NCBI GenBank assembly: GCA_963727625.1
Contig: CAVSHR010000006.1
Location: 205,547-269,546 of the forward strand
DNA length: 64,000 bases
Direction: 5' to 3'
Source of the DNA: an uncultured delta proteobacterium
GTDB taxonomy: Bacteria; Desulfobacterota; Binatia; UBA9968
Part shown: positions 1 through 64,000 of the stretch, one piece after another
How positions within the stretch are numbered: position 1 is the first letter of the stretch
Layout: each line of letters opens with the position of its first letter
Translations under genes and position numbers: made by a program
Notes under the pieces: model-generated
Database searches by the model: none
What the model saw: the letters and a program-made list of their open reading frames with translations, nothing else
What the model was told of the DNA's origin: nothing

Positions 1-87
1 TAATACGATCGCAGCACTTGCTGAAGCCCTCGGCCGGAGGTAACCGCAGGATTCGCACCGCCGGGGCGGAGAGGTCGACAGCCGATC

Positions 88-1791
88 ATGAGTGAAGCCG
101 CCGCTTTGAAACTCGCAACGCTTACCGGCGCCGAAGCCGCCGTGGAGATGCTCAAGGCCCATGGCGTAGAAATCCTTTTTGGCCTATGCGGCGACACCAG
201 CCTGCCGTTTTACGACGCGCTGGCGCGCTTGCCGCACGGCATGCGCCACGTGCTGGCGCGCGACGAGCGCTCAGCCGCCTACATGGCCGACGGCTACGCC
301 CGCGTGTCAGGAAAAGTCGGGGTATGCGAAGGGCCGAGCGGCGGCGGCGTGACCTATATCGTGCCTGGCCTTGCCGAAGCCAACGAATCATCGGTGCCGC
401 TGCTTTGCATTAATTCCGATATCTCCGTCGCGGCGCGCGGCCGTTACACGCTCACTGAATTGGACCAAGGCGCGCTCATGCGCCCGGTGACGAAATGGAA
501 CACCGTGCTCAACCGCAGCGAAGACTTGCCGCGAACCTTTCGCGCCGCGTTCAAACAGATCACCACGGGGCGGCCCGGCGCCGCGCATATCGCCCTGCCC
601 TTCGACGTCCAAAACGGCCGAGTCAATAAAGCCGACGTTTGGGGCGAGCAGCGCTTTGGCCGCTACCCGGCTGCGCGCGTGGCGCCCGATGGCGACTCGG
701 TCGAGCGCGCCGCCGCCCTACTGCGCGAGGCCGCAAGTCCAATTTTTATCTGCGGCGGCGGCGTGATGATCGCCGCAGCCGAGCCCGAGCTCATCGAGCT
801 CGCCGAGCGCCTGTCGGCGCCGGTGGCCACTACGATCAGCGGCAAAGGCTCCCTTGCCGAAGACCACCCGCTCGCCGTCGGTGTGGTCGGCTCCAACGGC
901 GGCACGCCGGAAACCCGCGCCCTGGTCGATCAGGCAGACCTGATTGTTTTCATCGGCTGCCGCGCCGGGTCGGTCACCACTGAGCGCTGGCGTCATCCAG
1001 CGCCGGGAAAAAATAAAGTCGTTCATCTCGACGTTGACCCGGCCGTGCCCGGCGCCAATTATCCAGTGGACGTGGCTTTGATTGGCGATGCCAAGCTGGC
1101 GTTGCGGATGTTGAATGAAGCGCTGGCGAGCACGCGCCGTCCGCTCGACGCATCGCGCGTGGCGTTCGCCAAGGAACAGAAGTTCGCCAAATTTCAAGCC
1201 CTCGCCGAGTCCATCGATCGCCCGATCAAACCCGAGCGCGTGATCGCCGAGCTCAGCCGTGTCCTCGACGCCGATGCGATCGTCGTCGCCGACGCCGGTA
1301 CGCCCTGTCCGTATTTTTCAGCCTATTACCCGGTGCGCGCTACCGGGCGGCGAGTTTTCTCCAACCGCGCCCACGGCGCCCTCGGCTACTCGATGGCGGC
1401 GGCGATGGGTGCTCACTTCGCACGCCCCGAAGTGAATTGCGTGTCGGTGATGGGCGACGGCAGCTTCGGCTTTACCTGCGGCGAGCTGGAAACCGCCGCG
1501 CGCTACCGTCTGCCGATTACATTTATCGTGATTGCCAATGGCAGCTACGGCTGGATCAAAGCCGGGCAAAAATCGGGCTACGGCCAGCGCTATTTCTCGG
1601 TCGATTTCAGCGCCACCGATCACGCCGCGGTCGCCAGTGCCTTCGGTGTCAAAAGCCGGCGCGTCACCGACCCGAATGAACTGGGTCAAGCGCTCAAGGA
1701 AGCATTGGCGCACGGCGGGCCCAGTCTGGTCGACATCGTTTGCCAGCCGCTCCAGGACGCCAAAGCGCCGGTGTCGGAGTGGGTGGCGTAA
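88..1791 (+). CDS. Thiamine-diphosphate-dependent enzyme, acetolactate-synthase-like
   Basis: 567-aa ORF. N-terminal TPP-enzyme start (GAEAAVEMLKAHGVEILFGLCGD) and C-terminal TPP/Mg motif (VMGDGSFGF...IANGSYGW). Confidence 0.85.
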   Translation: MSEAAALKLATLTGAEAAVEMLKAHGVEILFGLCGDTSLPFYDALARLPHGMRHVLARDERSAAYMADGYARVSGKVGVCEGPSGGGVTYIVPGLAEANESSVPLLCINSDISVAARGRYTLTELDQGALMRPVTKWNTVLNRSEDLPRTFRAAFKQITTGRPGAAHIALPFDVQNGRVNKADVWGEQRFGRYPAARVAPDGDSVERAAALLREAASPIFICGGGVMIAAAEPELIELAERLSAPVATTISGKGSLAEDHPLAVGVVGSNGGTPETRALVDQADLIVFIGCRAGSVTTERWRHPAPGKNKVVHLDVDPAVPGANYPVDVALIGDAKLALRMLNEALASTRRPLDASRVAFAKEQKFAKFQALAESIDRPIKPERVIAELSRVLDADAIVVADAGTPCPYFSAYYPVRATGRRVFSNRAHGALGYSMAAAMGAHFARPEVNCVSVMGDGSFGFTCGELETAARYRLPITFIVIANGSYGWIKAGQKSGYGQRYFSVDFSATDHAAVASAFGVKSRRVTDPNELGQALKEALAHGGPSLVDIVCQPLQDAKAPVSEWVA

Positions 1792-1795
1792 AAAT

Positions 1796-1863
1796 AGGCA
1801 CGAGGCTTGAGCCGTGAGTGAAGAATTTAGATTCTGGATTCTCTGACTCGCGCCTCGTGCCTC
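1796..1863. terminator. Inverted repeat between convergent genes (possible bidirectional terminator)
   Basis: AGGCACGAGGC (1796-1806) pairs with GCCTCGTGCCT (1853-1863), with extra imperfect internal pairing. No clean U-tract. Confidence 0.3.
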
Positions 1864-1876
1864 AAGACTCACGCCT

Positions 1877-2338
1877 TCAGTTTTTCAGCCGCACTTTGGT
1901 TCCAAGGTTGGCGCAGTCCTCATCGGTCTTTAGGCCGGCGGCGCGGATGCCGTGAGCGGCGAGCTCTTCGTCGCGTTCCTGGGTATCGCCGGTGACGCCA
2001 ACGGCGCCGAGCAACTCGCCGTTGGCGTTTCGGATCAGCATGCCGCCGCCTTCGGGAAAGAGCTGGTCATCAGAGGCGCGGATCAGATACTGCATGAAGA
2101 GCGGGCGCTCCTCTGTGCGCATGCGCACCAGCGATGATGAGCGTCCGAGCGAGAGAGCGGCGTAGGCTTTGCCGTAGGCCATCTCAAACCGCATCATCGC
2201 CGAATCGTCTTCTTTTTGAAACGCTTTGACTTTGGCGCCGGGCTCGACGACGATGACGCTCATCGGACGGCAGTCGAGCTCGCGCCCGTGCGCCAGAATC
2301 GCCGCGATGATCCGATTCGCCTGTTCCAGTGTTATCAT
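1877..2338 (-). CDS. GlcG/HbpS-like (DUF336) heme-binding-type protein
   Basis: 153-aa ORF. Its length and sequence pattern (ANRIIAAILAHGRELDCRPMSVIVVEPGA...GGGMLIRN..GELLGAVGVTG) are typical of the GlcG/DUF336 family. Confidence 0.75.
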   Translation of the reverse strand: MITLEQANRIIAAILAHGRELDCRPMSVIVVEPGAKVKAFQKEDDSAMMRFEMAYGKAYAALSLGRSSSLVRMRTEERPLFMQYLIRASDDQLFPEGGGMLIRNANGELLGAVGVTGDTQERDEELAAHGIRAAGLKTDEDCANLGTKVRLKN

Positions 2339-2501
2339 GATCGCGTTCCCTCGCCCGCTCCTGAAAAGCTCTCAAGAGTCACAGTTCGGCCTCACCACGA
2401 GCAATGCACAGAATATCTCCCGCTAAGACGCAAAGGCCGCAAAGGAAAACCCAATTTCGAACTTGGCGTTCTTGGCGCCTTGGCGCGAGCAAATCCGTTT
2501 C

Positions 2502-3356
2502 TTAGCTAAACAGAACCTTGGCGAGCTCGGAGCGATATTTGTCCGTCAGCGGATCGTCCGAACCCAGCACTTCGAAGATCTGCACCATCGCCTTGCGCGC
2601 GCCGTCCTCTTGAAACTCGCGATCCGCCTTGACGACGCCGAGAAATTCTTTGAGCGCTTCGTCGTACTTTTCCGCGCCCGCCAGCGCCTGGGCGAGCTCG
2701 AACTTCGCGGCAATGTTGTTAGGCTCGGCCTTGACCTTATCCCTGAGCACCGTAAGGTTTTCCGCCGCGCCGCTTTGGAGGTTTAAGCGTGCGATCAGCC
2801 GGTCGGCTTCCTTGCGCTCGTCGGCGACGATGGAAATTTTATCGAGATATTCCAGAGCCGCGTCCGACTCCCCTTCGTTCATCGTCAATTGACCGAGCCC
2901 GAGCAGCGCCTTGGGATGGTTCGGATCGGAATCGAGGATCTTTTGGTAGAGCGCCTTCGCCTCATCGCTTTTTCCCAGCTCTTCGAGGGCCCGCGCTGCC
3001 AGCGCTTGCTTGTCCGCCGCGGTAGGCAAGAATTTGGTTAGAAACTCGCGCAACATCGGCTCGGGCAACGCGCCGGTAAATTCCGAGGCGAGATCGCCGT
3101 CCTTGAAAAGCTTCACGGCCGGGATGCCCTGAATGCCGAACATGCCGGCGAGATTGGGATTCTCATCGACGTTCAGCTTGGCGAGCAGGAAATCGCCGGC
3201 ATATTCCTCGGCTAGTTTTTCCAACATTGGGCCGAGGGTTTTGCAAGGGCCGCACCAGGGCGCCCAAAAGTCCACCAGAACCGGAACTTCGAGGGAGCGT
3301 CCCAGGACCTCCGCTTCGAAATTCTCTTCGCTAACGTCGATCGTCCACTGATTCAT
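2502..3356 (-). CDS. Thioredoxin-domain protein with C-terminal TPR-like tail (YbbN/CnoX-like)
   Basis: 284 aa. N-terminal thioredoxin fold with WAPWCGPCK, followed by a helical-repeat C-terminal half. Confidence 0.85.
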   Translation of the reverse strand: MNQWTIDVSEENFEAEVLGRSLEVPVLVDFWAPWCGPCKTLGPMLEKLAEEYAGDFLLAKLNVDENPNLAGMFGIQGIPAVKLFKDGDLASEFTGALPEPMLREFLTKFLPTAADKQALAARALEELGKSDEAKALYQKILDSDPNHPKALLGLGQLTMNEGESDAALEYLDKISIVADERKEADRLIARLNLQSGAAENLTVLRDKVKAEPNNIAAKFELAQALAGAEKYDEALKEFLGVVKADREFQEDGARKAMVQIFEVLGSDDPLTDKYRSELAKVLFS

Positions 3357-3619
3357 TTCAGCTGTTTTCTCCCACCTTGAATGTTTTGAACGGCTTGAAT
3401 GAGTTGAACAGGATTATTTCGCGATGATCGCCTTGGCAAAGTTGCGCACGTTGGCCGCCACCGGTCGCATGGCATCGACCACGCTTTCCCAAATTTTTAA
3501 ATCCTAAAAATTATTGCGAGCCGCGAATCGGGTTTTTTTGAAATTTGACATTGTTTCGAGCTTCAGATTTCGTGCTTCGAATTTTTCTTGGCGAACTCTG
3601 CGCGCCCGCGGCGAAGAAT

Positions 3620-4123
3620 TTATTTCTTAAACGCCGCCGGGTCGAACGCCGTACCATTGAGTGTGTATGCGCTCTTCACGGCCGTCGGATTGCGGATCGT
3701 TTGAATCACATAGCAGCCGGCTTCGGCGTTGCGCACCACCTTGGCGATTTTTTCCGGCGCTTCCTTGGAGGTAATCTCGCAGCGCGTCTCGACACCCAGC
3801 CCTTCTGCCTGCACGGTCTCGCGCAGCACCGAACCTTCGTTCTTGAAGCGCGCGGTGACGTAGACCTTGGCTTTTTCAATATGAGTCTTGAGCATTTCCC
3901 CGTACCGGGAAATTTGTGTGAGCAGTCAAAACCCGACCGAGAGGCCAAAGTAAGCCAATGGCGGCGGTGCGGTATTGTCGCCGCCGATACGTTCCCCTTC
4001 ATCACAGAAAACCGTGAAGCCGCGGGCGTGCCCTTCCTTGCGCATGCGTTGCAGCGTCTCGGCGTCAGCCTCTAAAACAATCTCTCGCTTGATTTGCAGC
4101 TCTTCGGCCATGAGTTCTCCCAA
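3620..4123 (-). CDS. OsmC/Ohr-family peroxiredoxin-like protein with in-frame UGA (candidate selenocysteine)
   Basis: Track ORFs 3926..4123 and 3620..3895 share one frame (offset 306 nt). They are separated only by TGA (3926-3928) plus 10 sense codons. The joined product reads ...PPPLAYFGLSVGF-U-LLTQISRYGEMLKTH.... The UGA falls where OsmC proteins carry the first catalytic Cys. The second Cys is retained (EAGCYVIQT). Confidence 0.7.
3894..3913 (-). promoter_or_regulatory. SECIS-like hairpin downstream of the OsmC UGA
   Basis: On the mRNA, AUUUCCC-GGUACG-GGGAAAU forms a 7-bp stem with a GGU-containing loop. It begins 12 nt after the UGA. Confidence 0.45.
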
Positions 4124-4196
4124 TGGTGAAATTTATTCGCCCGGAGCCAATATATTCAGAATCGGCCGCTATGCCAACCGCGCCGGTAAGTTTTCC

Positions 4197-5264
4197 CTAG
4201 CTCTGCTCGGGAGTCGAATACTCCTCGGAATAAAGGTCGAGCAACGCCCGCAACAGGGCGAACAGGGCCGGACCGAGGACGATGCCCACCGCACCGAAGA
4301 GCGAGATACCGCCGAGGATGCCGAAGAATAGAAACAACACCGGCAGGCCGAGGCGATTACCGATGAGCAGCGGTTTCAGAATATTGTCGATCATGCCGAC
4401 GACGCCCAGGCACCAAACGAGCAGGAGGATGCCGTTCACGGTTTCGCCCTGAACGAATAGGTAGATCGACGCCGGAATCGACACGATGGTCGACCCGCCC
4501 ACGGGCAGCAGCGCCACAAAGCCCGTCAGCACGCCCCACAACACCGCAAAGGGAACACCCAATAACCAGTAAGCCAGTCCGGCGAGCAAACCCTGGAGCA
4601 TCGCCACCACCAGCGAACCATGAACCACGGCGACCACGGTATCGACGATATTTTTAAACAAACGGGTTTGGTGCTCATGCCCCATCGGCAGCAGCCGTTG
4701 CACGCGAGTTACGAAACCCGCGCCGTCGCGAAGAAAGAAAAAAAGCGTTACCAGGGCGATCACAAAGTTGACCGCGAAGAGCAAAACATTTTGCGCGATG
4801 CCCTTGACCTGCCCCACCAAAAACGACGATGAAGATTGCGCGCCTTGAATCAGCAGGTCCTTCCAGTTGATTTTAAAATCGACCAGCTGAAAAGTCATTC
4901 GGTCCCACCAGCTCAACAGCACTTGAACCCACGGTAGGGATTGCCACGGGGTGCCATTCTCGTTGTTCAAAAGCGAGCGCACCGACTGCACCAGCAAAAC
5001 CGCCTCGTCGGATAAGAACCAAGCCAGCTGGATTCCCGGCGCAATGACCAACACCGTGATCAGAACGATGACGATCAGCGCCGCCAGAGTCTCCCGTCCG
5101 CGCAGGCGCCCGAGTAGCCAGGCGTAGAGCGGGTATACCAGAATGGCGAGAATCAGCGCCCAGGTGATCGCCTTTAGGAACGGGCTGAGAATCAAAAACG
5201 CGCCGTAGAGTATGAGCAGCAGCAGCGCGAAGAAAAACCCGGTCACGAGCCAAGTTTGGTTCAC
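4197..5264 (-). CDS. AI-2E family (PerM/UPF0118) transporter
   Basis: Multi-TM ORF. The track ORF runs to 5453, but its first 63 codons look non-coding. GTG at 5264 is preceded by GGAG and begins the hydrophobic core (VNQTWLVTGFFFALLLL). Confidence 0.8.
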   Translation of the reverse strand: MNQTWLVTGFFFALLLLILYGAFLILSPFLKAITWALILAILVYPLYAWLLGRLRGRETLAALIVIVLITVLVIAPGIQLAWFLSDEAVLLVQSVRSLLNNENGTPWQSLPWVQVLLSWWDRMTFQLVDFKINWKDLLIQGAQSSSSFLVGQVKGIAQNVLLFAVNFVIALVTLFFFLRDGAGFVTRVQRLLPMGHEHQTRLFKNIVDTVVAVVHGSLVVAMLQGLLAGLAYWLLGVPFAVLWGVLTGFVALLPVGGSTIVSIPASIYLFVQGETVNGILLLVWCLGVVGMIDNILKPLLIGNRLGLPVLFLFFGILGGISLFGAVGIVLGPALFALLRALLDLYSEEYSTPEQS

Positions 5265-5487
5265 CGATTGAACTCCTTTTGCGGCTCGTTGAACTCTACG
5301 CACAAGGCTCGCGTCCTTCAAGCGCTGTACCACAGGCGGGCATTTCGGTCGCGACGCAAGCTTGCTACAGGGTGTATCAAACCGACTACTACAAGGCCCA
5401 GCCAGCGGCACTGGCCGCTTCTGGCCTCGGTGGAAATTGTCATGCCAATTCAACGGCTTACTTCAAAGGAAAAACTCAGTTAGCGCC

Positions 5488-5503
5488 TGGTACAACAGTT
5501 GCG
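5488..5503 (+). promoter_or_regulatory. Sigma-54-type (-24/-12) promoter upstream of the first SBP gene
   Basis: CTGGTACAACAGTTGCG matches TGGCAC-N5-TTGC with correct GG-N10-GC spacing. It lies about 118 nt upstream of ATG 5621. Confidence 0.5.
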
Positions 5504-5620
5504 CTATGACAGCTCCGACCGGGTATGCAGCGCCTAGCGGGCTACCAACGTTACCCAAGATCAATCATTTCGGCTGGTGGATTTTTCCATGCAGTCCTGC
5601 CGGAAGGCTACGCAAATTTT

Positions 5621-6592
5621 ATGATGAACAAAGTTATTTTAGGCACGGCTCTATTGTTGTTCAGTCTCACCTGTAGCGCCGCTGGACAGCCGGCGAAACC
5701 CTATCGGATCGGGGTTCTTCTTCCCGGCGGCCCTCAGTACGAAACCCTCGACGGACTGCGCCAGGGCTTGAAAGAGCTAGGGCTCCGGGAAGGCAACCAG
5801 TACACTCTGGAGATCAGAGATGTCGAAGGAGATGCAACCGTCGCTCATGAAGGGGCCAGGGTCATGGAAAGAGCCAAAGTCAGTCTTATCTATGCGCTGA
5901 CGACACCAGTCATTACGCAAGCCAAGGCGGCGACAGGTCACACTCCGATTGTCTTTTCGATCGGCAGCGATCCCGTCACCGGCGGGCTGGTCGAGAGTTT
6001 CGCCAAGCCAGGCGGCCGGCTCACCGGAGTCCATTATCTCGTCCGCGATCTCACCGCCAAGCGCCTCGAAGTTTTGAAGGAGATCCTTCCCAAGATCGAC
6101 CGAGTTCTTACCTATTACGATCCCGCCAATCGGGTTGCCGCCGAGGGCGCGACCCTGGCGCGCAACGAGGCGAAACGAATCGGCATCAAGCTCATCGAAC
6201 GGCACGTTAGCTCCGTCGGCGAGCTGAAAAGCGAATTGCACAAGCTTAAGACCGGCGAAGCCGACGCCTTTTTCTTCACCGCGGACCTAATGGTGGGCAG
6301 TCAATCACAACTCATTATCGATAGCACCAAAGCAAAAAAGCTCCCGGCGATGTTTCAGGAGCGAACGCTAGTGGCCCAAGGCGCGCTCGCGAGCTACGGC
6401 CAGAACTACCGAGAGATCGGCCGGCTCTCGGCCAGGTACGTCCAGCAAGTTCTCACCGGCACCCAGCCGAAGGATTTGAAAATCGAGACCGTCGACAGCG
6501 TCGAGCTGGCGATCAACTTGCAGACTGCCAGACAGCTCGGCATTACGATCCCGCCGCAAGTCCTGGCGCGCGCGCAGAAGGTGATCAAGTGA
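5621..6592 (+). CDS. PF04392-type (ABC_sub_bind) periplasmic solute-binding protein, paralogue 1 (divergent)
   Basis: Signal peptide MMNKVILGTALLLFSLTCSAAG, then YRIGVL...GLKELGLREGNQ...AKPGGRLTG...LAINLQTARQLGITIPPQVLARAQKVIK. Confidence 0.85.
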   Translation: MMNKVILGTALLLFSLTCSAAGQPAKPYRIGVLLPGGPQYETLDGLRQGLKELGLREGNQYTLEIRDVEGDATVAHEGARVMERAKVSLIYALTTPVITQAKAATGHTPIVFSIGSDPVTGGLVESFAKPGGRLTGVHYLVRDLTAKRLEVLKEILPKIDRVLTYYDPANRVAAEGATLARNEAKRIGIKLIERHVSSVGELKSELHKLKTGEADAFFFTADLMVGSQSQLIIDSTKAKKLPAMFQERTLVAQGALASYGQNYREIGRLSARYVQQVLTGTQPKDLKIETVDSVELAINLQTARQLGITIPPQVLARAQKVIK

Positions 6593-6594
6593 AG

Positions 6595-7597
6595 ATGGGC
6601 AACAGGCAACAGCGATAAAGCGAAATTCGTTGCTCTCGCGCTCTGCGCTACGCTCTTTGCGCTATTGGGATCTGCTGAGGCGCAGCAGCCGAAGAAAGTC
6701 GAACGCATAGGGTATCTGGTATCAGTTCGTGGTGGGCTCGCGTCGACCGAAGACGCGCTGCGAGCCGGTCTGCGCGAGCTAGACTACATCGAAGGACAGA
6801 ATTTTGTCGTCGAGTCGCGATCTGCCGAAGGGAAGGTCGAGCGGTTACCGGGGCTTGCAGAGGATTTGATACGCCTGAAAGTTGACGTCATCGTTGTCAC
6901 AAGCGTGCAGGGCGCTCTGGCTGCCAAAAAGGCTACTCAATCCATCCCCATTGTCTTTGCCGTCGCTCAAGATCCCGCAGGAAGCGGTCTGGTTGCCAGC
7001 CTTGCGCACCCAGGTGGAAATGTTACCGGAGTGACGGACTTCGCCCGAGAGTTAGCCGACAAGCGGCTGGAACTACTCAAGGAGACCGTTCCCAAGATCT
7101 CACGCCTAGCGCTCCTTTTGTGGAAACCGGCCGGACCGGACTATATGGCCGAGAGAAATGATATCGAGATGGCCGCCACAACCTTGCGAATCAAGATTCG
7201 GCCGGTCGAAGTGGGAAGCGCCAACGAGCTGGAGAGCGCCTTCGTGCGCATGGCCCAGGAGGGCGCCGATGCTTTTATGGGGCTGACGGACACGAGATTC
7301 GCCACCAATCGAAAACGGATCATCGAGCTGGTTGTGAAGAACCGTCTGCCGGCAGTGTATCAGGACTGGGTGTTCGTTCAGACCGGCGGTCTGATGTCTT
7401 ACGGGACAAACCGTGTTCAGTGGCGGCGGCGCATAGCGTGGTACGTCGACAAAATCCTTAAAGGCACGAAGCCGGCTGATCTTCCGGTCGAACGACCAAC
7501 GAAATTCGAATTCGTTGTAAATCTCAAAGCCGCCAAGCGGATCGGCCTGTCGATCCCGCCCAACGTGCTGGTGCGAGCGGATAGGGTGATTCAATGA
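6595..7597 (+). CDS. PF04392-type SBP, paralogue 2 (N-terminus needs a 1-nt frame correction)
   Basis: The continuous ORF starts at TTG 6665, after the signal peptide. The same frame upstream reads KAKFVALALCATLFALLGSAEA but has no start codon. ATG 6595 (MGNRQQR) is one frame off, and the switch lies at an A-run near 6615-6620. Family motifs RIGYL, LRELDYIEGQN, AHPGGNVTG and the C-terminal FEFVVNLKAAKRIGLSIPPNVLVRADRVIQ are present. Confidence 0.75.
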
Positions 7598-8598
7598 AAA
7601 CAAGCCATAGCAAAAAAGCCAGCGTCATTGGCCTTACGCTTTTCGCCATGCTCTTTGCGCTTTGCCGTCCAGCCGAGGCGCAGCAAGCGGAGAAAGTCCC
7701 CCGGATTGGATACCTAAGCGGTAGCCCGCCTTCCGCTATCGCGGAACACAACGAGGCCTTCCGCCAAGGTCTGCGCGAGCTTGGATATATGGAGGGTAAA
7801 AATATTGTGATTGAGTGGCGATCTGCAGAGGGAAAACGTGACCGCCTACCGGCGCTTGCTACCGAGCTAGTGCACCTCAAGGTCGACGTCATCGTGACGG
7901 CTGGACCGTTAGTAACCCGTTCTGCCAAACAAGCAACTTCCACAATTCCGATTGTCATGGCGCAGGATCCCGATCCGGTCCGCAACGGGTTCGTTGCCAG
8001 CTTGGCACGGCCGGGCGGTAACATAACTGGACTTTCCAGAATTGCCCCGGAGCTAAGCGGAAAACAAATGGAGCTTTTGAAGGAGATCGTTCCCATGCTA
8101 TCCCGCGTGGCCGTCTTCGGGACTTCAACCAGGCCGGGAAACGCACAAACGTTAAAAGAAGTGGAACTTGCTGCGGAGGGGTTCGGGGTGAAACTTCAAT
8201 ACCTAGACATCCTAAGTCCCAAAGATATTGTGACTGCATTCCGAGCCGCAGTTAAGGAACGGGCCGACGGCGCACTCTGGATCGTAACGGGCTCGATTGG
8301 GAATCCTCACCGAAAAAAGATTGCGGACCTCGCGGTGAGCAGCCGGCTCCCGGTGATATACTTTCAGCGAGTAGATGTGGAAGCCGGGGGGCTTATGTCC
8401 TACGGGGTGAACGTGGTCGACTTGCACCGCCGCGCCGCGGTGTACGTGCACAAGATCCTGAAGGGCGCCAAGCCGGCTGATTTACCCGTTGAGCAGCCCA
8501 CAAGGTTTGAGTTCGTAGTCAATCTCAAGACCGCGAACCAGATCGGCGTGACGATTCCGCAGAACGTGCTGATGCGGGCGGATCGAGTTATTAGGTGA
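7594..8598 (+). CDS. PF04392-type SBP, paralogue 3
   Basis: ATGA overlap with paralogue 2. Signal peptide ending AEAQQAEKVPRIGYL, then ARPGGNITG and the C-terminal FEFVVNLKTANQIGVTIPQNVLMRADRVIR. Confidence 0.9.
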   Translation: MKTSHSKKASVIGLTLFAMLFALCRPAEAQQAEKVPRIGYLSGSPPSAIAEHNEAFRQGLRELGYMEGKNIVIEWRSAEGKRDRLPALATELVHLKVDVIVTAGPLVTRSAKQATSTIPIVMAQDPDPVRNGFVASLARPGGNITGLSRIAPELSGKQMELLKEIVPMLSRVAVFGTSTRPGNAQTLKEVELAAEGFGVKLQYLDILSPKDIVTAFRAAVKERADGALWIVTGSIGNPHRKKIADLAVSSRLPVIYFQRVDVEAGGLMSYGVNVVDLHRRAAVYVHKILKGAKPADLPVEQPTRFEFVVNLKTANQIGVTIPQNVLMRADRVIR

Positions 8599-8647
8599 AG
8601 AAGTTCGACCCGGAAACCAAATCGGGAGGCGGTTTGCCTATCTGGCG

Positions 8648-8998
8648 CTACCCGACAAACCCATCTACGGGAATTAATCGCTTGGCGACAGGATCGACGC
8701 CGAGAAATAGGCTCTCAAGCGCTACGGCGCCGAGCAGCGGCGGACCGTCGGGCGCGATAAAACACGGAGTCGTGATCTCAGTGCCGTTCAGCGACAAACG
8801 TGCTTCGGCTACCGGCCAGACGTCTCGCTGTCCGCCGGCGATCACAACGCGTTGCGAGCGAGTGGATTTCAGCTCAAGCCTTTCCGCCAGGGACCGTGGC
8901 ACTACGCTAAGAGTCGCACCGGTGTCCACCAAAAGCTCGACTTCTTCGCCACGCCCCGTGGGGCCAGTCAGATGCCCTTTTACGTGGAACAATCCCAT
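8648..8998 (-). CDS. Retropepsin-like (clan AA) aspartyl protease
   Basis: 116 aa carrying the D-T-G signature in EVELLVDTGATLSVVP. Single-domain size is typical of bacterial retropepsin-like proteins. Confidence 0.7.
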   Translation of the reverse strand: MGLFHVKGHLTGPTGRGEEVELLVDTGATLSVVPRSLAERLELKSTRSQRVVIAGGQRDVWPVAEARLSLNGTEITTPCFIAPDGPPLLGAVALESLFLGVDPVAKRLIPVDGFVG

Positions 8999-9074
8999 AT
9001 CAAAGGTCTTCCGAAAAACATGGTCATTGTAGCGCAGCTAGACAACAAAGCAACAAAACTGGTTAGTCTATACA

Positions 9075-9209
9075 GGTTTGCCAACCCACAGATCTCCCGT
9101 CGAGCATCCGACCAAGTTCGAATCCGTGATCAATCTTAAAACCGCCCAGCAGATCGGCATGACGATCGCGCCGAACGTCCTGGCGCGGGCGGATCGGGTC
9201 ATAAGATGA
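9075..9209 (+). pseudogene. 3' stump of a PF04392 SBP paralogue (about 45 codons, one frameshift)
   Basis: Reads (QPTDLP)[40 protein letters not shown]. There is no upstream body. Confidence 0.8.
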
Positions 9210-9300
9210 CAGCACTGAGTTACGAGTGCTGAGGACTGAGGTGGTGATCTGTAAAGACCGGCACTCATGGCTCAGCACGCAGCACGTTTAGGGAGGAGAG

Positions 9301-10266
9301 ATGAGAAATAGTCTATTGCTTCTATTGGTCATAGTGGCCCTGGCCGTTGTCACCGCGGCTCAGGCGCAACAACCAGGGCGGATGCCGCGGATAGGTTATT
9401 TAAACATCGGGTCCAAAGTCGAGCGGCCATCTGAAGCATTCCTCCAAGGGCTGCGCGATCTCGGCTATGTCGAGGGAAAGAACATCATCATCGAGTACCG
9501 AGGGGATCCCCAAAGAAGGGAAGATCGACTGCCGGAGTTGGCGGCGGATCTGGTCCGTCTCAAAGTAGCCGTTATCGTTGCCCTGAGCCCACCGGCGGCG
9601 CGCGCCGCAAAGAACGCCACTCAGACAATCCCCATCGTCATTAGGACCACGGGAGACCCGGTTCGGGCAGGATTTGTTCAAAGTCTTGCTCGGCCGGGCG
9701 GAAATATCACGGGCGTTACCTCCATCTCATCGGAGTTATATGGCAAGCGGTTGGGGCTGCTCAAAGAGGTGATCCCGGGACTTTCCCGCGTGGGCGTTTT
9801 GCACAATCCGGACCGCAGCAACTTCAAGAAAATGCAGAGTGCGGCCAGGCCGCTAGCGTTGGAGCTTCGATCCTTAGAGGTCCGAACTTCGAATGATTTT
9901 GCCCCTGCGTTCACAACCGCAACCCGAGCCCACGCTCAAGCGCTCATCACCATAAGGACTCCACTTTTGAATAATCACCGAAAACAGATTGCCGAGTTGG
10001 CGATAAAGAGGCGGCTGCCGTCGATTTACGATGAAGTGCAATATGTCGATGTTGGCGGCCTGATGTCTTATGGGACGCACTTGGGTGACCTGCACCGGCG
10101 CGCCGCGGTTTTCGTCGACAAGATCCTCAAAGGAACTAAGCCGGCCGACATCCCAGTGGAGCAGCCAACGAAATTCGAGTTCGTGATCAATCTTAAAACC
10201 GCCAAGCAGATCGGTCTGACGATCCCGCCGAATGTGCTGGCGCGGGCGGACAGAGTAATTAGGTAA
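9301..10266 (+). CDS. PF04392-type SBP, paralogue 4
   Basis: RBS GGGAGGAGAG. Signal peptide, then PRIGYL, LRDLGYVEGKN, ARPGGNITG and [30 protein letters not shown]. Confidence 0.9.
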   Translation: MRNSLLLLLVIVALAVVTAAQAQQPGRMPRIGYLNIGSKVERPSEAFLQGLRDLGYVEGKNIIIEYRGDPQRREDRLPELAADLVRLKVAVIVALSPPAARAAKNATQTIPIVIRTTGDPVRAGFVQSLARPGGNITGVTSISSELYGKRLGLLKEVIPGLSRVGVLHNPDRSNFKKMQSAARPLALELRSLEVRTSNDFAPAFTTATRAHAQALITIRTPLLNNHRKQIAELAIKRRLPSIYDEVQYVDVGGLMSYGTHLGDLHRRAAVFVDKILKGTKPADIPVEQPTKFEFVINLKTAKQIGLTIPPNVLARADRVIR

Positions 10267-10313
10267 GTCCTGATCGGCGGACCGGTAATTTTCAAGAAAA
10301 GGAGGTGCAAGGC

Positions 10314-11288
10314 ATGATCACAAGGTCTCTCACCGTCCTGTTCGCTTGTGCGATTCTGTTGTTTCACGAACCCAGCCAAGCGCAACAGCCGAAGCGAATC
10401 TGGCAGATCGGTTTGTTCCATGTGGGGTTGGACCATGTTCCGCCGTCATTTCCCGCGCTAAGGGAAGCAATCAAAGAACTGGGCTACGAAGAGGGAAAAA
10501 ACAGCCATTTGGACTGGCGCAACCTGCCCGACGATGCGGCGGCCCTTGCTACCGCCCAAGAATTTACCCGCCAACCGGTCGATTTGATCGTGGCCTTTGA
10601 GGACCAGACGATTCGCGCTGCCAAGGCAGCCACCTCTGAAGTGCCAGTTTTATTCCTGCACGCGAATGCTCCTGTGAAGGATGGGTTTGTGAAAAGTTTT
10701 GCCCACCCTGGCGGTAATATGACCGGCTTCGTCACATGGCCCGTGTCCTATGGCAAGCGTGTCGAATTGTTCAAAGAGTTGATTCCTGATCTCCGCAGTC
10801 TGCTCCTGATCGCTCATCCGGACGATCCCGTCGGGCATCGCTGGCTGCAAGAAATGCGCAGCGCCGGCGCCGCGCTGAAGCTTCGTTTGATCGAGCGCGA
10901 AGTCAGCAATCAAGCGGAAATCGAACGGGTGATGCGGTCCGTAAGGCGAGATGAAGTCGGCGGAGTCTTGGTAGCGTCTCTGATTCTCCGCAACAGTTAC
11001 AGTTCGCTGATCGTCGATATTGCCTCGGAGCGGCGTCTACCCTTGGGGATGCATCGCAAAGAATGGGTCGAGCGGGGCGCGTTGTTTTCCTATGCGGCGG
11101 ACCTCGCCTCCGTCGGCCGGGCCGCCGCCCCCTATGTCGACAGGATTCTCAAAGGTACCAAGCCGGCGGATCTGCCGGTCGATCAGGTATCGCGATTCGA
11201 GCTGGTGATCAATCTGAAATCAGCCCAGAAACTTGGCCTGACGATTCCCCAATCGGTTCTGTTTCGCGCAACCAAGGTGATCAAATGA
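10314..11288 (+). CDS. PF04392-type SBP, paralogue 5 (divergent)
   Basis: AAAGGAGG lies 6 nt upstream of ATG 10314. Signal peptide ends SQAQQPKR, then AHPGGNMTG and FELVINLKSAQKLGLTIPQSVLFRATKVIK. Confidence 0.85.
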   Translation: MITRSLTVLFACAILLFHEPSQAQQPKRIWQIGLFHVGLDHVPPSFPALREAIKELGYEEGKNSHLDWRNLPDDAAALATAQEFTRQPVDLIVAFEDQTIRAAKAATSEVPVLFLHANAPVKDGFVKSFAHPGGNMTGFVTWPVSYGKRVELFKELIPDLRSLLLIAHPDDPVGHRWLQEMRSAGAALKLRLIEREVSNQAEIERVMRSVRRDEVGGVLVASLILRNSYSSLIVDIASERRLPLGMHRKEWVERGALFSYAADLASVGRAAAPYVDRILKGTKPADLPVDQVSRFELVINLKSAQKLGLTIPQSVLFRATKVIK

Positions 11289-11385
11289 TCGAGCCGAAGT
11301 CGCAAGTCGCGGAGGGCGAAACACGGCCCCTAGGAAACCTCGCAAGCGATAGCCCAATTAATTAAATCCTTCAAGGAGGTGGGTT

Positions 11386-11977
11386 ATGACGCGCAACAAA
11401 ATGATTTTGTCCGTGCTGCTGGCGGCCATCGTCCACGCGGGCGGAGCATGGGCACAACAATAGTTCACCATCAAGAATCTTGTCGAGAAAAAGGTGTAAG
11501 AGTCACCGGCAGGGTCGCTTTACTGGCGGATCGAGAACTTTGCCGGCCTCGCCGAGGCGCAGGCCGCCGCCGGTCCTACGGCACTGGCAGCTCCATCGAT
11601 GGGCAAGGTTTGGCTCTTTACGCTCGGCGGCACCGGTGGATCAACACCGGGAGGCATCAAGGTCCTGAGGTCGGACCCATTCCCCTGTTCGTTGCGCCGG
11701 ACTATCTCCTGCGTATCAACGAGGCGAGCGGCCCTCCTGGCAGCGTAACGTCCCAGCACACTCATCCGGGCTTCGAGACCTTCTACGTGCTCGCTGGGGA
11801 GCAAACCATTCGTACGCCTCAAGGCGTGCTCCGTGTTCGGGCTGGCCAACCCGCGACCGACCGTGACGCAGACAATCCGATGCGTTCTCGAGCAGCGGCT
11901 CGACAGATCTTCACTCCTTGGCGATGTTCGTGGTAGATGCCACCAGGCCTTTTTCATATCCGGCCACGCTGCCCTAG
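11386..11977 (+). pseudogene. Decayed secreted cupin-domain gene
   Basis: AAGGAGG plus ATG 11386 gives the signal peptide MTRNKMILSVLLAAIVHAGGAWAQQ. An in-frame TAG follows at 11461 and a TAA about 33 nt later. The cupin core (SQHTHPGFETFYVLAGEQTIRTPQG) and the C-terminus (TDLHSLAMFVVDATRPFSYPATLP-TAG 11975) lie in two other frames. Confidence 0.6.
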
Positions 11978-11997
11978 GCTGGCTGCGGTCCCGCATA

Positions 11998-12048
11998 CTC
12001 TCGATTCCTCCGAACGTGCTGGCGCGGGCGGATCGGGTGATCAAATGA
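11998..12048 (+). pseudogene. 3' stump of a PF04392 SBP paralogue (about 16 codons)
   Basis: Reads [19 protein letters not shown] with no upstream SBP body. Confidence 0.7.
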
Positions 12049-12241
12049 CCTACGGGAATGCTCGGATCGAACTTTGTTCTCCATCAACTAAGTGTCGCAT
12101 GAAGCCAAACTGAAGCGTAGTTCAGTTCAATCGGACGTTGAATGAGCATCTTCCCCCGAAGCACCGGTTCCCTTTCCACTATAATTCTTATTATTCTCAG
12201 CTTCCGTCTTTATCTTACATACGCTCGCGAACGAGGTGGAT

Positions 12242-13225
12242 ATGAAAAGACTTGGTTCACTATCAATCCTGGTTGCAGTGAGTTTGCTTACTGTTGCGAT
12301 TCCGGCCGAGGCGCAGCAGGCAGTTCAACCGGCGCGTATCTGTTGGCTTTCCGCCGGTGGGGGCGGTGATCATTTGGCTCTCAATGCATTCCGCGACGGC
12401 ATGCGTGACCTAGGGTACGTTGAAGGCCGCAATCTAGTGATCGATGCACGTTGGGGCGATGGATCTAAAAAGCTCCTCGACCAGTACGCGGTCGAGCTAG
12501 TACGCTCAAGCCCCCGGGTGCTCGTGACGCAAGCAGGACAGGCGATCTTTGCCGTACGTCGGACAAAGCCGACGATCCCGATCGTGTTCGGGCTCAGCGG
12601 CGATCCGGTGGAAGCTGGATTAGTCGACAGCTTCGCGCATCCCGGCGGTAATTTTACCGGCGTGTCTTTTCTTTCCCTTGACCTTGTCGGCAAGCGCATG
12701 GTGCTGCTGAAGGAAACCATTGTCTCGCTCAAGCGCGTCGCCGTGCTCGCTAATCCGAGTCATCCAGGCGAGAAAAGCGAGCAGAGCGCAACCCGCGCTG
12801 CGGCAAAAGCGCTCGGTCTCGATTTTGAGTATTTTCCGGCACGGCCAGGACAGGATTACGACCGCGTCCTTCCCGCCGTCGCCAAATCTCGTAGCCAAGC
12901 GTTATTTGTTTTTCCCGATGCTGGAGTAATCGGAAACAGTGAAAAGATCGCCGCCTTCTCAGTGAAGAATCGCATCCCGGCGATGTCCGGTTGGGCCGAA
13001 TTTGCCGAGCGAGGAAATCTTATGACCTACGGTCCAATTTTGAATGAAGGTTACCGGCGGCTGGCAACGTACGTCGATAAAATTCTTAAGAGAGCCAAGC
13101 CGATGGATCTGCCGGTCGAGCTGCCGAAGAAGTTCGAGCTAGTGATCAATCTGAAAACCGCCAAGCAGATCGGCCTGACGATTCCGCCGAACGTGCTGGC
13201 AAGGGCAGACAGGGTCATTCGATGA
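12242..13225 (+). CDS. PF04392-type SBP, paralogue 6
   Basis: Signal peptide ending AEAQQ, then MRDLGYVEGRN, AHPGGNFTG and [30 protein letters not shown]. Confidence 0.9.
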   Translation: MKRLGSLSILVAVSLLTVAIPAEAQQAVQPARICWLSAGGGGDHLALNAFRDGMRDLGYVEGRNLVIDARWGDGSKKLLDQYAVELVRSSPRVLVTQAGQAIFAVRRTKPTIPIVFGLSGDPVEAGLVDSFAHPGGNFTGVSFLSLDLVGKRMVLLKETIVSLKRVAVLANPSHPGEKSEQSATRAAAKALGLDFEYFPARPGQDYDRVLPAVAKSRSQALFVFPDAGVIGNSEKIAAFSVKNRIPAMSGWAEFAERGNLMTYGPILNEGYRRLATYVDKILKRAKPMDLPVELPKKFELVINLKTAKQIGLTIPPNVLARADRVIR

Positions 13226-13251
13226 ATGGTCAGGCGAAAAGCTTGAGTTTC

Positions 13252-13716
13252 TCAGCTCTGAAGAAAATCGCACAGGACCAGTATTTCGATGGCGTTAACT
13301 TTCTTCACGCGCTTATCGTTGGTCAAAAACAGAGTGGCCTCCTGTTGAATGGCCGCAGCGATTTGCAGGGCATCGGGCAGCCGGAGCGTGTAGCGCGCCC
13401 GAATGAGCGCCGCGGCTTCAGCCAGTTTCTCGTCGATTGTTACGACGGAGAGCGAAGCGAAAGACTTCAGGCTGAATTTGATTTCATCGGCCAGAGAAAA
13501 GTTCTTATCGGCAAACGGTTTTGCGAGGATCTCGGCCAGTGTCACGGCCGAGGTGACGGCACGCAGAGCATGATTCTCCAAAAGACTAAATACCGGATCG
13601 AGAAGATCGGCATACGGAGTAACTTCCTCGATATAATAAATGAAGGGCGCGGTATCGAGACCAACGACCTTGTGCTTTTCGATGACCCGTCGCAGTCTAT
13701 GCGCGTTGCCATTCAT
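13252..13716 (-). CDS. vapC: PIN-domain toxin VapC
   Basis: 154 aa with PIN acidic residues in context (VVGLDTAPFIY, TLAEIL, LPDALQIAAA, FLTNDKR). It overlaps the upstream antitoxin gene by 20 nt. Confidence 0.85.
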   Translation of the reverse strand: MNGNAHRLRRVIEKHKVVGLDTAPFIYYIEEVTPYADLLDPVFSLLENHALRAVTSAVTLAEILAKPFADKNFSLADEIKFSLKSFASLSVVTIDEKLAEAAALIRARYTLRLPDALQIAAAIQQEATLFLTNDKRVKKVNAIEILVLCDFLQS

Positions 13717-13942
13717 CCCGCAGCTTCTCTAGATAGGCATCAATCTTGGCGCGACTGCCCCAGGTGCCTTTGCCGAGACCGCGCAGACGCCCGGCAGAAC
13801 TTTTCGGTTTAGGCCGGAGGATAATTTTGTTGCCCTCAACGACAGCGGCCAACTGGTCGCCGGGCTTTAAGTCCAAGCTCTTGCGGATCTCTTTGGAAAT
13901 GACGATTTGCGACTTTTGATTAAGAGTTAGCACCGATTCCAT
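13697..13942 (-). CDS. vapB: AbrB/SpoVT-domain antitoxin VapB
   Basis: 81 aa. N-terminal swapped-hairpin-type motif (QIVISKEIRKSLDLKPGDQLAAVVEGNKIILRP). GGAG RBS. Confidence 0.8.
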   Translation of the reverse strand: MESVLTLNQKSQIVISKEIRKSLDLKPGDQLAAVVEGNKIILRPKPKSSAGRLRGLGKGTWGSRAKIDAYLEKLRDEWQRA

Positions 13943-13951
13943 AATTATACT

Positions 13952-13968
13952 CCAAATGATCGATTTGG
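13952..13968. promoter_or_regulatory. Candidate VapB operator
   Basis: Inverted repeat CCAAAT-N5-ATTTGG lies immediately upstream of the vapB start, inside a TTGATT-N17-TAAATT promoter-like region on the minus strand. Confidence 0.35.
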
Positions 13969-14009
13969 GATAAATTTATCAGACTTGGGTTACTGAATCA
14001 ACTGACACA

Positions 14010-14078
14010 ACCGCGAAACAAATCGGCCTGACGATCCCGCCGAATGTGTTGGCGCGGGCGGACCGGGTCATCAGATGA
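14010..14078 (+). pseudogene. 3' stump of a PF04392 SBP paralogue (22 codons)
   Basis: Reads [25 protein letters not shown] with no upstream body. Confidence 0.8.
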
Positions 14079-14158
14079 CACTGCTGAGGACTGAGTTGAA
14101 AATCAGGAAAAACTCAGTACTCATGGCCCAGCACTCAGGACTTCCGTGGGGCGGAGCG

Positions 14159-15139
14159 ATGAAAAATATTTATTGTTTTCTTTTAATCGTCGCGTACTTG
14201 GGCGGCGGTGCAATCGCCGAGGCGGAGCAGCCGAAGAAGGTCTCTCGGATAGGGTATCTATCGGCGCTCTCACAACCCGCTGACTCTTACCGCAGCGAGG
14301 CATTCCGCCGAGGGCTGCGCGAGCTCGGCTATGTCGAGAAAAAAAACGTCACCATCGAATACCGATATGCGAAAGGTAAGGTCAATGTCCTCTCCGAGCT
14401 TGCGGCCGAGCTTGTTCGTCTCAAAGTAGACATCATTGTTACGCAGAGCACGCTCGATGCCTATGCTGCCAGGCAATCGACAAGCGCAATTCCCATCGTC
14501 ATGATCGCCAGCGACGATCCGGTGGGCACCGGGCTCGTCGCCAGCCTGGCGCGGCCTGGTGGTAACATCACCGGGCTGACATCTCTTTCCCGGGAGCTAA
14601 GCGGTAAGCGGCTGGAGCTGCTCAAGGAGGCGGTACGCGGACTCGCGCGCGTGGCGGTCCTCTGGAATGCGGCTAACCCAGACAAGGCCCGCGATGTCGA
14701 AGCGACGCAGGTCCAGGCAAGAACGTTAGGTCTAGAGCTTCAATCCCTAGAGGTGCGGGGTCCCGATGATTTTGACGGCGCATTCCAAACCGCCACCAGA
14801 AAGCGTGCTGGCGCGCTCCTCATGTTAGCAGACCCCTTGACCATTACTTATCAATCACGGATCGTAAACCTGGCGACAAAAAGCCGGCTGCCGTCGATGC
14901 ATGAGCAGAGGGAGTTTGTGGATGCTGGAGGCCTGATGGCCTATGGGCCCAGCCTTCTCGGTCTGTTCCGGCACGTCGCTACCTATGTGGACAAGATTCT
15001 CAAAGGCGCCAAGCCTGCCGACCTCCCTGTGGAGCAGCCGACGCAGTTTGAGCTGGTCATCAACCTGAAGACCGCTAAGAACATCGGCCTTACCCTCCCG
15101 CCTGAACTGCTTGCCCGGGCAAACAAAGTTATTAAATGA
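14159..15139 (+). CDS. PF04392-type SBP, paralogue 7
   Basis: The track ORF begins at 14075 inside the spacer. ATG 14159 (GGAGCG upstream) starts the signal peptide MKNIYCFLLIVAYLGGGAIAEAEQPKKVSRIGYL. ARPGGNITG is present and the C-terminus reads FELVINLKTAKNIGLTLPPELLARANKVIK. Confidence 0.9.
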   Translation: MKNIYCFLLIVAYLGGGAIAEAEQPKKVSRIGYLSALSQPADSYRSEAFRRGLRELGYVEKKNVTIEYRYAKGKVNVLSELAAELVRLKVDIIVTQSTLDAYAARQSTSAIPIVMIASDDPVGTGLVASLARPGGNITGLTSLSRELSGKRLELLKEAVRGLARVAVLWNAANPDKARDVEATQVQARTLGLELQSLEVRGPDDFDGAFQTATRKRAGALLMLADPLTITYQSRIVNLATKSRLPSMHEQREFVDAGGLMAYGPSLLGLFRHVATYVDKILKGAKPADLPVEQPTQFELVINLKTAKNIGLTLPPELLARANKVIK

Positions 15140-15249
15140 TAGCGCGCCTTGCATGTGGAATCTTTTGCCTCTCGAAGAGAAGGATCTTTCAGCACTCGGC
15201 CAGATAAATGCGCCATGGACAACCTGGGCTCCTAAGAAGGGATAGAACG

Positions 15250-15792
15250 ATGAAGAGAAAAAAGCCTCTCATGGCAATCTTTCTAGGCGGCCTGCTTCTC
15301 CTGCTATCGACGCCGCTTCTTGCGGTGAACGTCGGGGATAAGGCACCGGACTTTGAACTTCCCAGCACGAGAGGAGGAAAACTCAAGCTGAGCAGCCTTC
15401 GGGGGAGAAATGTGCTGATTAACTTTTACCTCACTGATTACAGCCCCACGTGAACCAAGCATATTCTCTCGTCCGGTGCGGACAATTACGCAAAGTTCAA
15501 GGCAGAGAATACCGAGGTTTTGGGCATAAGCGCCAATGCGCCCTTTTCTCAAAAGGCCTTCGCGGAGTTTCTGAAATTGAATTATCCCCTTCTCAGTGAT
15601 TCTCAGGACCAAAAGGTCATGAAGTCCTACGGCGTATTCGACAAAGCGAGCGGCGGTGTCAAGCGTTCGTATTTTCTTATCGACAAGAAGGGCATTGTCC
15701 GTTTCAAGAGCGTCAGGCCCAGCGCCCTGGAACAAGACCTTCTCTCCACCGACGAGCTACTGAAAGAGGTCAAGAAAATCAACAAAGGTTAG
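15250..15792 (+). CDS. Secreted BCP/PrxQ-type peroxiredoxin with in-frame UGA (candidate selenocysteine)
   Basis: Track ORFs 15208..15453 and 15520..15792 share one frame, with TGA at 15451-15453. The joined product has a signal peptide, then [12 protein letters not shown]...[50 protein letters not shown]...[14 protein letters not shown]. The UGA sits at the peroxidatic Cys position (D-x-T-P-G-C-T in PrxQ). Confidence 0.75.
15471..15483 (+). promoter_or_regulatory. SECIS-like hairpin after the Prx-1 UGA
   Basis: GUCCG-GUG-CGGAC (alternatively a GGUGC loop) starts about 17 nt after the UGA. Short stem, so weak on its own. Confidence 0.3.
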
Positions 15793-15797
15793 GGAAG

Positions 15798-15902
15798 CAG
15801 CCGACCAAATTCGAGCGGGTAATTAATATCAAGGCCGCCAAGCAGATCGGTCTGACGATCCCGCCGAATGTGCTGGCGCGGGCGGACAAAGTGATTCGAT
15901 AG
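15798..15902 (+). pseudogene. 3' stump of a PF04392 SBP paralogue (34 codons)
   Basis: Reads [37 protein letters not shown] and begins 5 nt after the Prx stop. Confidence 0.8.
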
Positions 15903-15942
15903 CATTTTCGGCTTTGGATTTTCGATTTGAGGGAAACGAACG

Positions 15943-16992
15943 ATGAATGTAGTTTCTTTGAAGAGAATTTCCGAGCCTTACTCCGACAATCTAAAATCGG
16001 CAATCCAAAATCCAAAATGGTGGGGAATCTTTGCATTCTCGCTCGCATTGGTCTTCGGTGGGTTTGAGGCACGGGCGCAGGAGCAACGCAAAATCCCCCG
16101 GATCGGCTATTTGTCCAACACCGATCCAGATCGAGATTCCGCCCGTGCCACGGCCTTTAAGCTTGCACTGCGCGACCTGGGGTACATCGAAGGAAAAAGC
16201 GTCGCCATCGAGTACCGAGACGCTAGGGGCGGGCGCGATCGGCAACGGAAATACGCTGCCGAGCTGGCGAGTTTGCCCGTCAATTTAATCTTTGCAACGT
16301 CAACAACAATGGCCCTGGCTGCCAAAAGTTTCACCAAAGCGATTCCAATCATCTTTCTTAGTGCCACAGAGCCTGTGACATCGGGACTCGTAAAGAGCCT
16401 GGCACGCCCCAGCGGAAATCTTACAGGGTTTGCCACGATCGCAGCGGCATTAGCTGGCAAACGCTTGGAGTTGCTCAAGGAGACCCTTCCCAACCTTACG
16501 CGACTCGCCATCTTGTGGCAGCCGCAAAATAAAGGATCTGAAGAATCGTGGAAGGAAAGCCAACTGGCGGCTCGACAGCTCGGCTTGAAGATCCATTCCA
16601 TGGAGGTCAGCAGCCCTGACAAGTTCGAGAGCGCTTTCGGTCTTGCGAGCAAGGCGAACAGCGATGCGCTAGCCGTGACGTTGAGTAGTTTATTCAGTTT
16701 AAATCGAAAATTGATTGTTTCCCTAGCAGCCAAACATCGGCTACCCGCGATCTACACGCGCGATGAATTCGCCGATAGGGGTGGTTTGATGTCCTATGGT
16801 GCAGATGAAGGTGAGCCATTCAAGCGCATCGGCGTGATGATCGACAAGATTCTGAAAGGCGCGAAGCCTGCCGACCTACCAGTAGAGCAGCCGACGAAGT
16901 TCGAGTTGGTCATCAATTTAAGAACGGCCAAACAGATCGGCCTCACTATCCCGCCCAACGTGCTGGAAAGGGCGGATCGGGTGATCAGATGA
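15943..16992 (+). CDS. PF04392-type SBP, paralogue 8
   Basis: Long N-terminus, then WWGIFAFSLALVFGGFEARAQEQRKIPRIGYL, ARPSGNLTG and [30 protein letters not shown]. Confidence 0.85.
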   Translation: MNVVSLKRISEPYSDNLKSAIQNPKWWGIFAFSLALVFGGFEARAQEQRKIPRIGYLSNTDPDRDSARATAFKLALRDLGYIEGKSVAIEYRDARGGRDRQRKYAAELASLPVNLIFATSTTMALAAKSFTKAIPIIFLSATEPVTSGLVKSLARPSGNLTGFATIAAALAGKRLELLKETLPNLTRLAILWQPQNKGSEESWKESQLAARQLGLKIHSMEVSSPDKFESAFGLASKANSDALAVTLSSLFSLNRKLIVSLAAKHRLPAIYTRDEFADRGGLMSYGADEGEPFKRIGVMIDKILKGAKPADLPVEQPTKFELVINLRTAKQIGLTIPPNVLERADRVIR

Positions 16993-17085
16993 CAGGACTG
17001 AGGGCTGAGCAATGAGTGCGAGTCTCCGGGCCTCTCCAACTCAGTACTCAGTCTTCGCTGGTCAGTCCTTTGCTGAAGAGGAGCG

Positions 17086-18066
17086 ATGAAAACCATTCCA
17101 TGCCTAATCCTAATCATCGGGTTGATGGGCGGTGGCGCAATCGCCCAGGCGCAGCAGCCAAAGAAAATCCCGCGGATAGGATTCCTCTATAGCGTTACCT
17201 CTTCCTCGGTGGCGGCCCGCGCCGAGGCATTCCGGCAAGGTCTGCGCGAGCTTGGCTACATTGAAGGGAAGAACATTGTTATTGAGTGGCGATTTGCAGA
17301 GGGAAAACTAGATCGCCTCCCCGCGCTTGTGTCGGAGCTGGTGCGTCTTAAGGTAGACGTGATCGTCACGAGTGGCTCGTCACCAACCCGCTCTGCCAGG
17401 AAAGCAACTGTTTCGATTCCCATTGTGATGGCGCGCGAAACCGATCCTGTTGGGAATGGATTCGTCGCCAGCTTGGCGCGGCCTGGCGGGAACATCACTG
17501 GATTGTCAATTCTCGCCCCGGAGATAAGCGGGAAACAGGTGGGGCTTTTGAAGGAGATTGTTCCCAGGCTCTCACGCGTGGCCGTCCTCGGGACTTCGAC
17601 CACTCTAGGTTGGGCACACTCGTTAAACGAGATGGAGATCGCTGCGGGGGCATTGGGAGTGAAGCTTCAGTACCTAGATGTGCTAAATGTCAAAGACATT
17701 GTGACTGTATTCCGAGCCGCAATTGAGGAGCGTGCTGACGCAGTCCTCGTGCTAGGGAGCCCAATTTACGCTTCTCATCGAAATCAGATTGCGGGCATCG
17801 CGGTAAAAAGCCGGCTTCCGACGATATACCGCAATTCACAATATGTGGAAGCCGGGGGACTTATGTCCTACGGGGTGAACCTGCCCGACTTGGACCGGCG
17901 CGCCGCTATTTATGTGGACAAAATTCTGAAAGGCAGGAAACCCGCAGACCTTCCCGTAGAGCAACCGGTCAAGTTCGAGTTTGTCATCAACCTGAAAACA
18001 GCAAAGCAAATCGGACTCACGATTCCGCCCAATGTACTTGCGCGGGCGAATAAAGTAATAAGGTGA
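17086..18066 (+). CDS. PF04392-type SBP, paralogue 9 (start-stop coupled to the histidine kinase)
   Basis: Signal peptide ending AQAQQPKKIPRIGFL, then ARPGGNITG and [30 protein letters not shown]. Its stop TGA (18064-18066) overlaps GTG 18063 of the kinase ORF. Confidence 0.9.
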   Translation: MKTIPCLILIIGLMGGGAIAQAQQPKKIPRIGFLYSVTSSSVAARAEAFRQGLRELGYIEGKNIVIEWRFAEGKLDRLPALVSELVRLKVDVIVTSGSSPTRSARKATVSIPIVMARETDPVGNGFVASLARPGGNITGLSILAPEISGKQVGLLKEIVPRLSRVAVLGTSTTLGWAHSLNEMEIAAGALGVKLQYLDVLNVKDIVTVFRAAIEERADAVLVLGSPIYASHRNQIAGIAVKSRLPTIYRNSQYVEAGGLMSYGVNLPDLDRRAAIYVDKILKGRKPADLPVEQPVKFEFVINLKTAKQIGLTIPPNVLARANKVIR

Positions 18067-20492
18067 ATACACCGCCCATGAGCCACTGGACCGCAAAGCT
18101 TCGGCAAATGCCTTTCTTAAGAATCTTTGGAGCGCCGCGCCGAGGGCGGTTAGTGCGCGACTACTTTCTGATCTCGGTCATCTTAATTGGCGGCGGGCTG
18201 ATCACCAGCGGCCTCGTCGAAATCTATTTTCGCTATCACGAAAGCCGCGATCAGTTGGGCCGCTTGCAGAAAGAGATCGCCGCCGGCGCCGCCTTCAAGA
18301 TCGAGAGCTTCGTTCAGGAGATTCACAATACCCTCAAGGGCGCGACTAAAAGCCGCGACATCGCGCCCAAGGGACTCACTCCGGACTTTCGCTTCGAGCT
18401 CGAAAAACTTTTGCTGATCGCGCCGGCAGTGACCGAAGCCGTAGCGCTCAATGAGAAAGGCCGGATCCAAGTCCAGGCGTCGCGCCTGCGCACCGTGCTG
18501 CCCGACGCCAGAAAGGATCTTTCCGGCTCGGAACCGTTCAAACAAGCGCGCGAGGGAAAGTCCTATTTCGGCCGGGTCTACTTCGTGCGCGGCTCCGAGC
18601 CCTATATGACGATCGCGGTCCCGATCGAGCGCTTCGCCGGCGACGTCATCGGCGTGCTGCAAGCGGAAGTCAACCTTAAATACATCGGCGATGTCGTTTC
18701 GAGTATCACCATCGGCAAAGCGGGTTATGCCTACGCTGTGAGCCGATCCGGCGAACTGATCGCCCACCCCGACATCAGTTTGGTCTTGCAACGCCGCAAC
18801 GTGCGCCAATTGGCTGCCGTCAAAGCCGCCTTCGAGAGCCAGCCCGGAGTGGCGCCACTAGACGCACTCGTCACAAAAAATATTCAGGGAAAGGAAGTGC
18901 TGAGTTCGTTTGCGATCATTCCCGATTTCGGCTGGGCGGTGATCGTCGACCGGCCCTTGGCCGAGGCCTACGAAGCGCTCTATGCCTCGATGCTGCGCAC
19001 CGCCGCTCTGTTCCTGATCGGTCTCAGCATGGCGCTATTCGCCAGTTATTTTCTCGCCCGCCGCGTCGTGCAACCGGTGCGGATACTGCGCGAAGGCGTG
19101 GAGCGCATCGGTACCGGCGATCTCGGCTATCGGTTGAATCTCAAGACCGGCGACGAAATAGAAGTGCTCGCCGATGAATTCAACAAAATGACTTCCCAGC
19201 TCGAGGAATCTTACGCCAACTTGGAGCAGAAGGTCGAAGACCGCACGAGGGAGCTGACGGAGTCGCTGGAGCAGCAGACGGCGACCAGCGAAGTCCTGCG
19301 CGTCATCGCGGGATCGCCGAAAGATGTCCAACCGGTGCTTGACGTCGTGGCGGAGCGGGCAGCAAAGCTCTGCGACGCCGAGGACGCGATCATCTTTCGC
19401 GCCTTTGGCGATTACCATCAGAGAGTCGCCAAGTTTGGCTCGATTCCAGCCCCGGATTTTCCGGTGTCGATCACGCGCGGTTTTCCCGGCGGCCGAGCCA
19501 TTCTCGACCGGAAGACCGTTCACATCCATGATATCGAGGAGGTGCTCGAGACCGAATATACGGACGTCCGGTCGATTCAAAAAGAGATCGGGCAGCGCAC
19601 CGTGCTCGCCACGCCACTCTTGCGCGAGGGCGTCGCGATCGGCGCCATCGTCATTCGCCGCCTGCAAGTACGGCCGTTTACCGACAAGCAGATTGCGCTG
19701 CTCAAAACCTTCGCCGATCAGGCCGTGATCGCCATCGAAAACGTCCGTCTGTTCCAGGAGATTCAGGAGAAGAACGAACAGCTCGAGGCTGCCAGCCGAC
19801 ACAAATCTCAATTTCTCGCCAACGTCAGCCACGAGCTGCGCACGCCGCTCAATTCGATCATCGGCTTTACAAGAATAGTTTTGCGCCGCACGGAGGGCAA
19901 GATCGAAAGCCTGCAAAAAGAAAATCTGAAAAAAGTTTTGATCAGCGCAGATCATTTGCTGAGCCTGATCAACGAGCTGCTCGACCTGGCAAAGATCGAG
20001 GCGGGGCGGATGGAAGCCTACGCGGAAACGTTTAAAGTCGACGAGATCATCCGCATGGCCATGTCCACGGTCGAACCGATGCTTAGGAACGGCCGGGTAA
20101 ATCTGGTCACGGACATCGCTCCGGACATTCCGCCGCTGAAAACCGATCGAGACAAGCTCAAACAGTCCGTCCTCAATCTTCTCAGCAACGCCGTCAAGTT
20201 CACCGAGAGCGGCGAGATCAAGGTCACAGCGTGGCGAGACAATGGTTCTTTGAAGCTCACCGTATCCGATACCGGCATAGGCATGAACCCGGAAGCGCTC
20301 CGATACATCTTCGACGAGTTCCGCCAGGCTGACATGTCGAGCACGCGCAAATACGGCGGCACGGGCCTTGGCTTGGCCATTGTGAAAAAGTTCATCAATC
20401 TTATGGGCGGCGATATCGTCGTCGCAAGCGAAGAAGGCAAAGGATCGACGTTCACGATCACGATGCCGCTGGAACTGAAAATTCAAGGGTAA
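18063..20492 (+). CDS. Sensor histidine kinase (2 TM + periplasmic Cache-like region, HAMP, GAF, HisKA, HATPase_c)
   Basis: 809 aa. TM1 is FLISVILIGGGLITSGLVEIYF, followed by about 270 aa of periplasmic sequence and TM2. Then HAMP (GTGDLGYRLNLKTGDEIEVLADEFNKM), GAF (TATSEVLRVIAGSPKDVQPVLD...), H-box SHELRTPLNSIIGF, and N/G boxes (LLSNAVKFT, DTGIGM, GGTGLGLAIV). An alternative start is ATG 18078. Confidence 0.9.
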   Translation: MNTPPMSHWTAKLRQMPFLRIFGAPRRGRLVRDYFLISVILIGGGLITSGLVEIYFRYHESRDQLGRLQKEIAAGAAFKIESFVQEIHNTLKGATKSRDIAPKGLTPDFRFELEKLLLIAPAVTEAVALNEKGRIQVQASRLRTVLPDARKDLSGSEPFKQAREGKSYFGRVYFVRGSEPYMTIAVPIERFAGDVIGVLQAEVNLKYIGDVVSSITIGKAGYAYAVSRSGELIAHPDISLVLQRRNVRQLAAVKAAFESQPGVAPLDALVTKNIQGKEVLSSFAIIPDFGWAVIVDRPLAEAYEALYASMLRTAALFLIGLSMALFASYFLARRVVQPVRILREGVERIGTGDLGYRLNLKTGDEIEVLADEFNKMTSQLEESYANLEQKVEDRTRELTESLEQQTATSEVLRVIAGSPKDVQPVLDVVAERAAKLCDAEDAIIFRAFGDYHQRVAKFGSIPAPDFPVSITRGFPGGRAILDRKTVHIHDIEEVLETEYTDVRSIQKEIGQRTVLATPLLREGVAIGAIVIRRLQVRPFTDKQIALLKTFADQAVIAIENVRLFQEIQEKNEQLEAASRHKSQFLANVSHELRTPLNSIIGFTRIVLRRTEGKIESLQKENLKKVLISADHLLSLINELLDLAKIEAGRMEAYAETFKVDEIIRMAMSTVEPMLRNGRVNLVTDIAPDIPPLKTDRDKLKQSVLNLLSNAVKFTESGEIKVTAWRDNGSLKLTVSDTGIGMNPEALRYIFDEFRQADMSSTRKYGGTGLGLAIVKKFINLMGGDIVVASEEGKGSTFTITMPLELKIQG

Positions 20493-20650
20493 GACGGCAA
20501 GAGTAAGAGACCGGGCGTAAGGCAAGTAATGCAGGATCTCTCGAGGAATTTAATCCTGAGCCGATTCGACTTTGCGTCGGGTAAACTTCGCCGAAGGCCT
20601 CAAAAATGTTTTTGGCTTTGCCAGTGGAAGCACCCCGAAGGGAAAAAATA

Positions 20651-21625
20651 ATGCGACAGTGGTTCATCTTCTTCGTACTGCTCGCCGTTAGCGTTTCACG
20701 AACTTGCGATGTGATTGCAGCCGAGCGCGCCCTGCCGGTCAGGATCGGCGTGCTTACGGAGGGATTTGGGCCGACCACCGGTGCAGTAGGCCTGCGGGAT
20801 GGGCTTAAGGGACTTGGTTACCGGGAGGATAAAGATTTCGTGATCGGCGTCCGATTTACTCAGGGCGATGCCTTGGCGCTTCCCGAGGCGGTTAGGAAAC
20901 TTATCCGGCAAGGAGTGGATATTCTGATCACAGAGGGACGGAGCGCAGCAAAGGCAGCTCAACTGGAAACCAAAGTATTGCCGATCGTCTTTGCCGGAGG
21001 TGGCGATCCGGTCGGGTTCGGTCTGATTCGGAGCTTTGCCCGTCCTGGAACTAATATTACGGGTGTAAGCGATCTCGATATTGAGTTGGGCCCCAAGCGC
21101 CTTGAGATTTTTAAGGAGATGATCCCCGAGCTAAATCGTGTGTTATTCCCCTACGATGCGACCGATGCCTACAGCGTTTCCGAGGCGAAGGCGTATCGCG
21201 ATGCCGCGCGTCGGCTCAGAATCGCGCTGATTGAGAAAGAGCTGCGCACTGAGGATGAGGCAAAATCGGTCCTGGGCAAGTTAAGAAAAGGCGACATCCA
21301 CGGCATCCTGTCACCACGTCCGATGACAGCGAATATTCCTGGATACGTCCGCGAGGCGGGTTCCCGGTCTTCCATACCGACGATGTTTGCCGCGACTTTT
21401 TTTGCGGAGAATGGTGGCCTCGCAAGTTACACTCCCAATTCCTACGAATCCGGCCGAATGGCGGCGCGGCTGGTGGACAAGATTCTAAAAGGCGAGAGTC
21501 CCGGTAAAATCCCCGTGGAGGTGAACAACAAGATCGAACTGGTTATCAACCTGAAGGTTGCGAAGGCATTGGGGATCAAGATCGCCCCGCAGGCGTTGTA
21601 TAAGGCAAACCGAGTCATCCGATGA
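20651..21625 (+). CDS. PF04392-type SBP, paralogue 10 (divergent)
   Basis: Signal peptide MRQWFIFFVLLAVSVS, then VRIGVL, LKGLGYREDKD, ARPGTNITG and IELVINLKVAKALGIKIAPQALYKANRVIR. Confidence 0.85.
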   Translation: MRQWFIFFVLLAVSVSRTCDVIAAERALPVRIGVLTEGFGPTTGAVGLRDGLKGLGYREDKDFVIGVRFTQGDALALPEAVRKLIRQGVDILITEGRSAAKAAQLETKVLPIVFAGGGDPVGFGLIRSFARPGTNITGVSDLDIELGPKRLEIFKEMIPELNRVLFPYDATDAYSVSEAKAYRDAARRLRIALIEKELRTEDEAKSVLGKLRKGDIHGILSPRPMTANIPGYVREAGSRSSIPTMFAATFFAENGGLASYTPNSYESGRMAARLVDKILKGESPGKIPVEVNNKIELVINLKVAKALGIKIAPQALYKANRVIR

Positions 21626-21691
21626 CTCACTGACATAGCGCAGAATGAAAATTGCAAAATGCAGACTGCCAAGCAGAGAGGAGACCAAGAG

Positions 21692-22249
21692 ATGAGTAAT
21701 TCAATGGCGTATCGGAAGGTTTTGTTTTTCTTGATCCTGCTCCTGGCCGGCGGGCTAGGTATGGCCGGTGCCGCTTGGGCCATTGAGGTGGGCGACCGGG
21801 CGCCCGACTTCAAGCTGCCGGCGACCACCGGGGTGGATATTTCGCTGAGCGAGTTCCGAGGCAAGAAATGGGTGCTGGTCGAGTTCTATGGCGCGGATTT
21901 CCAGCCCACCTGAGCGGCGAACCTGACGGCCAGGAAGGCCGACTACAACCGGTTCCAGGCCCTGGGTGTCCAGAACCTTGGCATCAGCGCCAATGCGACC
22001 TTCTCGCAGCAGACCTTCGCCGACTCGCTAAAGCTGCCGTTTCCACTGCTCAGCGACTTTCAGGAGCGCAAGGTCATCCGCAGTTACGGTGTGCTTAACG
22101 ACAAGCTTATGATCGCGAATAGGTCGTTTTTTCTTATCGACCCGCAAGGAATCATCCGCAAGAAATGGATCATCAATAATCCAGCGGTGACGGTTGTCTA
22201 TAGCCCCACTTTGCTCAAGGATATCGAGGAGATCGTCGGCAAGAAATAA
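21692..22249 (+). CDS. Secreted BCP/PrxQ-type peroxiredoxin with in-frame UGA (candidate selenocysteine), second copy
   Basis: Track ORF 21659..21913 ends at TGA 21911-21913. The same frame stays open to TAA 22247-22249 and reads ...WVLVEFYGADFQPT-U-AANLTARKADYNRFQALGVQNLGISANATFSQQTFADSLKLPFPLLSDFQERKVIRSYGVL...NRSFFLIDPQGIIRKKW.... The downstream half has no Met and is therefore absent from the track. Confidence 0.75.
21927..21941 (+). promoter_or_regulatory. SECIS-like hairpin after the Prx-2 UGA
   Basis: CGGCC-AGGAA-GGCCG starts 13 nt after the UGA. Confidence 0.3.
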
Positions 22250-22341
22250 ATTGGCTCGCGGGCTATCGACGCGGGCTCGTCAGCACGTGCTGGCGCGTCC
22301 CTGGGATAGTGGGGCCCGATTCGACGATACGAAACGATAAA

Positions 22342-22905
22342 ATGAGCAATCGAACGCGGCAGGAAATCGCAGGATTTCTAATTGTGATCGTGGCGATCCT
22401 CGGCACTCCGCCGGAGAATCACGCCGCGGCGCCGGATATGTTGGGGAAACTCCATCTCTCCACCTACCCTCGCGTCACAAAACCGCCAAAGTTCAATGGC
22501 ACCACTATCGATGGCCGGAAGGTATCTCTGGTTTCTCTGGTCGGCAAGGTTGTTGTCGTCAATTTCTGGGCGACCTGGTGCCAAGAATGCCGACTTGAGA
22601 TGCCCATGTTCGAGCAGATGCACCGCGAGTTCGCGGTGCATGGACTCAGTGTTATCGGGATCAATGCTCGCGAAGGGCCAGTGGCCATCCGTGCATACGC
22701 CAAAGAGCTCCGCTTAACTTTTCCCCTGTTGCTCGATCCAAAGGGAGAGATCAATGCGGCTTACGGAGTCGTCGGTCTACCGGCTACTTTTCTCATTGGT
22801 CGCGACAGACGCGCGGTTGCGCGGGCCGTCGGACCGAGAGAGTGGACGAGCAACCCCGCCATCGTCATTATCAGAACGCTCCTGAACGAGCCAATGGACC
22901 GATAA
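22342..22905 (+). CDS. TlpA/ResA-like periplasmic thiol:disulfide oxidoreductase
   Basis: Membrane anchor or signal sequence, then VVVNFWATWCQECRLEMP (CxxC) and GLPATFLIGRD. Confidence 0.85.
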   Translation: MSNRTRQEIAGFLIVIVAILGTPPENHAAAPDMLGKLHLSTYPRVTKPPKFNGTTIDGRKVSLVSLVGKVVVVNFWATWCQECRLEMPMFEQMHREFAVHGLSVIGINAREGPVAIRAYAKELRLTFPLLLDPKGEINAAYGVVGLPATFLIGRDRRAVARAVGPREWTSNPAIVIIRTLLNEPMDR

Positions 22906-22932
22906 GAGCCACCCACTCTGGAGGTAACCAAC

Positions 22933-23298
22933 ATGGAAATGAAAAAAATTCTCGTGGTCGATGACACGGATTGGAACCGCGACCTGCTGGTTCAGCTTCT
23001 GGAGGAAGACTACGAGATACTTCAGGCCGTTGACGGTGCCGAAGGCGTGAGAATAACGGAGCAGAGCAAGCCCGATCTGATCCTCATGGATCTCGGCATG
23101 CCGGTCATGGATGGATGGGAAGCGAGCCGGAGAATCAAAGCCGACCCCGGGCTCAAGCATATTCCGATTATCGCGGTTACGTCCCACGCCATGGTCGGCG
23201 ACGAGATCGAGGCCCGCAAGGCCGGCTGCGACGATTACCTGCCCAAGCCGATCGATGAAGATTTGCTGCTGCAAAAGATCAAAAAATTTCTCGAATAA
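22933..23298 (+). CDS. Stand-alone CheY-like response-regulator receiver
   Basis: 121 aa with ILVVDD, DLILMDLGMPVMDG, and KAGCDDYLPKPI. Confidence 0.9.
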   Translation: MEMKKILVVDDTDWNRDLLVQLLEEDYEILQAVDGAEGVRITEQSKPDLILMDLGMPVMDGWEASRRIKADPGLKHIPIIAVTSHAMVGDEIEARKAGCDDYLPKPIDEDLLLQKIKKFLE

Positions 23299-23341
23299 AT
23301 CAACGATGGCTTATTCGAGTTCAATCGCGCAAAGGTGAGAT

Positions 23342-24424
23342 ATGTTAAACAAGATCCTCATCGTCGACGATGAGCCGTTTAATCTCGACCTCCTCGAGCA
23401 AGAGCTGGGCGACTACGACTACGTGATTGAAAGAGCGACTGATGGCACCGAGGCGCTGGAGAAAACCGCTAGTTTCGAGCCCGATGTCATATTGCTCGAT
23501 TACATGATGCCGCGCATGAACGGGCTCGAAGTCGTCAAACGGCTGCGCGAAAACCCGCAGCATAAGGGCATCCCGGTTATTCTGCTCACGGCCAAGGCAA
23601 CGCAGGAAGACAAAGTGCGCGGCCTCGACGCCGGCGCCGATGACTACGTGACCAAACCTTTCGACTCGATCGAGCTATTGGCGCGGGTGCGCGCCATGTT
23701 GCGGCTCAAGGAAATGCACGACCAACTTGAAGAATGGAACCGAACCCTCGCCGAAAAGGTGCAGGAACAGGTGCACGAGATCGAACGCATGGCCCGCCTC
23801 AAGCGCTATCTCTCGCCGCAAATCGCCGAGACCATCCTTGGCTCGGACGACTCGCTGTTCAAGACCCACCGGCGTGAAATTACCATCGTGTTTCTCGATC
23901 TCAGGGGATTTACCGCCTTCTCCGACAGCGCCGAGCCCGAAGAGGTCATGGAATTTTTGCGCCATTACCACGCCGAGATGGGCCAGTTAGTCTTCAAGTT
24001 CGAGGGCACATTGGAACGTTTCGTGGGCGACGGGATTGTGATAATTTTCAATGATCCGATTCCCTGCGAAAATTACGCCGAGAAGGCGGCGCGAATGGCG
24101 CTGGAGATGCGCGACCGGGTGAAGGAGCTGCGTGCCGCCTGGCGCAAAAAGGGATATGACCTGGATTTGGGCGTCGGCCTGGCGTGCGGTTACGCAACCC
24201 TGGGGACCATGGGCTTCGAAGGACGCATGGACTACGGCACGGTGGGTAATCTGCCGAATCTGGCGGCGCGCCTATGCGCCGAGGCCAAAGGCGGACAGAT
24301 CCTTACCGACCAGAAAACCATGAGTCGATTGGAAGACGGGTTTGCAGCGGAATCGATCCAGGAGCTAAATCTCAAAGGCATCAACCGCCCGGTTACGGCT
24401 TTCAATATCACGGGCGCCAAATAG
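23342..24424 (+). CDS. Response-regulator receiver fused to a class III adenylate/guanylate cyclase (CHD) domain
   Basis: Receiver (ILIVDDE...LLDYMMPRMNG...DAGADDYVTKPF), a coiled linker, then a CHD domain (ITIVFLDLRGFTAFS...ERFVGDGIVIIFNDP...GTVGNLPNLAARL). Confidence 0.9.
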   Translation: MLNKILIVDDEPFNLDLLEQELGDYDYVIERATDGTEALEKTASFEPDVILLDYMMPRMNGLEVVKRLRENPQHKGIPVILLTAKATQEDKVRGLDAGADDYVTKPFDSIELLARVRAMLRLKEMHDQLEEWNRTLAEKVQEQVHEIERMARLKRYLSPQIAETILGSDDSLFKTHRREITIVFLDLRGFTAFSDSAEPEEVMEFLRHYHAEMGQLVFKFEGTLERFVGDGIVIIFNDPIPCENYAEKAARMALEMRDRVKELRAAWRKKGYDLDLGVGLACGYATLGTMGFEGRMDYGTVGNLPNLAARLCAEAKGGQILTDQKTMSRLEDGFAAESIQELNLKGINRPVTAFNITGAK

Positions 24425-24433
24425 CAGGCAGCG

Positions 24434-25366
24434 ATGCGCGGAAAACTTCAACGCGAAGCGAAAAACAAGCGGCCCTTTCGGGTAAAATTCTGGGGCGTGC
24501 GGGGAAGCTATCCGACGGTCGATCCCGATACACTCGCGGTCGGCGGAAACACTTCCTGCGTCGAAGTCGAAGTCGACGGCCGCCGCTTGATCTTCGATGC
24601 CGGCACCGGGATCATCCCGCTCGGCAAAGAGCTGTGCGACGGCGCGGTCGCGCCGCCGACGGCTTATATTTTTTTGAGCCACACCCATATCGATCATGTC
24701 ATGGGACTGTGTTTTTTCGAGCCGCTGCTGACCCCGAAGGCGCATTCTTTCATACTCGGTCCCGGCAATACCCGCGGCGCTCTGACGCGCAGTTTGCGGC
24801 ACTTGACTCACAGCCATCTGTTTCCGGTTTCGCTCGACGAGCTTAAAGGAAAGAAAGAAATCTTTTCCCTCGCCGGCGGCGAATCGATTCGCTTCGGCAC
24901 GACCGCGCGTCGACCGAAAATCGAGTCGGCGAAATCAGCGACTGTCGCCAACGGCGACGAGCTCGTCATCACCACCTGCAAAAGTCCGGCGCATCCACTC
25001 AACGGCGTCATGCTGTATCGGGTTCACTACCGCAACAAGAGTTTCGTCTACGCCACCGATATTGAACAGAAGGAGGGCGGCTATCGAGAGATCATCGAGT
25101 TCGTCCGCGGCACAGACCTGCTGGTTCACGATGCCCAATATCTTTCTGAAGAATATTCGGGACGCGCTAAACCGCGCAAAGGCTGGGGCCACAGCACCAT
25201 CGAAATGGCTGCCGAGGTTGCCCGAAAGGCCAAGGTCAAACGGCTCTTGCTGTTCCACCACGAGCCAACCCACGACGACAAGACCATGAAGAAGATCGAA
25301 AAGCAGACAAAACTGCTCTTTCGCTCGACCGAGGTCGCCCATGAAGGTATGGAAATCACTCTTTAG
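24434..25366 (+). CDS. MBL-fold metallo-hydrolase
   Basis: 310 aa with the HxHxDH motif (FLSHTHIDHVMG) and later HDAQY / GHST metal-ligand-type motifs. Substrate unknown. Confidence 0.8.
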   Translation: MRGKLQREAKNKRPFRVKFWGVRGSYPTVDPDTLAVGGNTSCVEVEVDGRRLIFDAGTGIIPLGKELCDGAVAPPTAYIFLSHTHIDHVMGLCFFEPLLTPKAHSFILGPGNTRGALTRSLRHLTHSHLFPVSLDELKGKKEIFSLAGGESIRFGTTARRPKIESAKSATVANGDELVITTCKSPAHPLNGVMLYRVHYRNKSFVYATDIEQKEGGYREIIEFVRGTDLLVHDAQYLSEEYSGRAKPRKGWGHSTIEMAAEVARKAKVKRLLLFHHEPTHDDKTMKKIEKQTKLLFRSTEVAHEGMEITL

Positions 25367-26402
25367 TCGAACTACAACCGCACCCGATCCGCACAATCAA
25401 TCGTCCGCTACGGGCCCCAGCCGCCGCCTAGACGGGCGTCTGCTCGCCACATCGTTCATGGCACTGTTTCTTCTGCAGCCGCTGTGCACCTTCGCCCAGG
25501 CGCCGGCCCGCGTGGGGATTTTAGTTCGGGAACTGGGCCGTGCTCAGTTCCAGGCGATCAAGGGCCTGACGGAGGAACTCAAACGGCTGGGCTATATAAA
25601 CCGGGAAAATCTCGTTTTGGAAACTCGTAACGTCAAGGGCAGCCGGGCCGCGTTGCAACCCGCGGCCGCCGAGTTAATCGGCCAAAAGGTCGATCTGATT
25701 TTCACCACGGGGACCAGCGCCACCCGCGCGGCCGTGACCGCGACCCGGGAGATTCCAGTTGTGTTTGTTCACCCAGGCGACCCGGTTGCTTCCGGCTTGT
25801 TCAAAAGCGCCGAACTGCGGTCGGCAAACTTGACGGGCGTCGCGGCTTACGCCGGTGAAACCACCGAAAAGAGATTGGCGCTTTTCAATGAAATCTTTCC
25901 TGGGCTCCGAAAGGTCGTGGTCTTCTTTGATGGTAACAATGCCTCTTCGCGCGATAAGTACAAGATGGTCGAAAACTTAGCAAAAAAATCTCATCTCGAA
26001 GCGGCCGCCTTTGCGGTTAAATCCGCCGACGAGTTGCGTACCACCATCGCTAACTTGCACCCTGGAAACGGAATGGGCGTGTTTCAAGTGGCCGATGAGT
26101 TGGTTGAGAGCGAAGCGGAGTTTCTTTTTCAAAACGCTCGGGTGAAGAAAATCGCTACGATGTTCAACGAAGAATCGTGGGCGATTAACGGAGCGCTTGC
26201 CGCTTATGGGCCCAATTACTTTGAAATGGGTCGTCAAGCGGGCGGCCTCGCCGCGAAGATTATCAAAGGGAAGCGCCCGTCCTCCTTGCCGATCGAGCAC
26301 GCAACCCAATTCGATCTGACGCTCAATTATCGCACCAGTCGATTTATCGGCGTGCCGCTTCCCAGGAAGCTGATTAAAAAAGCAAACAAAGTCATTCGCT
26401 AG
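25341..26402 (+). CDS. PF04392-type SBP, paralogue 11 (most divergent)
   Basis: Hydrophobic leader FMALFLLQPLCTFAQAPARVGILV, then LKRLGYINRENL and a C-terminus FDLTLNYRTSRFIGVPLPRKLIKKANKVIR. The start is uncertain, since the ORF overlaps the MBL gene by 26 nt. Confidence 0.75.
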   Translation: MKVWKSLFSRTTTAPDPHNQSSATGPSRRLDGRLLATSFMALFLLQPLCTFAQAPARVGILVRELGRAQFQAIKGLTEELKRLGYINRENLVLETRNVKGSRAALQPAAAELIGQKVDLIFTTGTSATRAAVTATREIPVVFVHPGDPVASGLFKSAELRSANLTGVAAYAGETTEKRLALFNEIFPGLRKVVVFFDGNNASSRDKYKMVENLAKKSHLEAAAFAVKSADELRTTIANLHPGNGMGVFQVADELVESEAEFLFQNARVKKIATMFNEESWAINGALAAYGPNYFEMGRQAGGLAAKIIKGKRPSSLPIEHATQFDLTLNYRTSRFIGVPLPRKLIKKANKVIR

Positions 26403-26405
26403 GCT

Positions 26406-29066
26406 ATGGAAACCCTCGCCGATATCATTCGCAGCATTCCGATATTTTCCGGCGTTTCGCGCGAAGATATCGCCAAAATCCTGGGCAAAATGGAAGAGGA
26501 ATCGTTCGGCGCCGGAGAGACGATTTTTTCCCAAGGCGACCAGGGTGACGCATTTTATTTGATTCAATCCGGTGCGGTGCAAGTCATTCTAGAAAGCGGC
26601 GCCGGTAAATCGGATGTCGTCGCTATTCTTGGGCCGCGCGATTGGTTCGGGGAAATGGCTTTGCTTTCGGGCGAGCCTCGCTCGGCAACAATTGACACGG
26701 TCAAGAAAACCGTTCTTTGGCGGCTCCGACGCGAGGATTGGGACGAATTGATCGAAAAGCACCCGACTTGGTTGCTGCAATTTTGCGCCACCCTGAGCAA
26801 AAGGCTTTCTTACGTTGATCGCCAATACTCGACCGGACGCGAGGCGTTCAACTCCTTGGCCGAGGAGTTTTACGCGGCGCGCTCGCCCGACGATCAAGCA
26901 TTTTTTCGCCAAGCGTCCTTGCTGCGCGCCATCGACAGGAAAACTTTGGCCGAGCTGCTTTCCGTCGCGGCGCCTGCCAATCTCTTAACCGAGCTCGCCG
27001 CGAGCCAATTCCCGCTGATCCGTCGTTTGGAACAAGACCGTTACGAGCTGCATAGTTTTTTTCGCGAATTCCTCCACGAGAAATTGTTCGCCACCGACGG
27101 CGCCGAAGCAAAAGAACGGCTCCATCGTCAATTTGCCGACCGGTACGAAGCCATTGGCGATTGGCAGGAGGCGGCTCATCATGCCCTGCAAGTTCAGGAT
27201 TGGTCCAAAGCGAGCAAGCTGCTGACGGCGGCAGATGAGCAATCCCTGGCCGGCGCGGCGCTATTCGTTAAAAACACTTTGGACGATTTCCCTCAAGAGC
27301 AATTCTTGGCCGATCCCCGCCTGGTCAACCTCAAGAGCAACGCTTTGATTCAACTGGGCGATAGGGTCGGCGCCTATCGGGCCTATCGCGAAATCCTGGC
27401 CCGCAAGACATCCGGCGCGGCGGACAACGACGGCATCGCCGGCTACCGCCGCATGGCCGAAACCCTGGCGCAGCGCAAAGAATACGGGCAGGCGATCCAT
27501 CACCTGCGCAGCGCGCTCAACCTGATCAGCCAGGAAGCGACGGCGTCGGACAGTTACCAAGAAACTCTCCCGGAAATGACGTGGCCCGGGATGGCCCTCC
27601 CGCCGCTATCGGATAGCGGCGGGAGGACGCTGCGAATCGGCCTGCGTTCATGGAGTCCTTGGCTCCGCTCTTCGTCATTGAGTAAATGGTTCGGCGCGCT
27701 TCTGGGACTAGCAGTCGGTGGTTTTCTGTGGTTCGGTCAACCGGATATCGGCTTGGATCCGTCCGCCACGAAGCTCCTGGGCTTGATTTCTGCAACGCTG
27801 ACCTTTTGGGTCTTCAGGTCCCTGCCGGACTACGGCGTCGCCTTGGCGTTTGCCATGATCATCATTCTCACGCGCTTGGAATCGCCGCAAACGGTGATGG
27901 GCGGTTTCGCCAGCACGACCTGGTTTATGACGCTGGGTGTCCTCGGACTTGGCGCGGCGATTACCGGCTGCGGCCTATTCTATCGCCTCTCGCTGCATCT
28001 CGTGCGTCTGTTTCCGTTGAGCTATTACTGGCAAATCGTTGCCACCGGCATCATGGGCGTCGTTGTCATGGCGCTGATTCCGCAGCAAACCGCGCGCACG
28101 GTGATCACCAGCCAGATGCTGGTCAATCTTTCCGAAAGCCTAGGCTACAAGACACCGTCCAGAGCATCCACCGGCCTATTCGTGGCAAGTTTTCTCGGTC
28201 TCGGCCAACTAGGATTTTTGTTTTTGACCGGCTCGACGACGAGCTTGATCGCCTGGGGTCTTTTGCCCGCCGACGTGCGCGCGCAATTTACTTGGGGCTT
28301 TTGGTTCCTCGCCGCTTTGCCCCCTACCCTCGTGGTAATCGTTATCATTCTGCTTTGCACGATCTTGCTCTACCGCCCGGAGTCGCGACCGAAGATTTCC
28401 TACACGATGGTGCAAACCCAGCTCAGTATTCTCGGACCCCTGTCTCATAAAGAATGGATCAGCTTCGCCGTGCTGATTTTCACGGTGACAGGCTGGCTCA
28501 CGGCGCCCTATCACGGCGTCGACGGCGCGTGGATTGCGATCATCGCCTTTGCCATTCTAGTCAACACCGGTACTCTCGATTGGAACATGATGCGCAAGGG
28601 CATCGACTGGGAATTGTTGATTTACATGGGCGTGACTTTAAGCATACCGACGCTCTTAAGGCAGGCGAAGATCGACCAGTGGCTGGTCGAGGTGATTTCG
28701 CCTTTGATTCTGCCGTTCATCAACAGCCCGGCCTGGTTTTTCGTGGTGATCGCGCTTTTGACTTACGCGCTCAAGCTGATCTTTACGAGTTTTCTCACCG
28801 TGGTCACTCTATGCGTCGCATTGTTGCCGTTATCCATCGACGTCGGTATGAGCCCGTGGATCATCACCATGATTATCTTGATCGCTTCCGAGGTGTGGTT
28901 TTTCCCCTATCAGATCGACTGGCATATGCTCGCCTACTCCACCACCGACGGCAAAGGTTTCTCTTATCCACTTATGTGCCGTATCAATATTTTTTACGCC
29001 ATCGCGTACTTGACCGCGTTGATCGTCGCGATTCCCTACTGGCGCTACTTGGGTTTGATCAATTAG
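26406..29066 (+). CDS. Fusion protein: cNMP-binding domain + helical-repeat (MalT/TPR-like) region + DASS/SLC13-like (IT-superfamily) permease
   Basis: 886 aa. The N-terminus has a Crp-type cNMP fold (IPIFSGVSREDIAKI...FGEMALLSGEPRSATIDT). Residues from about 150 to 400 are helical repeats. The C-terminal part of about 450 aa is polytopic membrane domain with an anion-permease-like pattern. Confidence 0.75.
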   Translation: METLADIIRSIPIFSGVSREDIAKILGKMEEESFGAGETIFSQGDQGDAFYLIQSGAVQVILESGAGKSDVVAILGPRDWFGEMALLSGEPRSATIDTVKKTVLWRLRREDWDELIEKHPTWLLQFCATLSKRLSYVDRQYSTGREAFNSLAEEFYAARSPDDQAFFRQASLLRAIDRKTLAELLSVAAPANLLTELAASQFPLIRRLEQDRYELHSFFREFLHEKLFATDGAEAKERLHRQFADRYEAIGDWQEAAHHALQVQDWSKASKLLTAADEQSLAGAALFVKNTLDDFPQEQFLADPRLVNLKSNALIQLGDRVGAYRAYREILARKTSGAADNDGIAGYRRMAETLAQRKEYGQAIHHLRSALNLISQEATASDSYQETLPEMTWPGMALPPLSDSGGRTLRIGLRSWSPWLRSSSLSKWFGALLGLAVGGFLWFGQPDIGLDPSATKLLGLISATLTFWVFRSLPDYGVALAFAMIIILTRLESPQTVMGGFASTTWFMTLGVLGLGAAITGCGLFYRLSLHLVRLFPLSYYWQIVATGIMGVVVMALIPQQTARTVITSQMLVNLSESLGYKTPSRASTGLFVASFLGLGQLGFLFLTGSTTSLIAWGLLPADVRAQFTWGFWFLAALPPTLVVIVIILLCTILLYRPESRPKISYTMVQTQLSILGPLSHKEWISFAVLIFTVTGWLTAPYHGVDGAWIAIIAFAILVNTGTLDWNMMRKGIDWELLIYMGVTLSIPTLLRQAKIDQWLVEVISPLILPFINSPAWFFVVIALLTYALKLIFTSFLTVVTLCVALLPLSIDVGMSPWIITMIILIASEVWFFPYQIDWHMLAYSTTDGKGFSYPLMCRINIFYAIAYLTALIVAIPYWRYLGLIN

Positions 29067-29073
29067 CTCGGCC

Positions 29074-30417
29074 ATGAGCCAAACTATTCTCATCGTCGAC
29101 GACGAACCGCTCAATCTCGATCTCTTGGAACAGGAGCTGTCCGATCTCGGTTATCCAGTCGATAAGGCAGACGGCGGCCGCGCGGCTTTGGCGCAACTGG
29201 CCGCGAAACCCGCCGATCTCGTTCTACTCGACTACCAGATGCCCGGCTTGAACGGCATCGAGGTATTAGGCGAGATTAAGAAAAGAGAGCCTGGCCTGCC
29301 GGTCATCATCATCACGGCCTACGGCACCATCGAACGCGCCGTCGAAGCGATTAAAGCCGGCGCGGACGATTTCATCACCAAGCCCTTTGACCCAGAGCAT
29401 CTTGCGGTCGTCGTCAACAAAGCCCTGGAAAAAGCCCGGCTTCGCTCCGAAGTGGAATTGCTCACGCGCGAGCTCGCCGGCCGTTATTATCTGGTTGCGG
29501 GAAATAGCATCGCGATGGCGGCGGCGCTGGCCGACGCGAAGAAAGCGGCGCGCAGCACGACTACTGTGTTACTGCTTGGCGAGAGCGGCACCGGCAAAGA
29601 GATTTTCGCCCGCTCGATTCACGAATGGAGCGATCGAGCGGCCCGGCCTTTCGTCGCGATCAACTGCGCCGGACTTTCCAAGGAGTTACTCGAAAGCGAG
29701 CTGTTCGGCCACGAACGCGGCGCCTTCACCGGCGCGCACCAGGCGAAGAAAGGCAAGATGGAAACGGCCGACGGCGGCACGGTCTTTCTCGATGAGGTTG
29801 GCGATATCGCGCCCGAGCTGCAAACCAAGCTGCTGCGCTTTCTCCAAGAGCGCGAATTCGAGCGGGTTGGCGGCATCCAGCCCATCCGCGTCGATATCAA
29901 AATCATCGCCGCGACCAACAAGAATCTCGAGGAAACGGTGCAACGCGGTTCGTTCCGCGAAGACTTGTACCACCGGCTGAACGTCATCGCGATCGCACTG
30001 CCGCCGTTGCGCGATCGAAAAGATGACATCCCCGCCTTGGCGGACTATTTTTTGCGCCGCTTTGCATCGGAGACGAAAAAACCCTTCACCGGCTTGAGTG
30101 AAGACGCCTTGGCTCGGTTGTGCGCCTACGCTTGGCCCGGCAATGTGCGGGAATTGGCCAACGTCATTGAGCGCGGCGTTGTCTTGGGCGACGGCCCTCG
30201 ATTTGCCGCTGATCATTTGCCGGCGCGGATGATCGGCACCGCAGCCGCATCGCCACCGGAGGCAAGACAATTTCACGACGCTGTGAATAGCCACCGCCGC
30301 GCGTTGATCGTCGACGCCCTCGCGCGCGCCCAGGGCAACCGCGCGGCGGCGGCAAAAACCCTCGGCCTGCACCGTACCCACCTGCTCAAGCTGATGAAGG
30401 CGCTCGGGATCACCTGA
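29074..30417 (+). CDS. Sigma-54-dependent (NtrC-family) response regulator
   Basis: Receiver (ILIVDDE...LLDYQMPGLNG), AAA+ module (GESGTGKE, ESELFGHERGAFTGA, RFLQEREFERVGG) and a C-terminal Fis-type HTH (GNRAAAAKTLGLHRTHLLKLMKAL). Confidence 0.92.
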   Translation: MSQTILIVDDEPLNLDLLEQELSDLGYPVDKADGGRAALAQLAAKPADLVLLDYQMPGLNGIEVLGEIKKREPGLPVIIITAYGTIERAVEAIKAGADDFITKPFDPEHLAVVVNKALEKARLRSEVELLTRELAGRYYLVAGNSIAMAAALADAKKAARSTTTVLLLGESGTGKEIFARSIHEWSDRAARPFVAINCAGLSKELLESELFGHERGAFTGAHQAKKGKMETADGGTVFLDEVGDIAPELQTKLLRFLQEREFERVGGIQPIRVDIKIIAATNKNLEETVQRGSFREDLYHRLNVIAIALPPLRDRKDDIPALADYFLRRFASETKKPFTGLSEDALARLCAYAWPGNVRELANVIERGVVLGDGPRFAADHLPARMIGTAAASPPEARQFHDAVNSHRRALIVDALARAQGNRAAAAKTLGLHRTHLLKLMKALGIT

Positions 30418-30942
30418 TCGCTAAAGCGGATTGGCCAACTGTTCTAGCGCGCTGCGACCCCACGGCTCTGCCGATTCCCTCCGTCAATCACCCAAGTTAT
30501 AGCCTTTGGTTGGCGCTTTCGCCGTTAAAATGTTTCACCCTTAAGTCCGATGAATCGAGTTCAGCCGCTCAATGACCTATCGGCGATAGTCGGCCGATTG
30601 GGTGGGAAAGGAAATTACTTTTGGTCTCGGCGCTCCCCCGCCAGAAAAATCAGCCGCGCCCGCTAGGTCTAAACCCGGCACCGCAGCGAATTTCGATCTG
30701 GCATGGCAAGGATTGAGCCGCGATCGGCGCAGCCTGCGCGATGGCGCGCCGATCAAAAAACCCCTCGTTAACGCCTATCGAAGCGTGATTTTCTCCCCGC
30801 ACAGCGGATCTCCCCGAATAAAACAATCTATTGATACCGCGTCGCCTCAATTTGCCGTTGTTACTTCTCATAACGCCCCTAATCGGTCTCGCCAGCGGTA
30901 GACGATTTTCGAAAGAAAAATTTCTAAAATGATATTTTTTTC

Positions 30943-30971
30943 TTGACATACAACTCCTTGTGCCTTAATGT
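30943..30971 (+). promoter_or_regulatory. Sigma-70-type promoter of the micro-ORF unit
   Basis: TTGACA (30943-30948), a 17-nt spacer, then TAATGT (30966-30971). An A/T-rich UP-like tract lies upstream (GAAAGAAAAATTTCTAAAATGATATTTTTTT). Confidence 0.5.
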
Positions 30972-31087
30972 TCGTATCACCTACAAAATATGGGAGGGTT
31001 TTTAGTAACTGTCCGTCTTCGCCTGAGTTATGTTTTTACACCTGTCAACTGAAAAGCCCACCCTTGGAATCCTAAAAGGAGGTGCTT

Positions 31088-31138
31088 ATGGCTGCTAAGA
31101 AAAAAGCCAAGAAGAAAGCCAAAAAGAAAAAGAAGTAA
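31088..31138 (+). CDS. 16-codon lysine-rich micro-ORF (MAAKKKAKKKAKKKKK)
   Basis: Strong RBS AAAGGAGGTG ending 4 nt upstream of the ATG. The ORF lies between a consensus-like promoter and an intrinsic terminator. Too short for the ORF track. Confidence 0.45.
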   Translation: MAAKKKAKKKAKKKKK

Positions 31139-31222
31139 GCATGGAGTTGTGAGGTTGTGGTAGTGGTGGTTTGAACCCTCCTTACTCTCAGGCGACAAGG
31201 TAACCGTTCTGGTTGCCTAATA

Positions 31223-31265
31223 CACAGAGCCCTCCGACATTACACTCGGGGGGCCTTGTGTTTTT
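31223..31265 (+). terminator. Rho-independent terminator
   Basis: CACAGAGCCCTCCG pairs with CGGGGGGCCTTGTG (14 positions: 11 Watson-Crick pairs, two G-U, one mismatch). The loop is 10 nt, followed by TTTTT (31261-31265). Confidence 0.6.
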
Positions 31266-31423
31266 AGCCTCGCGTCATTCGAGTTAATCTCAAAATCGCA
31301 TCTGCAGCATTACGGTGTTCGATAGGCTGGCGTAACTTTCATTAGGAACTTTTTAAAGTCCTAACACGTTAGCCAAATTGGGAGGGTTGCGTAGCCCTAT
31401 CCGGTTGGCTACTGTTAAGTCTC

Positions 31424-31987
31424 ATGACGATCCGATTCCTTTACCGCCTCCGGTATGTGATTGTGCTTACTGCGAGTCTGTTGACGCTTGATGTTGCGCC
31501 GCTGGGGAGTCAGTCGAGAGTCGATTACAAAGCGGTACCGATTCTGCAGCCGATGAAGGACCGGTCCCCCACGCCGGATTTTAGTTTGACCACGCCTGAG
31601 GAAAAAAAAATTTCACTCAAGGATTTCCGCGGTAAAGTTGTTTTGCTGAATTTCTGGGCGAGCTGGTGCGTGCCCTGTCGCGAAGAAATGCCGGCAATGG
31701 AAAAACTCTATCAGGAGTATAAAGGAAGCAATTTTGTCGTCTTGGCCGTGGCCGTAAAGGACCGTAAACAAGACGCCGTCGATTTCGTCAAGGAGCTTAA
31801 AATTACTTATCCCATTGCGCTCGATCCCGACGCCCAAGTGGGCAATCTGTACGGCGCTTGGGGATTACCCGCGACCTATTTGATCGGCGCAAAAGGCGAA
31901 GGCTTGGCGCGCGGCTGGGGACCGGCGGAGTGGTACAGCCAGGCGGCGCGCAAATTGATTAAAGATCTGGTCGACGGCAAACGATGA
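31424..31987 (+). CDS. TlpA-like periplasmic thiol:disulfide oxidoreductase
   Basis: Signal/anchor sequence, then [18 protein letters not shown] and [13 protein letters not shown] overlap with ccdA. Confidence 0.88.
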
Positions 31988-32721
31988 CGGACATCAACGT
32001 TTTTGTCGCCTTTGCCGCGGGCGTTTTTTCGTTTCTCTCGCCCTGTGTTTTGCCGCTAATTCCCTCCTATCTTTCTTTCGTCTCGGGCGTGTCGCTGGAT
32101 GAAATGCGCAACGATCAAGCCCGCTCTCGGGTGCGCTGGCGGGTGGTTTTAAACTCCATCGCGTTCATCATTGGCTTTTCTCTGGTGTTCGTGTCTCTCG
32201 GCGCTTCGGCAAGTTTTCTCGGCGGGCTTTTTTTGGGCTACCGCAACGTCATTCGCATTTTCGGCGGCGTGTTCATACTGCTCGTCGGCCTCTACCTCGT
32301 CGGACTTTTCAAGATCGCGGCGCTCGATCGCTATTTGCAATTTAATTTGAAGGATAAGCCGGCCGGCTATTTCGGTTCGATCCTGGTCGGCATAACCTTC
32401 GCCGTGGCCTGGACTCCCTGCGTCGGGCCGATCCTCGGAGCCACGCTGGCGCTCGCCAGTACGGCGGGTGAAGTGGGCCGCGGTACGCTGCTGTTGTCCA
32501 GCTACGCGGCAGGGTTGGCGCTGCCGTTTTTCTTGAGCGCCTTGGCAATTAATTCCTTCTTCCAATTTTCGCAGAAACTGCGCCGCTACGTTCAAGCCAT
32601 CCACGTCGTCGGTGGTCTGCTCTTGATCATCGTCGGCATTCTTTTGATTACCGACTACATGACGCTGCTCAATGCTTACGCCTTGCGCTTTACGCCGCAA
32701 TGGTTGCTGCAACGGCTTTAA
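31984..32721 (+). CDS. ccdA: Cytochrome c biogenesis thiol-reductant transporter CcdA (DsbD-core family)
   Basis: 245 aa, 6 TM, with both conserved Cys motifs (SFLSPCVLPLIPSYL and AWTPCVGPILG). Confidence 0.88.
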   Translation: MTDINVFVAFAAGVFSFLSPCVLPLIPSYLSFVSGVSLDEMRNDQARSRVRWRVVLNSIAFIIGFSLVFVSLGASASFLGGLFLGYRNVIRIFGGVFILLVGLYLVGLFKIAALDRYLQFNLKDKPAGYFGSILVGITFAVAWTPCVGPILGATLALASTAGEVGRGTLLLSSYAAGLALPFFLSALAINSFFQFSQKLRRYVQAIHVVGGLLLIIVGILLITDYMTLLNAYALRFTPQWLLQRL

Positions 32722-32846
32722 GCACGCCGGTATTTTTCCACTGGTTTGACCCGTTACAGGCTAAATGTTAATTTTTTGAGACCTTTCTGAAAGACTCGTT
32801 GACGTTCCCGAGCAAGCCCAAACGTCAACATCCCGACGGAGCAACG

Positions 32847-33395
32847 ATGGAAGAGCATATCCGCGAAATTCTCAAAGCCATGGGTGAAGACCCCGATCGC
32901 GAAGGCCTGTTAAGAACTCCCCAGCGAGTCGCCCAAGCGCTGTCTTTCTTGACTCGCGGCTATGACATGGACCCGGCCAAGGTGATCAACGATGCACTTT
33001 TCAGCGAAGACTACGAAGAGATGATCGTGCAGAAAGACATCGACTTTTACTCTCTGTGCGAGCATCACCTGCTGCCGTTTTTCGGCAAGGCTCACGTGGC
33101 CTATATCCCGCATCATAAAATTGTCGGCATCTCCAAGCTGGCTCGGCTGGTCGACATCTATGCGCGGCGTTTGCAGGTGCAGGAACGGATGACCAATCAG
33201 ATCGCGACGATCATTATGGAGAAACTCGACGCCCTCGGTGTCGCCGTGGTGATCGAGGCGGAGCATTTGTGCATGCGCATGCGCGGCGTCGAGAAGCAAA
33301 ACTCCTACGTTATCACCAGCAGCTTGCTCGGCGCTTTTCGCACGCGCCAGGAGACGCGCAATGAATTTATGACGCTGATCCGGCAAAGGATTTAA
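32847..33395 (+). CDS. folE: GTP cyclohydrolase I
   Basis: [12 protein letters not shown]...[22 protein letters not shown]...[15 protein letters not shown] lies 5 nt upstream of ATG 32847, whereas the track ORF starts at TTG 32799. Confidence 0.92.
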
Positions 33396-33406
33396 GCGAG
33401 GACTAG

Positions 33407-34885
33407 ATGGAAGTACGATTTCGCGATACCAACGCCGAACGAATCAGAACCGATCTTCTGGCGATCCCGGTCGGTGAAAAAAACTTGGACGCGCCCGTGA
33501 TTCGGCAGTTGGATCGCCGGCTCAAGGGCGATTTGCGCCGGCGCATCGTAAAAAGTAAATTTACCGGCGCCGCGGGCAGCACTTTGCTCTATCCCACTAT
33601 CGCCGGCTTGCCGGCGGTCCATGTGCTTTTGATCGGCCTGGGTGCTCTGAACGAGATCGGCAGCGACATTTGGCTGAGAACCGGCGCGCGTGTGTGTAAG
33701 GAAGCCGCGAGCTTGGGCGCAGCGGAGTGCGCTATTTATTTTACGCCCGATAAGGATGCGGAGATTGCCTCGGGGGCGTTAGTCGAGGGCGCCCTGCTTT
33801 CAGCCTACCAATTTAATAAATATCGCTCCAACGCCAAGCCGGCGAACGAAATCAAATTTCTCACTTTGTTCCGGCCGGGGCTTAAGCCATCGGTGGCTTT
33901 GCAAAAGTCCGTGCAGACGGCGCAAGCGATTATCCCGGGAGTTTTTCTCGCGCGCGATCTGGTCAATGAGCCGCCCTCGGTCGCAAACGCGCGCTTCTTG
34001 GGCAACCAGGCGATGCGCTTTTGCCGCGGTCGCGGTCTCACCGTTGAAGTTTGGGGCAAAAACAAAATCGAAGCAATGAAATTGGCCGGACTTTTGGCCG
34101 TCAACCGCGGCAGCCATGAAGAGCCGCGCTTCATCAAGATTCATTACAAACCGGCCGGTAAGGCTAGAACAAAAGTAACGTTGATCGGCAAGGGCATCAC
34201 TTTCGATTCCGGCGGCCTATCGCTCAAGCCGTCGAAGTCCATGGAAACCATGAAGCTCGACATGGCTGGCGGCGCCGCCGTGATCGCCGCCATGAGTTGC
34301 CTGCCCAAGCTTGGGCTCGATGTCGACGTGACCGGCTACGTCCCGACGACGGACAATCTGCCCGGGCACAACGCTCAGAAACCCGGCGATGTGATTCGTT
34401 ATTTGAACGGCAAGACCATTGAGGTGCTCAATACCGACGCCGAGGGCCGGCTGATTTTAGCCGACGCCCTCGCCCTCGCGGCACAGCAAAAGCCGGACTG
34501 CATGATTAACCTAGCGACACTCACCGGCGCCTGCATGGTCGCCCTCGGCAATCAAGTCGCGGGGCTGTTCAGCAACCATCAACCCCTGGCGGAAAGCCTG
34601 TTGCACTGCTCGCAGGAAGCCGGCGAAAAACTTTGGCAGCTGCCGCTGGTCAAAGAATACAAGGAAATGATCAAGAGCAGCGTCGCCGACATGAAAAACA
34701 TCGGCGGCGCCCACGCCGGCGCGATTACCGCGGCGTTGATCTTGCAGGAGTTCGTAGGCGAAGTTTCGTGGGCCCATCTCGACATCGCCGGGCCGGCGTT
34801 TGCCGAAAGCGACACCCCGCTTTGCCCCAAAGGCGGGACTGGATTCGGCGTGCGCACTCTGCTTAAATTTCTTTCGACACTATAA
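33407..34885 (+). CDS. pepA: Leucyl aminopeptidase (M17)
   Basis: 492 aa with M17 signatures (GKGITFDSGGLSLKP, NTDAEGRLILADAL). Confidence 0.92.
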   Translation: MEVRFRDTNAERIRTDLLAIPVGEKNLDAPVIRQLDRRLKGDLRRRIVKSKFTGAAGSTLLYPTIAGLPAVHVLLIGLGALNEIGSDIWLRTGARVCKEAASLGAAECAIYFTPDKDAEIASGALVEGALLSAYQFNKYRSNAKPANEIKFLTLFRPGLKPSVALQKSVQTAQAIIPGVFLARDLVNEPPSVANARFLGNQAMRFCRGRGLTVEVWGKNKIEAMKLAGLLAVNRGSHEEPRFIKIHYKPAGKARTKVTLIGKGITFDSGGLSLKPSKSMETMKLDMAGGAAVIAAMSCLPKLGLDVDVTGYVPTTDNLPGHNAQKPGDVIRYLNGKTIEVLNTDAEGRLILADALALAAQQKPDCMINLATLTGACMVALGNQVAGLFSNHQPLAESLLHCSQEAGEKLWQLPLVKEYKEMIKSSVADMKNIGGAHAGAITAALILQEFVGEVSWAHLDIAGPAFAESDTPLCPKGGTGFGVRTLLKFLSTL

Positions 34886-34898
34886 GGAGGAAGCTCTA

Positions 34899-35225
34899 AT
34901 GGGCAAGATTACCGAGGTTGGAGACAACAATTTCGATGCCGAAGTATTAAAGTCGTCGGTGCCGGTGCTGGTCGATTTCTGGGCGCCCTGGTGCGGCCCG
35001 TGCAAATCCATCGCGCCGATCGTCGAAGAGATCGCCGGCGAATACGAAGGCAAGCTCAAAGTGACGAAGCTGAACGTCGACGATCACCCGGCCACCGCGT
35101 CGCGCTACGGCATCCGTGGCATTCCCAATTTGATTATTCTCAAAGGCGGCGCGGTCAAAGAGCAGATCGTCGGCGCCGTGGCGAAGGCGAAACTCGTCAG
35201 CGCCATCGAAAAAGCTTTGCAGTAA
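34899..35225 (+). CDS. trxA: Thioredoxin
   Basis: AAGGAGG RBS. 108 aa with VLVDFWAPWCGPCK. Confidence 0.93.
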   Translation: MGKITEVGDNNFDAEVLKSSVPVLVDFWAPWCGPCKSIAPIVEEIAGEYEGKLKVTKLNVDDHPATASRYGIRGIPNLIILKGGAVKEQIVGAVAKAKLVSAIEKALQ

Positions 35226-35731
35226 ACCGTTCTCATCACCCGTCAAATCAAATCGGTCGCACGTATCGGCTGCGCTGGAGCTGAATCCCCGGTACCCGAA
35301 GCGGTGGCCGTTGTTTTTCCGGGTTCTTTAAGAGAGGCCCGCACGTTTATACTGTTCGATATGGGCATCAACAATAAACTTGTGACTCAGGTCAGGCTCG
35401 GTTCTGGAGCTCAAGTAATTCTGGCCCTGCTCATTCCGTTTCCCGCTTCTCCCTTTACTCATCCGCAGCATTCTACTCCAACGAATTGAGACGCGAATTT
35501 CTAGTGGCCTTCTAACGTCACCGCCGTACGGTTATGGATACCTGAGCCGGTTACTTTGTACCTGGCCACGGAGATTTCGTCGATTTCAAATGTCCAACCC
35601 TGCATTTCAGACAATTCGAGCATCTTGATCTTAACGAGACACGGCGGGACTTAGTTAGCCTTGATTAATCCACGTCGAATCGTTGATGATTCATCGCTTG
35701 GACCAATGGGTCGAAACTCGATCAATAAAGT

Positions 35732-36835
35732 TCAGAACACGTACCGCCGCATGCTGACGTTCATGATCACGCCGACGGCAAACATCATCGAGGCAAGCGC
35801 GGAGCCGCCGTAGCTGACCATCGGCAGCGGCACACCGACCACGGGCATCAGGCCGGCGACCATGGCGATATTGATAAACACATGCCAGAAGACGATCGCG
35901 ACCATGCCGAAGACCAGCAGGGCGCCGAAGCGGTCCTTGGCGCGCTGGACCAGGCCCAGGCAGTAAACGATCATGATGAAGTAAAGTAGCAGCAAGATCG
36001 CGCAGCCGACAAAGCCCCATTCCTCGGAGAAAACTGCGAAGATAAAGTCGGTGTGCTGCGCCGGCAGGAAGTCGAGCCGGTTCTGGGTGCCGTGCAGAAA
36101 ACCTTTGCCGAACAGCCGCCCGGAGCCGATGGCAATTTGCGACTGAATCACGTGATAGCCGGCGCCGAGGGGATCGCGGTCGGGATCGAGGAAAGTCAAA
36201 ATGCGATTGCGCTGGTAGGATTTTAGAAAATGCCAACCGATTGGCAGGAATGCCATGCCGGCGCCGACCAGGCAAGCAAGGGAGCGAATCCTGAGCCCGC
36301 CCATCAAAATCATGCTGATGAAAACGATACCGAGAATGATCGCGGTGCCGAGATCAGGCTGGATGAGCGTCAGAATCACCAGCGGCGCGACGATTAAGAA
36401 CGGCACCCATAGATCGCGCAGATAGTAGCCGCGCGCCGGTTCGTCGCTCTGAAAATATTTTGCCATCACCAGCACGACGGCGAGCTTGGCCGGCTCTGAC
36501 GGCTGGAGGCGGAATAAACCGAGATTGATCCAGCGCTGTGAGCCGCCGCCTGAATGACCGACGACTATAACCAAGACCAGCAGTAAGACCATTGCGCCGT
36601 AGAACGGATAAGCGAGCCGGTCAATATAATGGTAGTCGAAGCTCAAAGCGACGAACATGGCGATCAAACCGAGTCCGAACCAGGTGACTTGGCGTATCGG
36701 CAAAACGCCGGCATGCCCGGTCACGAGATCGAAGTTGGCGCTGTAGATTGTCGCTACTCCGACCGCGACAAACGCCAAAACGAGCAGCAACAAGGTCCAG
36801 TCAAAGTGGGAAATCAGGCGCCGGTCAATTTGCAC
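35732..36835 (-). CDS. rodA: Rod-shape SEDS glycosyltransferase RodA
   Basis: FtsW/RodA/SpoVE family multi-TM protein. GTG 36835 is preceded by GGAGGGAGAGG and overlaps the mrdA end by 11 nt. The track ORF extends spuriously to 37018. Confidence 0.9.
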   Translation of the reverse strand: MQIDRRLISHFDWTLLLLVLAFVAVGVATIYSANFDLVTGHAGVLPIRQVTWFGLGLIAMFVALSFDYHYIDRLAYPFYGAMVLLLVLVIVVGHSGGGSQRWINLGLFRLQPSEPAKLAVVLVMAKYFQSDEPARGYYLRDLWVPFLIVAPLVILTLIQPDLGTAIILGIVFISMILMGGLRIRSLACLVGAGMAFLPIGWHFLKSYQRNRILTFLDPDRDPLGAGYHVIQSQIAIGSGRLFGKGFLHGTQNRLDFLPAQHTDFIFAVFSEEWGFVGCAILLLLYFIMIVYCLGLVQRAKDRFGALLVFGMVAIVFWHVFINIAMVAGLMPVVGVPLPMVSYGGSALASMMFAVGVIMNVSMRRYVF

Positions 36836-38705
36836 GGGCCTCTCCCTCCAAGCGTACTTGCTGACTGCCCGCCGGCTGGTTCTGCAACTCGATATATTTC
36901 TCGAACACCTTTTTTGCCATCGGCGCGGCGGCGTCGCCGCCATGGCCGCCATGCTCGACCAGCACGGCGATGGCGACTTGCGGATTGCCTGCCGGCGCGT
37001 AAGAAACGAACCAAGCATGGTCGCGATTGAAATAAGCGAGCTGTTCGGTTTTTAGGTAGGCGCCTTTCATTTCAACAACCTGCGCCGTACCGGTCTTGCC
37101 GGCGATGGCGACGATCGGCGATCTGGCGGCGCCGCCGGTGCCGTGGGCGGCGCTCACGACGTCAGCCAAGGCTTTGTGCATGCGCTCCAAAGTATCCGGC
37201 TTGAGTGCGATAGTGCGAATCAGTTCGGGGCCATATTCGCGCACGGTGGTTCCGTCCACCGACTCCACCTTGCTTACCAAGTAGGGACGATAAAGTTTAC
37301 CGCCGTTGGCCACCGCGGCCATCATGTTGGCGACTTGCAACGGCGTCACGGTCACGTAACCCTGGCCAATCGCCACCGAAACCGTCTCGCCGGGGAACCA
37401 CGGTTGGTGGTATCTTTTTCTTTTCCACTCGGTGTCGGGAATAACGCCGCTTCTTTCATCGTCCAGGCCCACGCCGGTTTTCTCGCCCAAGCCGAAAGCC
37501 CGGGCCCACTTGGCGATGCGGTCCACGCCCAGCTTTGGCCCCAGTTGATAGAAGTAAGTATCGCACGACTCGACGATCGCCTTGTACAGGTTCACCGAAC
37601 CATGACCGCCTCTTTTCCAGTCGCGAAAGTTGCGCTTGCCGAAAGGGAAAAAACCCGGATCTTGAATGAAACTGTCGGGCTGAATGACCCCTTCCTCCAG
37701 CCCGGCGATCGCCATAATGATTTTGAACGTGGAGCCCGGCGGATATTGCCCTTGGGTAGCGCGATTATTGAGCGGTCGCAGCCGATCTTTGATCAAGCTG
37801 CTCCATTCGTCGGTCTTGATGCCGCGGGCAAAAACATTGGGGTCGAAAGCCGGCGTGCTGGCCATCGCCAGGATCGCGCCACTGTTGACGTCGAGCGCGA
37901 CGATGGTGCCTTGTTTGCCCTTGAGCGCTTCGTAAGCGGTTTCCTGGAGCTGGCGATCCAAGGTGAGATACATCGTGTGACCGGGGACGTCGTTGACCTC
38001 GTGGAGCACGCGAACCCGCCGGCCCAGAGCATCGACTTCCACCTGTTGGCCACCGCTTTGGCCGCGCAGCAGCTCTTCCCAACGCCGCTCCAGGCCGTAT
38101 TGGCCGAGCTCGTCGCCGATCACGTACCCTTGCGTTTTGAGCAAGTTCAGTTGCTTCTGGTTGATCTCGCCCAGGTAGCCCAAGACGTGCGCCGCCACTG
38201 GCCCGTCCGCGTAGCTGCGCCGTGGCCGCGCGCGCAAGCTGATGCCCGGCAAATCGATCTGGTGCGTTTCCACCGCCACCACCGTCGGCCAATCGACGTC
38301 TCGGCCTAAAATCATCTCGTCGAAGGCGGTGCGGTTTTTACCCTCTTCAAAGATCGTCAGGAATTCTTTTTCATCTTGCTTTAGATATCGCGCCAACTGA
38401 CGCAGTGTTTGCTCGGGGGCTGCGGAGTCTTCCGGAACAAAAATAAGATCGAAGGAGGGCCGGCTGTCGACGAGCAACTGGCCCCGACGGTCGAAGATCA
38501 TGCCGCGACTCCCCGCCACCCGTTTGATGCGGATGCGGTTGTTCTCGGACAAATACGTATATCGCTCGCCGGAGATAATTTGCAGAAAGACCAGCCGGCT
38601 GACTAGCCCCAGGAATGCGATGGCGAGAACGAGGTAGAGCAGCGACGCGCGCCGGCGCAGCTCCGGAGCCCCGTCTTGTTTATTGATCTCTCCGAGTGCG
38701 GCCAT
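36825..38705 (-). CDS. mrdA: Penicillin-binding protein 2 (elongation transpeptidase)
   Basis: PBP dimerisation and transpeptidase domains (PGSTFK, SCD, KTGTA). ATG 38705 (MAALGEINK) follows the mreD stop. Confidence 0.9.
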   Translation of the reverse strand: MAALGEINKQDGAPELRRRASLLYLVLAIAFLGLVSRLVFLQIISGERYTYLSENNRIRIKRVAGSRGMIFDRRGQLLVDSRPSFDLIFVPEDSAAPEQTLRQLARYLKQDEKEFLTIFEEGKNRTAFDEMILGRDVDWPTVVAVETHQIDLPGISLRARPRRSYADGPVAAHVLGYLGEINQKQLNLLKTQGYVIGDELGQYGLERRWEELLRGQSGGQQVEVDALGRRVRVLHEVNDVPGHTMYLTLDRQLQETAYEALKGKQGTIVALDVNSGAILAMASTPAFDPNVFARGIKTDEWSSLIKDRLRPLNNRATQGQYPPGSTFKIIMAIAGLEEGVIQPDSFIQDPGFFPFGKRNFRDWKRGGHGSVNLYKAIVESCDTYFYQLGPKLGVDRIAKWARAFGLGEKTGVGLDDERSGVIPDTEWKRKRYHQPWFPGETVSVAIGQGYVTVTPLQVANMMAAVANGGKLYRPYLVSKVESVDGTTVREYGPELIRTIALKPDTLERMHKALADVVSAAHGTGGAARSPIVAIAGKTGTAQVVEMKGAYLKTEQLAYFNRDHAWFVSYAPAGNPQVAIAVLVEHGGHGGDAAAPMAKKVFEKYIELQNQPAGSQQVRLEGEARAN

Positions 38706-38710
38706 AACCT

Positions 38711-39250
38711 TTATACCGTAACACTCAATTTCTTTACGTAATTTTCGCCGCGCCGCAAAAGCGCGAATAGCAACGGTGCAAGCGCAGCCGCCAGGAGCGC
38801 TTCGCTTATTATATACCGAGCGGCACCCAACCAAAATCTATCCAGGCTGAGAAACACTGCCCAAACCAAGACCAACGCCGCTCCTTTGACCAAGGCGGCG
38901 AGCAATACGATAAATGAGCTCACTAGCGGGTTTTGGAGCCATATGGCACGCGAACTGAAATAAACCGCCAAAAATACCAGGGTCATGGCGAAAGCGTTGA
39001 GGCCCAGCAGCCGGCTCGACATCACGTCGACGGAATAACCCAGAAGAAACGAACCGACCGCGGCGCCCACCGTGGGATGATGCAAGCCCAGGTAAACGCA
39101 CAGCACCAGCACGAGATCCGGCACGACCGGACCGAGCGGGAGCAGGTGCAGCAACGTGGATTGCAGCAAAAGGAAAAATATCCCGACAAGAAAATATAGC
39201 AAGAAAAGCCTCATGGAAAAATTGCCGGCGGTTGCGGCCTTCGGGATCAC
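38711..39250 (-). CDS. mreD: Rod-shape protein MreD
   Basis: Small polytopic membrane protein lying between mreC and mrdA. The start is either GTG 39250 (GTGA overlap with mreC) or ATG 39214. Confidence 0.8.
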   Translation of the reverse strand: MIPKAATAGNFSMRLFLLYFLVGIFFLLLQSTLLHLLPLGPVVPDLVLVLCVYLGLHHPTVGAAVGSFLLGYSVDVMSSRLLGLNAFAMTLVFLAVYFSSRAIWLQNPLVSSFIVLLAALVKGAALVLVWAVFLSLDRFWLGAARYIISEALLAAALAPLLFALLRRGENYVKKLSVTV

Positions 39251-40101
39251 CGTTTTTCTGCGTTGCCCTCGGCAGCGACGACCAAGACCTCCTCGACGCG
39301 CGAGGACTGGACCGCGGGAAGGACTTCGATGAATTGAAACAAACCGAGATGCTGCTTGTGCACCTTGATCACCGTGCCGACCATCAAGCCCTTGGGAAAC
39401 ACCCCGTCGATGCCGGAGGTGATCAGCCGGTCGCCCTCTTGAATATCCTCGCTGCGTTTGACGTACTTGAGCACCGTGCCGCTGTCCAGTGATCCGGAAA
39501 CGATGCCGCGCGCGCGGGTGCGCTGTACAAAGACGTCGAGGCCGCTATTGGGATCGGTCAGCAACAAGACTTTGGCCGTGCGCGGCGTCACCGCGACCAC
39601 TTGGCCGACCACGCCCAAGGGAGTCACCACTGCCATTCCTTTGCGCACACCGTCGGCGCTGCCCTTGTCGAGCAGGCAGCTTTGAAACCAACTGCTGGCG
39701 CTATTGGCGATGATCGAAGCGGTCACCGCAGCGCCGGATAAATGACTGCGAAAATCGAGCAATTGTTTGAGCTGGAGGTTGGTGGCTTGGGCTTCTAGAA
39801 GTTTTTGTCTCTCCACCTCGAGGTTTTGAATGCGCTTTCTCAATCGTTCATTCTCGCTGCGGAAACCTGCCAGGGTATCGTAGTTATCTTGCAGGCTCTT
39901 GATCCAATTGGCGGTTCCCTGCGAGGCGATTTGCAAGGGTCGCATGAGCCACATCAACAAAGTGCCCAGCGGTTCGTTTTTCAGTTGGCCGCGGGCGGAG
40001 ACAGTGAGGATGTAAACCGATAGTAAGAGACAAAAAAAACAGCTTAACGGAACCTGATTCTTACGCAGAAAAGCGAGCATGAAAGGCTCGATTGGCTCCA
40101 A
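39247..40101 (-). CDS. mreC: Rod-shape protein MreC
   Basis: N-terminal TM, coiled coil (RLRKRIQNLEVERQKL) and beta-rich C-terminal domains. Position is conserved after mreB. Confidence 0.88.
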   Translation of the reverse strand: MEPIEPFMLAFLRKNQVPLSCFFCLLLSVYILTVSARGQLKNEPLGTLLMWLMRPLQIASQGTANWIKSLQDNYDTLAGFRSENERLRKRIQNLEVERQKLLEAQATNLQLKQLLDFRSHLSGAAVTASIIANSASSWFQSCLLDKGSADGVRKGMAVVTPLGVVGQVVAVTPRTAKVLLLTDPNSGLDVFVQRTRARGIVSGSLDSGTVLKYVKRSEDIQEGDRLITSGIDGVFPKGLMVGTVIKVHKQHLGLFQFIEVLPAVQSSRVEEVLVVAAEGNAEKR

Positions 40102-40127
40102 CCATCAGGATGGATGCGGACCTCGGC

Positions 40128-41306
<1,179 letters not shown>

Positions 41307-41358
41307 TTATCATGAGAGGGCGGTTTTCAGCGTTTCCTACCGAAAGGTTTCGTCGCCA

Positions 41359-43272
41359 ATGCTCGATTTTTTGCGAAAAAGGAAGAGAAATTGGAGTATC
41401 ACTATCCTCCTCGGTATTATCATCCTGGTCTTTATCGCGTTTTACGGTGGCAGCAACATCACGAACACAAGTTCCACCAATGATGTGGTTGAAGTTAACG
41501 GAGAGCCGGTCACCCAGCGCGAATTCGCGTTACAGTACGAGCGCGAAGTGCAGCGTTACCGCGATATTTTGAAAGGCTCTTTCACTCAGGAGATGCTCAA
41601 AGGCCTCAACATCAAGGGCAACCTGGTCGAAGCGTTGATTCAGAAAAAACTGGTGGTCCAAGAAGCGCGCAGGCTCGGTCTTACCGCGAGCGATGACGAT
41701 CTCGCCCGCCACCTTGCCACAGCGCCTGAATTTCAACTTGGCGGGCGATTCAGCAAGGACCACTATCTGCGAGTTCTCGAGGCCAACCGAATTGTGCCGG
41801 TGCAGTTCGAGGAAGAACAACGCGACCAGCTGACGGTACAGAGGCTTTACAGCCTGATTCTCGATGCCGTGCATGTGACCGACGCCGAGGTGCGTGAACG
41901 CTATCGCATCGATCAGGAAAAAATAGATCTCTATTTTATCAAGCTGCCGATCAACGATTTTGTCCCAGAGGTCAAGCTCACCGAGGCCGAAATCAAGTCA
42001 TACTATGCGCGCAACAAGGAATCCCTCAAAGAGCCTTTGAAAATTCAAGTCGAGTATCTGTCCTATCCATACGATCGGTTCACCGGTTCGGTCCAAGTGA
42101 GTGAAAAGGAAATTGAAGAGTACTATACGGTCAATCTCAACAGCCAGTTTCGCAAACCCAAAGAAGTCAAAATTCGCTATATTTCGATCGCTGTCCCGCC
42201 CGGCGCCGACGCCGCGCAGAAGAAAGCTGTTCAGGACCATGCTGAAGCGGTCGTCAGAGAAGCCCGCGCCGGCAAAGACTTCGCTCAGTTAGCCAAAAAG
42301 GAATCCGGCGACGCCACGGCCGCCAAAGGCGGTGAAATCGGCTGGATCGCCGCAGGACAGATGCCGCCGCCGGTGGAAAAGGTCCTTTTTAATCTGGCCA
42401 AGGGCGCGGTCAGCGACGCGATTGAAACACCGGCGGGATTTCAAATCTTCAAAGTCGAAGACATCAAGGAAGCAAAGACCCTGACGCTCAAAGAAGCCAG
42501 CGCGGAAATCGCCAAGAATTTAAAAACCGAAAAAGCCAAACGCGATGCCGCCAAGGTCGCCGACCGGGACCGCGAGAAAGCGCTCTCCGGCGCCGGCTTC
42601 AACAAGCTGGCCCAAGAGAGCGGCGTCACGCTCAAAACTACGGGCTGGATCACCAACGGCCAAGTGGTGCCGGAAATCGGCGAAAATCAGGAATTTTACA
42701 AAAATGCATTTTCTTTAAGCGCTAAAGATATCGGTCCCATCGTCGAGGGCAAAGGGGCATACTATCTGATGCGCCTCAAGCAGCGCCAAGAACCCACCGT
42801 GCCGCCGCTCGAGAGCGTAAGCGGTCAGATCGAGAGGAATCTCAAAGAATCCAAAGCTTACGAGCTGGCCTTGCAGCGCGGTCATAGCCTGCTCGAGCAA
42901 CTCAAAAAAGATAAGGACATGGTGAAACTGGCGCAGGCAAATCATTTAAAGCTCGACGAGACCGGCTGGTTCCTGCGCAGCGCGCCGCAGCTGCCGAAAA
43001 TCGGCGAGCTGGCGGAAATGAAGGCGGGATCGCTTGCTTTAACGGCGCAGAAGCCGATCCCGGACCGCCTCTATACTCAAAAAGATGCCCTCTACGTCAT
43101 CGCATTTAAAGATAGCCAGGGCGCCGATATGGAGCGGTTCGAGAAAGAAAAAGAGATGATCAAGAAACAAGCGCTGGCGGAAAGCCGCCAGCGCGCGCTG
43201 ATAAAATTTATGGAAGGTCTGAAAAGCAAAGCGAAGATCAAGGTCAACACCGCTTTCCTTGAAGAGAGTTAA
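41359..43272 (+). CDS. ppiD: PpiD-like periplasmic chaperone / parvulin-type PPIase
   Basis: N-terminal anchor (WSITILLGIIILVFIAFYG), SurA_N-like region and parvulin domain (GGEIGWIAAGQMPPPVEKVLFNL..GAVSDAIETPAGFQIFKV). Confidence 0.8.
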   Translation: MLDFLRKRKRNWSITILLGIIILVFIAFYGGSNITNTSSTNDVVEVNGEPVTQREFALQYEREVQRYRDILKGSFTQEMLKGLNIKGNLVEALIQKKLVVQEARRLGLTASDDDLARHLATAPEFQLGGRFSKDHYLRVLEANRIVPVQFEEEQRDQLTVQRLYSLILDAVHVTDAEVRERYRIDQEKIDLYFIKLPINDFVPEVKLTEAEIKSYYARNKESLKEPLKIQVEYLSYPYDRFTGSVQVSEKEIEEYYTVNLNSQFRKPKEVKIRYISIAVPPGADAAQKKAVQDHAEAVVREARAGKDFAQLAKKESGDATAAKGGEIGWIAAGQMPPPVEKVLFNLAKGAVSDAIETPAGFQIFKVEDIKEAKTLTLKEASAEIAKNLKTEKAKRDAAKVADRDREKALSGAGFNKLAQESGVTLKTTGWITNGQVVPEIGENQEFYKNAFSLSAKDIGPIVEGKGAYYLMRLKQRQEPTVPPLESVSGQIERNLKESKAYELALQRGHSLLEQLKKDKDMVKLAQANHLKLDETGWFLRSAPQLPKIGELAEMKAGSLALTAQKPIPDRLYTQKDALYVIAFKDSQGADMERFEKEKEMIKKQALAESRQRALIKFMEGLKSKAKIKVNTAFLEES

Positions 43273-43301
43273 ATTTAACCGCCGGTTAGTAAAAAATGCC
43301 G

Positions 43302-43319
43302 GGCGGGCTTCGGCCCGCC
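43302..43319. terminator. GC hairpin after the ppiD-like gene
   Basis: GGCGGGC-TTCG-GCCCGCC, with an A-run upstream and no T-run downstream on the plus strand. Confidence 0.3.
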
Positions 43320-43376
43320 AGTGCGCCAAAACCTGCCCGATTTTTCAAATGACTGTTTGCTCGTGAGAACTCGCCA

Positions 43377-44009
43377 GTGCAGATCGTTTTAGTGCGCCAC
43401 GGCGCCACCGATTGGAATTTGCAGGGCCGCTGCCAGGGATCGACGGATCGTGATCTCAGCGAGGTTGGCCTGCATCAAGCCGCACAAACCGCGGCACTAC
43501 TCCGCAGGGAACAAATCCAGGCAATCTATTCGAGCAATCTGCGGCGCGCGCGCCAAACCGCCGAGGTCATCAGCCAGCCGCACAACTTGTCGGTCATGAT
43601 CGAAGACGGAGTTCGCGAACTGGATCACGGCGAGCTCGAAGGACTGACCTTTAATGAAATCAAAGACAACTACGCGGATTTTCTAACCCGTTGGCGCAGC
43701 GAACCCGCCGATATCCGGGTTCCAGGCGGCGAACGGCTCGCCGATGTCGCCGAGCGCGCGTGGAACGGCTTGAACGAAATCGTCCGGCGCCACCGTGAAG
43801 CGCCGGGTATTTTGGTGGTAAGCCACAACTTTCCAATTCTCGGAATCGTTTGCCGGATCACCGGCACGCCGCTCAACAACTACCGCACTTTTCACCTCGA
43901 TCCGTGCAGCGTGACGCGCTTGAGCCATGACGGCGGTTGCGGCTGGCAAGTCACCCATGTCAACAACCGCGAGTATTCCACCGAGCAAGCGACAACAGCG
44001 CGGCCGTAA
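43377..44009 (+). CDS. Histidine-phosphatase superfamily protein (phosphoglycerate-mutase-like)
   Basis: GTG start. The RHG motif is at the N-terminus (IVLVRHGATDWN), with a later SHN motif. Confidence 0.85.
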   Translation: MQIVLVRHGATDWNLQGRCQGSTDRDLSEVGLHQAAQTAALLRREQIQAIYSSNLRRARQTAEVISQPHNLSVMIEDGVRELDHGELEGLTFNEIKDNYADFLTRWRSEPADIRVPGGERLADVAERAWNGLNEIVRRHREAPGILVVSHNFPILGIVCRITGTPLNNYRTFHLDPCSVTRLSHDGGCGWQVTHVNNREYSTEQATTARP

Positions 44010-44028
44010 GCGGCCACAGCAACGCTCT

Positions 44029-45576
<1,548 letters not shown>

Positions 45577-45698
45577 GAACTGGAAATACTCCGGGGAATT
45601 TCCGCCGAATGTAGCTGCCGGGGCGCTTTGCTGTCAAACAGTCCGTCGGAGTCTTCCGACTTGAATCGCTTGGCAATGGGCGATAGAAAATAGCCGGC

Positions 45699-46397
45699 AT
45701 GTTGCGTTACCAAAATCTCGGCCGAATGGAATATCCCGCCGCATGCGCATTGCAGGAAAAGCTCGTCGCACTCAAGCAGGACGAAACCGCCGATGACTTC
45801 CTGCTCTTCGTCGAGCATCCCCATGTCTTCACGCTGGGGCGCGGCGGCAAGGAGACAAACGTGCTCGCGGCGCAGAACGTTCCGGTCATTCGCACCGGCC
45901 GCGGCGGCGACGTGACCTATCATGGGCCGGGCCAGTTGGTGGTCTATCCGATCATCGATCTAAGATCGAAGCTGCGCAAAGATGTGCATCGCTACGTGAG
46001 GAATCTCGAATTATCCGCTGTTCGCACCCTGAAAGACTTCGGCCTCAGCGGTATCCGCCGTCCGCCGTTCACGGGAATCTGGATCGGCGACCGAAAAATC
46101 GCCGCCATCGGAGTCGCCGTGCGCCGATGCATTACCTTTCACGGCTTGGCGCTCAACGTGAACACAGAGCTGAGCTATTTCAAGCGCATCGTCCCCTGCG
46201 GCCTTGCATGGGCTGATGTCACCTCGATGGCCAACGAACTTGGCAAAGTGCAAAGCGCAGAGCGGGTTCGAGACCGCTTTCTTCATAATTTCGCCGAGAC
46301 TTTCGATTATGATGACCTCAAAGAAGGTATCGAAGCGCACGATTGGCATGCCAGGTCGACAAACTCTCCGACGGTTGGAACGACTGGAACGTTTTGA
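45699..46397 (+). CDS. lipB: Octanoyltransferase LipB
   Basis: FLLFVEHPHVFTLGRGG...RTGRGGDVTYHGPGQLVVYPI...KIAAIGV. It lies upstream of lipA. Confidence 0.9.
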   Translation: MLRYQNLGRMEYPAACALQEKLVALKQDETADDFLLFVEHPHVFTLGRGGKETNVLAAQNVPVIRTGRGGDVTYHGPGQLVVYPIIDLRSKLRKDVHRYVRNLELSAVRTLKDFGLSGIRRPPFTGIWIGDRKIAAIGVAVRRCITFHGLALNVNTELSYFKRIVPCGLAWADVTSMANELGKVQSAERVRDRFLHNFAETFDYDDLKEGIEAHDWHARSTNSPTVGTTGTF

Positions 46398-46411
46398 ACG
46401 ACTGGAACCCC

Positions 46412-47260
46412 ATGGGTCGAAGACACCCCGACTGGATTAAAGTCAAAGCTCCCGGTAACCCGAACTATCTGCGCCTAAAGCGCATCCTGAGGGAGAAGAA
46501 CCTGCACACGGTGTGTGAGGAGGCGCGCTGTCCGAACATCGGCGAGTGCTGGGGCAACAAAACCGCGACGTTTCTTATTCTCGGTGACACCTGCACGCGC
46601 GGCTGCCGCTTTTGCGCCATCGACAAAGGCAAACCGCTGGCGCTCGATCCCGCCGAGCCGCGTAATGTCGCGCTGGTCGTCAAAGATTTAGGCTTGGATC
46701 ATATCGTTGTGACCTCGGTCAATCGCGACGATCTTCCTGACGGCGGCGCCGCGCATTTCGCCAACACGGTGTTCTGGATCAAGAGTATGAACCCTGGAAT
46801 CCGAGTCGAGTTGTTGATTCCCGATTTCGAGGGCGACTTGCAAGCAGTGGAGACCGTCGTCAACTCGGGCATCGAGATTCTAAACCACAATATCGAAACC
46901 GTGCCGCGCCTCTACGGTAAGGTTCGCCCCGGCCACAGCTACGAATGCTCTTTGAATATTTTAAAAGAAGCGAAGAAACTGCGCGCAGACATGCTCACAA
47001 AGTCGGGCTTCATGCTCGGCGTCGGGGAGACCGGTGAGGAAGTGATGGCCACGCTCAACGACTTGCGCGAGAGGGACGTCGACATCGTCACCATCGGCCA
47101 GTACCTACAGCCCTCGAACCGCCAGTTGAAAGTCGAGCGCTACGTCGCCCCCGAAGAATTTAACGAATTCAAACTAGAGGCCGAAAAGCTCGGCTTTCGC
47201 CATGTCGAGTCGGGGCCGCTCGTGCGCAGCTCCTATCACGCCTGGAGCCATGTCGCTTGA
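46412..47260 (+). CDS. lipA: Lipoyl synthase LipA
   Basis: CEEARCPNIGEC and the radical-SAM motif CTRGCRFC. ATG 46412 is the likely start. Confidence 0.93.
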   Translation: MGRRHPDWIKVKAPGNPNYLRLKRILREKNLHTVCEEARCPNIGECWGNKTATFLILGDTCTRGCRFCAIDKGKPLALDPAEPRNVALVVKDLGLDHIVVTSVNRDDLPDGGAAHFANTVFWIKSMNPGIRVELLIPDFEGDLQAVETVVNSGIEILNHNIETVPRLYGKVRPGHSYECSLNILKEAKKLRADMLTKSGFMLGVGETGEEVMATLNDLRERDVDIVTIGQYLQPSNRQLKVERYVAPEEFNEFKLEAEKLGFRHVESGPLVRSSYHAWSHVA

Positions 47261-47353
47261 GAGCGTGATCTCGCTCTCCGTTTCTACCGGTCTCCGTTCG
47301 ACCGAATCACGATGCGGTTAGAGTCATATTTTTGAAATTGACTTCGTATTGGC

Positions 47354-48102
47354 TTGGCCCAGGAGCTCGAAACGGCGATGGCCATACGCACCGTAACGTA
47401 CGCCTTCGGCGCCAGCGTGCAGGATGCCAACGCCTGTTTAGTGTTAAATTCCAAGAACACGCTCGAGGCGGTGAAGTTTATTAAGGCGCTGTTATCAAGA
47501 AGCCATGACGCCGGAAGTATTTACCTGGGACCCATCCTCGAACAATTGAGCCATGCTCGCCGGCACGATCTCACTGGCGCTTAATGCGATTTCCATCACG
47601 CGAACCGGCGAAAAGGATAATCCGACGTTCACCGAAAAAATTCACCTTGCCAAAGCAGCCGCGGGCCCGGCGCGGCGCATCGGCGTCGAGCATGTGATGG
47701 GTGTCTGCGTCATCTGGAAATTCGCCGAAAACACCACCGGCGCGAAGAAATTTCTGGTCGACTACGTGGGCAATTTTCGCCAGGTATTCATCAATGGCGA
47801 ATTTTATGATTTTCCGACCTTCCAACGCACCGGATCGGACTTGAACCACCTGCTCACCCAAGACGCTAAAGCCAAACCGGCTGACAAATACAAGGTTCTG
47901 GAGGACGTGCTGAACCGGGCCACCAACGTCGGCCGCCCCGGTTACGCCAACGAGGCTATCGACGAAGCCTACCAAAAATGGATCATCAACGCCATGTTGG
48001 CCAAAGTCGCGCAAGGAGTGCTAAGCCCCGAGGACGCAGTCAAAGAAGGAAATGGAATGCAAGCGCATCTGGGAGAAGTGGCGCGAGCGCAAGCTGCTTT
48101 AA
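47354..48102 (+). pseudogene. Decayed C-terminal part of a family-1 (sugar-type) ABC solute-binding protein
   Basis: Coding signal jumps frames. It reads ...EAVKFIKAL / YQEAMTPEVFTWDPSSNN-TGA(47547)-AMLAGTISLALNAISITR...AKVAQGVLSPEDAVKE / EMECKRIWEKWRERKLL-TAA(48100). There are at least two frameshifts and one nonsense codon. The N-terminal half of the protein is absent. Confidence 0.6.
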
Positions 48103-48495
48103 ATCGGCAATCGAGCGCGATCACGTCATTCGCCGCCGCGCCAGCGTGCCGATCGCGATTCTGTAGAATTTTTTCGTCGATCGGTTTATCGCCGGCTTCA
48201 CCCTGGGCGCGGTCAAGTAGTCGCCAATGCCCGGAGCCGCGCAACCCGGCAATGCGAGGTGGGTATGAAAGCATTACGACTGCGTTTATCGAACTTTCAC
48301 GCGGAAAATTTAACGGCCATAACACGATTCTATCAACTCGTTGCGCTGCCGGCACAGCGTTATCGCGGTGACTTGGCGCCTGCAATCCTAGCCGATACTG
48401 GCCACACTCAAGCGTTTTTACAATTCGAACGCCAATCCATTGCCAATCACGCTTTTGATTGACACCGGCTTCGTCGCTCAGTTACGCTCTTCATT

Positions 48496-49932
48496 ATGCA
48501 GAAAAGAGAGTTCATTCGCGGACTACGCGGCGTCCTCGGCGGCCCTTACGTGCTTGTCGAGAAAGAAGACGTCATCGTCTACGAACAGGATGGCTCGATC
48601 TTTCAAGTCATGCCGGAGATCGTCGTTTTGCCGGGCAATGTGGAGGAAATCGCCGCAGTCGTCAAGCTCGCCAAGCAGGCCGATGTCCCGATCGTGCCGC
48701 GCGGTTCGGGAACCGGACTCGCCGGAGGCGCGGTGCCCGCCGAGGGCGGCATCGTCCTATCACTGGCGCGGCTCAATCGCATCTTGAAAATCGATCTCGA
48801 AAACCAAATCGCCATCGTCGAGCCCGGAGTCATCAATATCGACATCTCCAAAGCAGTCGCCAAAGACGGTTTCTTTTATGCGCCGGACCCGAGCAGCCAA
48901 GCGGCTTGTTCGATCGGTGGCAACGTGGCGAACAATTCCGGCGGACCGCACACGCTGGCCTACGGCGTCACGACCAATCACGTCCTCGGCGTCGAGGTCG
49001 TGCTTGATGACGGTCAGATCGTTTGGCTCGGCGGCGAAACGCCCGATGCGCCCGGCTACGATCTCTGCGGCGTCTTCGTCGGCTCGGAAGGCACACTGGG
49101 TATCGTCACCAAAGTCATCGTGCGGCTGATGCGCGCGCGCGAGTCGGTGCGCACGCTGCTGGCGATCTTCGACCAAATGGACAGCGCCACTCAAACCGTC
49201 GTCGACATCACCGCCGCGGGCATCATTCCAGCGGCGTTAGAAATGATGGACCGCACGACGATCGAAGCCGTCGAGCGGGGCGCGCCGGCAGGCTTCCCGC
49301 GCGACGCCGAAGCGGTGCTGCTCGTCGAAGTCGAGGGATTAAACGAGCACACCGAGCGCTCCATTGTGTTGGCCGGAGCAATCTGCCGGCGCAACGGCGC
49401 GCGCGAAGTGAAACTCGCCAAGGATGAAGCCGAGCGCCAGCGCCTCTGGAAAGGCCGCAAAGGCGCCTTCGGCGCCATGGGCACTCTGGCGCCCAACTAT
49501 TACGTCCAGGACGGCGTAGTGCCGCGCAGCCAATTGCCGGAAATGATGCGCCGTGTCGCCGCCATCAGTAAGCAATTCGATCTGCGCATCGCCAATGTAT
49601 TTCACGCTGGCGACGGCAACCTGCATCCCAATATTTTGTTCGACATGCGCACACCCGGCGAGCTCGATCGTGTCATCGAAGCCGGCGCCGCCACGTTGCG
49701 CGCCTGCATCGAGCTCGGCGGCAGCATCACCGGCGAGCACGGCGTCGGCCTGGAGAAAAAAGCGTACATCGGCTTGCAGTTCAATGCGGCCGATCTGGAT
49801 GCGATGGCGCGGGTGCGGCGCGCGTTGGATCCCGACGGGCGCTTTAATCCGGCCAAGCTCTTTCCAACCCCGGTAGGCTGCGGCGAAATACGCTTGCAGC
49901 CGGCGGCAATCCCGGCGGGGTTGTGGGTCTAA
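48496..49932 (+). CDS. glcD: FAD-linked glycolate/D-lactate oxidase subunit GlcD
   Basis: 478 aa with an FAD_binding_4 domain (PRGSGTGLAGGAVP) and an FAD-oxidase C-terminal domain. It is followed by an Fe-S subunit and a second FAD subunit. Confidence 0.88.
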   Translation: MQKREFIRGLRGVLGGPYVLVEKEDVIVYEQDGSIFQVMPEIVVLPGNVEEIAAVVKLAKQADVPIVPRGSGTGLAGGAVPAEGGIVLSLARLNRILKIDLENQIAIVEPGVINIDISKAVAKDGFFYAPDPSSQAACSIGGNVANNSGGPHTLAYGVTTNHVLGVEVVLDDGQIVWLGGETPDAPGYDLCGVFVGSEGTLGIVTKVIVRLMRARESVRTLLAIFDQMDSATQTVVDITAAGIIPAALEMMDRTTIEAVERGAPAGFPRDAEAVLLVEVEGLNEHTERSIVLAGAICRRNGAREVKLAKDEAERQRLWKGRKGAFGAMGTLAPNYYVQDGVVPRSQLPEMMRRVAAISKQFDLRIANVFHAGDGNLHPNILFDMRTPGELDRVIEAGAATLRACIELGGSITGEHGVGLEKKAYIGLQFNAADLDAMARVRRALDPDGRFNPAKLFPTPVGCGEIRLQPAAIPAGLWV

Positions 49933-50038
49933 AATACAGTTGCGAGTTTTGCGTCTCACGTCTTGCGTTCAATTTGAATCTCAATCCTCAAACTCCAACC
50001 CGAGACTCTGGACTCTAGACAAGATAGGCTAAAATCCG

Positions 50039-51331
50039 GTGCATGCAGAGAACGACCAAGAAAACGTGACACGACAGGAACCGGCGGCCCTCGATCTTCC
50101 CGAGCTCTACCAGTGCGTGCACTGCGGTCTCTGTTTAAATCAGTGTCCGACCTATCGCGCCACGCGCCTCGAACCGGAGTCACCGCGCGGCCGGATCCAT
50201 CTGGTCAAGGCTGTCGCCGACGGGCGGATCGAGCTCAACGAACGTTTCAAGGAGCACCTTTATCTCTGTCTTCTCTGCCGCGCCTGCGAGAGCGCTTGCC
50301 CGTCCGGCGTGCAGTACGGTCGCATCGCCGAGGCGGCGCGCGAGCAGCTCGGCCCGCCGGGCACGGAATTCGGCCGCGCGGTTTTGAGTTTCGTTTTTAC
50401 CCAACTGCTTCCCTACCGGCGCCGCTTGCACTTTATCTTCGCGCTCCTGCGGGTCTACCAGCGAACCGGCCTGCAGCGCGCCTTGCGCCGGATGCTGCCC
50501 GAGAAACTACGCGACATGGACGCGCTCCTGCCGGTAATTCCAAGGCGCTTTTTCACGCCGAGGACGCCGGTCCCGCCGGCCATCGGCGAGCAGCGCGCCA
50601 AAGTCGCCATGCTCGACGGTTGCGTCATGCCGCTATTGTTCGGCGATGTGAACGATGCGACCGTGCGCGTGCTGCAGCGCAACGGCTGCGAAGTAATTTT
50701 TCCCGAAAAACAAACTTGCTGCGGCGCGCTCAACCTGCACAACGGCGAGACCGCCGCGGCCAAACGGATGGCGCAGCGTAACATCGACGCATTTCTCGAG
50801 TCCGACGCGGACGCGATCATCGTCAACGCCGCCGGCTGCGGCGCGGCCATGAAGGAATATGGCCACCTGCTGCGCGACGACCCGAAATATTCCGACAAGG
50901 CGGTGCGCTTCAGCGGGCGAGTTAAAGACGCCGGCGAATTTCTCGCCGATCTCGGTCTCATCGGCAAACTCGGTTCCGTCGAGATGACCGTGACCTACCA
51001 GGATCCCTGTCATCTCGCCCACGGGCAGCGCATTCGCAGCCAGCCGCGCCAATTGTTGCAGGCAATACCCGGCCTAAAGCTGGTAGAGATGGAGGGCGCC
51101 GATCGCTGCTGCGGCAGCGCGGGCATTTACAACCTGACTCATTCGGCCATGTCGCAACACTTACTCGACGAAAAAATGCACACGATCGGCGCCACCTACG
51201 CCAGCGCCGTCGTTGCGCCCAACCCCGGCTGCATGCTGCAACTTCGCGCCGGCGCGCGCCGTTCTGGCAATGAGCTGGAAGTTTATCATCTCATGGACCT
51301 GCTCGAGCGGGCCTACCGCGCCGCCGACTAG
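50039..51331 (+). CDS. glcF: Glycolate oxidase iron-sulfur subunit GlcF
   Basis: Two CxxCxxCxxxCP ferredoxin motifs (CVHCGLCLNQCP, CLLCRACESACP) plus two CCG domains. Confidence 0.88.
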   Translation: MHAENDQENVTRQEPAALDLPELYQCVHCGLCLNQCPTYRATRLEPESPRGRIHLVKAVADGRIELNERFKEHLYLCLLCRACESACPSGVQYGRIAEAAREQLGPPGTEFGRAVLSFVFTQLLPYRRRLHFIFALLRVYQRTGLQRALRRMLPEKLRDMDALLPVIPRRFFTPRTPVPPAIGEQRAKVAMLDGCVMPLLFGDVNDATVRVLQRNGCEVIFPEKQTCCGALNLHNGETAAAKRMAQRNIDAFLESDADAIIVNAAGCGAAMKEYGHLLRDDPKYSDKAVRFSGRVKDAGEFLADLGLIGKLGSVEMTVTYQDPCHLAHGQRIRSQPRQLLQAIPGLKLVEMEGADRCCGSAGIYNLTHSAMSQHLLDEKMHTIGATYASAVVAPNPGCMLQLRAGARRSGNELEVYHLMDLLERAYRAAD

Positions 51332-51341
51332 CTACGAGGCG

Positions 51342-52616
51342 ATGAAATCGATTGTCGATCAGTTAAAGCAAAAGCTCGAGTCGGCTTTGGCCGCCGGTGC
51401 AGTGGCCAATGAAGCCAACGCTCTCAAAAAATTTCAGGTAGACGGCAGGGAACCGGCGCTGGTGGTGACGCCTCAGTCTGTCGCAGAGATCGCGGCCGCA
51501 CTGCGCATCTGCGCCGAAGCGCAAGCCGTTGTGATTCCTTGGGGCGGCGGCACCGCGATGGCGATCGGCAACCCGCCGCACCGCGCCGATGTCGTCATCG
51601 AGTTAAATAAATTCAACCGGCTGATCGAGCATGATGCCGCCAACCTCACGGTAACCGTGCAAAGCGGCGCTGTTCTCAGCTCCGCGCAAACTGCGCTTGA
51701 AGGGCAAAGGCAGTTCGTCCCTTTCGACCCACCCTTTGCCGACCGGGCAACGTTCGGCTCCATCGTTGCTGCCAACTTGAACGGTCCAAGGCGCAGCAGC
51801 TACGGCAGCGTGCGCGATTTGGTCATCGGCATGAAGGTCATTCTTGCGACCGGCGAAGAGATCAAGGCCGGCGGCAAGGTCGTTAAAAACGTCGCCGGCT
51901 ACGATCTGTGCAAGCTCTTCGTCGGTTCCTTGGGCACTCTCGGAATCATCACCGAAGTGACCCTCCGACTGGCGCCGATTCCCGAGAGCGCCACGACGCT
52001 GATCGCCACCGGCGACCTGGCTCAGGCCGAGCGCTTCGCCGTCGAGCTGTTCCGCTCGCCCCTGCTGCCGGCGGCGGTTTTTCTTTTCAGTGAGGACAGC
52101 GGCAAACGCTGGCGCGTCGCGGTGCGCTGGGAAGGCTTCGAAGAAACCGTAGCGCGCCGGCTGCGCGATTCGGGAGCCTTGGCGACGGACACCGGTATGA
52201 ACGAAGAAATTTTACGCACTGCAGAACAGAGCGCGCTATGGCGCCGGCTGTGCGATCTTCCGCTCCAGACCGAATCTCTGGTTTACCGCGTCACCTTGCC
52301 CCGCGCTGCGGTCTTTGGTTTGTTGCAGCACGCCCGGCATTGGCCGGTTCTAGAAACCGCCGGCGACGTGGCAACGGGAACAGTGTGGATTGCCTGCGCG
52401 CCCAAGCCGGTTTCTCTCGAGCTATTTTCCCAGCTGACTGAATTGGCTCAAGCTCAGCGCGGCCATGCGGTCATTTTCGCCGCCCCCGCCGCATTGAAAT
52501 CCGCTATTAACGTCTGGGGAACCTCGCCATCGACGATTTCGCTGATGCGCGAAATCAAGCGCCAGTTCGACCCGAAAGGATTGCTCAATCCCGGCCGCTA
52601 TGTCGGTGGCCTGTGA
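51342..52616 (+). CDS. glcE: Glycolate oxidase FAD-binding subunit GlcE-like
   Basis: FAD_binding_4 pattern (PWGGGTAM...KNVAGYDLCKLFVGSLGTLG). ATG 51342 follows the glcF stop. Confidence 0.8.
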   Translation: MKSIVDQLKQKLESALAAGAVANEANALKKFQVDGREPALVVTPQSVAEIAAALRICAEAQAVVIPWGGGTAMAIGNPPHRADVVIELNKFNRLIEHDAANLTVTVQSGAVLSSAQTALEGQRQFVPFDPPFADRATFGSIVAANLNGPRRSSYGSVRDLVIGMKVILATGEEIKAGGKVVKNVAGYDLCKLFVGSLGTLGIITEVTLRLAPIPESATTLIATGDLAQAERFAVELFRSPLLPAAVFLFSEDSGKRWRVAVRWEGFEETVARRLRDSGALATDTGMNEEILRTAEQSALWRRLCDLPLQTESLVYRVTLPRAAVFGLLQHARHWPVLETAGDVATGTVWIACAPKPVSLELFSQLTELAQAQRGHAVIFAAPAALKSAINVWGTSPSTISLMREIKRQFDPKGLLNPGRYVGGL

Positions 52617-52661
52617 ATTTCCTTGCTGAAGACTCAGGACCCAGTCCCTAGCGTCCGAAAC

Positions 52662-53258
52662 CTAAAAAAACCGAATCACCCAAGAACTGAACCAGTTGTC
52701 AAAGCCGAATCCGGCACTGCCGCGGAGCGCAAAGTAGACCGCAGCAGCGAGAAATACCAGATTGTCGCGCAGGCCGACTTCGTGAGCGTGATAGGATTGC
52801 CGATCGAAAGAGCGAAAATAAATTTGCGCCTTCTCTTCCTTGATGGCATTTTTCACCACCGGCGCCATGGCCGGCAAAACTTTTAGCCAATGCCAGTGGA
52901 GCGCGAAGGTGGGAATTAAGAAGATGACGATCATCAGCGCGGTGATCGGCGTCTGAATCCCGGCGGCCACGCCGAAGCCGCCGACGACCATCAGAAAGGT
53001 TGCGACGAAGCCGAAATAGACCGCGCCTTGGGGAAATAAAAGACTCGCGGTATTGACCGGATTGGGCCAGCGCCGAACGTTGCTCAGGCCGCTGATCAAC
53101 ATGCGCCAACCAAGAATAACTCGCAACGTCGCTTCGGCCAGCAGTACCAGTATTGTCTGTTCCAATGGGGAATTCCTTCCGTCATGTTGCCGCGCTACAT
53201 ACCGCCGTAATATATCCACCGGTAGGAAGATGGTCAATTGCCGCACGCAATGGGACAA
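52662..53258 (-). CDS. DoxX-like integral membrane protein (tentative)
   Basis: About 4 hydrophobic segments. The family call is weak and the start is uncertain. Confidence 0.4.
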   Translation of the reverse strand: MSHCVRQLTIFLPVDILRRYVARQHDGRNSPLEQTILVLLAEATLRVILGWRMLISGLSNVRRWPNPVNTASLLFPQGAVYFGFVATFLMVVGGFGVAAGIQTPITALMIVIFLIPTFALHWHWLKVLPAMAPVVKNAIKEEKAQIYFRSFDRQSYHAHEVGLRDNLVFLAAAVYFALRGSAGFGFDNWFSSWVIRFF

Positions 53259-53449
53259 TTACGGTCCTCGCTCCAGCAGATTGGCAAACGGCCAACGACA
53301 GAACTCCGCTTCACCATTGGCTGATTTATCGCGAAAATTGCTAATTTTGATTGTTTCTGCCAAGAAAGTTCTTTACTATGCGGCTCACGGCGCCGATGAG
53401 AAACTGGCACAGCGGTTGCTCTTACGTCCGCTGTGATTCGGAGGTGGTA

Positions 53450-54667
53450 ATGCGGAGCGCAAGACGATGGTTCATTTCACTTTGCTTGAGCTTCTTGGTG
53501 TGTTTACCCGCCAAGGCCACGGCTGAGAGTAATTCCTCGAACTCCAAGCCGTTTCCGGTCCCTGCCGGCCTCGAATCTTCGGTTGAGTTTTGGAAGAAAA
53601 TTTTTACCGAATACAACCGTTCTCAAATGATTTTTTTCGATCCCCTCGATTTGAGCAAGATCTACGAGGTGATCGAAGTCGGCGAAGACAACCGCTCCAA
53701 CGATTTTATCAACGCCGAGCGGAAGCGCGTTGCGGGAGAAAACGGTGTCGATATTGAACGGGTCAAAACTCAGCGTGGCATAAAAGAACGCACCGCCGAA
53801 GGCATTACCCGATCGGGACGTTATCTCCAGCAAATAAAGAATATTTTTACCGAGCGCGGATTGCCGGCCGAGCTTGTTTATCTACCGATCGTAGAATCGT
53901 CGTATGACATAAATGCCCGATCCTCCGTCGGCGCCTTGGGCATCTGGCAGTTCATGCCCCGAACCGGGCGGCAGTATCTCCGCATTAGCCGGGGTGTCGA
54001 CGAAAGAAAAGATCCGCTGGAATCTTCCCGCGCGGCCGCCGCCTATCTCCAAGAAGCATACGAAACGCTCGGCAATTGGCCTCTGGCGATTACCTCTTAT
54101 AATTTCGGACCAGCCGGCATGGCGCGCGCCGTGGCTGTGGTGGAGTCCGAAGACCTCGTTGAATTAATTCAAAGCTATGAGCATCGCTACTGGGGATTTG
54201 CGCCGAAGAATTTTTACGCGGAATTTCTAGCGGCAGTCGAGATCGGCAGCAACGTGAGCCGGTATTTCCCCGGCCTCGAGGCCGATGCTCCGGTTGAGAT
54301 CAAGGAAGTCGAAGTGAAACGCCGCACCAGAGTGGCGACGCTCGTCAAATCTTCGGGACTAAAGCATGAAGAGTTTCTCGGGTGGAACCCGGCGCTTAGC
54401 CGGGGTATCCGGGTCATCCCCGCAGGCTATCGCGTTAAACTTCCCGCCGATAAGGCCGCCGAGCCGCTCGTCGTCGCGGCGCAAAATCGAAACTCCGAGT
54501 CGAATGCCCAACCGCAAGTCGTGCATCACCGCGTAAAACGCGGCGAGACGCTTTATGAGATTGCGCGCCGCTATGGCGCGTCAGTGGAGAGGATCATCCA
54601 GGCAAACAACATCCGCCACGCGCGTCTCTTGAGAGTCGGCACGACGCTGCGAATCCCGCGAATATAA
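53450..54667 (+). CDS. MltD-like lytic transglycosylase (SLT domain + LysM)
   Basis: GGAGG RBS and a signal peptide. SLT motif (LPIVESSYDINARSSVGALGIWQFMPRTG) and a C-terminal LysM (HRVKRGETLYEIARRYGASVERIIQANN). Confidence 0.88.
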   Translation: MRSARRWFISLCLSFLVCLPAKATAESNSSNSKPFPVPAGLESSVEFWKKIFTEYNRSQMIFFDPLDLSKIYEVIEVGEDNRSNDFINAERKRVAGENGVDIERVKTQRGIKERTAEGITRSGRYLQQIKNIFTERGLPAELVYLPIVESSYDINARSSVGALGIWQFMPRTGRQYLRISRGVDERKDPLESSRAAAAYLQEAYETLGNWPLAITSYNFGPAGMARAVAVVESEDLVELIQSYEHRYWGFAPKNFYAEFLAAVEIGSNVSRYFPGLEADAPVEIKEVEVKRRTRVATLVKSSGLKHEEFLGWNPALSRGIRVIPAGYRVKLPADKAAEPLVVAAQNRNSESNAQPQVVHHRVKRGETLYEIARRYGASVERIIQANNIRHARLLRVGTTLRIPRI

Positions 54668-54808
54668 AATTCCCGCCAATTAAACCGGCGTTAAGTCTGA
54701 CGGCCGGGGCGATGAATGTCGCCCAGGCCTCACTTTCTCTAACTCATTTTTTTATCTCAGCAAGAGCTGCCGGTCTGTCACCGGCGCGGCTTGTTCGGCG
54801 CGCGCGCG

Positions 54809-54838
54809 TTGACAAATTTTCCGCGGGCCGGATATAGT
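54809..54838 (+). promoter_or_regulatory. Sigma-70-type promoter placing the TSS at or next to ATG 54846 (leaderless?)
   Basis: TTGACA (54809-54814), an 18-nt spacer, then TATAGT (54833-54838). Only 7 nt separate it from ATG 54846 and there is no RBS. Confidence 0.4.
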
Positions 54839-54845
54839 TGACGGC

Positions 54846-55922
54846 ATGGCAGCCCAAGCGCTTGTCAAAGGAATCGGCCTGCGAAAAATTCGCAAAAGCA
54901 TTCTTGCATGCCTTTTGTCTCAAGGAGAAAACTTGGGTGGTGAATTACATCCAAGATCGCTGGAATATGGAACAAAGACCGCTGAGACGGTGTACGACCA
55001 GTGGTTGTCGATTCTGACGGCGGACGGTAAGAACAGCATCAAGGACATGCAGGAATATTTCGATTTCGTTCACGCCCAAAAGCAAATCACGGCGCCGATC
55101 AATGTCGCCGCGGTGACGGATTACTCGTTGGTCGATCAGGTGATGGCGGGGAAATTGGCAATGGGAGTCTCGTGGTCTAGGGTCCAGGATCTAGAGTTAA
55201 TCCTAGACGCGAGGCGCGAAACTCTAGACTTGAATAACGTGAAGGAGTTCAACATGGACGGTAAAGCACTAGTTGATTCAGTCAAGAAAGAAGTCATCGA
55301 GCCCGGCATTAAGCGCTTGATGGATACGCAATATTTCACCGAATTGCGCCAGGGCAAGTTGTCGGTCAAACGGCTTCAAGGTTGGGCGATGCAACATTAT
55401 CTTCACAATAAAGCGATTCTCAAATCGTTTGCTCTAGGCATGGTCAAAAACGCCCAGGATCAGACGATGATCGATTACTTCACCTATCAGATGAACGAAG
55501 AGCAATCGCATCCCGATTTGGCGAAACGTTTTGGCTTGGCCCTGGGACTGAAGGAGGAAGACTTCGCCGAAGCGACGCAGATTTTCGAGTGTCAAATCCA
55601 CTCGGCCCGCACGGTGTACAACACGCTGACGGGGATTGCGCCGCAAAATCGCGCTTCGGCGATGACCAGCGAAAGCATGGTGTGCCGCTACTCCGAAGAG
55701 TTTTTGAACGCCGGGCGCAAACATTACGGGCTCAGCGATCATGATTTAGTTTTCTTCACCACTCACATGGTAGCGGATATCGAACACACCGCGCAGTCGG
55801 CCGACCTGATCGCGCGCATGGTGAAGACACCGCGCGAGGAGCGGCTGGTGCGCGAAAGCGCGCAGTATATGGTACGTATCAAATTGGGCAAATTCGACGG
55901 TATCTACCGCGAATACGCTTAA
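54846..55922 (+). CDS. Protein with a TenA/PqqC-like (heme-oxygenase-like fold) C-terminal domain; N-terminal 136 aa of unclear origin
   Basis: 358-aa ORF. An internal ATG at 55254 has a strong AAGGAG RBS and starts the TenA/PqqC-like part (YFTELRQGKLSVKRLQGWAMQHY...MNEEQSHPDL...HMVADIEH). The true start is therefore ambiguous. Confidence 0.6.
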   Translation: MAAQALVKGIGLRKIRKSILACLLSQGENLGGELHPRSLEYGTKTAETVYDQWLSILTADGKNSIKDMQEYFDFVHAQKQITAPINVAAVTDYSLVDQVMAGKLAMGVSWSRVQDLELILDARRETLDLNNVKEFNMDGKALVDSVKKEVIEPGIKRLMDTQYFTELRQGKLSVKRLQGWAMQHYLHNKAILKSFALGMVKNAQDQTMIDYFTYQMNEEQSHPDLAKRFGLALGLKEEDFAEATQIFECQIHSARTVYNTLTGIAPQNRASAMTSESMVCRYSEEFLNAGRKHYGLSDHDLVFFTTHMVADIEHTAQSADLIARMVKTPREERLVRESAQYMVRIKLGKFDGIYREYA

Positions 55923-55940
55923 GGACAGTTTAAGGTTTGA

Positions 55941-55991
55941 GGTTCAAAGTTTGGCCTGATTCCTTGAATCCGGACCCTTGAACTTTGAACC
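55941..55991. terminator. Inverted repeat between convergent genes
   Basis: GGTTCAAAGTT (55941-55951) pairs with AACTTTGAACC (55981-55991). A small internal hairpin is GATTC-CTT-GAATC. Confidence 0.35.
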
Positions 55992-55998
55992 TTGAACG

Positions 55999-56685
55999 CT
56001 ACAAGTTTCTCAGTGCGGTCGCTTCGATCTCCAGTAAATATTTCTCGCCGGCGAAGCCGTCGACAAAGCCATATTCGATCTCCGAATCGGTTAACCTGCC
56101 GGAACTTGCCAGGACTCCCCGGACGGTTTCGAGATCGTGCCCCCGCTGCAGAAGCACCGATAGCTTCATCACCGTGGACCAGTCGGTCCGAGCGCGAGCC
56201 AAGACATCATCAAGCGTGGTGAGAATTTCCCTGACCTGCTTCCGTAATGTCGGCGCCTCAGATGTAAAGCCCGAGAAAAATACAACAGAGTCGTACTCCA
56301 AATAACAAAGATAATTTCGCACCGGATCGAAATCCACCGGCCGGCGCTCGGCGCCGCTGATGGTCGGCTTCATGGCCATTAGCTCCAAACCAGCTGTTGC
56401 ATCCGACTCGAACCACTCTTGCGAAATAAAGCTGGAACTTGCGACACGGCGGTTGCCCGCAAGAATTCTCGAGCGCGCCGCGGCGGCCCGCGTGCGCCCA
56501 TCCTTGTCGCGCCCCCAGACCCGGACGCGTACTGCATCGTTCAATGAAAAACCGCGAGCCTCAAGTGTCGCCGTGAACCGGTCGAATAATTCTTCAGTTG
56601 CCGTGTCTGTCGCGATTCCGGATTTTCCTTCGCCGGAAACCTCGATGAATTCCCGACCGAGCCAATTAAACAATCTGACTTGCAT
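55999..56685 (-). CDS. RidA/YjgF-like protein, apparently two tandem domains (tentative)
   Basis: 228 aa. Both halves show the YjgF-like pattern (short beta-alpha-beta units, for example DAVRVRVW and VMKLSVLL). Weak call. Confidence 0.45.
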   Translation of the reverse strand: MQVRLFNWLGREFIEVSGEGKSGIATDTATEELFDRFTATLEARGFSLNDAVRVRVWGRDKDGRTRAAAARSRILAGNRRVASSSFISQEWFESDATAGLELMAMKPTISGAERRPVDFDPVRNYLCYLEYDSVVFFSGFTSEAPTLRKQVREILTTLDDVLARARTDWSTVMKLSVLLQRGHDLETVRGVLASSGRLTDSEIEYGFVDGFAGEKYLLEIEATALRNL

Positions 56686-56800
56686 AGTGGCGCCACTCTA
56701 CTGCAAAGTAAGGCCCCGTCAAAGAACCATGTAAGGGTAGTCCCTGTGCCCGCCCTCTTGGATCGGGACCGTTGAGAGTCACCTGCCTAATCCATTTGGA

Positions 56801-57241
56801 TTGGACGCAAAACGAAAGGACCACAGTCGCCCGATGTTCGCCCGTCTGATCAGTGCCGAAGGTCAAAGCCGCTCAGCAAAGACGGTGGAAGTATTCGGTT
56901 GGCTGATTCTGCTCGAAGGAACCCTTGCCTTGTTTGCACCGAACTTTTTAGTTTCGGTGCTGGGGACCGAAACCCTCACGCCCCAAGCCGCAAACTATTT
57001 TCGGCTGGTTGGCCTGCTGGTGTGCGGACTCGGCATGCTCTATATCGCCAGCGGCCGGTTGAACTCCGAAGGTTTTATTTTCGCTTCGATGCTCGACCGG
57101 CCGTTGGTTCCCTTTGCGATGGCGATTCTTTGGCATTTAGACATTCTCCCGGGACCGCTCGCGCTGATCTTCTCGATCCAGGACTTCGGTGGCTTTCTTT
57201 GGACGCTATTCACATGGCGCGCGGAACACGAATCACGATAG
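56801..57241 (+). CDS. Small hydrophobic membrane protein, unknown function
   Basis: 146 aa with 4 predicted hydrophobic segments. It lies directly upstream of the reductase gene. Confidence 0.5.
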   Translation: MDAKRKDHSRPMFARLISAEGQSRSAKTVEVFGWLILLEGTLALFAPNFLVSVLGTETLTPQAANYFRLVGLLVCGLGMLYIASGRLNSEGFIFASMLDRPLVPFAMAILWHLDILPGPLALIFSIQDFGGFLWTLFTWRAEHESR

Positions 57242-57250
57242 GTTGGAGAA

Positions 57251-58150
57251 ATGGATATGAGCAACGCTGTCATCGGTTTCATCGGTCTCGGCATCATGGG
57301 CAAGCCCATGGCGCGGAATTTGGTAAAGGCTGGCTACCCTCTAGTCGTACACAACCGCAGCCGCGGCGCGGTCGACGAGCTCAGCAAGGAAGGAGCGCAA
57401 CCGGCGACCAGCTCGAAAGAAGTTGCCGCGCGCAGCGAAATCATCATTACCATGTTGCCCGACTCACCGGATGTCGAACTCGTGTACGCAGGCGAAGAGG
57501 GAATTTTTTCCGGCGTGAAACCCGGCAAGCTGCTCGTCGACATGTCGAGCATCTCACCCGTCGTCGCGCGCAAGCTCGCTGGCCTGGCTGAGAAGCGCGG
57601 CTGCGACATGCTCGACGCGCCGGTAAGCGGAGGTGAAGCCGGCGCGATCAGCGCGAATTTATCGATCATGATCGGCGGCAAAGTCTCCGCGGTCGAACTC
57701 GCGATGCCGATCTTTCAGGCCCTTGGCAAGAACATCGTCCACGTCGGCGACGCCGGCGCCGGACAGGTGACCAAAGCGGCGAATCAAATGGTGGTCGGTA
57801 CCACCATCGCCATCGTCGGCGAAGCTCTGGTGCTCGCCGCCAAGGCCGGCGTCGATCCGGCGAAGGTCAGGCAAGCGCTGCTCGGCGGCTTCGCCCAGTC
57901 GAAAATCCTCGAAGCCCATGGTCAGAAGATGCTCGACCGCAATTTCAAGCCCGGCTTTCGTATTGTCCTGCACGAGAAAGACATGAAGATCGCGCTCGCA
58001 ACCGGATCAGAATACGGTGTGCCGCTCATGGTCACCGGCGTCGTCGGCCAGATGATGACCGCGATGAAAGGCATGGGCAACGGCGATCTGGATCACTCGG
58101 GGTTAGTGAAGTTCGTCGAAGAACTCGCGAAGCAACAGCTGCGTCGCTAG
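57251..58150 (+). CDS. 2-hydroxy-3-oxopropionate (tartronate semialdehyde) reductase / 3-hydroxyisobutyrate dehydrogenase family
   Basis: N-terminal Rossmann motif IGFIGLGIMGKPMARNL. Family motifs are present (DAPVSGG, GDAGAGQVTKAANQ). Confidence 0.88.
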   Translation: MDMSNAVIGFIGLGIMGKPMARNLVKAGYPLVVHNRSRGAVDELSKEGAQPATSSKEVAARSEIIITMLPDSPDVELVYAGEEGIFSGVKPGKLLVDMSSISPVVARKLAGLAEKRGCDMLDAPVSGGEAGAISANLSIMIGGKVSAVELAMPIFQALGKNIVHVGDAGAGQVTKAANQMVVGTTIAIVGEALVLAAKAGVDPAKVRQALLGGFAQSKILEAHGQKMLDRNFKPGFRIVLHEKDMKIALATGSEYGVPLMVTGVVGQMMTAMKGMGNGDLDHSGLVKFVEELAKQQLRR

Positions 58151-58226
58151 CGCATCAGCTGCCAGTGGCTTAGTACGGCGCGCTAACGCACCCCACCTGC
58201 AAAGAAAATTTGCCCAAACTCTCACC

Positions 58227-58270
58227 CTCGCTCAAACCCTCTCCCGCAAGCGGGAGAGGGTTTGAGCGAG
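58227..58270. repeat. Perfect 20-bp-arm palindrome (REP-like / bidirectional terminator)
   Basis: CTCGCTCAAACCCTCTCCCG-CAAG-CGGGAGAGGGTTTGAGCGAG, between convergent genes. Confidence 0.7.
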
Positions 58271-58309
58271 AACTCCATGGCTCCGACAGTGGCGATTTCC
58301 GACGGACGG

Positions 58310-59404
58310 TTAATGCAACGGATAGAACTGCTTCGGATTCTCAAAGAAGATCTTGTCTGTGAGCGCCGCTGGGATATCTTCGCGCGCGCGCATGGTGGCG
58401 ACCAACTGGCGCTCCTCGGACGGGTCCTGATGGCCGTAATCCGAGCCGATCAGAATATGATCTTCGCCGGTGTATTGGGCGATATAGTGTACGTCTTCAT
58501 CCGCTTCGCAGGCGACGAAAATGCGGTACTCGCGAAACATGTCTTGGTCTGAAGAGAACTTCCACTTCTCGCGAAATAATCTTTTGATGATATGCATCAT
58601 GAACGGAACCCATCCCGCCGAGGCCTCGATGAAGCCGAACTTGAGGCGCGGGAACTGCTCGGGGATTTTGTTGGCGATAATGTCGCGGAAGGCCAACAGC
58701 GGCTGGACCCGGCTGTGGCCGAAGGTGTGATTGCGCTCGACGTCGAAAAGATTCAAAAACAGCGGGCAGCCGGCGCCGGTATGTATGCAGATCGGCAAGT
58801 CGAGATCGTTGGCCGCCTGGTAGATCGGGTAGAAGTAAGGGTTGTCCAGCGTGCGTTGGCCCTCGATGCCACGGAAGAACACGCCCACCGCCCCATTCTC
58901 CTTGCCCCATTTGATTTCTTTCACTGATTCTTCCACCGAGTGCAGCGGCGGCACCACCACCCAGCGCATGCGCCCATGGGACCCGGCGCAGGCCTGGGCG
59001 AGAAAGCGATTGTAGGCGCGCGCCATGGCGACATCGAGACCGACATCGTCGGTGATGTAAATGAGAAACAGCGTCGGAAAAACCACCTGGGTGTCGACGC
59101 CGAGCCGGTCCATGTCCTTCAAGCGGCTGGGAATATCGGTCATCTCCCGGCAGGCAAGATGAATGTCGCCTCGCGAGGTTTCCAACTTCGACGCCGACGG
59201 TGTAATCAAGCGAAAGCTCCCCTTGCCGTTGGGCTTGGGAAAAATGTTGCCGTCGATCAGCCAAAAGGCGTTGCGCGGCCCGTACAGCGTGTCCTCCGGT
59301 CCTTTGAGCAGCACTGGCCGGCGTTGAACCATCTCCTTGTCTATCATCGCCCACATCGATTCGCCTTCCGAAATATGCGTGTCCGCATCGATTATCCCTG
59401 CCAT
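58310..59404 (-). CDS. Amidohydrolase-2 (ACMSD-like) family metal-dependent hydrolase
   Basis: 364 aa. N-terminal IIDADTHI metal-binding start and later HTGAG / DYGHQD motifs. Confidence 0.8.
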   Translation of the reverse strand: MAGIIDADTHISEGESMWAMIDKEMVQRRPVLLKGPEDTLYGPRNAFWLIDGNIFPKPNGKGSFRLITPSASKLETSRGDIHLACREMTDIPSRLKDMDRLGVDTQVVFPTLFLIYITDDVGLDVAMARAYNRFLAQACAGSHGRMRWVVVPPLHSVEESVKEIKWGKENGAVGVFFRGIEGQRTLDNPYFYPIYQAANDLDLPICIHTGAGCPLFLNLFDVERNHTFGHSRVQPLLAFRDIIANKIPEQFPRLKFGFIEASAGWVPFMMHIIKRLFREKWKFSSDQDMFREYRIFVACEADEDVHYIAQYTGEDHILIGSDYGHQDPSEERQLVATMRAREDIPAALTDKIFFENPKQFYPLH

Positions 59405-59521
59405 GGCATTCCTCCTAGTCTATTGAAACTGCCTGATTTCGCCGTTCGTCAACCACGCTCTTCCTGCCACCGTTCACAGAGCTATAGCAAGACTCCACGC
59501 TGCTCCGCCAGCAATGGCAAA

Positions 59522-60421
59522 CTAAGCTTTCACTGCCCCAGCGATGATCCACTCTGACGCGATTTGACGCGCATCGCGCGCTTGTTCCGGGGCGATTTGA
59601 GCCAGCAGCTTTTCGAATTGCTTGAAGTCGACCTTCAACGTTTCGTCCATGCAGGCGATATATTCGTTGAAGGTTTTTTCCGCCAACGCCGGCGCGTGGC
59701 CAAAATGCTTTTCCAGAATGCGCAGCGCCTCGGCACGATGCGACTTGAAGTATTGAATCCCCTCGCTGTACGCGGCGAGGAAAGTTGTCAGATCTTTCTC
59801 CCTCTCGCGCCATCGCTTCTCGGTGGTCTCGATGGTTATCGGCAGCGGGTCGTCGACCACCTCCGGCCATTCACTGAGGCGCTTGAATCCTCTCGCCTCG
59901 GCGATAAAACCAAAAGGCCGCGGCAAGAGCGCCGCCTGCGCCTGGCCGTCGATCAGCCAATTGAAAGCGTCTTGATCGCCGCTCGCTAACCGCAGCGTCA
60001 GATCGGTCCCCACGCGGAGCATTGCTAATTGATGAAATGATTCCGCGATCGGCGCGTTGCGCGATGGGCCTTCCCGGCAAGCCACGATTTTGCCCCTGAG
60101 ATCGGCGAGCGCGCCGATCCCCGGCGTCGCGATCAAATAATAGGGACAATGATTCATCGCGCAACCGAGAATCCGCGTCGATTTCGACGCGAGGAAATGC
60201 TGCAACGACGCCCGTCCGACCACCAGCGATATTTGCGCCGAATCGTCCGCCAGCCTGCGATAGCGTTCTTCGGTGCCCTGCACATGCTGCCAGGACACCT
60301 CCAGACCATGCTTCTGAAAAATTCCCGTCTCAATGGACAAATAGCCGCTCGGATCGCGCGCGAAGTCGCCGCCCGCGCCTTCGAGGTGACCGTACATGAC
60401 GTTGAGAGTCGTTAAGCTCAT
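59522..60421 (-). CDS. NMT1/THI5-like (NitT/TauT-type) substrate-binding-fold protein without a signal peptide
   Basis: 299 aa with a type-2 periplasmic-binding-fold pattern. The N-terminus MSLTTLNVMYGHLEG has no hydrophobic leader. Confidence 0.6.
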   Translation of the reverse strand: MSLTTLNVMYGHLEGAGGDFARDPSGYLSIETGIFQKHGLEVSWQHVQGTEERYRRLADDSAQISLVVGRASLQHFLASKSTRILGCAMNHCPYYLIATPGIGALADLRGKIVACREGPSRNAPIAESFHQLAMLRVGTDLTLRLASGDQDAFNWLIDGQAQAALLPRPFGFIAEARGFKRLSEWPEVVDDPLPITIETTEKRWREREKDLTTFLAAYSEGIQYFKSHRAEALRILEKHFGHAPALAEKTFNEYIACMDETLKVDFKQFEKLLAQIAPEQARDARQIASEWIIAGAVKA

Positions 60422-60512
60422 GGCTCGTCTCCATTCCTCGCCTGCCGCCCTCCTCTATATTACGGCTTGCTCTAGCAAACAAACCATTCCCGACACGAAC
60501 GAGCAAGAATTC

Positions 60513-60542
60513 TTGACAGCCGATTGCCTTCGGGAATAAAGT
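60513..60542 (+). promoter_or_regulatory. Possible sigma-70 promoter of the cupin gene
   Basis: TTGACA-N18-TAAAGT, about 50 nt upstream of the AAGGGAGG RBS and ATG 60593. Confidence 0.3.
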
Positions 60543-60592
60543 CCGGTCATACCTTGGGGTAGAGTTACTATCATTAATAAAGGGAGGTCGTC

Positions 60593-61018
60593 ATGCAACT
60601 ATTAAATATTTCCGAAAAGGCCACAGAGCGTAAAAAAGGTCAGCGACGCATCGACCTTTTCCGCCGCGAAAACCTCGAAACGTGGATTCTTATCTTTCCG
60701 CCGGGGGATGTGCAGAGAATGCACAACCATCCGTCGGATCGGACCTATTATGTCCTCACCGGCAAGGGTATTATGAAGGGCCTCAACGAATCGCACGAGG
60801 TTTCAGCCGGCCAGATTCTAAGCATACCGGCCCACGAGTTTTACGAGGGCTCGAATCCCTACGATGAGCCGATGATTCTATTGGGCAACAGCCACAAGGC
60901 AACGCCAGAAGACGTCGCCAAAGCCGGCGGCCAGCGCAACGAGATCGATGAAAAGACCGGCAAGCGCATCATTTACCAGCACGGCGGAGGTCAGGACATG
61001 GGAGTATTGGCGGACTAG
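60593..61018 (+). CDS. Cupin-domain protein
   Basis: 141 aa with a cupin motif (GDVQRMHNHPSDRTYYVLTGKG...AGQILSIPAHEFY). Confidence 0.8.
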   Translation: MQLLNISEKATERKKGQRRIDLFRRENLETWILIFPPGDVQRMHNHPSDRTYYVLTGKGIMKGLNESHEVSAGQILSIPAHEFYEGSNPYDEPMILLGNSHKATPEDVAKAGGQRNEIDEKTGKRIIYQHGGGQDMGVLAD

Positions 61019-61041
61019 TCGAGCCTAGCTCAAAGGTCTTC

Positions 61042-61600
61042 TCAAAGCCCGGCCGGCGCGGCGATCGGTGACTTGGCGTAGCCGATCGGCACAAGATGGT
61101 AGATTCGCAGCGGCTGGGGAATTTTCAACAACACTTTCAGCATGGTTTCCATTTAGGGCGAATTGGCATCGTTGACGTACTGGGACGCCAGGCCGAGCGC
61201 CGTCGCCGCCAGATGGATCAGAAGCGTCGCGTTGGCCAGGCCGGTAATGAAGCGCGACTCGGCATTTTCCAGTTGGGTGCGGATAGGATAGGATTGCTTC
61301 ACCCTCGGGTCACCGACAATCACGATGTGGAGTGGCGCGTGGCGAAAGCCCTCGCCGGTCATCTTCGCCGTACCGCGCACGGCTAAATCCATCTCGCGCT
61401 TTGGTTCCATCTGCTTGAGATAATAGTCGGCGATTTTGTAGCGAGTGGCTTGATCGCGCACGACGATAAACTCCCAAGGCTGTCCGTTGCCACCCGACGG
61501 TGCCCAGCGGGCGCAGTCAAGAACCTTTCGCACCATCGCTCGGAGATCTCCCGGCGTTCGTCGTAGCCGCGAATGCGGTGGCGCTGCTCCGCCAAGCTGA
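61042..61600 (-). pseudogene. Decayed nitroreductase-family gene
   Basis: The N-terminal segment (LAEQRHRIRGYDERREISER) is one frame off the core (MVRKVLDCARWAPSGGNGQPWEFIVV...). The core ends at an in-frame TAA (61153-61155), directly followed in frame by the expected C-terminus (METMLKVLLKIPQPLRIYHLVPIGYAK...TGA 61042). Confidence 0.6.
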
Positions 61601-61826
61601 GTCAGTCATCGATATTCATGCTTGCCCCCCTGCCGGCAAATACCCTTGAACTCTTTTGCAACAAAGCAAGGTTTTAGACAACCGGTGCCCAGTTGCGCAA
61701 ATCACGGCGCCGAATTGGCGTCAGCTATCATTCCGTCGCTGCCGCTCGAAGCCGTGCCAAAAGTTAGGCTCGACAATTTGTTTCTTAGTGTTTCCGCGAA
61801 ACTGTGGTATCCTTTTCACACTTCCG

Positions 61827-64000
61827 ATGAACGGGAAAACCCTACCGTCCGAACTCACCCGTGCGCCATCGGTCGCCTCTCGGTTCTTTTCGTTCGTCAA
61901 TGGGCCGCTGCTCAAGCGCTGGCTCTGGCGCTTGAGTGCTTGTCTGCTGCTGTTGCTCTGCCTCTTCATCGAAATCCAGACTTCGCTCCTACAGTCATGG
62001 ATTTTCACCAGCACCAACGAGCGCCTGTTCTTCAACCTGCAGGAAGGTCCGAGTGCGGAAATCTTCTTTCCGCGTGCCGCGCCCTTCGACGACCGGCGCG
62101 GCTATTCCAAATTGCCGCGGTTTCAATCCCGACTGCAAGAACAGGGATACCGCATAACCCGGCAAGCGCGCCAATCGGAAACCATGCTGACGCTATTAGC
62201 GCAAGGTATTTCCCCACCCTACGGCGAACGAGCCGCCGCCGGTCTCGATATCCGCGGTGCCGACGGCACGCCTCTGTTTCGCTACGGTCAAGCGGAATTT
62301 TTGTTCGAAAAAATTGACACGATCCCGCCGCTGGTGGTCAAAGCACTGCTGTTTCTTGAAAACCGCGATCTCGATCGTCCGGCGACGCCGTGGCAAAACC
62401 CGGTGATCGAGTGGGGCCGCATCCTCAAAGCCGGGCTGATGTATATCGGGTCCAAGCTTCATCTGCCAGTCCCGGTGCAGGGCGGCAGCACACTCGCTGT
62501 CCAACTGGAGAAATTTCGCCACTCCCCCAACGGCCGTACCGACACGCCGATGGAAAAATTGCGCCAGATCATCGGCGCAAGTCTGAAAGCTTATCGCGAG
62601 GGCGCGAACACGCGCGCCTGGCGTGAGCGCATCGTCGTCGATTATCTCAACTCCGTACCGCTGGCCGCCGCGCCCGGTTACGGCGAGATCCATGGACTTG
62701 GCGAAGCGCTCTACGCCTGGTTCGGCATGCGCCTCGACGACGTCGTTGCGGCGTTGAATTCTCCCGGCCCGTCGCCGGCGAAAGTGCGCGCTTTCAAACA
62801 TGTTTTGACGCTGCTCATTTCGGTGCGCGCGCCGTCGGTGTATCTGGTCGACGAGCGGGCTTCTTTGGAGGACAAAGTCAACCAGTTCACCCGCCTGATG
62901 GCGCGCAACGGCATCATCGATTGGGAGTTTGCCGCGGAGTTGCAGGAAACCCCGATCCGTTTCCTCCTCGCCGCGCCGCTGCCGCCGCAGCCCTCGTCGA
63001 GTAAAAATAAAGCGGCCAATGCCATTCGCACCAACATGATGGAGGCGCTCGGCATCGCCAACGTTTACGAATTGGACCGTCTGCACCTGCAGGTTCGCAG
63101 CTCTTTCGATGTCGCCCTGCAAAAAAAAGTAACCGAATTTCTCCATCGCCTCGCCAATCCGCAATTCGTCAGTGCCCATGGACTGAGTGGCGAGCGGCTG
63201 CTGGAGGACGCCGATCCCGCCAAGGTGATTTATTCATTTCTGTTGGTCGAAGCCGCGCCGGCCGGCAATTTCATCCGCGTGCAGGCGGATAATTTTGCCG
63301 CGCCCTTCGACTTCAATAAAAGCGTCAAATTGGAACTGGGCAGCACCGCCAAGTTGCGCACCCTGACCCATTACTTGGAAGTGATGGCCGAGCTCCACGC
63401 CGAGTTCGCGGGATTGAACGACGAAGAGTTGGCGCGGAGAGCCAAAACCGCGGGCGATCCGTTGACTCGGTGGGCCATTGAAACGGCGCAGACTGAAAAA
63501 AACCTGTCGTTGCAGGCTTTCCTCGAACAGGCGATGGAGCGGCGCTACTCGGCGAGCCCTAATGAAGAATTCTTTACCGGCGGCGGCCTGCTCCGCTTCG
63601 AGAACTTCGACAAAAAAGACGACCACCGCGCCGTGGCGCTCAACGATGCCTTTCGCAATTCGATCAACCTGGTGTTTATTCGCCTGATGCGCGATCTGGT
63701 GAGCTATCATCGAGCCCGGCTCCCTTACAACACCAACGACGTGCTGGCGAACCCGGCCAACCCGAAGCGGCAGAAAATGCTTGGAGAAATCGCCGAAGAG
63801 GAATCCCGCCAGGCGCTGCGCCGGGCGCACCAGAACTACGCCAAGCAGGGTCCGGACGAAATCGTCGCCCGTCTGCTCGGCAGCAAGGGAAACATCGCGC
63901 GCCGTTTGACGATGTTATTTTTTGCCTGGCGCATCGGCGCCGGCATGAGCGATCTCGAGGCGTGGTTCGAAAAGAATCAAGTTCCAACCGAAGGCGTCGA
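61827..64000 (+). CDS. Class A penicillin-binding protein (GT51 transglycosylase + transpeptidase), 3' end beyond the window
   Basis: Uninterrupted frame from ATG 61827 to the window edge, so it is absent from the ORF track. N-terminal TM (WLWRLSACLLLLLCLFIEI), GT51 motifs (LLFLENRDLDRP...GGSTLAVQLEKF), transpeptidase SxxK (LGSTAKL) and SxN (RNSIN). Track ORFs 62196..63179(-) and 63234..63830(-) are antisense shadows. Confidence 0.8.
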   Translation, partial: MNGKTLPSELTRAPSVASRFFSFVNGPLLKRWLWRLSACLLLLLCLFIEIQTSLLQSWIFTSTNERLFFNLQEGPSAEIFFPRAAPFDDRRGYSKLPRFQSRLQEQGYRITRQARQSETMLTLLAQGISPPYGERAAAGLDIRGADGTPLFRYGQAEFLFEKIDTIPPLVVKALLFLENRDLDRPATPWQNPVIEWGRILKAGLMYIGSKLHLPVPVQGGSTLAVQLEKFRHSPNGRTDTPMEKLRQIIGASLKAYREGANTRAWRERIVVDYLNSVPLAAAPGYGEIHGLGEALYAWFGMRLDDVVAALNSPGPSPAKVRAFKHVLTLLISVRAPSVYLVDERASLEDKVNQFTRLMARNGIIDWEFAAELQETPIRFLLAAPLPPQPSSSKNKAANAIRTNMMEALGIANVYELDRLHLQVRSSFDVALQKKVTEFLHRLANPQFVSAHGLSGERLLEDADPAKVIYSFLLVEAAPAGNFIRVQADNFAAPFDFNKSVKLELGSTAKLRTLTHYLEVMAELHAEFAGLNDEELARRAKTAGDPLTRWAIETAQTEKNLSLQAFLEQAMERRYSASPNEEFFTGGGLLRFENFDKKDDHRAVALNDAFRNSINLVFIRLMRDLVSYHRARLPYNTNDVLANPANPKRQKMLGEIAEEESRQALRRAHQNYAKQGPDEIVARLLGSKGNIARRLTMLFFAWRIGAGMSDLEAWFEKNQVPTEGV

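What the first reader, a model, noticed from the sequence alone, without database searches (positions are those of the whole stretch)
26406..29066. Unusual three-part fusion: cNMP-binding domain + MalT/TPR-like helical region + DASS/SLC13-like permease
- The N-terminal 140 aa carry the canonical cNMP signature (FGEMALLSGEPRSATIDT).
- Residues from about 150 to 400 are soluble helical repeats resembling the sensor region of MalT/LuxR-type regulators.
- The C-terminal part of about 450 aa is a polytopic anion-permease-like domain.
- A secondary transporter directly gated by a cyclic nucleotide would be a compact ligand-gated uptake device.
- The gene starts 3 nt after an SBP gene. That raises the further possibility of an SBP-assisted secondary transporter outside the known TRAP and TTT classes.
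Basis: partly seen in the sequence, partly recalled or inferred. Interest (0 to 1): 0.65.

Follow-up and report, generated by a model that had tools for sequence, protein, structure and literature searches.

The report
Cyclic-nucleotide-sensing DASS transporter with partner binding protein
This is a real, widely conserved but unstudied membrane protein: an anion transporter carrying its own cyclic-nucleotide sensor, encoded beside the enzymes that make that signal and, in many genomes, beside a dedicated periplasmic binding protein.

Summary
ORF 26406-29066 (+) encodes 886 aa:
- a canonical cyclic-nucleotide-binding domain (CNBD);
- a MalT-type winged-helix plus TPR region;
- a disordered linker;
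- a DASS-fold permease (TM-score 0.86 to AtDiT2.1).

It is not an assembly fusion. More than 120 protein clusters at 74-100% identity have the same length and architecture. Clades at 27-35% identity keep it too.

The DASS part resembles Na+-independent exchangers (DiT, LaINDY). The SNT motifs are lost. An invariant Arg sits where LaINDY has its Na1-surrogate Arg.

In Binatia the gene ends a conserved cassette: sensor kinase, REC, REC-cyclase, metallo-beta-lactamase (MBL)-fold hydrolase, PF04392 binding protein (SBP), CNBD-DASS. Six class III cyclase architectures sit near family members in three lineages, which supports cNMP control.

The SBP gene lies directly upstream in 22 of 31 species genomes, sometimes as a two-gene unit. 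It forms its own orthogroup. In Desulfoscipio a Peripla_BP_6 domain is fused to the DASS C-terminus. That supports an SBP-assisted DASS system, but only in some lineages.

No paper I could find describes it. Best reading: a cNMP-regulated, SBP-assisted DASS transporter. All function is inferred.

The parts
26406..29066 (+). Whole gene: CNBD, MalT-type WHD/TPR and DASS permease in one protein of 886 aa
   Evidence: ORF and translation. Domain scans. More than 120 clusters with the same architecture. AF2 model with mean pLDDT 83.
26406..26876 (+). Cyclic-nucleotide-binding domain with its N-terminal helix and long C-helix (aa 1-157). Pfam core is aa 32-119.
   Evidence: PF00027 at 85 bits. Sequence matches to PKA-R, PKG, SthK and CRP structures. 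The model shows a beta-roll followed by helix 121-157.
26646..26699 (+). Phosphate-binding cassette FGEMALLSGEPRSATIDT (aa 81-98)
   Evidence: Located. G82 and E83 are invariant and R92 nearly invariant across clades at 25-54% identity and across 118 sequences. Matches the 'Other_bacterial' consensus GEMALLDGEPRSATVVA of PMC2246266.
26850..27548 (+). MalT-type winged-helix domain plus TPR-like helical repeats (aa 149-381). Includes the 'RYELHSFFREFL' motif at aa 212-223.
   Evidence: NCBIfam MalT PRK04841 matches aa 149-311, aligned to MalT 253-416, E 2.8e-10. Precomputed PF25873 WHD_MalT and PF17874 TPR_MalT hits in relatives. TPR_2 and TPR_12 hits. The models show a small beta-hairpin followed by paired helices.
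27549..27671 (+). Predicted disordered tether between the soluble module and the membrane domain (aa 382-422)
   Evidence: pLDDT below 50 for aa 382-422. Poorly conserved and variable in length in the alignment.
27672..29063 (+). DASS-fold permease domain (aa 423-886)
   Evidence: PF00939 at 121 bits and PF03600. Foldseek: AtDiT2.1 TMt 0.86, VcINDY 0.80-0.84, NaCT 0.81. Profile search against PDB: DiT1 115 bits, DiT2.1 103, LaINDY 98, VcINDY 68.
28077..28097 (+). Hairpin-in tip 'IPQQTAR' (aa 558-564). P559 and R564 are invariant.
   Evidence: Aligns to LaINDY 'IPSNSAR' and DiT 'IPSVSAR'. The LaINDY Arg (Arg159) is the Na1-site surrogate conserved in DASS exchangers (PMC7553777). Invariance shown.
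28884..28913 (+). Hairpin-out tip 'ASEVWFFPYQ' (aa 827-836). E829 stands where canonical DASS has the Asn of the second SNT motif. Q836 is invariant.
   Evidence: Alignments. The family has N, D or E at this position in 15 of 16 aligned sequences.
25341..26402 (+). PF04392 (ABC_sub_bind) periplasmic binding protein, the probable partner. Its stop codon lies 3 nt before the fusion gene.
   Evidence: PF04392 at 172 bits. Signal-peptide-like segment '...RRLDGRLLATSFMALFLLQPLCTFAQA'. Directly upstream in 22 of 31 species genomes. Identity is 43-66% to those SBPs but only 27-33% to the 10 other paralogs in the window.
24434..25366 (+). MBL-fold hydrolase with an HxHxDH motif, a candidate cNMP phosphodiesterase
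   Evidence: PF12706. Weak matches to RNase Z-type phosphodiesterases and to NF041851 'cyclic nucleotide-degrading phosphodiesterase'. Conserved between the cyclase and SBP genes.
23342..24424 (+). Response-regulator receiver fused to a class III nucleotide cyclase
   Evidence: PF00072 and PF00211. The closest solved structure is the P. aeruginosa CyaB catalytic domain, 125 bits. Conserved in the cassette.
22933..23298 (+). Single-domain response-regulator receiver
   Evidence: PF00072. Conserved upstream of the REC-cyclase gene.
18063..20492 (+). Sensor histidine kinase (dCache-HAMP-GAF-HisKA-HATPase), probable input of the cascade
   Evidence: Pfam. Orthologs head the cassette in L002 and L004.
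29074..30417 (+). Sigma-54-dependent response regulator (NtrC/AtoC type), 8 nt downstream. An optional member of the cassette.
   Evidence: Pfam and NCBIfam. Present after the ortholog in L011-L013 but absent in L001, L002, L004 and L005.

Best explanation
**What it is.** The gene encodes a homolog of dimeric DASS elevator transporters. Its cytoplasmic N-terminus carries a CRP-like cyclic-nucleotide sensor (CNBD plus C-helix), followed by a MalT-type winged-helix/TPR module on a flexible tether.

**Proposed pathway.**
- The upstream dCache-HAMP-GAF histidine kinase phosphorylates the receiver domain of the REC-cyclase.
- The cyclase raises a 3',5'-cyclic nucleotide. The neighbouring MBL-fold hydrolase probably removes it.
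- Nucleotide binding to the CNBD releases or imposes a block on the transport cycle of the DASS domain.
- The signal therefore acts on the transporter protein itself, and not only on its expression.

**Transport type.** The DASS domain is of the Na+-independent, exchanger-like type (DiT, LaINDY). It most likely moves an organic or inorganic anion.

**SBP role.** In this organism and most Binatia, the co-transcribed periplasmic PF04392 protein is proposed to dock on the periplasmic face. There it would hand over, or signal the presence of, the substrate.

**Shown.**
- The domain architecture.
- The DASS fold.
- Conservation of the binding-cassette and hairpin residues.
- Gene linkage to cyclases and to the SBP.

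**Inferred.**
- Which nucleotide is bound.
- The direction of regulation.
- The substrate.
- The SBP-transporter contact.
For: **Architecture and fold:**

**Not an artefact.** More than 120 clusters share the same length and domains. Deep clades at 27-35% identity keep the architecture.

**The CNBD looks functional.** Gly-Glu and Arg of the phosphate-binding cassette are conserved across all clades. The best structural and sequence relatives are cAMP/cGMP binders.

**Cyclase linkage across lineages and cyclase types.**
- REC-cyclase (window; L001, L002, L004-L006, L009, L010, L013).
- CHASE2-cyclase (L023; Desulfoscipio L091).
- STAND-type cyclase (L021).
- GAF-cyclase (L090).
- SCO4226-like-cyclase (L089).
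- An unclassified class III cyclase on the opposite strand in L020, L027, L032, L036 and L037.

**The transport domain is under constraint.** P559, R564 and Q836 are invariant, among others. R564 aligns with LaINDY Arg159, the exchanger hallmark.

**SBP partnership.**
- The gap is 3 nt.
- The SBP gene is directly upstream in 22 of 31 species genomes.
- In L023 and L032 it forms a two-gene unit flanked on both sides by opposite-strand genes. In L015 only the upstream flank is opposite-strand.
- It is a dedicated orthogroup.
- In Desulfoscipio gibsoniae, Peripla_BP_6 is fused about 15 aa after the DASS C-terminal motif, with no extra TM segment.
- The DASS C-terminus is periplasmic in VcINDY (PMC7553777).

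**Precedents.**
- TAXI-GltS was established by the same logic of linkage plus fusions in Firmicutes (PMC12344293).
- Yeast Pho90 (8r33, 8r34) is among the DASS-fold structural matches. From my own knowledge, it carries an N-terminal SPX regulatory domain.
Against: - No binding, transport or interaction data exist for any family member.
- The relative position of the soluble module and the membrane domain is not predicted with confidence (pTM 0.55, 40-residue disordered tether). The gating mechanism is therefore unknown.
- SBP linkage is not universal. It is absent in 9 of 31 species genomes. It is also absent in the clade ~34% identical to the window protein and in short-linker relatives.
- Structurally characterised PF04392 proteins bind aromatic amino acids (PMC10443332). 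That is not an obvious DASS substrate.
- Exchangers are not usually paired with SBPs.
- This organism also places PF04392 genes next to a histidine kinase, so the SBP could serve signalling.
- CNBDs can bind other ligands, for example ppGpp in HetC (PMC10986499).
- The cyclase's substrate-specifying pair is Arg/Gly, which is non-canonical. The nucleotide cannot be named.
Confidence: 0.55

Rival explanations
1. Cyclic-nucleotide-regulated DASS transporter that works without the binding protein. On this view the PF04392 gene is merely co-regulated cargo of the operon. It would serve the dCache kinase or an ABC system encoded elsewhere.
For: - SBP linkage is absent in 9 of 31 species genomes and in distant clades that still keep a cyclase nearby.
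- The window has 11 PF04392 paralogs. One of them overlaps the start of the histidine kinase gene.
- Known PF04392 ligands are aromatic amino acids.
Against: - The SBP stays with the transporter when the kinase, REC, REC-cyclase and MBL genes are gone, as a two-gene unit in L023 and L032.
- It is a distinct orthogroup that travels with the transporter.
- An SBP domain is physically fused to the C-terminus of a CNBD-DASS in Desulfoscipio and in a metagenomic relative.
Confidence: 0.2
2. Transceptor or signalling scaffold. The DASS-like domain, with the SBP, would act mainly as an extracytoplasmic ligand sensor. The CNBD/TPR module would relay that state, combined with the cNMP level, to partner proteins such as the sigma-54 regulator or a kinase. 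Net transport would be secondary or lost.
For: - The TPR/WHD module is a typical protein-interaction unit.
- A relative carries a C-terminal HisKA domain (P0296).
- In a Geobacteraceae genome, tandem CNBD-DASS genes are followed directly by a soluble GAF kinase and a NarL-type regulator.
- Desulfotruncus has a CNBD-1TM-SBP protein with no DASS domain at all.
- A sigma-54 response regulator lies 8 nt downstream here and in L011-L013.
Against: - The protein has no recognised output domain.
- Hairpin-tip and other transport-domain residues are invariant over deep divergence, as expected for a working carrier.
- The sigma-54 regulator is missing from most orthologous loci.
Confidence: 0.17
3. Pycsar-like antiphage module. 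A class III-type cyclase would make a cyclic nucleotide on infection, and a CNBD-membrane effector would kill the cell.
For: PADLOC gives weak domain-level hits: the CNBD to PycTIR and Pycsar effector models (51 bits) and the cyclase to PycC (59 bits).
Against: - The hits are generic domain homology and weaker than the Pfam hits.
- The effector is a 464-aa DASS-fold permease with conserved carrier residues, not a short pore-forming TM domain.
- The cassette sits in conserved chromosomal synteny next to mreBCD, PBP2, rodA and thioredoxin-system genes, with a two-component input and an SBP.
Confidence: 0.02
4. Assembly or gene-calling artefact that joins a CRP-like regulator gene to a separate DASS permease gene.
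For: None was found. The only hints are the 40-residue low-confidence linker and a few shorter database entries, all on short contigs or marked partial.
Against: - The frame is uninterrupted.
- The architecture is identical in more than 120 clusters from independent assemblies, including contigs of 150 kb to 3.5 Mb, and in clades at 27-35% identity.
Confidence: 0.01

Closest known systems
Na+-independent DASS exchangers: plant plastid DiT1/DiT2.1 and Lactobacillus LaINDY (TC 2.A.47, Pfam PF00939)
   Same: - Same fold (TMt 0.86 to AtDiT2.1).
- Best profile scores of all solved structures (115, 103 and 98 bits, against 68 for VcINDY).
- The hairpin-in motif 'IP-x-x-x-A/G-R' carries the Arg that replaces Na1 in exchangers.
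   Different: - None of these has a cytoplasmic sensor domain or an SBP partner.
- The Na2-surrogate His of LaINDY is not visibly conserved. The family has Tyr-Gln there and N/D/E at the hairpin-out tip.
- Identity is only about 20%.
Yeast Pho90/Pho87: a DASS-fold phosphate carrier with an N-terminal SPX regulatory domain
   Same: A DASS-fold carrier (8r33 and 8r34 appear among the structural matches). From my own knowledge, its N-terminal cytoplasmic SPX domain senses a small phosphorylated messenger and controls transport.
   Different: The sensor here is a CNBD plus WHD/TPR, not SPX. The messenger is a cyclic nucleotide, not an inositol pyrophosphate. The lineage is bacterial. Sequence similarity is marginal (E 0.0014).
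Bacterial cyclic-nucleotide-gated channels (SthK, MloK1) and other CNBD-transporter fusions
   Same: - A canonical CNBD is fused to a membrane transport protein. The CNBD is similar to that of SthK (E about 5e-14).
- A review notes MFS-CNBD fusions as uncharacterised 'plug and play' regulators (PMC10710835).
- MFS, Na+/H+ exchanger, SulP and ZIP fusions also turned up here.
   Different: - In those channels the CNBD is C-terminal to a tetrameric pore. Here it is N-terminal to a dimeric elevator carrier, with an extra WHD/TPR module between them.
- The 2007 CNB census lists no DASS class (PMC2246266).
SBP-dependent secondary transporters: TRAP, TTT and the recently proposed TAXI-GltS class
   Same: - The membrane part is an elevator-type carrier.
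- The SBP gene is adjacent and tightly spaced.
- SBP fusions occur in a Gram-positive relative.
- This is the same evidence pattern that defined TAXI-GltS (PMC12344293).
   Different: - The membrane component is DASS, not DctQM, TctAB or GltS.
- The SBPs belong to PF04392 or Peripla_BP_6, which are normally ABC-associated families, not DctP, TAXI or TctC.
- The carrier looks like an exchanger.
- SBP dependence is untested.
CRP/FNR regulators and MalT-type STAND regulators (source of the soluble modules)
   Same: - The order CNBD, C-helix, winged helix aligns to whole CRP/GlxR structures.
- The winged helix and following repeats match the MalT WHD/arm profile and PF25873/PF17874.
   Different: - There is no STAND ATPase (NOD) domain and no LuxR HTH.
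- There is no evidence of DNA binding.
- The module is tethered to a membrane carrier.

Membership tests
DASS / SLC13 (Pfam PF00939, TC 2.A.47) | Profile match over the whole permease domain, above the curated threshold | tested here: met
   PF00939 at 121 bits against a cut-off of 27, covering profile positions 3-471 of 472. The narrower NCBIfam TIGR00785 'sodium-coupled anion symporter' model scores 122 bits, below its cut-off of 198.6.
DASS / SLC13 (Pfam PF00939, TC 2.A.47) | DASS fold | tested here: met
   AF2 model with pLDDT of about 75-93 across the domain. Foldseek TMt is 0.86 to AtDiT2.1, 0.80-0.84 to VcINDY and 0.81 to NaCT. Scaffold and transport domains and the helical hairpins were not examined separately in the model.
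DASS / SLC13 (Pfam PF00939, TC 2.A.47) | Two Ser-Asn-Thr motifs at the hairpin tips, which bind Na+ and the carboxylates in Na+-coupled members | tested here: not met
   The window has QQT at the first tip and S-E-V at the second. The family is variable at both. It should therefore not be filed as a Na+-coupled symporter.
DASS exchanger subgroup (DiT, LaINDY) | Arg in the Na1 site (LaINDY Arg159) | tested here: met
   The invariant R564 in 'IPQQTAR' aligns with the LaINDY 'IPSNSAR' Arg.
DASS exchanger subgroup (DiT, LaINDY) | His in the Na2 site (LaINDY His392) | tested here: inconclusive
   The LaINDY alignment stops before the hairpin-out tip. Against DiT2.1, the family shows Tyr835-Gln836 near the position of the DiT His.
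Cyclic-nucleotide-binding domain (PF00027) | Beta-roll with a phosphate-binding cassette G-E-x-A-L...R-[ST]-A | tested here: met
   PF00027 at 85 bits against 27.5. FGEMALLSGEPRSAT is present. G82 and E83 are invariant and R92 nearly invariant.
Cyclic-nucleotide-binding domain (PF00027) | Actual binding of cAMP or cGMP | not testable with these tools
   Only the genomic context with class III cyclases supports it.
MalT / STAND signal-transduction ATPases | Winged-helix domain and arm with the MalT signature, followed by TPR/SUPR repeats | tested here: met
   NCBIfam MalT matches aa 149-311, aligned to MalT 253-416, E 2.8e-10. PF25873 and PF17874 are listed for relatives. TPR hits.
MalT / STAND signal-transduction ATPases | NOD/AAA+ nucleotide-binding oligomerisation domain and a LuxR-type DNA-binding domain | tested here: not met
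   No ATPase or HTH family was hit in Pfam or NCBIfam. The protein is not a STAND protein. It only carries the WHD-TPR module.
SBP-dependent secondary transporters (TRAP, TTT, TAXI-GltS) | SBP gene genetically coupled to the carrier gene, with SBP-carrier fusions in some lineages | tested here: met
   3-nt gap. Directly upstream in 22 of 31 species genomes. Two-gene units. CNBD-DASS-Peripla_BP_6 fusions P0171 and P0271.
SBP-dependent secondary transporters (TRAP, TTT, TAXI-GltS) | Membrane component of DctQM, TctAB or GltS type, and an SBP of DctP, TAXI or TctC type | tested here: not met
   The carrier is DASS. The SBP is PF04392, or Peripla_BP_6 in the fusions. If SBP-dependent, it would be a separate class.
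SBP-dependent secondary transporters (TRAP, TTT, TAXI-GltS) | Transport requires the SBP | not testable with these tools
   Needs reconstitution.
Pycsar antiphage systems | Dedicated pyrimidine cyclase plus a CNBD effector with a short TM or TIR killing domain, in a defence-island context | tested here: not met
   Only generic domain hits of 51-59 bits. The effector is a full DASS permease. The neighbourhood is conserved core chromosome.

The most novel reading that the evidence does not exclude
[quoted passage not shown] It would stand beside TRAP, TTT and TAXI-GltS. Its transport cycle would in addition be switched directly by a cyclic nucleotide produced by a two-component-controlled cyclase. 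That would make it a three-input device: periplasmic ligand, second messenger, and whatever binds the TPR module.
Probability: 0.3. Interest if true: 0.8.

Novelty: new variant of a known kind. Interest (0 to 1): 0.6.

Why it matters
- **Post-translational control of bacterial carriers.** This is little understood, and a 2023 review lists CNBD-transporter fusions as uncharacterised (PMC10710835). This family offers a large, diverse and genetically well-framed test case. The messenger-making enzyme, a likely degrading enzyme and the target are encoded together.
- **Elevator mechanism.** It would be the first second-messenger-gated member of the DASS/SLC13 fold, whose human members are drug targets. 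It would show how a tethered cytoplasmic domain can stall an elevator carrier.
- **SBP hypothesis.** If the SBP partnership holds, it bears directly on the suggestion in PMC12344293 that SBPs associate with elevator-type carriers. It would also show that ABC-type SBP families can be recruited by secondary carriers.
- **cNMP targets.** It would assign a physiological target to cNMP signalling in Binatia and in other uncultured soil and sediment lineages.

Tried and rejected
1. **Assembly fusion.** Rejected, because the architecture recurs widely.
2. **Defence system.** The PADLOC scan gave only generic domain hits, and the context is core chromosome.
3. **SBP adjacency as a universal feature of CNBD-DASS proteins.** Rejected.
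   - Three short-linker relatives have no adjacent SBP.
   - Two members of the clade ~34% identical to the window protein have none either.
4. **Family-wide genome scan.** The scan with the 16-sequence alignment failed for lack of a conserved stretch. The 6-sequence alignment worked, but its pattern lay in the CNBD. About half of the 80 loci were therefore unrelated CNBD proteins of Myxococcota and were ignored.
5. **Naming the nucleotide from the cyclase.** The specificity pair is Arg/Gly. CyaB has Lys/Thr and Cya2 has Glu/Gly. This is not decisive.
6. **Promoter, terminator and sigma-54 promoter scans** around the cassette gave nothing above chance.
7. **Separate model of the N-terminal 385 aa**, made to place the middle domain structurally. 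The top 50 Foldseek hits were nearly all CRP-family regulators, with a few PKG and CNBD-only entries. No MalT structure appeared among them. The MalT assignment therefore rests on sequence profiles only.
8. **Literature searches** for a CNBD-DASS or SBP-DASS description found none. This covers only the open-access library held here.
9. **Paenibacillus P0316.** The context look-up found no record.

Full report
**1.

The window has one uninterrupted ORF at 26406-29066 (+), with an ATG start and 886 aa. The upstream PF04392 ORF ends with TAG at 26400-26402, 3 nt before the ATG.

Domain scans give the following:
- Pfam cNMP_binding at aa 32-119 (85 bits), including FGEMALLSGEPRSATIDT at aa 81-98.
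- Pfam Na_sulph_symp at aa 427-884 (121 bits) and CitMHS at aa 466-819.
- NCBIfam's MalT model matches aa 149-311, aligned to MalT residues 253-416 (E 2.8e-10).
- Weak TPR hits follow.
- The protein database's precomputed Pfam lists add PF25873 (WHD_MalT) for this protein and almost all relatives.

An AlphaFold2 model built on 118 family sequences has mean pLDDT 83. It shows:
- a beta-roll CNBD with a long C-helix (to about aa 157);
- a small winged-helix unit and paired helices (to aa 381);
- a disordered tether (aa 382-422, pLDDT below 50);
- a helical membrane domain (aa 423-886).

**2. It is a real gene and a large family**

The full-length search returned more than 120 clusters at 74-100% identity. 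All are 873-890 aa apart from two shorter entries, and all have the same domains. Those with an NCBI name are called 'SLC13 family permease', mostly from Candidatus Binatia.

An exhaustive search of 50%-identity representatives found 657 proteins at E <= 1e-30. Among them:
- at least 14 further clusters of 868-914 aa align end to end at 27-35% identity and keep the three-part architecture;
- many proteins of 610-1040 aa have a CNBD, a shorter or longer linker and a DASS domain.

A second profile search recovered a whole clade around P0124 (~34% identical to the window protein), one member of which is assigned to Methylomirabilis. The assembly-fusion explanation is therefore rejected.

'Unusual' is relative. 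Annotation pipelines already see the combination. JGI names some members 'di/tricarboxylate transporter/CRP-like cAMP-binding protein'.

I found no paper that describes it:
- The 2007 census of CNB domains has no DASS class (PMC2246266).
- A 2023 review of transporter regulation mentions only MFS-CNBD fusions, as uncharacterised (PMC10710835).
- Targeted searches found nothing.

**3. What kind of DASS domain**

Foldseek places the membrane domain firmly in the DASS fold. Target-normalised TM-scores are 0.86 for AtDiT2.1, 0.80-0.84 for VcINDY and 0.81 for NaCT. Yeast Pho90 is also matched.

A profile of the DASS part alone scores highest against the Na+-independent exchangers:

| Structure | Bits |
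|---|---|
| DiT1 | 115 |
| DiT2.1 | 103 |
| LaINDY | 98 |
| VcINDY | 68 |
| SLC13 proteins | 36-52 |

The two Ser-Asn-Thr motifs that bind Na+ and substrate in symporters are not kept. The window has QQT and S-E-V.

The hairpin-in tip reads IPQQTAR. Its Arg (R564) is invariant in 118 sequences. It aligns with the Arg of LaINDY 'IPSNSAR'. [quoted passage not shown]

The second surrogate (His392) is not evidently conserved. The family has an N/D/E residue at the hairpin-out tip (E829 here) and an invariant Gln (Q836).

Inference: this is a Na+-independent, exchanger-like or otherwise atypically coupled carrier. Deep conservation of transport-domain residues argues that it still transports.

**4. 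The soluble module**

The phosphate-binding cassette has the Gly-Glu and Arg that contact the cyclic phosphate. These are invariant or nearly so across all clades. Sequence neighbours among solved structures are PKA-R, PKG, SthK and CRP.

A separate model of aa 1-385 (pLDDT 80) aligns over 210-255 columns with whole CRP/GlxR proteins. The order CNBD, C-helix, winged helix is therefore CRP-like.

By sequence the winged helix and the following repeats are of MalT type. There is no STAND ATPase and no LuxR HTH, so the protein is not a MalT-family member.

The orientation of this module relative to the carrier is not predicted (pTM 0.55). How it would gate transport is open.

**5. Genomic context: a cyclic-nucleotide cassette**

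All on the + strand, with gaps of 3-10 nt (or a short overlap) from the REC-cyclase gene onward, the window has:

| Coordinates | Gene |
|---|---|
| 18063-20492 | dCache-HAMP-GAF histidine kinase |
| 22933-23298 | REC |
| 23342-24424 | REC plus class III cyclase |
| 24434-25366 | MBL-fold hydrolase |
| 25341-26402 | PF04392 SBP |
| 26406-29066 | CNBD-DASS |
| 29074-30417 | sigma-54 response regulator |

The block from the REC-cyclase gene through MBL and SBP to CNBD-DASS recurs in independent contigs whose downstream genes differ. In most of them the kinase and the REC gene precede it (L001, L002, L004, L005).

A tblastn survey of 42 loci shows the same genes, sometimes permuted. L013 has MBL, SBP, DASS, sigma-54 RR, HK, REC, SBP and REC-cyclase in that order.

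More telling, other cyclase types replace the REC-cyclase elsewhere:
- CHASE2-cyclase (L023; also in Desulfoscipio gibsoniae);
- a cyclase-AAA-TPR_MalT STAND protein (L021);
- GAF-cyclase (L090);
- SCO4226-like-cyclase (L089).

Linkage to varied class III cyclases in three lineages (Binatia, the P0124 clade and Desulfoscipio) is the main argument that the CNBD reads a cyclase product.

The nucleotide cannot be named. The cyclase's specificity pair is Arg/Gly, whereas CyaB has Lys/Thr and Cya2 has Glu/Gly.

The MBL protein resembles RNase Z-type phosphodiesterases only distantly. Its role as the degrading enzyme is inferred from position.

**6. The binding protein**

Several points favour a partnership with the carrier:
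- In the one-genome-per-species collection, 22 of 31 loci with enough upstream sequence have a PF04392 gene directly upstream on the same strand.
- In L023 and L032 the pair is flanked on both sides by genes on the opposite strand, so it is a two-gene unit. In L015 only the upstream flank is opposite-strand.
- In these loci the kinase, REC, REC-cyclase and MBL genes are absent. The SBP therefore follows the carrier, not the kinase.
- The adjacent SBPs are 43-66% identical to the window's copy. The window's ten other PF04392 paralogs are only 27-33% identical to it. It is a dedicated orthogroup.
- The protein has a signal-peptide-like N-terminus.
- P0171 and the Desulfoscipio gibsoniae protein P0271 (1009 aa, from a complete genome) are CNBD-DASS proteins with a Peripla_BP_6 domain fused about 15 residues after the conserved C-terminal 'LPFW..L.LI' motif. 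No extra TM segment intervenes.
- The DASS C-terminus lies on the periplasmic surface in VcINDY.
- Separate genes in Binatia and a fusion in a Firmicute is the pattern used to propose TAXI-GltS as a new SBP-dependent secondary transporter. Its authors note that SBPs so far associate with elevator-type carriers (PMC12344293). DASS is an elevator carrier.

Several points count against generality:
- Nine of 31 species genomes lack the adjacent SBP.
- So do the clade ~34% identical to the window protein and three short-linker relatives.
- Known PF04392 ligands are aromatic amino acids.
- The fused SBP belongs to a different family.
- Desulfotruncus has a CNBD-1TM-SBP protein with no DASS domain at all. 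That leaves room for a signalling role.

**7. Mechanism and rivals**

Best-supported model (confidence about 0.55):
- A two-component input drives cNMP synthesis.
- The nucleotide binds the N-terminal CNBD of a dimeric, exchanger-like DASS carrier and switches its activity.
- The TPR/WHD module adds a further interaction surface.
- In this lineage a dedicated periplasmic SBP assists or informs the carrier.

Rivals:

| Rival | Confidence | Main reason |
|---|---|---|
| Same carrier, but the SBP is only co-regulated | 0.2 | SBP linkage is missing in several lineages |
| Transceptor or scaffold with little transport | 0.17 | HisKA fusion P0296, HK-RR genes after tandem paralogs in L086, the DASS-less derivative |
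| Pycsar-like defence | 0.02 | Only generic PADLOC hits; core-chromosome context |
| Artefact | 0.01 | Architecture recurs widely |

**8. Novelty and score**

The parts are known. The combination is catalogued by databases but undescribed and untested. I rate it a new variant of known kinds: a regulated DASS carrier, a CNBD-controlled membrane protein, and possibly an SBP-dependent secondary transporter. Interest is 0.6.

The most novel reading not excluded is an SBP-dependent, cNMP-gated DASS system as a new transporter class. I give it a probability of about 0.3.

Noticed in passing
window 5525-21625 and 25341-26402: There are eleven paralogous PF04392 (ABC_sub_bind) binding-protein genes on the + strand, starting at 5525, 6665, 7594, 9301, 10305, 12236, 14075, 15943, 17086, 20606 and 25341. 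The DASS-adjacent copy (25341) is 27-33% identical to each of the other ten. No ABC permease or ATPase was found among the window ORFs that were scanned. They look like orphan SBPs, possibly used for signalling.
   Followed up: partly
window 17086-20492: The stop of PF04392 gene 17086-18066 overlaps the called start (GTG 18063) of the dCache-HAMP-GAF histidine kinase by 4 nt. Another PF04392 gene follows the kinase at 20606. This suggests SBP-kinase pairing in the same organism.
   Followed up: no
window 29074-30417; L011, L012, L013: A sigma-54-dependent NtrC/AtoC-type response regulator starts 8 nt after the CNBD-DASS stop. It is also present after the ortholog in the 71-72%-identity group, but is absent from most other orthologous loci. 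No cognate sigma-54 promoter was identified near the cassette.
   Followed up: partly
window 53405-53420 (+): There is an exact match to the sigma-54 -24/-12 consensus TGGCAC-N5-TTGC (TGGCACAGCGGTTGCT). It is the only perfect match in the window and lies at the start of ORF 53351-54667. Matches with up to 2 mismatches overall are not above chance.
   Followed up: no
L091 (Desulfoscipio gibsoniae CP003273.1) 1-16300; L043 (Desulfotruncus arcticus); L087: In Desulfotomaculia the CNBD-DASS(-SBP) gene sits inside a peptide-natural-product-type cluster. The cluster holds GNAT, radical SAM, two NHase_alpha-like small proteins, a CHASE2-cyclase, an OmpR-type regulator, a HlyD-like protein, a C39-peptidase ABC exporter and a second ABC exporter. 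In Desulfotruncus the same slot holds a CNBD-1TM-Peripla_BP_6 protein without any DASS domain.
   Followed up: partly
proteins P0296, P0206, P0230; locus L086 4099-9721: Other architectures occur around the same DASS subfamily:
- CNBD-DASS-HisKA (779 aa);
- CstA-CNBD-DASS (1380 aa);
- DASS-PG_binding_1;
- in a Geobacteraceae genome, two tandem CNBD-DASS genes followed without a gap by a soluble GAF histidine kinase and a NarL-type regulator.
   Followed up: no
window 23342-24424 (cyclase domain, aa ~175-355): The REC-cyclase has Arg where adenylate cyclases have the adenine-specifying Lys ('LERFVGDG'). It has Gly where class IIIb cyclases have Thr ('MDYGTVGN'). The pair Arg/Gly matches neither CyaB (Lys/Thr) nor the guanylate cyclase Cya2 (Glu/Gly), so the product nucleotide is unclear.
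   Followed up: partly
window 22309-22905 and 31424-32721: Two TlpA/AhpC-like thiol-disulfide oxidoreductase genes and a DsbD-type membrane protein flank the cassette. The AhpC-DsbD-GTP cyclohydrolase I-leucyl aminopeptidase block downstream is syntenic in L001 and L002.
   Followed up: no
window 25341-25366: If the first ATG is used, the SBP ORF overlaps the end of the MBL-hydrolase ORF by 26 nt. It then carries about 30 residues before the hydrophobic core of the signal peptide, including an 'SRRLDG' stretch that faintly resembles a twin-arginine motif. The true start was not resolved.
   Followed up: no

Follow-up and report, generated by a model that had tools for sequence, protein, structure and literature searches.

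A conserved lysine-rich micro-gene carried by a clamped mRNA in the bacterial class Binatia

Within the window analysed here, a 64,000-nucleotide stretch of DNA from an uncultured soil member of the Binatia, a previously unannotated micro-ORF of 16 codons plus TAA (positions 31088 to 31138, + strand) encodes the peptide MAAKKKAKKKAKKKKK. Twelve of its 16 residues are lysine and only M, A and K are used, giving a net charge of approximately +12. The pattern of substitutions in relatives shows that this micro-ORF is a real protein-coding gene, apparently translated from a near-ideal ribosome binding site (RBS). Moreover, covariation shows that the 5′ and 3′ UTRs of the mRNA are clamped by a long-range helix, which places the RBS and the ORF in a closed loop. 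Genes of 13 to 34 codons are shorter than most gene callers accept and constitute an annotation blind spot, and a polylysine product is destroyed by trypsin and would thus be invisible to proteomics. Selection at the protein level is clear across the whole bacterial class, and look-alikes are present in several phyla. Searches of the literature for small ORFs that are rich in lysine or encode polylysine yielded no description of such genes, and we know of none.

The transcription unit and its boundaries

The unit sits inside a gap without genes (positions 30418 to 31423), and its GC content of approximately 0.40 to 0.43 compares with 0.57 for the whole window. This agrees with an earlier reading of the same DNA made from its letters (the sequence-only reading), which had described a gene-free gap of about 1 kb that is richer in A/T. 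All the elements named in that reading are present, with slightly corrected coordinates, and its proposal of a self-contained transcription unit holds. Of 24 same-genus genomes, 21 share the entire block between the UP tract and the T-run, which is also conserved more widely in the class, and its flanks are unalignable. In 26 relatives and in other Binatia families, conservation begins at the UP tract, with unalignable sequence farther upstream, and alignability ends with the terminator. A separate conserved promoter serves the downstream gene, as described below.

The promoter comprises an A/T-rich, UP-like tract (30911 to 30942; class-wide consensus TTTAAAAAAAAATTTCCAAAATGGCATT), a perfect –35 hexamer TTGACA (30943 to 30948) and, after a 17-nt spacer, the –10 hexamer TAATGT (30966 to 30971), all on the + strand. 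The sequence ATTTTTTTCTTGACATAC at the –35 element is invariant across the 26 aligned relatives, and TTGAC is retained in 15 of 16 more distant class members examined, with TTGAT in L191. Because the –10 hexamer matches TATAAT at just three of six positions, the promoter was missed by a consensus scan; the aligned position in relatives holds TATAAT or TATACT, with an 18-nt spacer. The UP tract and the consensus –35 are kept class-wide, and a –10 close to consensus, together with a GC-rich discriminator, is added in most lineages other than family f2 and the window’s own subgroup. This layout of UP tract, –35, –10 and GC-rich discriminator is typical of E. coli rRNA, r-protein and fis promoters. 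Nowhere else in the genome was a similar promoter found within 9 mismatches. We infer a transcription start near position 30978, and a leader of approximately 110 nt separates the promoter from the ORF. A 20-codon ORF in this leader, beginning at ATG 30990, was rejected for lack of a conserved frame and of an RBS.

At the other end lies an intrinsic terminator (31222 to 31265, + strand), in which nucleotides 31222 to 31237 pair with 31246 to 31261 around an 8-nt loop and T5 occupies 31261 to 31265. The strong terminator and T5 seen in the sequence-only reading are confirmed, with a stem of 16 positions, one of them mismatched, rather than 14. Its core was called by a terminator scan, and compensatory changes affect 8 of 13 pairs in alignment A1 and all 13 in the class-wide alignment A2. 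The element thus combines the features of a Rho-independent terminator: a GC-rich covarying stem, a U-run and a location where the conserved block ends.

The micro-ORF and its relatives

The RBS, AAAGGAGGTG (31075 to 31084, + strand), has a GGAGG core that ends 6 nt 5′ of the ATG. The sequence AAGGAGGT at this site is invariant in 26 relatives, and every class member examined has a GGAGG or GGGAGG core ahead of its ORF. An alternative upstream GTG start (MLMAAKK...) was rejected, as the GTG codon falls inside the Shine-Dalgarno (SD) sequence.

Evidence for coding comes from the positions at which the ORF varies. Among 21 same-genus genomes, one, zero and nine sites vary at the first, second and third codon positions, respectively, and 13 nucleotide variants yield just 2 peptides, such that the peptide is almost unchanging within the genus. 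Metagenome copies (n = 109) repeat this third-position pattern; the 52 that encode the 16-residue form comprise 27 nucleotide variants and 3 peptides, with 1, 2 and 11 variable sites at the three codon positions. Pairwise codon differences are synonymous in 252 cases versus non-synonymous in 12, and the indels found in the ORF, of 6 and 12 nt, are all in-frame. A properly spaced SD, an excess of third-position changes and exclusively in-frame indels are together what is expected of a small coding ORF. The sequence-only reading had suggested comparing conservation of the peptide with that of the RNA structure in relatives, and this comparison reveals that the peptide is conserved and that the RNA structure covaries. 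In the 6.6 Mb genome, this is the only SD-preceded, lysine-rich micro-ORF, and it is present in a single copy.

A covariance model of the RNA matches 99 of 301 Binatia genomes, representing 57 of 118 genera. All members of this class-wide family that were examined encode a Lys/Ala-rich peptide of 13 to 34 residues; the longer ones carry AKKKAPAKKK units, and insertions of Pro, Gly and Ser occur. In the sister family f3, for which more than 19 good genomes are available, no copy was found by DNA, covariance-model or start-pattern searches, and a search of f3 for lysine-rich micro-ORFs that required the pattern M-x-x-K-K-K returned only ordinary gene starts. The gene therefore appears to be dispensable. 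In Acidobacteriota and other phyla, analogous unannotated ORFs (MATKKKAKKKKH and similar) occur with their own promoter, leader and terminator. The UTRs of these polylysine ORFs are unrelated between phyla, and the peptide type is common to them.

The sequence-only reading could not place the unit in a known family, and database searches lead to the same result. Rfam 15 covariance models gave no match on either strand of positions 30300 to 31600 (E ≤ 10), and a search at the gathering score of nine analogous loci in other phyla yielded only a tRNA. A Pfam search of six class members of 20 to 34 residues (E ≤ 10) identified no family, and hence no HC2 (PF07382), and the only NCBIfam match to class members of this length was a meaningless one (E = 8.8). 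None of eight longer peptide relatives (27 to 34 residues) was present in a collection of 15 billion proteins.

Helices of the mRNA

The main structural feature of the unit is a helix between a 5′ arm, B (CGCCTGAG, 31020 to 31027), and a 3′ arm, B′ (CTCAGGCG, 31187 to 31194), both on the + strand, which together enclose the RBS and the ORF. In the window this helix reaches 9 bp through an added T31019-A31195 pair. It is 100% paired in A1, and in A2 both sides change in 7 of 8 pairs while 98% of cells pair. Variants that exemplify this, as judged by eye, are CCACAGAG/CTCTGTGG, TGCCTGTG/CACAGGCA, TGTCTGTG/CACAGACA and GTCCGAGG/CTTCGGAC. At the outermost pair, 97 environmental copies carry C-G (66), U-G (7), U-A (4), A/G (19) or A/C (1).

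The B:B′ helix had escaped the sequence-only reading, which proposed a different long-range pairing that crosses it. That pairing joins an SD-like purine box in the leader, box A (GGGAGGGTT, 30992 to 31000, + strand), to part of box A′ (AACCCTCCTTA, 31174 to 31184, + strand), an anti-SD-like pyrimidine box directly 5′ of B′; the segment complementary to box A is AACCCTCC (31174 to 31181). Both boxes are well kept. The GGGAGGG of box A is almost invariant in families f1 and f2, and the ACCCTC core of A′ is found in 25 of 26 aligned relatives, with ATCCTC in one. The A:A′ pairing is likewise conserved, with 95.7% of cells pairing, but the number of compensatory changes is zero, and A:A′ is a candidate structure with far weaker backing than B:B′. 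In nested folding A:A′ and B:B′ are mutually exclusive, and predicted ensembles toggle between them. Class-wide, the partner of the pyrimidine box at the A′ position is a purine box that closely follows B on its 3′ side, and this pairing lengthens the B:B′ helix.

In the window, box A′ is complementary to the RBS as well as to box A. Sequestration of the RBS by A′ was nevertheless rejected, because this pairing, though complementary on paper, has a probability mass of 0.00 in the folding model. A second copy of GGGAGGGTT (31380 to 31388), considered as a third partner, was rejected too: none of the relatives has it, and it coincides in part with the –35 element of the neighbouring gene. The fold as a whole is more stable than those of shuffled sequences (z = –2.3). 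A perfect long-range inverted repeat of at least 8 bp is present in 83 of 500 shuffles, and complementarity by itself is thus not significant. The helices are therefore credible solely through the comparative data.

Partial precedents exist for such arrangements. In S. aureus icaR, an anti-SD motif in the 3′ UTR pairs with the RBS, and the STAB-SD of cryIIIA in B. subtilis and B. thuringiensis is a 5′ SD-like mRNA stabiliser. Like icaR, the Binatia mRNA joins both UTRs by a long-range helix and carries a CCUCC-type box in its 3′ UTR that is complementary to the RBS. Like the cryIIIA STAB-SD, it has an SD-like sequence, GGGAGGG, near its 5′ end. Unlike icaR, the proven B:B′ helix excludes the RBS, and the pairing of RBS with A′ is never predicted on thermodynamic grounds.

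The approximately 85 nt that follow the ORF had been described as G/U-rich, and this is accurate for the first 30 nt or so. The G/U-rich tract, with GG-N-GG repeats, spans 31143 to 31173 (+ strand) and is conserved in composition but not in sequence; in other families, an equivalent tract is found at the 5′ end of the transcript. The remainder consists of the pyrimidine box, the helix arm and a covarying hairpin, P3 (AAGGTAACC-GTTCT-GGTTGCCT, 31197 to 31218, + strand), whose stem exhibits compensatory changes in 5 of 8 pairs in A1 and 7 of 8 in A2. We considered whether P3 and ‘ACAAGGTAACCGT’ might mimic the h44/h45 junction of 16S rRNA, where the sequence of the genome’s own 16S is ACAAGGTAGCCGT, and rejected this idea. 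The stem covaries freely in relatives, and the likeness is therefore probably coincidental.

Possible functions of the peptide and its mRNA

The sequence-only reading had offered three roles for the unit: a very basic small protein, a dual-function sRNA or a translation-sensing leader. Of these, the first is favoured by the third-position substitutions, the in-frame indels and the occurrence of the same peptide type on unrelated UTRs in other phyla. We lean modestly toward the explanation that this is an independent, single-copy and probably highly expressed gene for a free 16-residue Lys/Ala polycation that binds cellular polyanions. As judged from the sequence, a sigma-70 promoter with its UP-like tract and perfect –35 would drive a transcript of approximately 290 nt that ends at the strong intrinsic terminator, and the near-ideal RBS would drive translation of the ORF. 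The covarying helix between the UTRs clamps the mRNA, with the hairpin and terminator following. Most likely the clamp stabilises this very short mRNA, and the clamp and the anti-SD-like box beside its 3′ arm probably set translation or feed back on it. Function would then reside in the peptide, and not in the translating of lysine codons. Judging by its composition, the peptide would act by charge on polyanions such as ribosomes or their rRNA, the nucleoid, other RNAs or polyphosphate, in effect a small, free-standing version of a histone-H1 or protamine-like tail.

Such a tail has bacterial counterparts in chlamydial Hc2/HctB, which binds DNA (PMC2848022), and in the lysine-rich, H1-like AlgP of Pseudomonas, which associates with polyphosphate granules (PMC9239181). 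The Binatia peptides share with these proteins a Lys/Ala/Pro low-complexity composition, AKKK units, variation in repeat number and length and, by analogy, a presumed binding of polyanions by charge. Unlike Hc2 and AlgP, which exceed 150 residues and have many repeats, they are free 13- to 34-mers with a dedicated, structured micro-mRNA, and a free 16-mer may be too weak a binder to organise DNA. Against the polycation explanation stand the lack of a detected copy in f3 and the fact that conservation of lysine codons is equally expected of a lysine-sensing ORF. An added function at the RNA level is possible, because conservation of the UTRs far exceeds what a plain mRNA needs. If the peptides are indeed abundant polycations, they would be a component of ribosome, nucleoid or polyphosphate biology that has so far gone uncounted in many soil lineages without cultured members. 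The class-wide, covariation-supported clamp around a micro-ORF could serve as a model for the stabilisation and control of very short mRNAs.

Many r-protein mRNAs carry autoregulatory sites, and a rival explanation, which we regard as rather unlikely, is that the product is a dedicated ribosomal micro-protein that occupies a defined rRNA pocket (cf. bS22, eL41, bL37 and bTHX) and whose mRNA has such a site. The resemblance of the promoter to stringently controlled promoters, the single copy, the near-invariance of the peptide within the genus and the anti-SD-like box in the mRNA are all consistent with this. Like bS22 (with its analogues eL41 and mS38), bL37 and bTHX, the peptide is very short, extremely basic, free of acidic residues, overlooked by gene callers and likely highly expressed. 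Tiny polybasic r-proteins routinely go unannotated: bS22, which sits in a 30S pocket formed by h2, h27, h44 and h45, is an example. The bS22 of Borrelia, with 30 residues of which 61% are Lys or Arg, was missed by annotation and found only via cryo-EM density, and the authors of that ribosome structure expect further such proteins in other bacteria (PMC10618245). The family that includes bS22 (PF08213, bS22/COX24_C) is missing from the window’s genome, as evident from a six-frame search (E ≤ 10), and from nine other genomes with polylysine ORFs (E ≤ 1), in a search for which a Corynebacterium control was positive. These absences count in favour of the ribosomal explanation. Identity with bS22 itself was rejected, as PF08213 finds no match in the genome and the peptide bears no likeness by eye to the Borrelia, Flavobacterium and Mycobacterium bS22 sequences (supplement of PMC10618245). 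It has 16 residues versus approximately 30 to 33, and lacks Arg, His, Asn and the residues common to aligned bS22. More generally, a length of 13 to 34 residues within one class, insertions of Pro, Gly and Ser, and low complexity are unlike pocket-bound proteins. The lack of a detected copy in f3, the lack of linkage to ribosomal genes and the loss in relatives of the P3 likeness to the h44/h45 junction also argue against a ribosomal protein.

A bolder proposal, which we consider improbable, is that polylysine micro-genes are widespread, uncatalogued and among the shortest conserved coding genes, and that the Binatia unit is a charge-homeostasis circuit. Here the G-rich tract, or the anti-SD-like box beside the 5′-3′ helix, would offer the polycation a binding site on the clamped mRNA that encodes it, and neutralisation of charge would lock a fold in which translation is off. 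Peptide level would then track the amount of unoccupied polyanion, such as rRNA, DNA or polyphosphate. In a still bolder variant, a 13- to 34-mer released inside the exit tunnel would modulate or park ribosomes.

It is quite improbable that the unit acts mainly as a regulatory or dual-function sRNA, whose boxes would target other RNAs or titrate a protein while the ORF mainly controls the fate of the RNA itself. Such a role could explain the very strong conservation of the UTRs, with invariant GGGAGGG, CGCCTGAG, ACCCTC and GTTCTGG loop, as well as the stability of the fold relative to shuffles. A hairpin followed by a terminator is typical of the 3′ ends of stable sRNAs, and the pyrimidine box is of a kind that pairs with SD sequences. 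However, the invariant boxes are mostly accounted for as arms of internal helices, and the pyrimidine box is hidden within the lengthened clamp of other families. Selection acts clearly on the peptide, whose type is shared by phyla with unrelated UTRs, and Rfam holds no matching family.

Least probable is that the ORF is a leader sensing lysine or Lys-tRNA, in which stalling or sliding on the lysine codons would switch pairings and control read-through into downstream genes. The leader peptides of hisL, thrL, pheL and trpL are amino-acid attenuators, and the unit resembles them in its very short ORF rich in a single amino acid, in the terminator that follows and in the alternative pairings nearby, where A:A′ and B:B′ compete. 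Each family has a conserved co-oriented gene downstream, and in f2 the next gene begins 0 to 25 nt past the terminator in 3 of 5 loci. Yet no lysine-related or conserved dependent gene is located downstream, and there is no cognate biosynthetic operon of the kind that attenuators precede. In the window the neighbours are genes for a TlpA-like redoxin and CcdA, and a conserved promoter dedicated to the redoxin gene (TTGCGT-17-TACTGT) lies just 5′ of its ATG. In most other families an alpha/beta-hydrolase gene follows the unit; tblastn finds no match to this hydrolase gene in the window’s 98%-complete genome, where the unit is still present and has thus outlasted the loss of a neighbour. Also, 48 nt separate the stop codon, which ends at 31138, from B′ and 83 nt separate it from the terminator stem, so that a terminating ribosome is unable to reach either element, and a ribosome on the ORF overlaps no switching helix. 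For these reasons the translation-sensing role suggested earlier finds no support, and the unit is, from its sequence context, best described as an independent gene and not as the leader of the genes that follow. The codons themselves agree with this: usage of AAA and AAG is nearly even (129 versus 144) and the A-runs in the ORF vary from 5 to 10 nt without conservation, whereas the N-terminal MAAKKKA and the spacing of Ala are kept at the peptide level, such that the whole peptide is conserved and not a run of codons alone.

Limits and distribution of the unit

On the plus strand of the window, an A/T-rich UP-like tract (30911-30942) precedes a −35 element, TTGACA (30943-48), a 17-nt spacer and a −10 element, TAATGT (30966-71). 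A leader of ~110 nt separates this promoter from the RBS AAAGGAGGTG (31075-84) and a micro-ORF that runs from ATG to TAA (31088-31138) and encodes MAAKKKAKKKAKKKKK. A G/U-rich stretch (31143-73) and a terminator stem (31222-37 with 31246-61), then T5, complete the element list given in the sequence-only reading, all of which is present. The gene-free gap of ~1 kb described there measures 1006 nt, from the end of a sigma-54 response-regulator gene (30417) to the start of a TlpA/AhpC-type redoxin gene (31424), and GC falls to ~0.40-0.43 across the unit. The GC-richer 5′ half of this gap holds an opposite-strand pair of overlapping 99-codon ORFs (30602-30949), neither of which has a Pfam match.

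A 400-nt block was recovered by DNA searches from 21 of the 24 genomes of the genus (76-92% identity) and from all five genomes of the order's second family (~69-70% identity). When 26 close relatives are aligned, conservation extends from the UP tract to the T-run of the terminator, and the flanks are unalignable. These limits mark out a single transcription unit, in support of the self-contained unit proposed earlier. A covariance model derived from the 26 sequences and run on 301 class genomes yields matches in 99 genomes and in 57 of 118 genera. No unit was found by DNA, covariance-model or start-pattern searches in the sister family f3 (G026-G040, G233-G310), which includes many complete genomes; this may reflect loss, or divergence past recognition. 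At least 120 contigs from soil and sediment metagenomes carry a 19-nt 3′ UTR pattern. Several MAG records of the window's genus (L040, L091, L063) carry the names Chloroflexota, Syntrophobacter sp. SbD2 or ‘delta proteobacterium’, which are likely taxonomic mislabels.

The promoter is missed by a simple consensus scan because its −10 element matches the consensus at only three of six positions; relatives have TATAAT or TATACT at the corresponding place. The UP tract and consensus −35 are conserved class-wide, and, family f2 and the window's own subgroup apart, most lineages also have a near-consensus −10 with a GC-rich discriminator. In E. coli, such a layout is that of growth-rate-controlled promoters. 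By analogy, this layout suggests that expression is abundant and growth-coupled, and we infer both the transcription start and the high expression of the unit.

Coding evidence for the micro-ORF

Within the genus, the first 15 codons occur in 13 nucleotide versions that specify only two peptides. Variable sites number 1/0/9 at codon positions 1/2/3, and pairwise codon differences are synonymous in 252 cases vs 12 non-synonymous. The 109 environmental copies include 52 of the 16-aa form, whose 27 nucleotide variants specify three peptides, with variable sites distributed 1/2/11. Indels remain in frame: the ORF is 6 or 12 nt longer in family f2 and 3 nt shorter in part of the genus. All class members examined have a GGAGG core followed by a Lys/Ala-rich ORF of 13 to 34 residues, and AKKKAPAKKK is common to the longer forms. 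These substitution patterns show that the micro-ORF is under protein-level selection. No other Lys-rich ORF of 8-60 codons in the 6.6 Mb genome has a Shine-Dalgarno sequence. Selection for slippery A-tracts is argued against by the nearly equal use of AAA and AAG and by A-runs that vary from 5 to 10 nt.

Long-range pairing in the unit RNA

RNAalifold and pair counting across the 26 close relatives support three elements, namely the terminator, a hairpin (P3, 31197-31218) with compensatory changes in five of eight pairs, and a long-range helix, or clamp, between CGCCTGAG (31020-27) and CTCAGGCG (31187-94) that had gone unnoticed in the earlier reading. Among close relatives the clamp is 100% paired and nearly invariant. 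Class-wide, both partners have changed in seven of its eight pairs, and pairing holds in 98% of cells. Because the class-wide alignment had been fitted to the covariance model, we inspected the arms by eye, and variants such as CCACAGAG/CTCTGTGG, TGCCTGTG/CACAGGCA, TGTCTGTG/CACAGACA and GTCCGAGG/CTTCGGAC are plain. Since these changes preserve pairing, the clamp closes a loop of ~160 nt that holds the RBS and the entire ORF. Covariation thus provides firm support for a unit RNA with a 5′-3′ clamp, hairpin and terminator.

In most other families the clamp is extended inward by a purine box 3′ of the first arm that pairs with a pyrimidine box 5′ of the second. The clamp-adjacent purine box is gone from the window's family, where the pyrimidine box AACCCTCC (31174-81) is complementary to a leader purine box, GGGAGGGTT (30992-31000), and also to the RBS. 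The pairing of the two boxes, proposed from the window alone, holds up as conserved but not as covarying: cells pair in 95.7% and 97.3% of cases for the leader-box and RBS pairings, with no compensatory change in either. Because the leader-box pairing crosses the clamp, it would be a pseudoknot or an alternative state. In a nested folding model, homologues toggle between this pairing and the clamp (mean probability 0.25 vs 0.43), and sequestration of the RBS by the pyrimidine box is never predicted. The clamp and the anti-SD-like box probably have a stabilising or feedback role.

GGGAGGGTT recurs exactly once more, 3′ of the terminator (31380-31388). This recurrence is probably coincidental, because none of the 25 relatives has it and it overlaps the redoxin −35 element. 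In families f1 and f2 the G/U-rich GG-repeat tract follows the ORF (31143-31173 in the window), and in f7, f13, f15 and f18 (L183-L196) it is at the extreme 5′ end of the transcript and reads CTGGTGGTGGGTGGCTGA...GAGGTGGAGG; it could be a two-tier G-quadruplex or an SD-like standby site. The 3′ UTR segment ACAAGGTAACCGT (31195-31209) is nearly identical to the 16S h44/h45 junction of the same genome (ACAAGGTAGCCGT; contig C6, minus strand, beyond the window), and P3 resembles a truncated h45. We attribute this likeness to chance, as the stem sequence is changed in relatives.

Neighbouring genes and the nature of the peptide

A translation-sensing leader, suggested earlier, would act on the gene downstream, and within the genus the redoxin and CcdA genes always follow the unit while upstream neighbours differ. 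The redoxin gene is preceded by a conserved promoter-like element of its own (TTGCGT-17-TACTGT, 31387-31415; TAGAGT in relatives), with 8 nt between the end of the element and the ATG at 31424. With the element so near the start codon, and no Shine-Dalgarno sequence before it, the redoxin mRNA is probably leaderless or nearly so. The stop codon ending at 31138 is 48 nt short of the clamp 3′ arm and 83 nt short of the terminator, so a terminating ribosome can remodel neither, and no neighbour of the unit is lysine-related. These observations count against the leader reading. An alpha/beta-hydrolase gene directly follows the unit in the majority of other families (L197-L213), and tblastn gives no match for it anywhere in the window's 98%-complete genome; despite this, the unit is kept almost unchanged there. 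The unit is independent of its neighbours. In the window's genome, the redoxin-CcdA pair has moved beside the unit.

A function in the peptide is favoured because different phyla share the peptide type and not the RNA. The pattern SD + MA(A/T)KKKAK, run on species-representative genomes, matches >120 loci, about a tenth of which are Binatia units. Approximately half are tiny Acidobacteriota ORFs (MATKKKAKKKKH, MATKKKAKKKKKH, MAAKKKAKKKR and others), and further loci belong to Verrucomicrobiota, a Brevinema spirochaete and Planctomycetia, among other groups. The acidobacterial units are complete, with a TTGACA promoter, a conserved leader of ~115 nt, ORF, hairpin and terminator, and their UTRs are unrelated in sequence to those of Binatia. 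Their post-terminator tail, UUUUCC, is complementary to the ACGGAGG RBS. Such unannotated units, with a 12-13-codon ORF (MATKKKAKKKK(K)H), occur at L027 (5933-5968, minus strand), L037, L062, L068 and ~50 more loci.

The absence of a known family, noted from the sequence, is borne out: the unit and its peptide relatives have no match in Rfam, Pfam or NCBIfam, and none of eight peptide relatives of 27-34 aa is present in a large protein collection. The unit is conserved and bounded, and missing from the profile libraries, RNA-family libraries and protein collection searched. Two known groups come closest. The first is the tiny polybasic ribosomal proteins, exemplified by bS22 of Borrelia (30 aa, 61% Lys/Arg), which had been unannotated and which its discoverers anticipated in further bacteria (PMC10618245); membership of the peptide in bS22 fails on profile and on sequence. 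The second is the lysine-rich H1-like proteins (Hc2, AlgP), of which AlgP has been linked to polyphosphate granules (PMC9239181). Given its length variation and Pro/Gly/Ser insertions, the peptide looks like a low-complexity polycation that acts by charge, a ribosomal protein fitted to a pocket being the less likely alternative, and its function would be polyanion binding.
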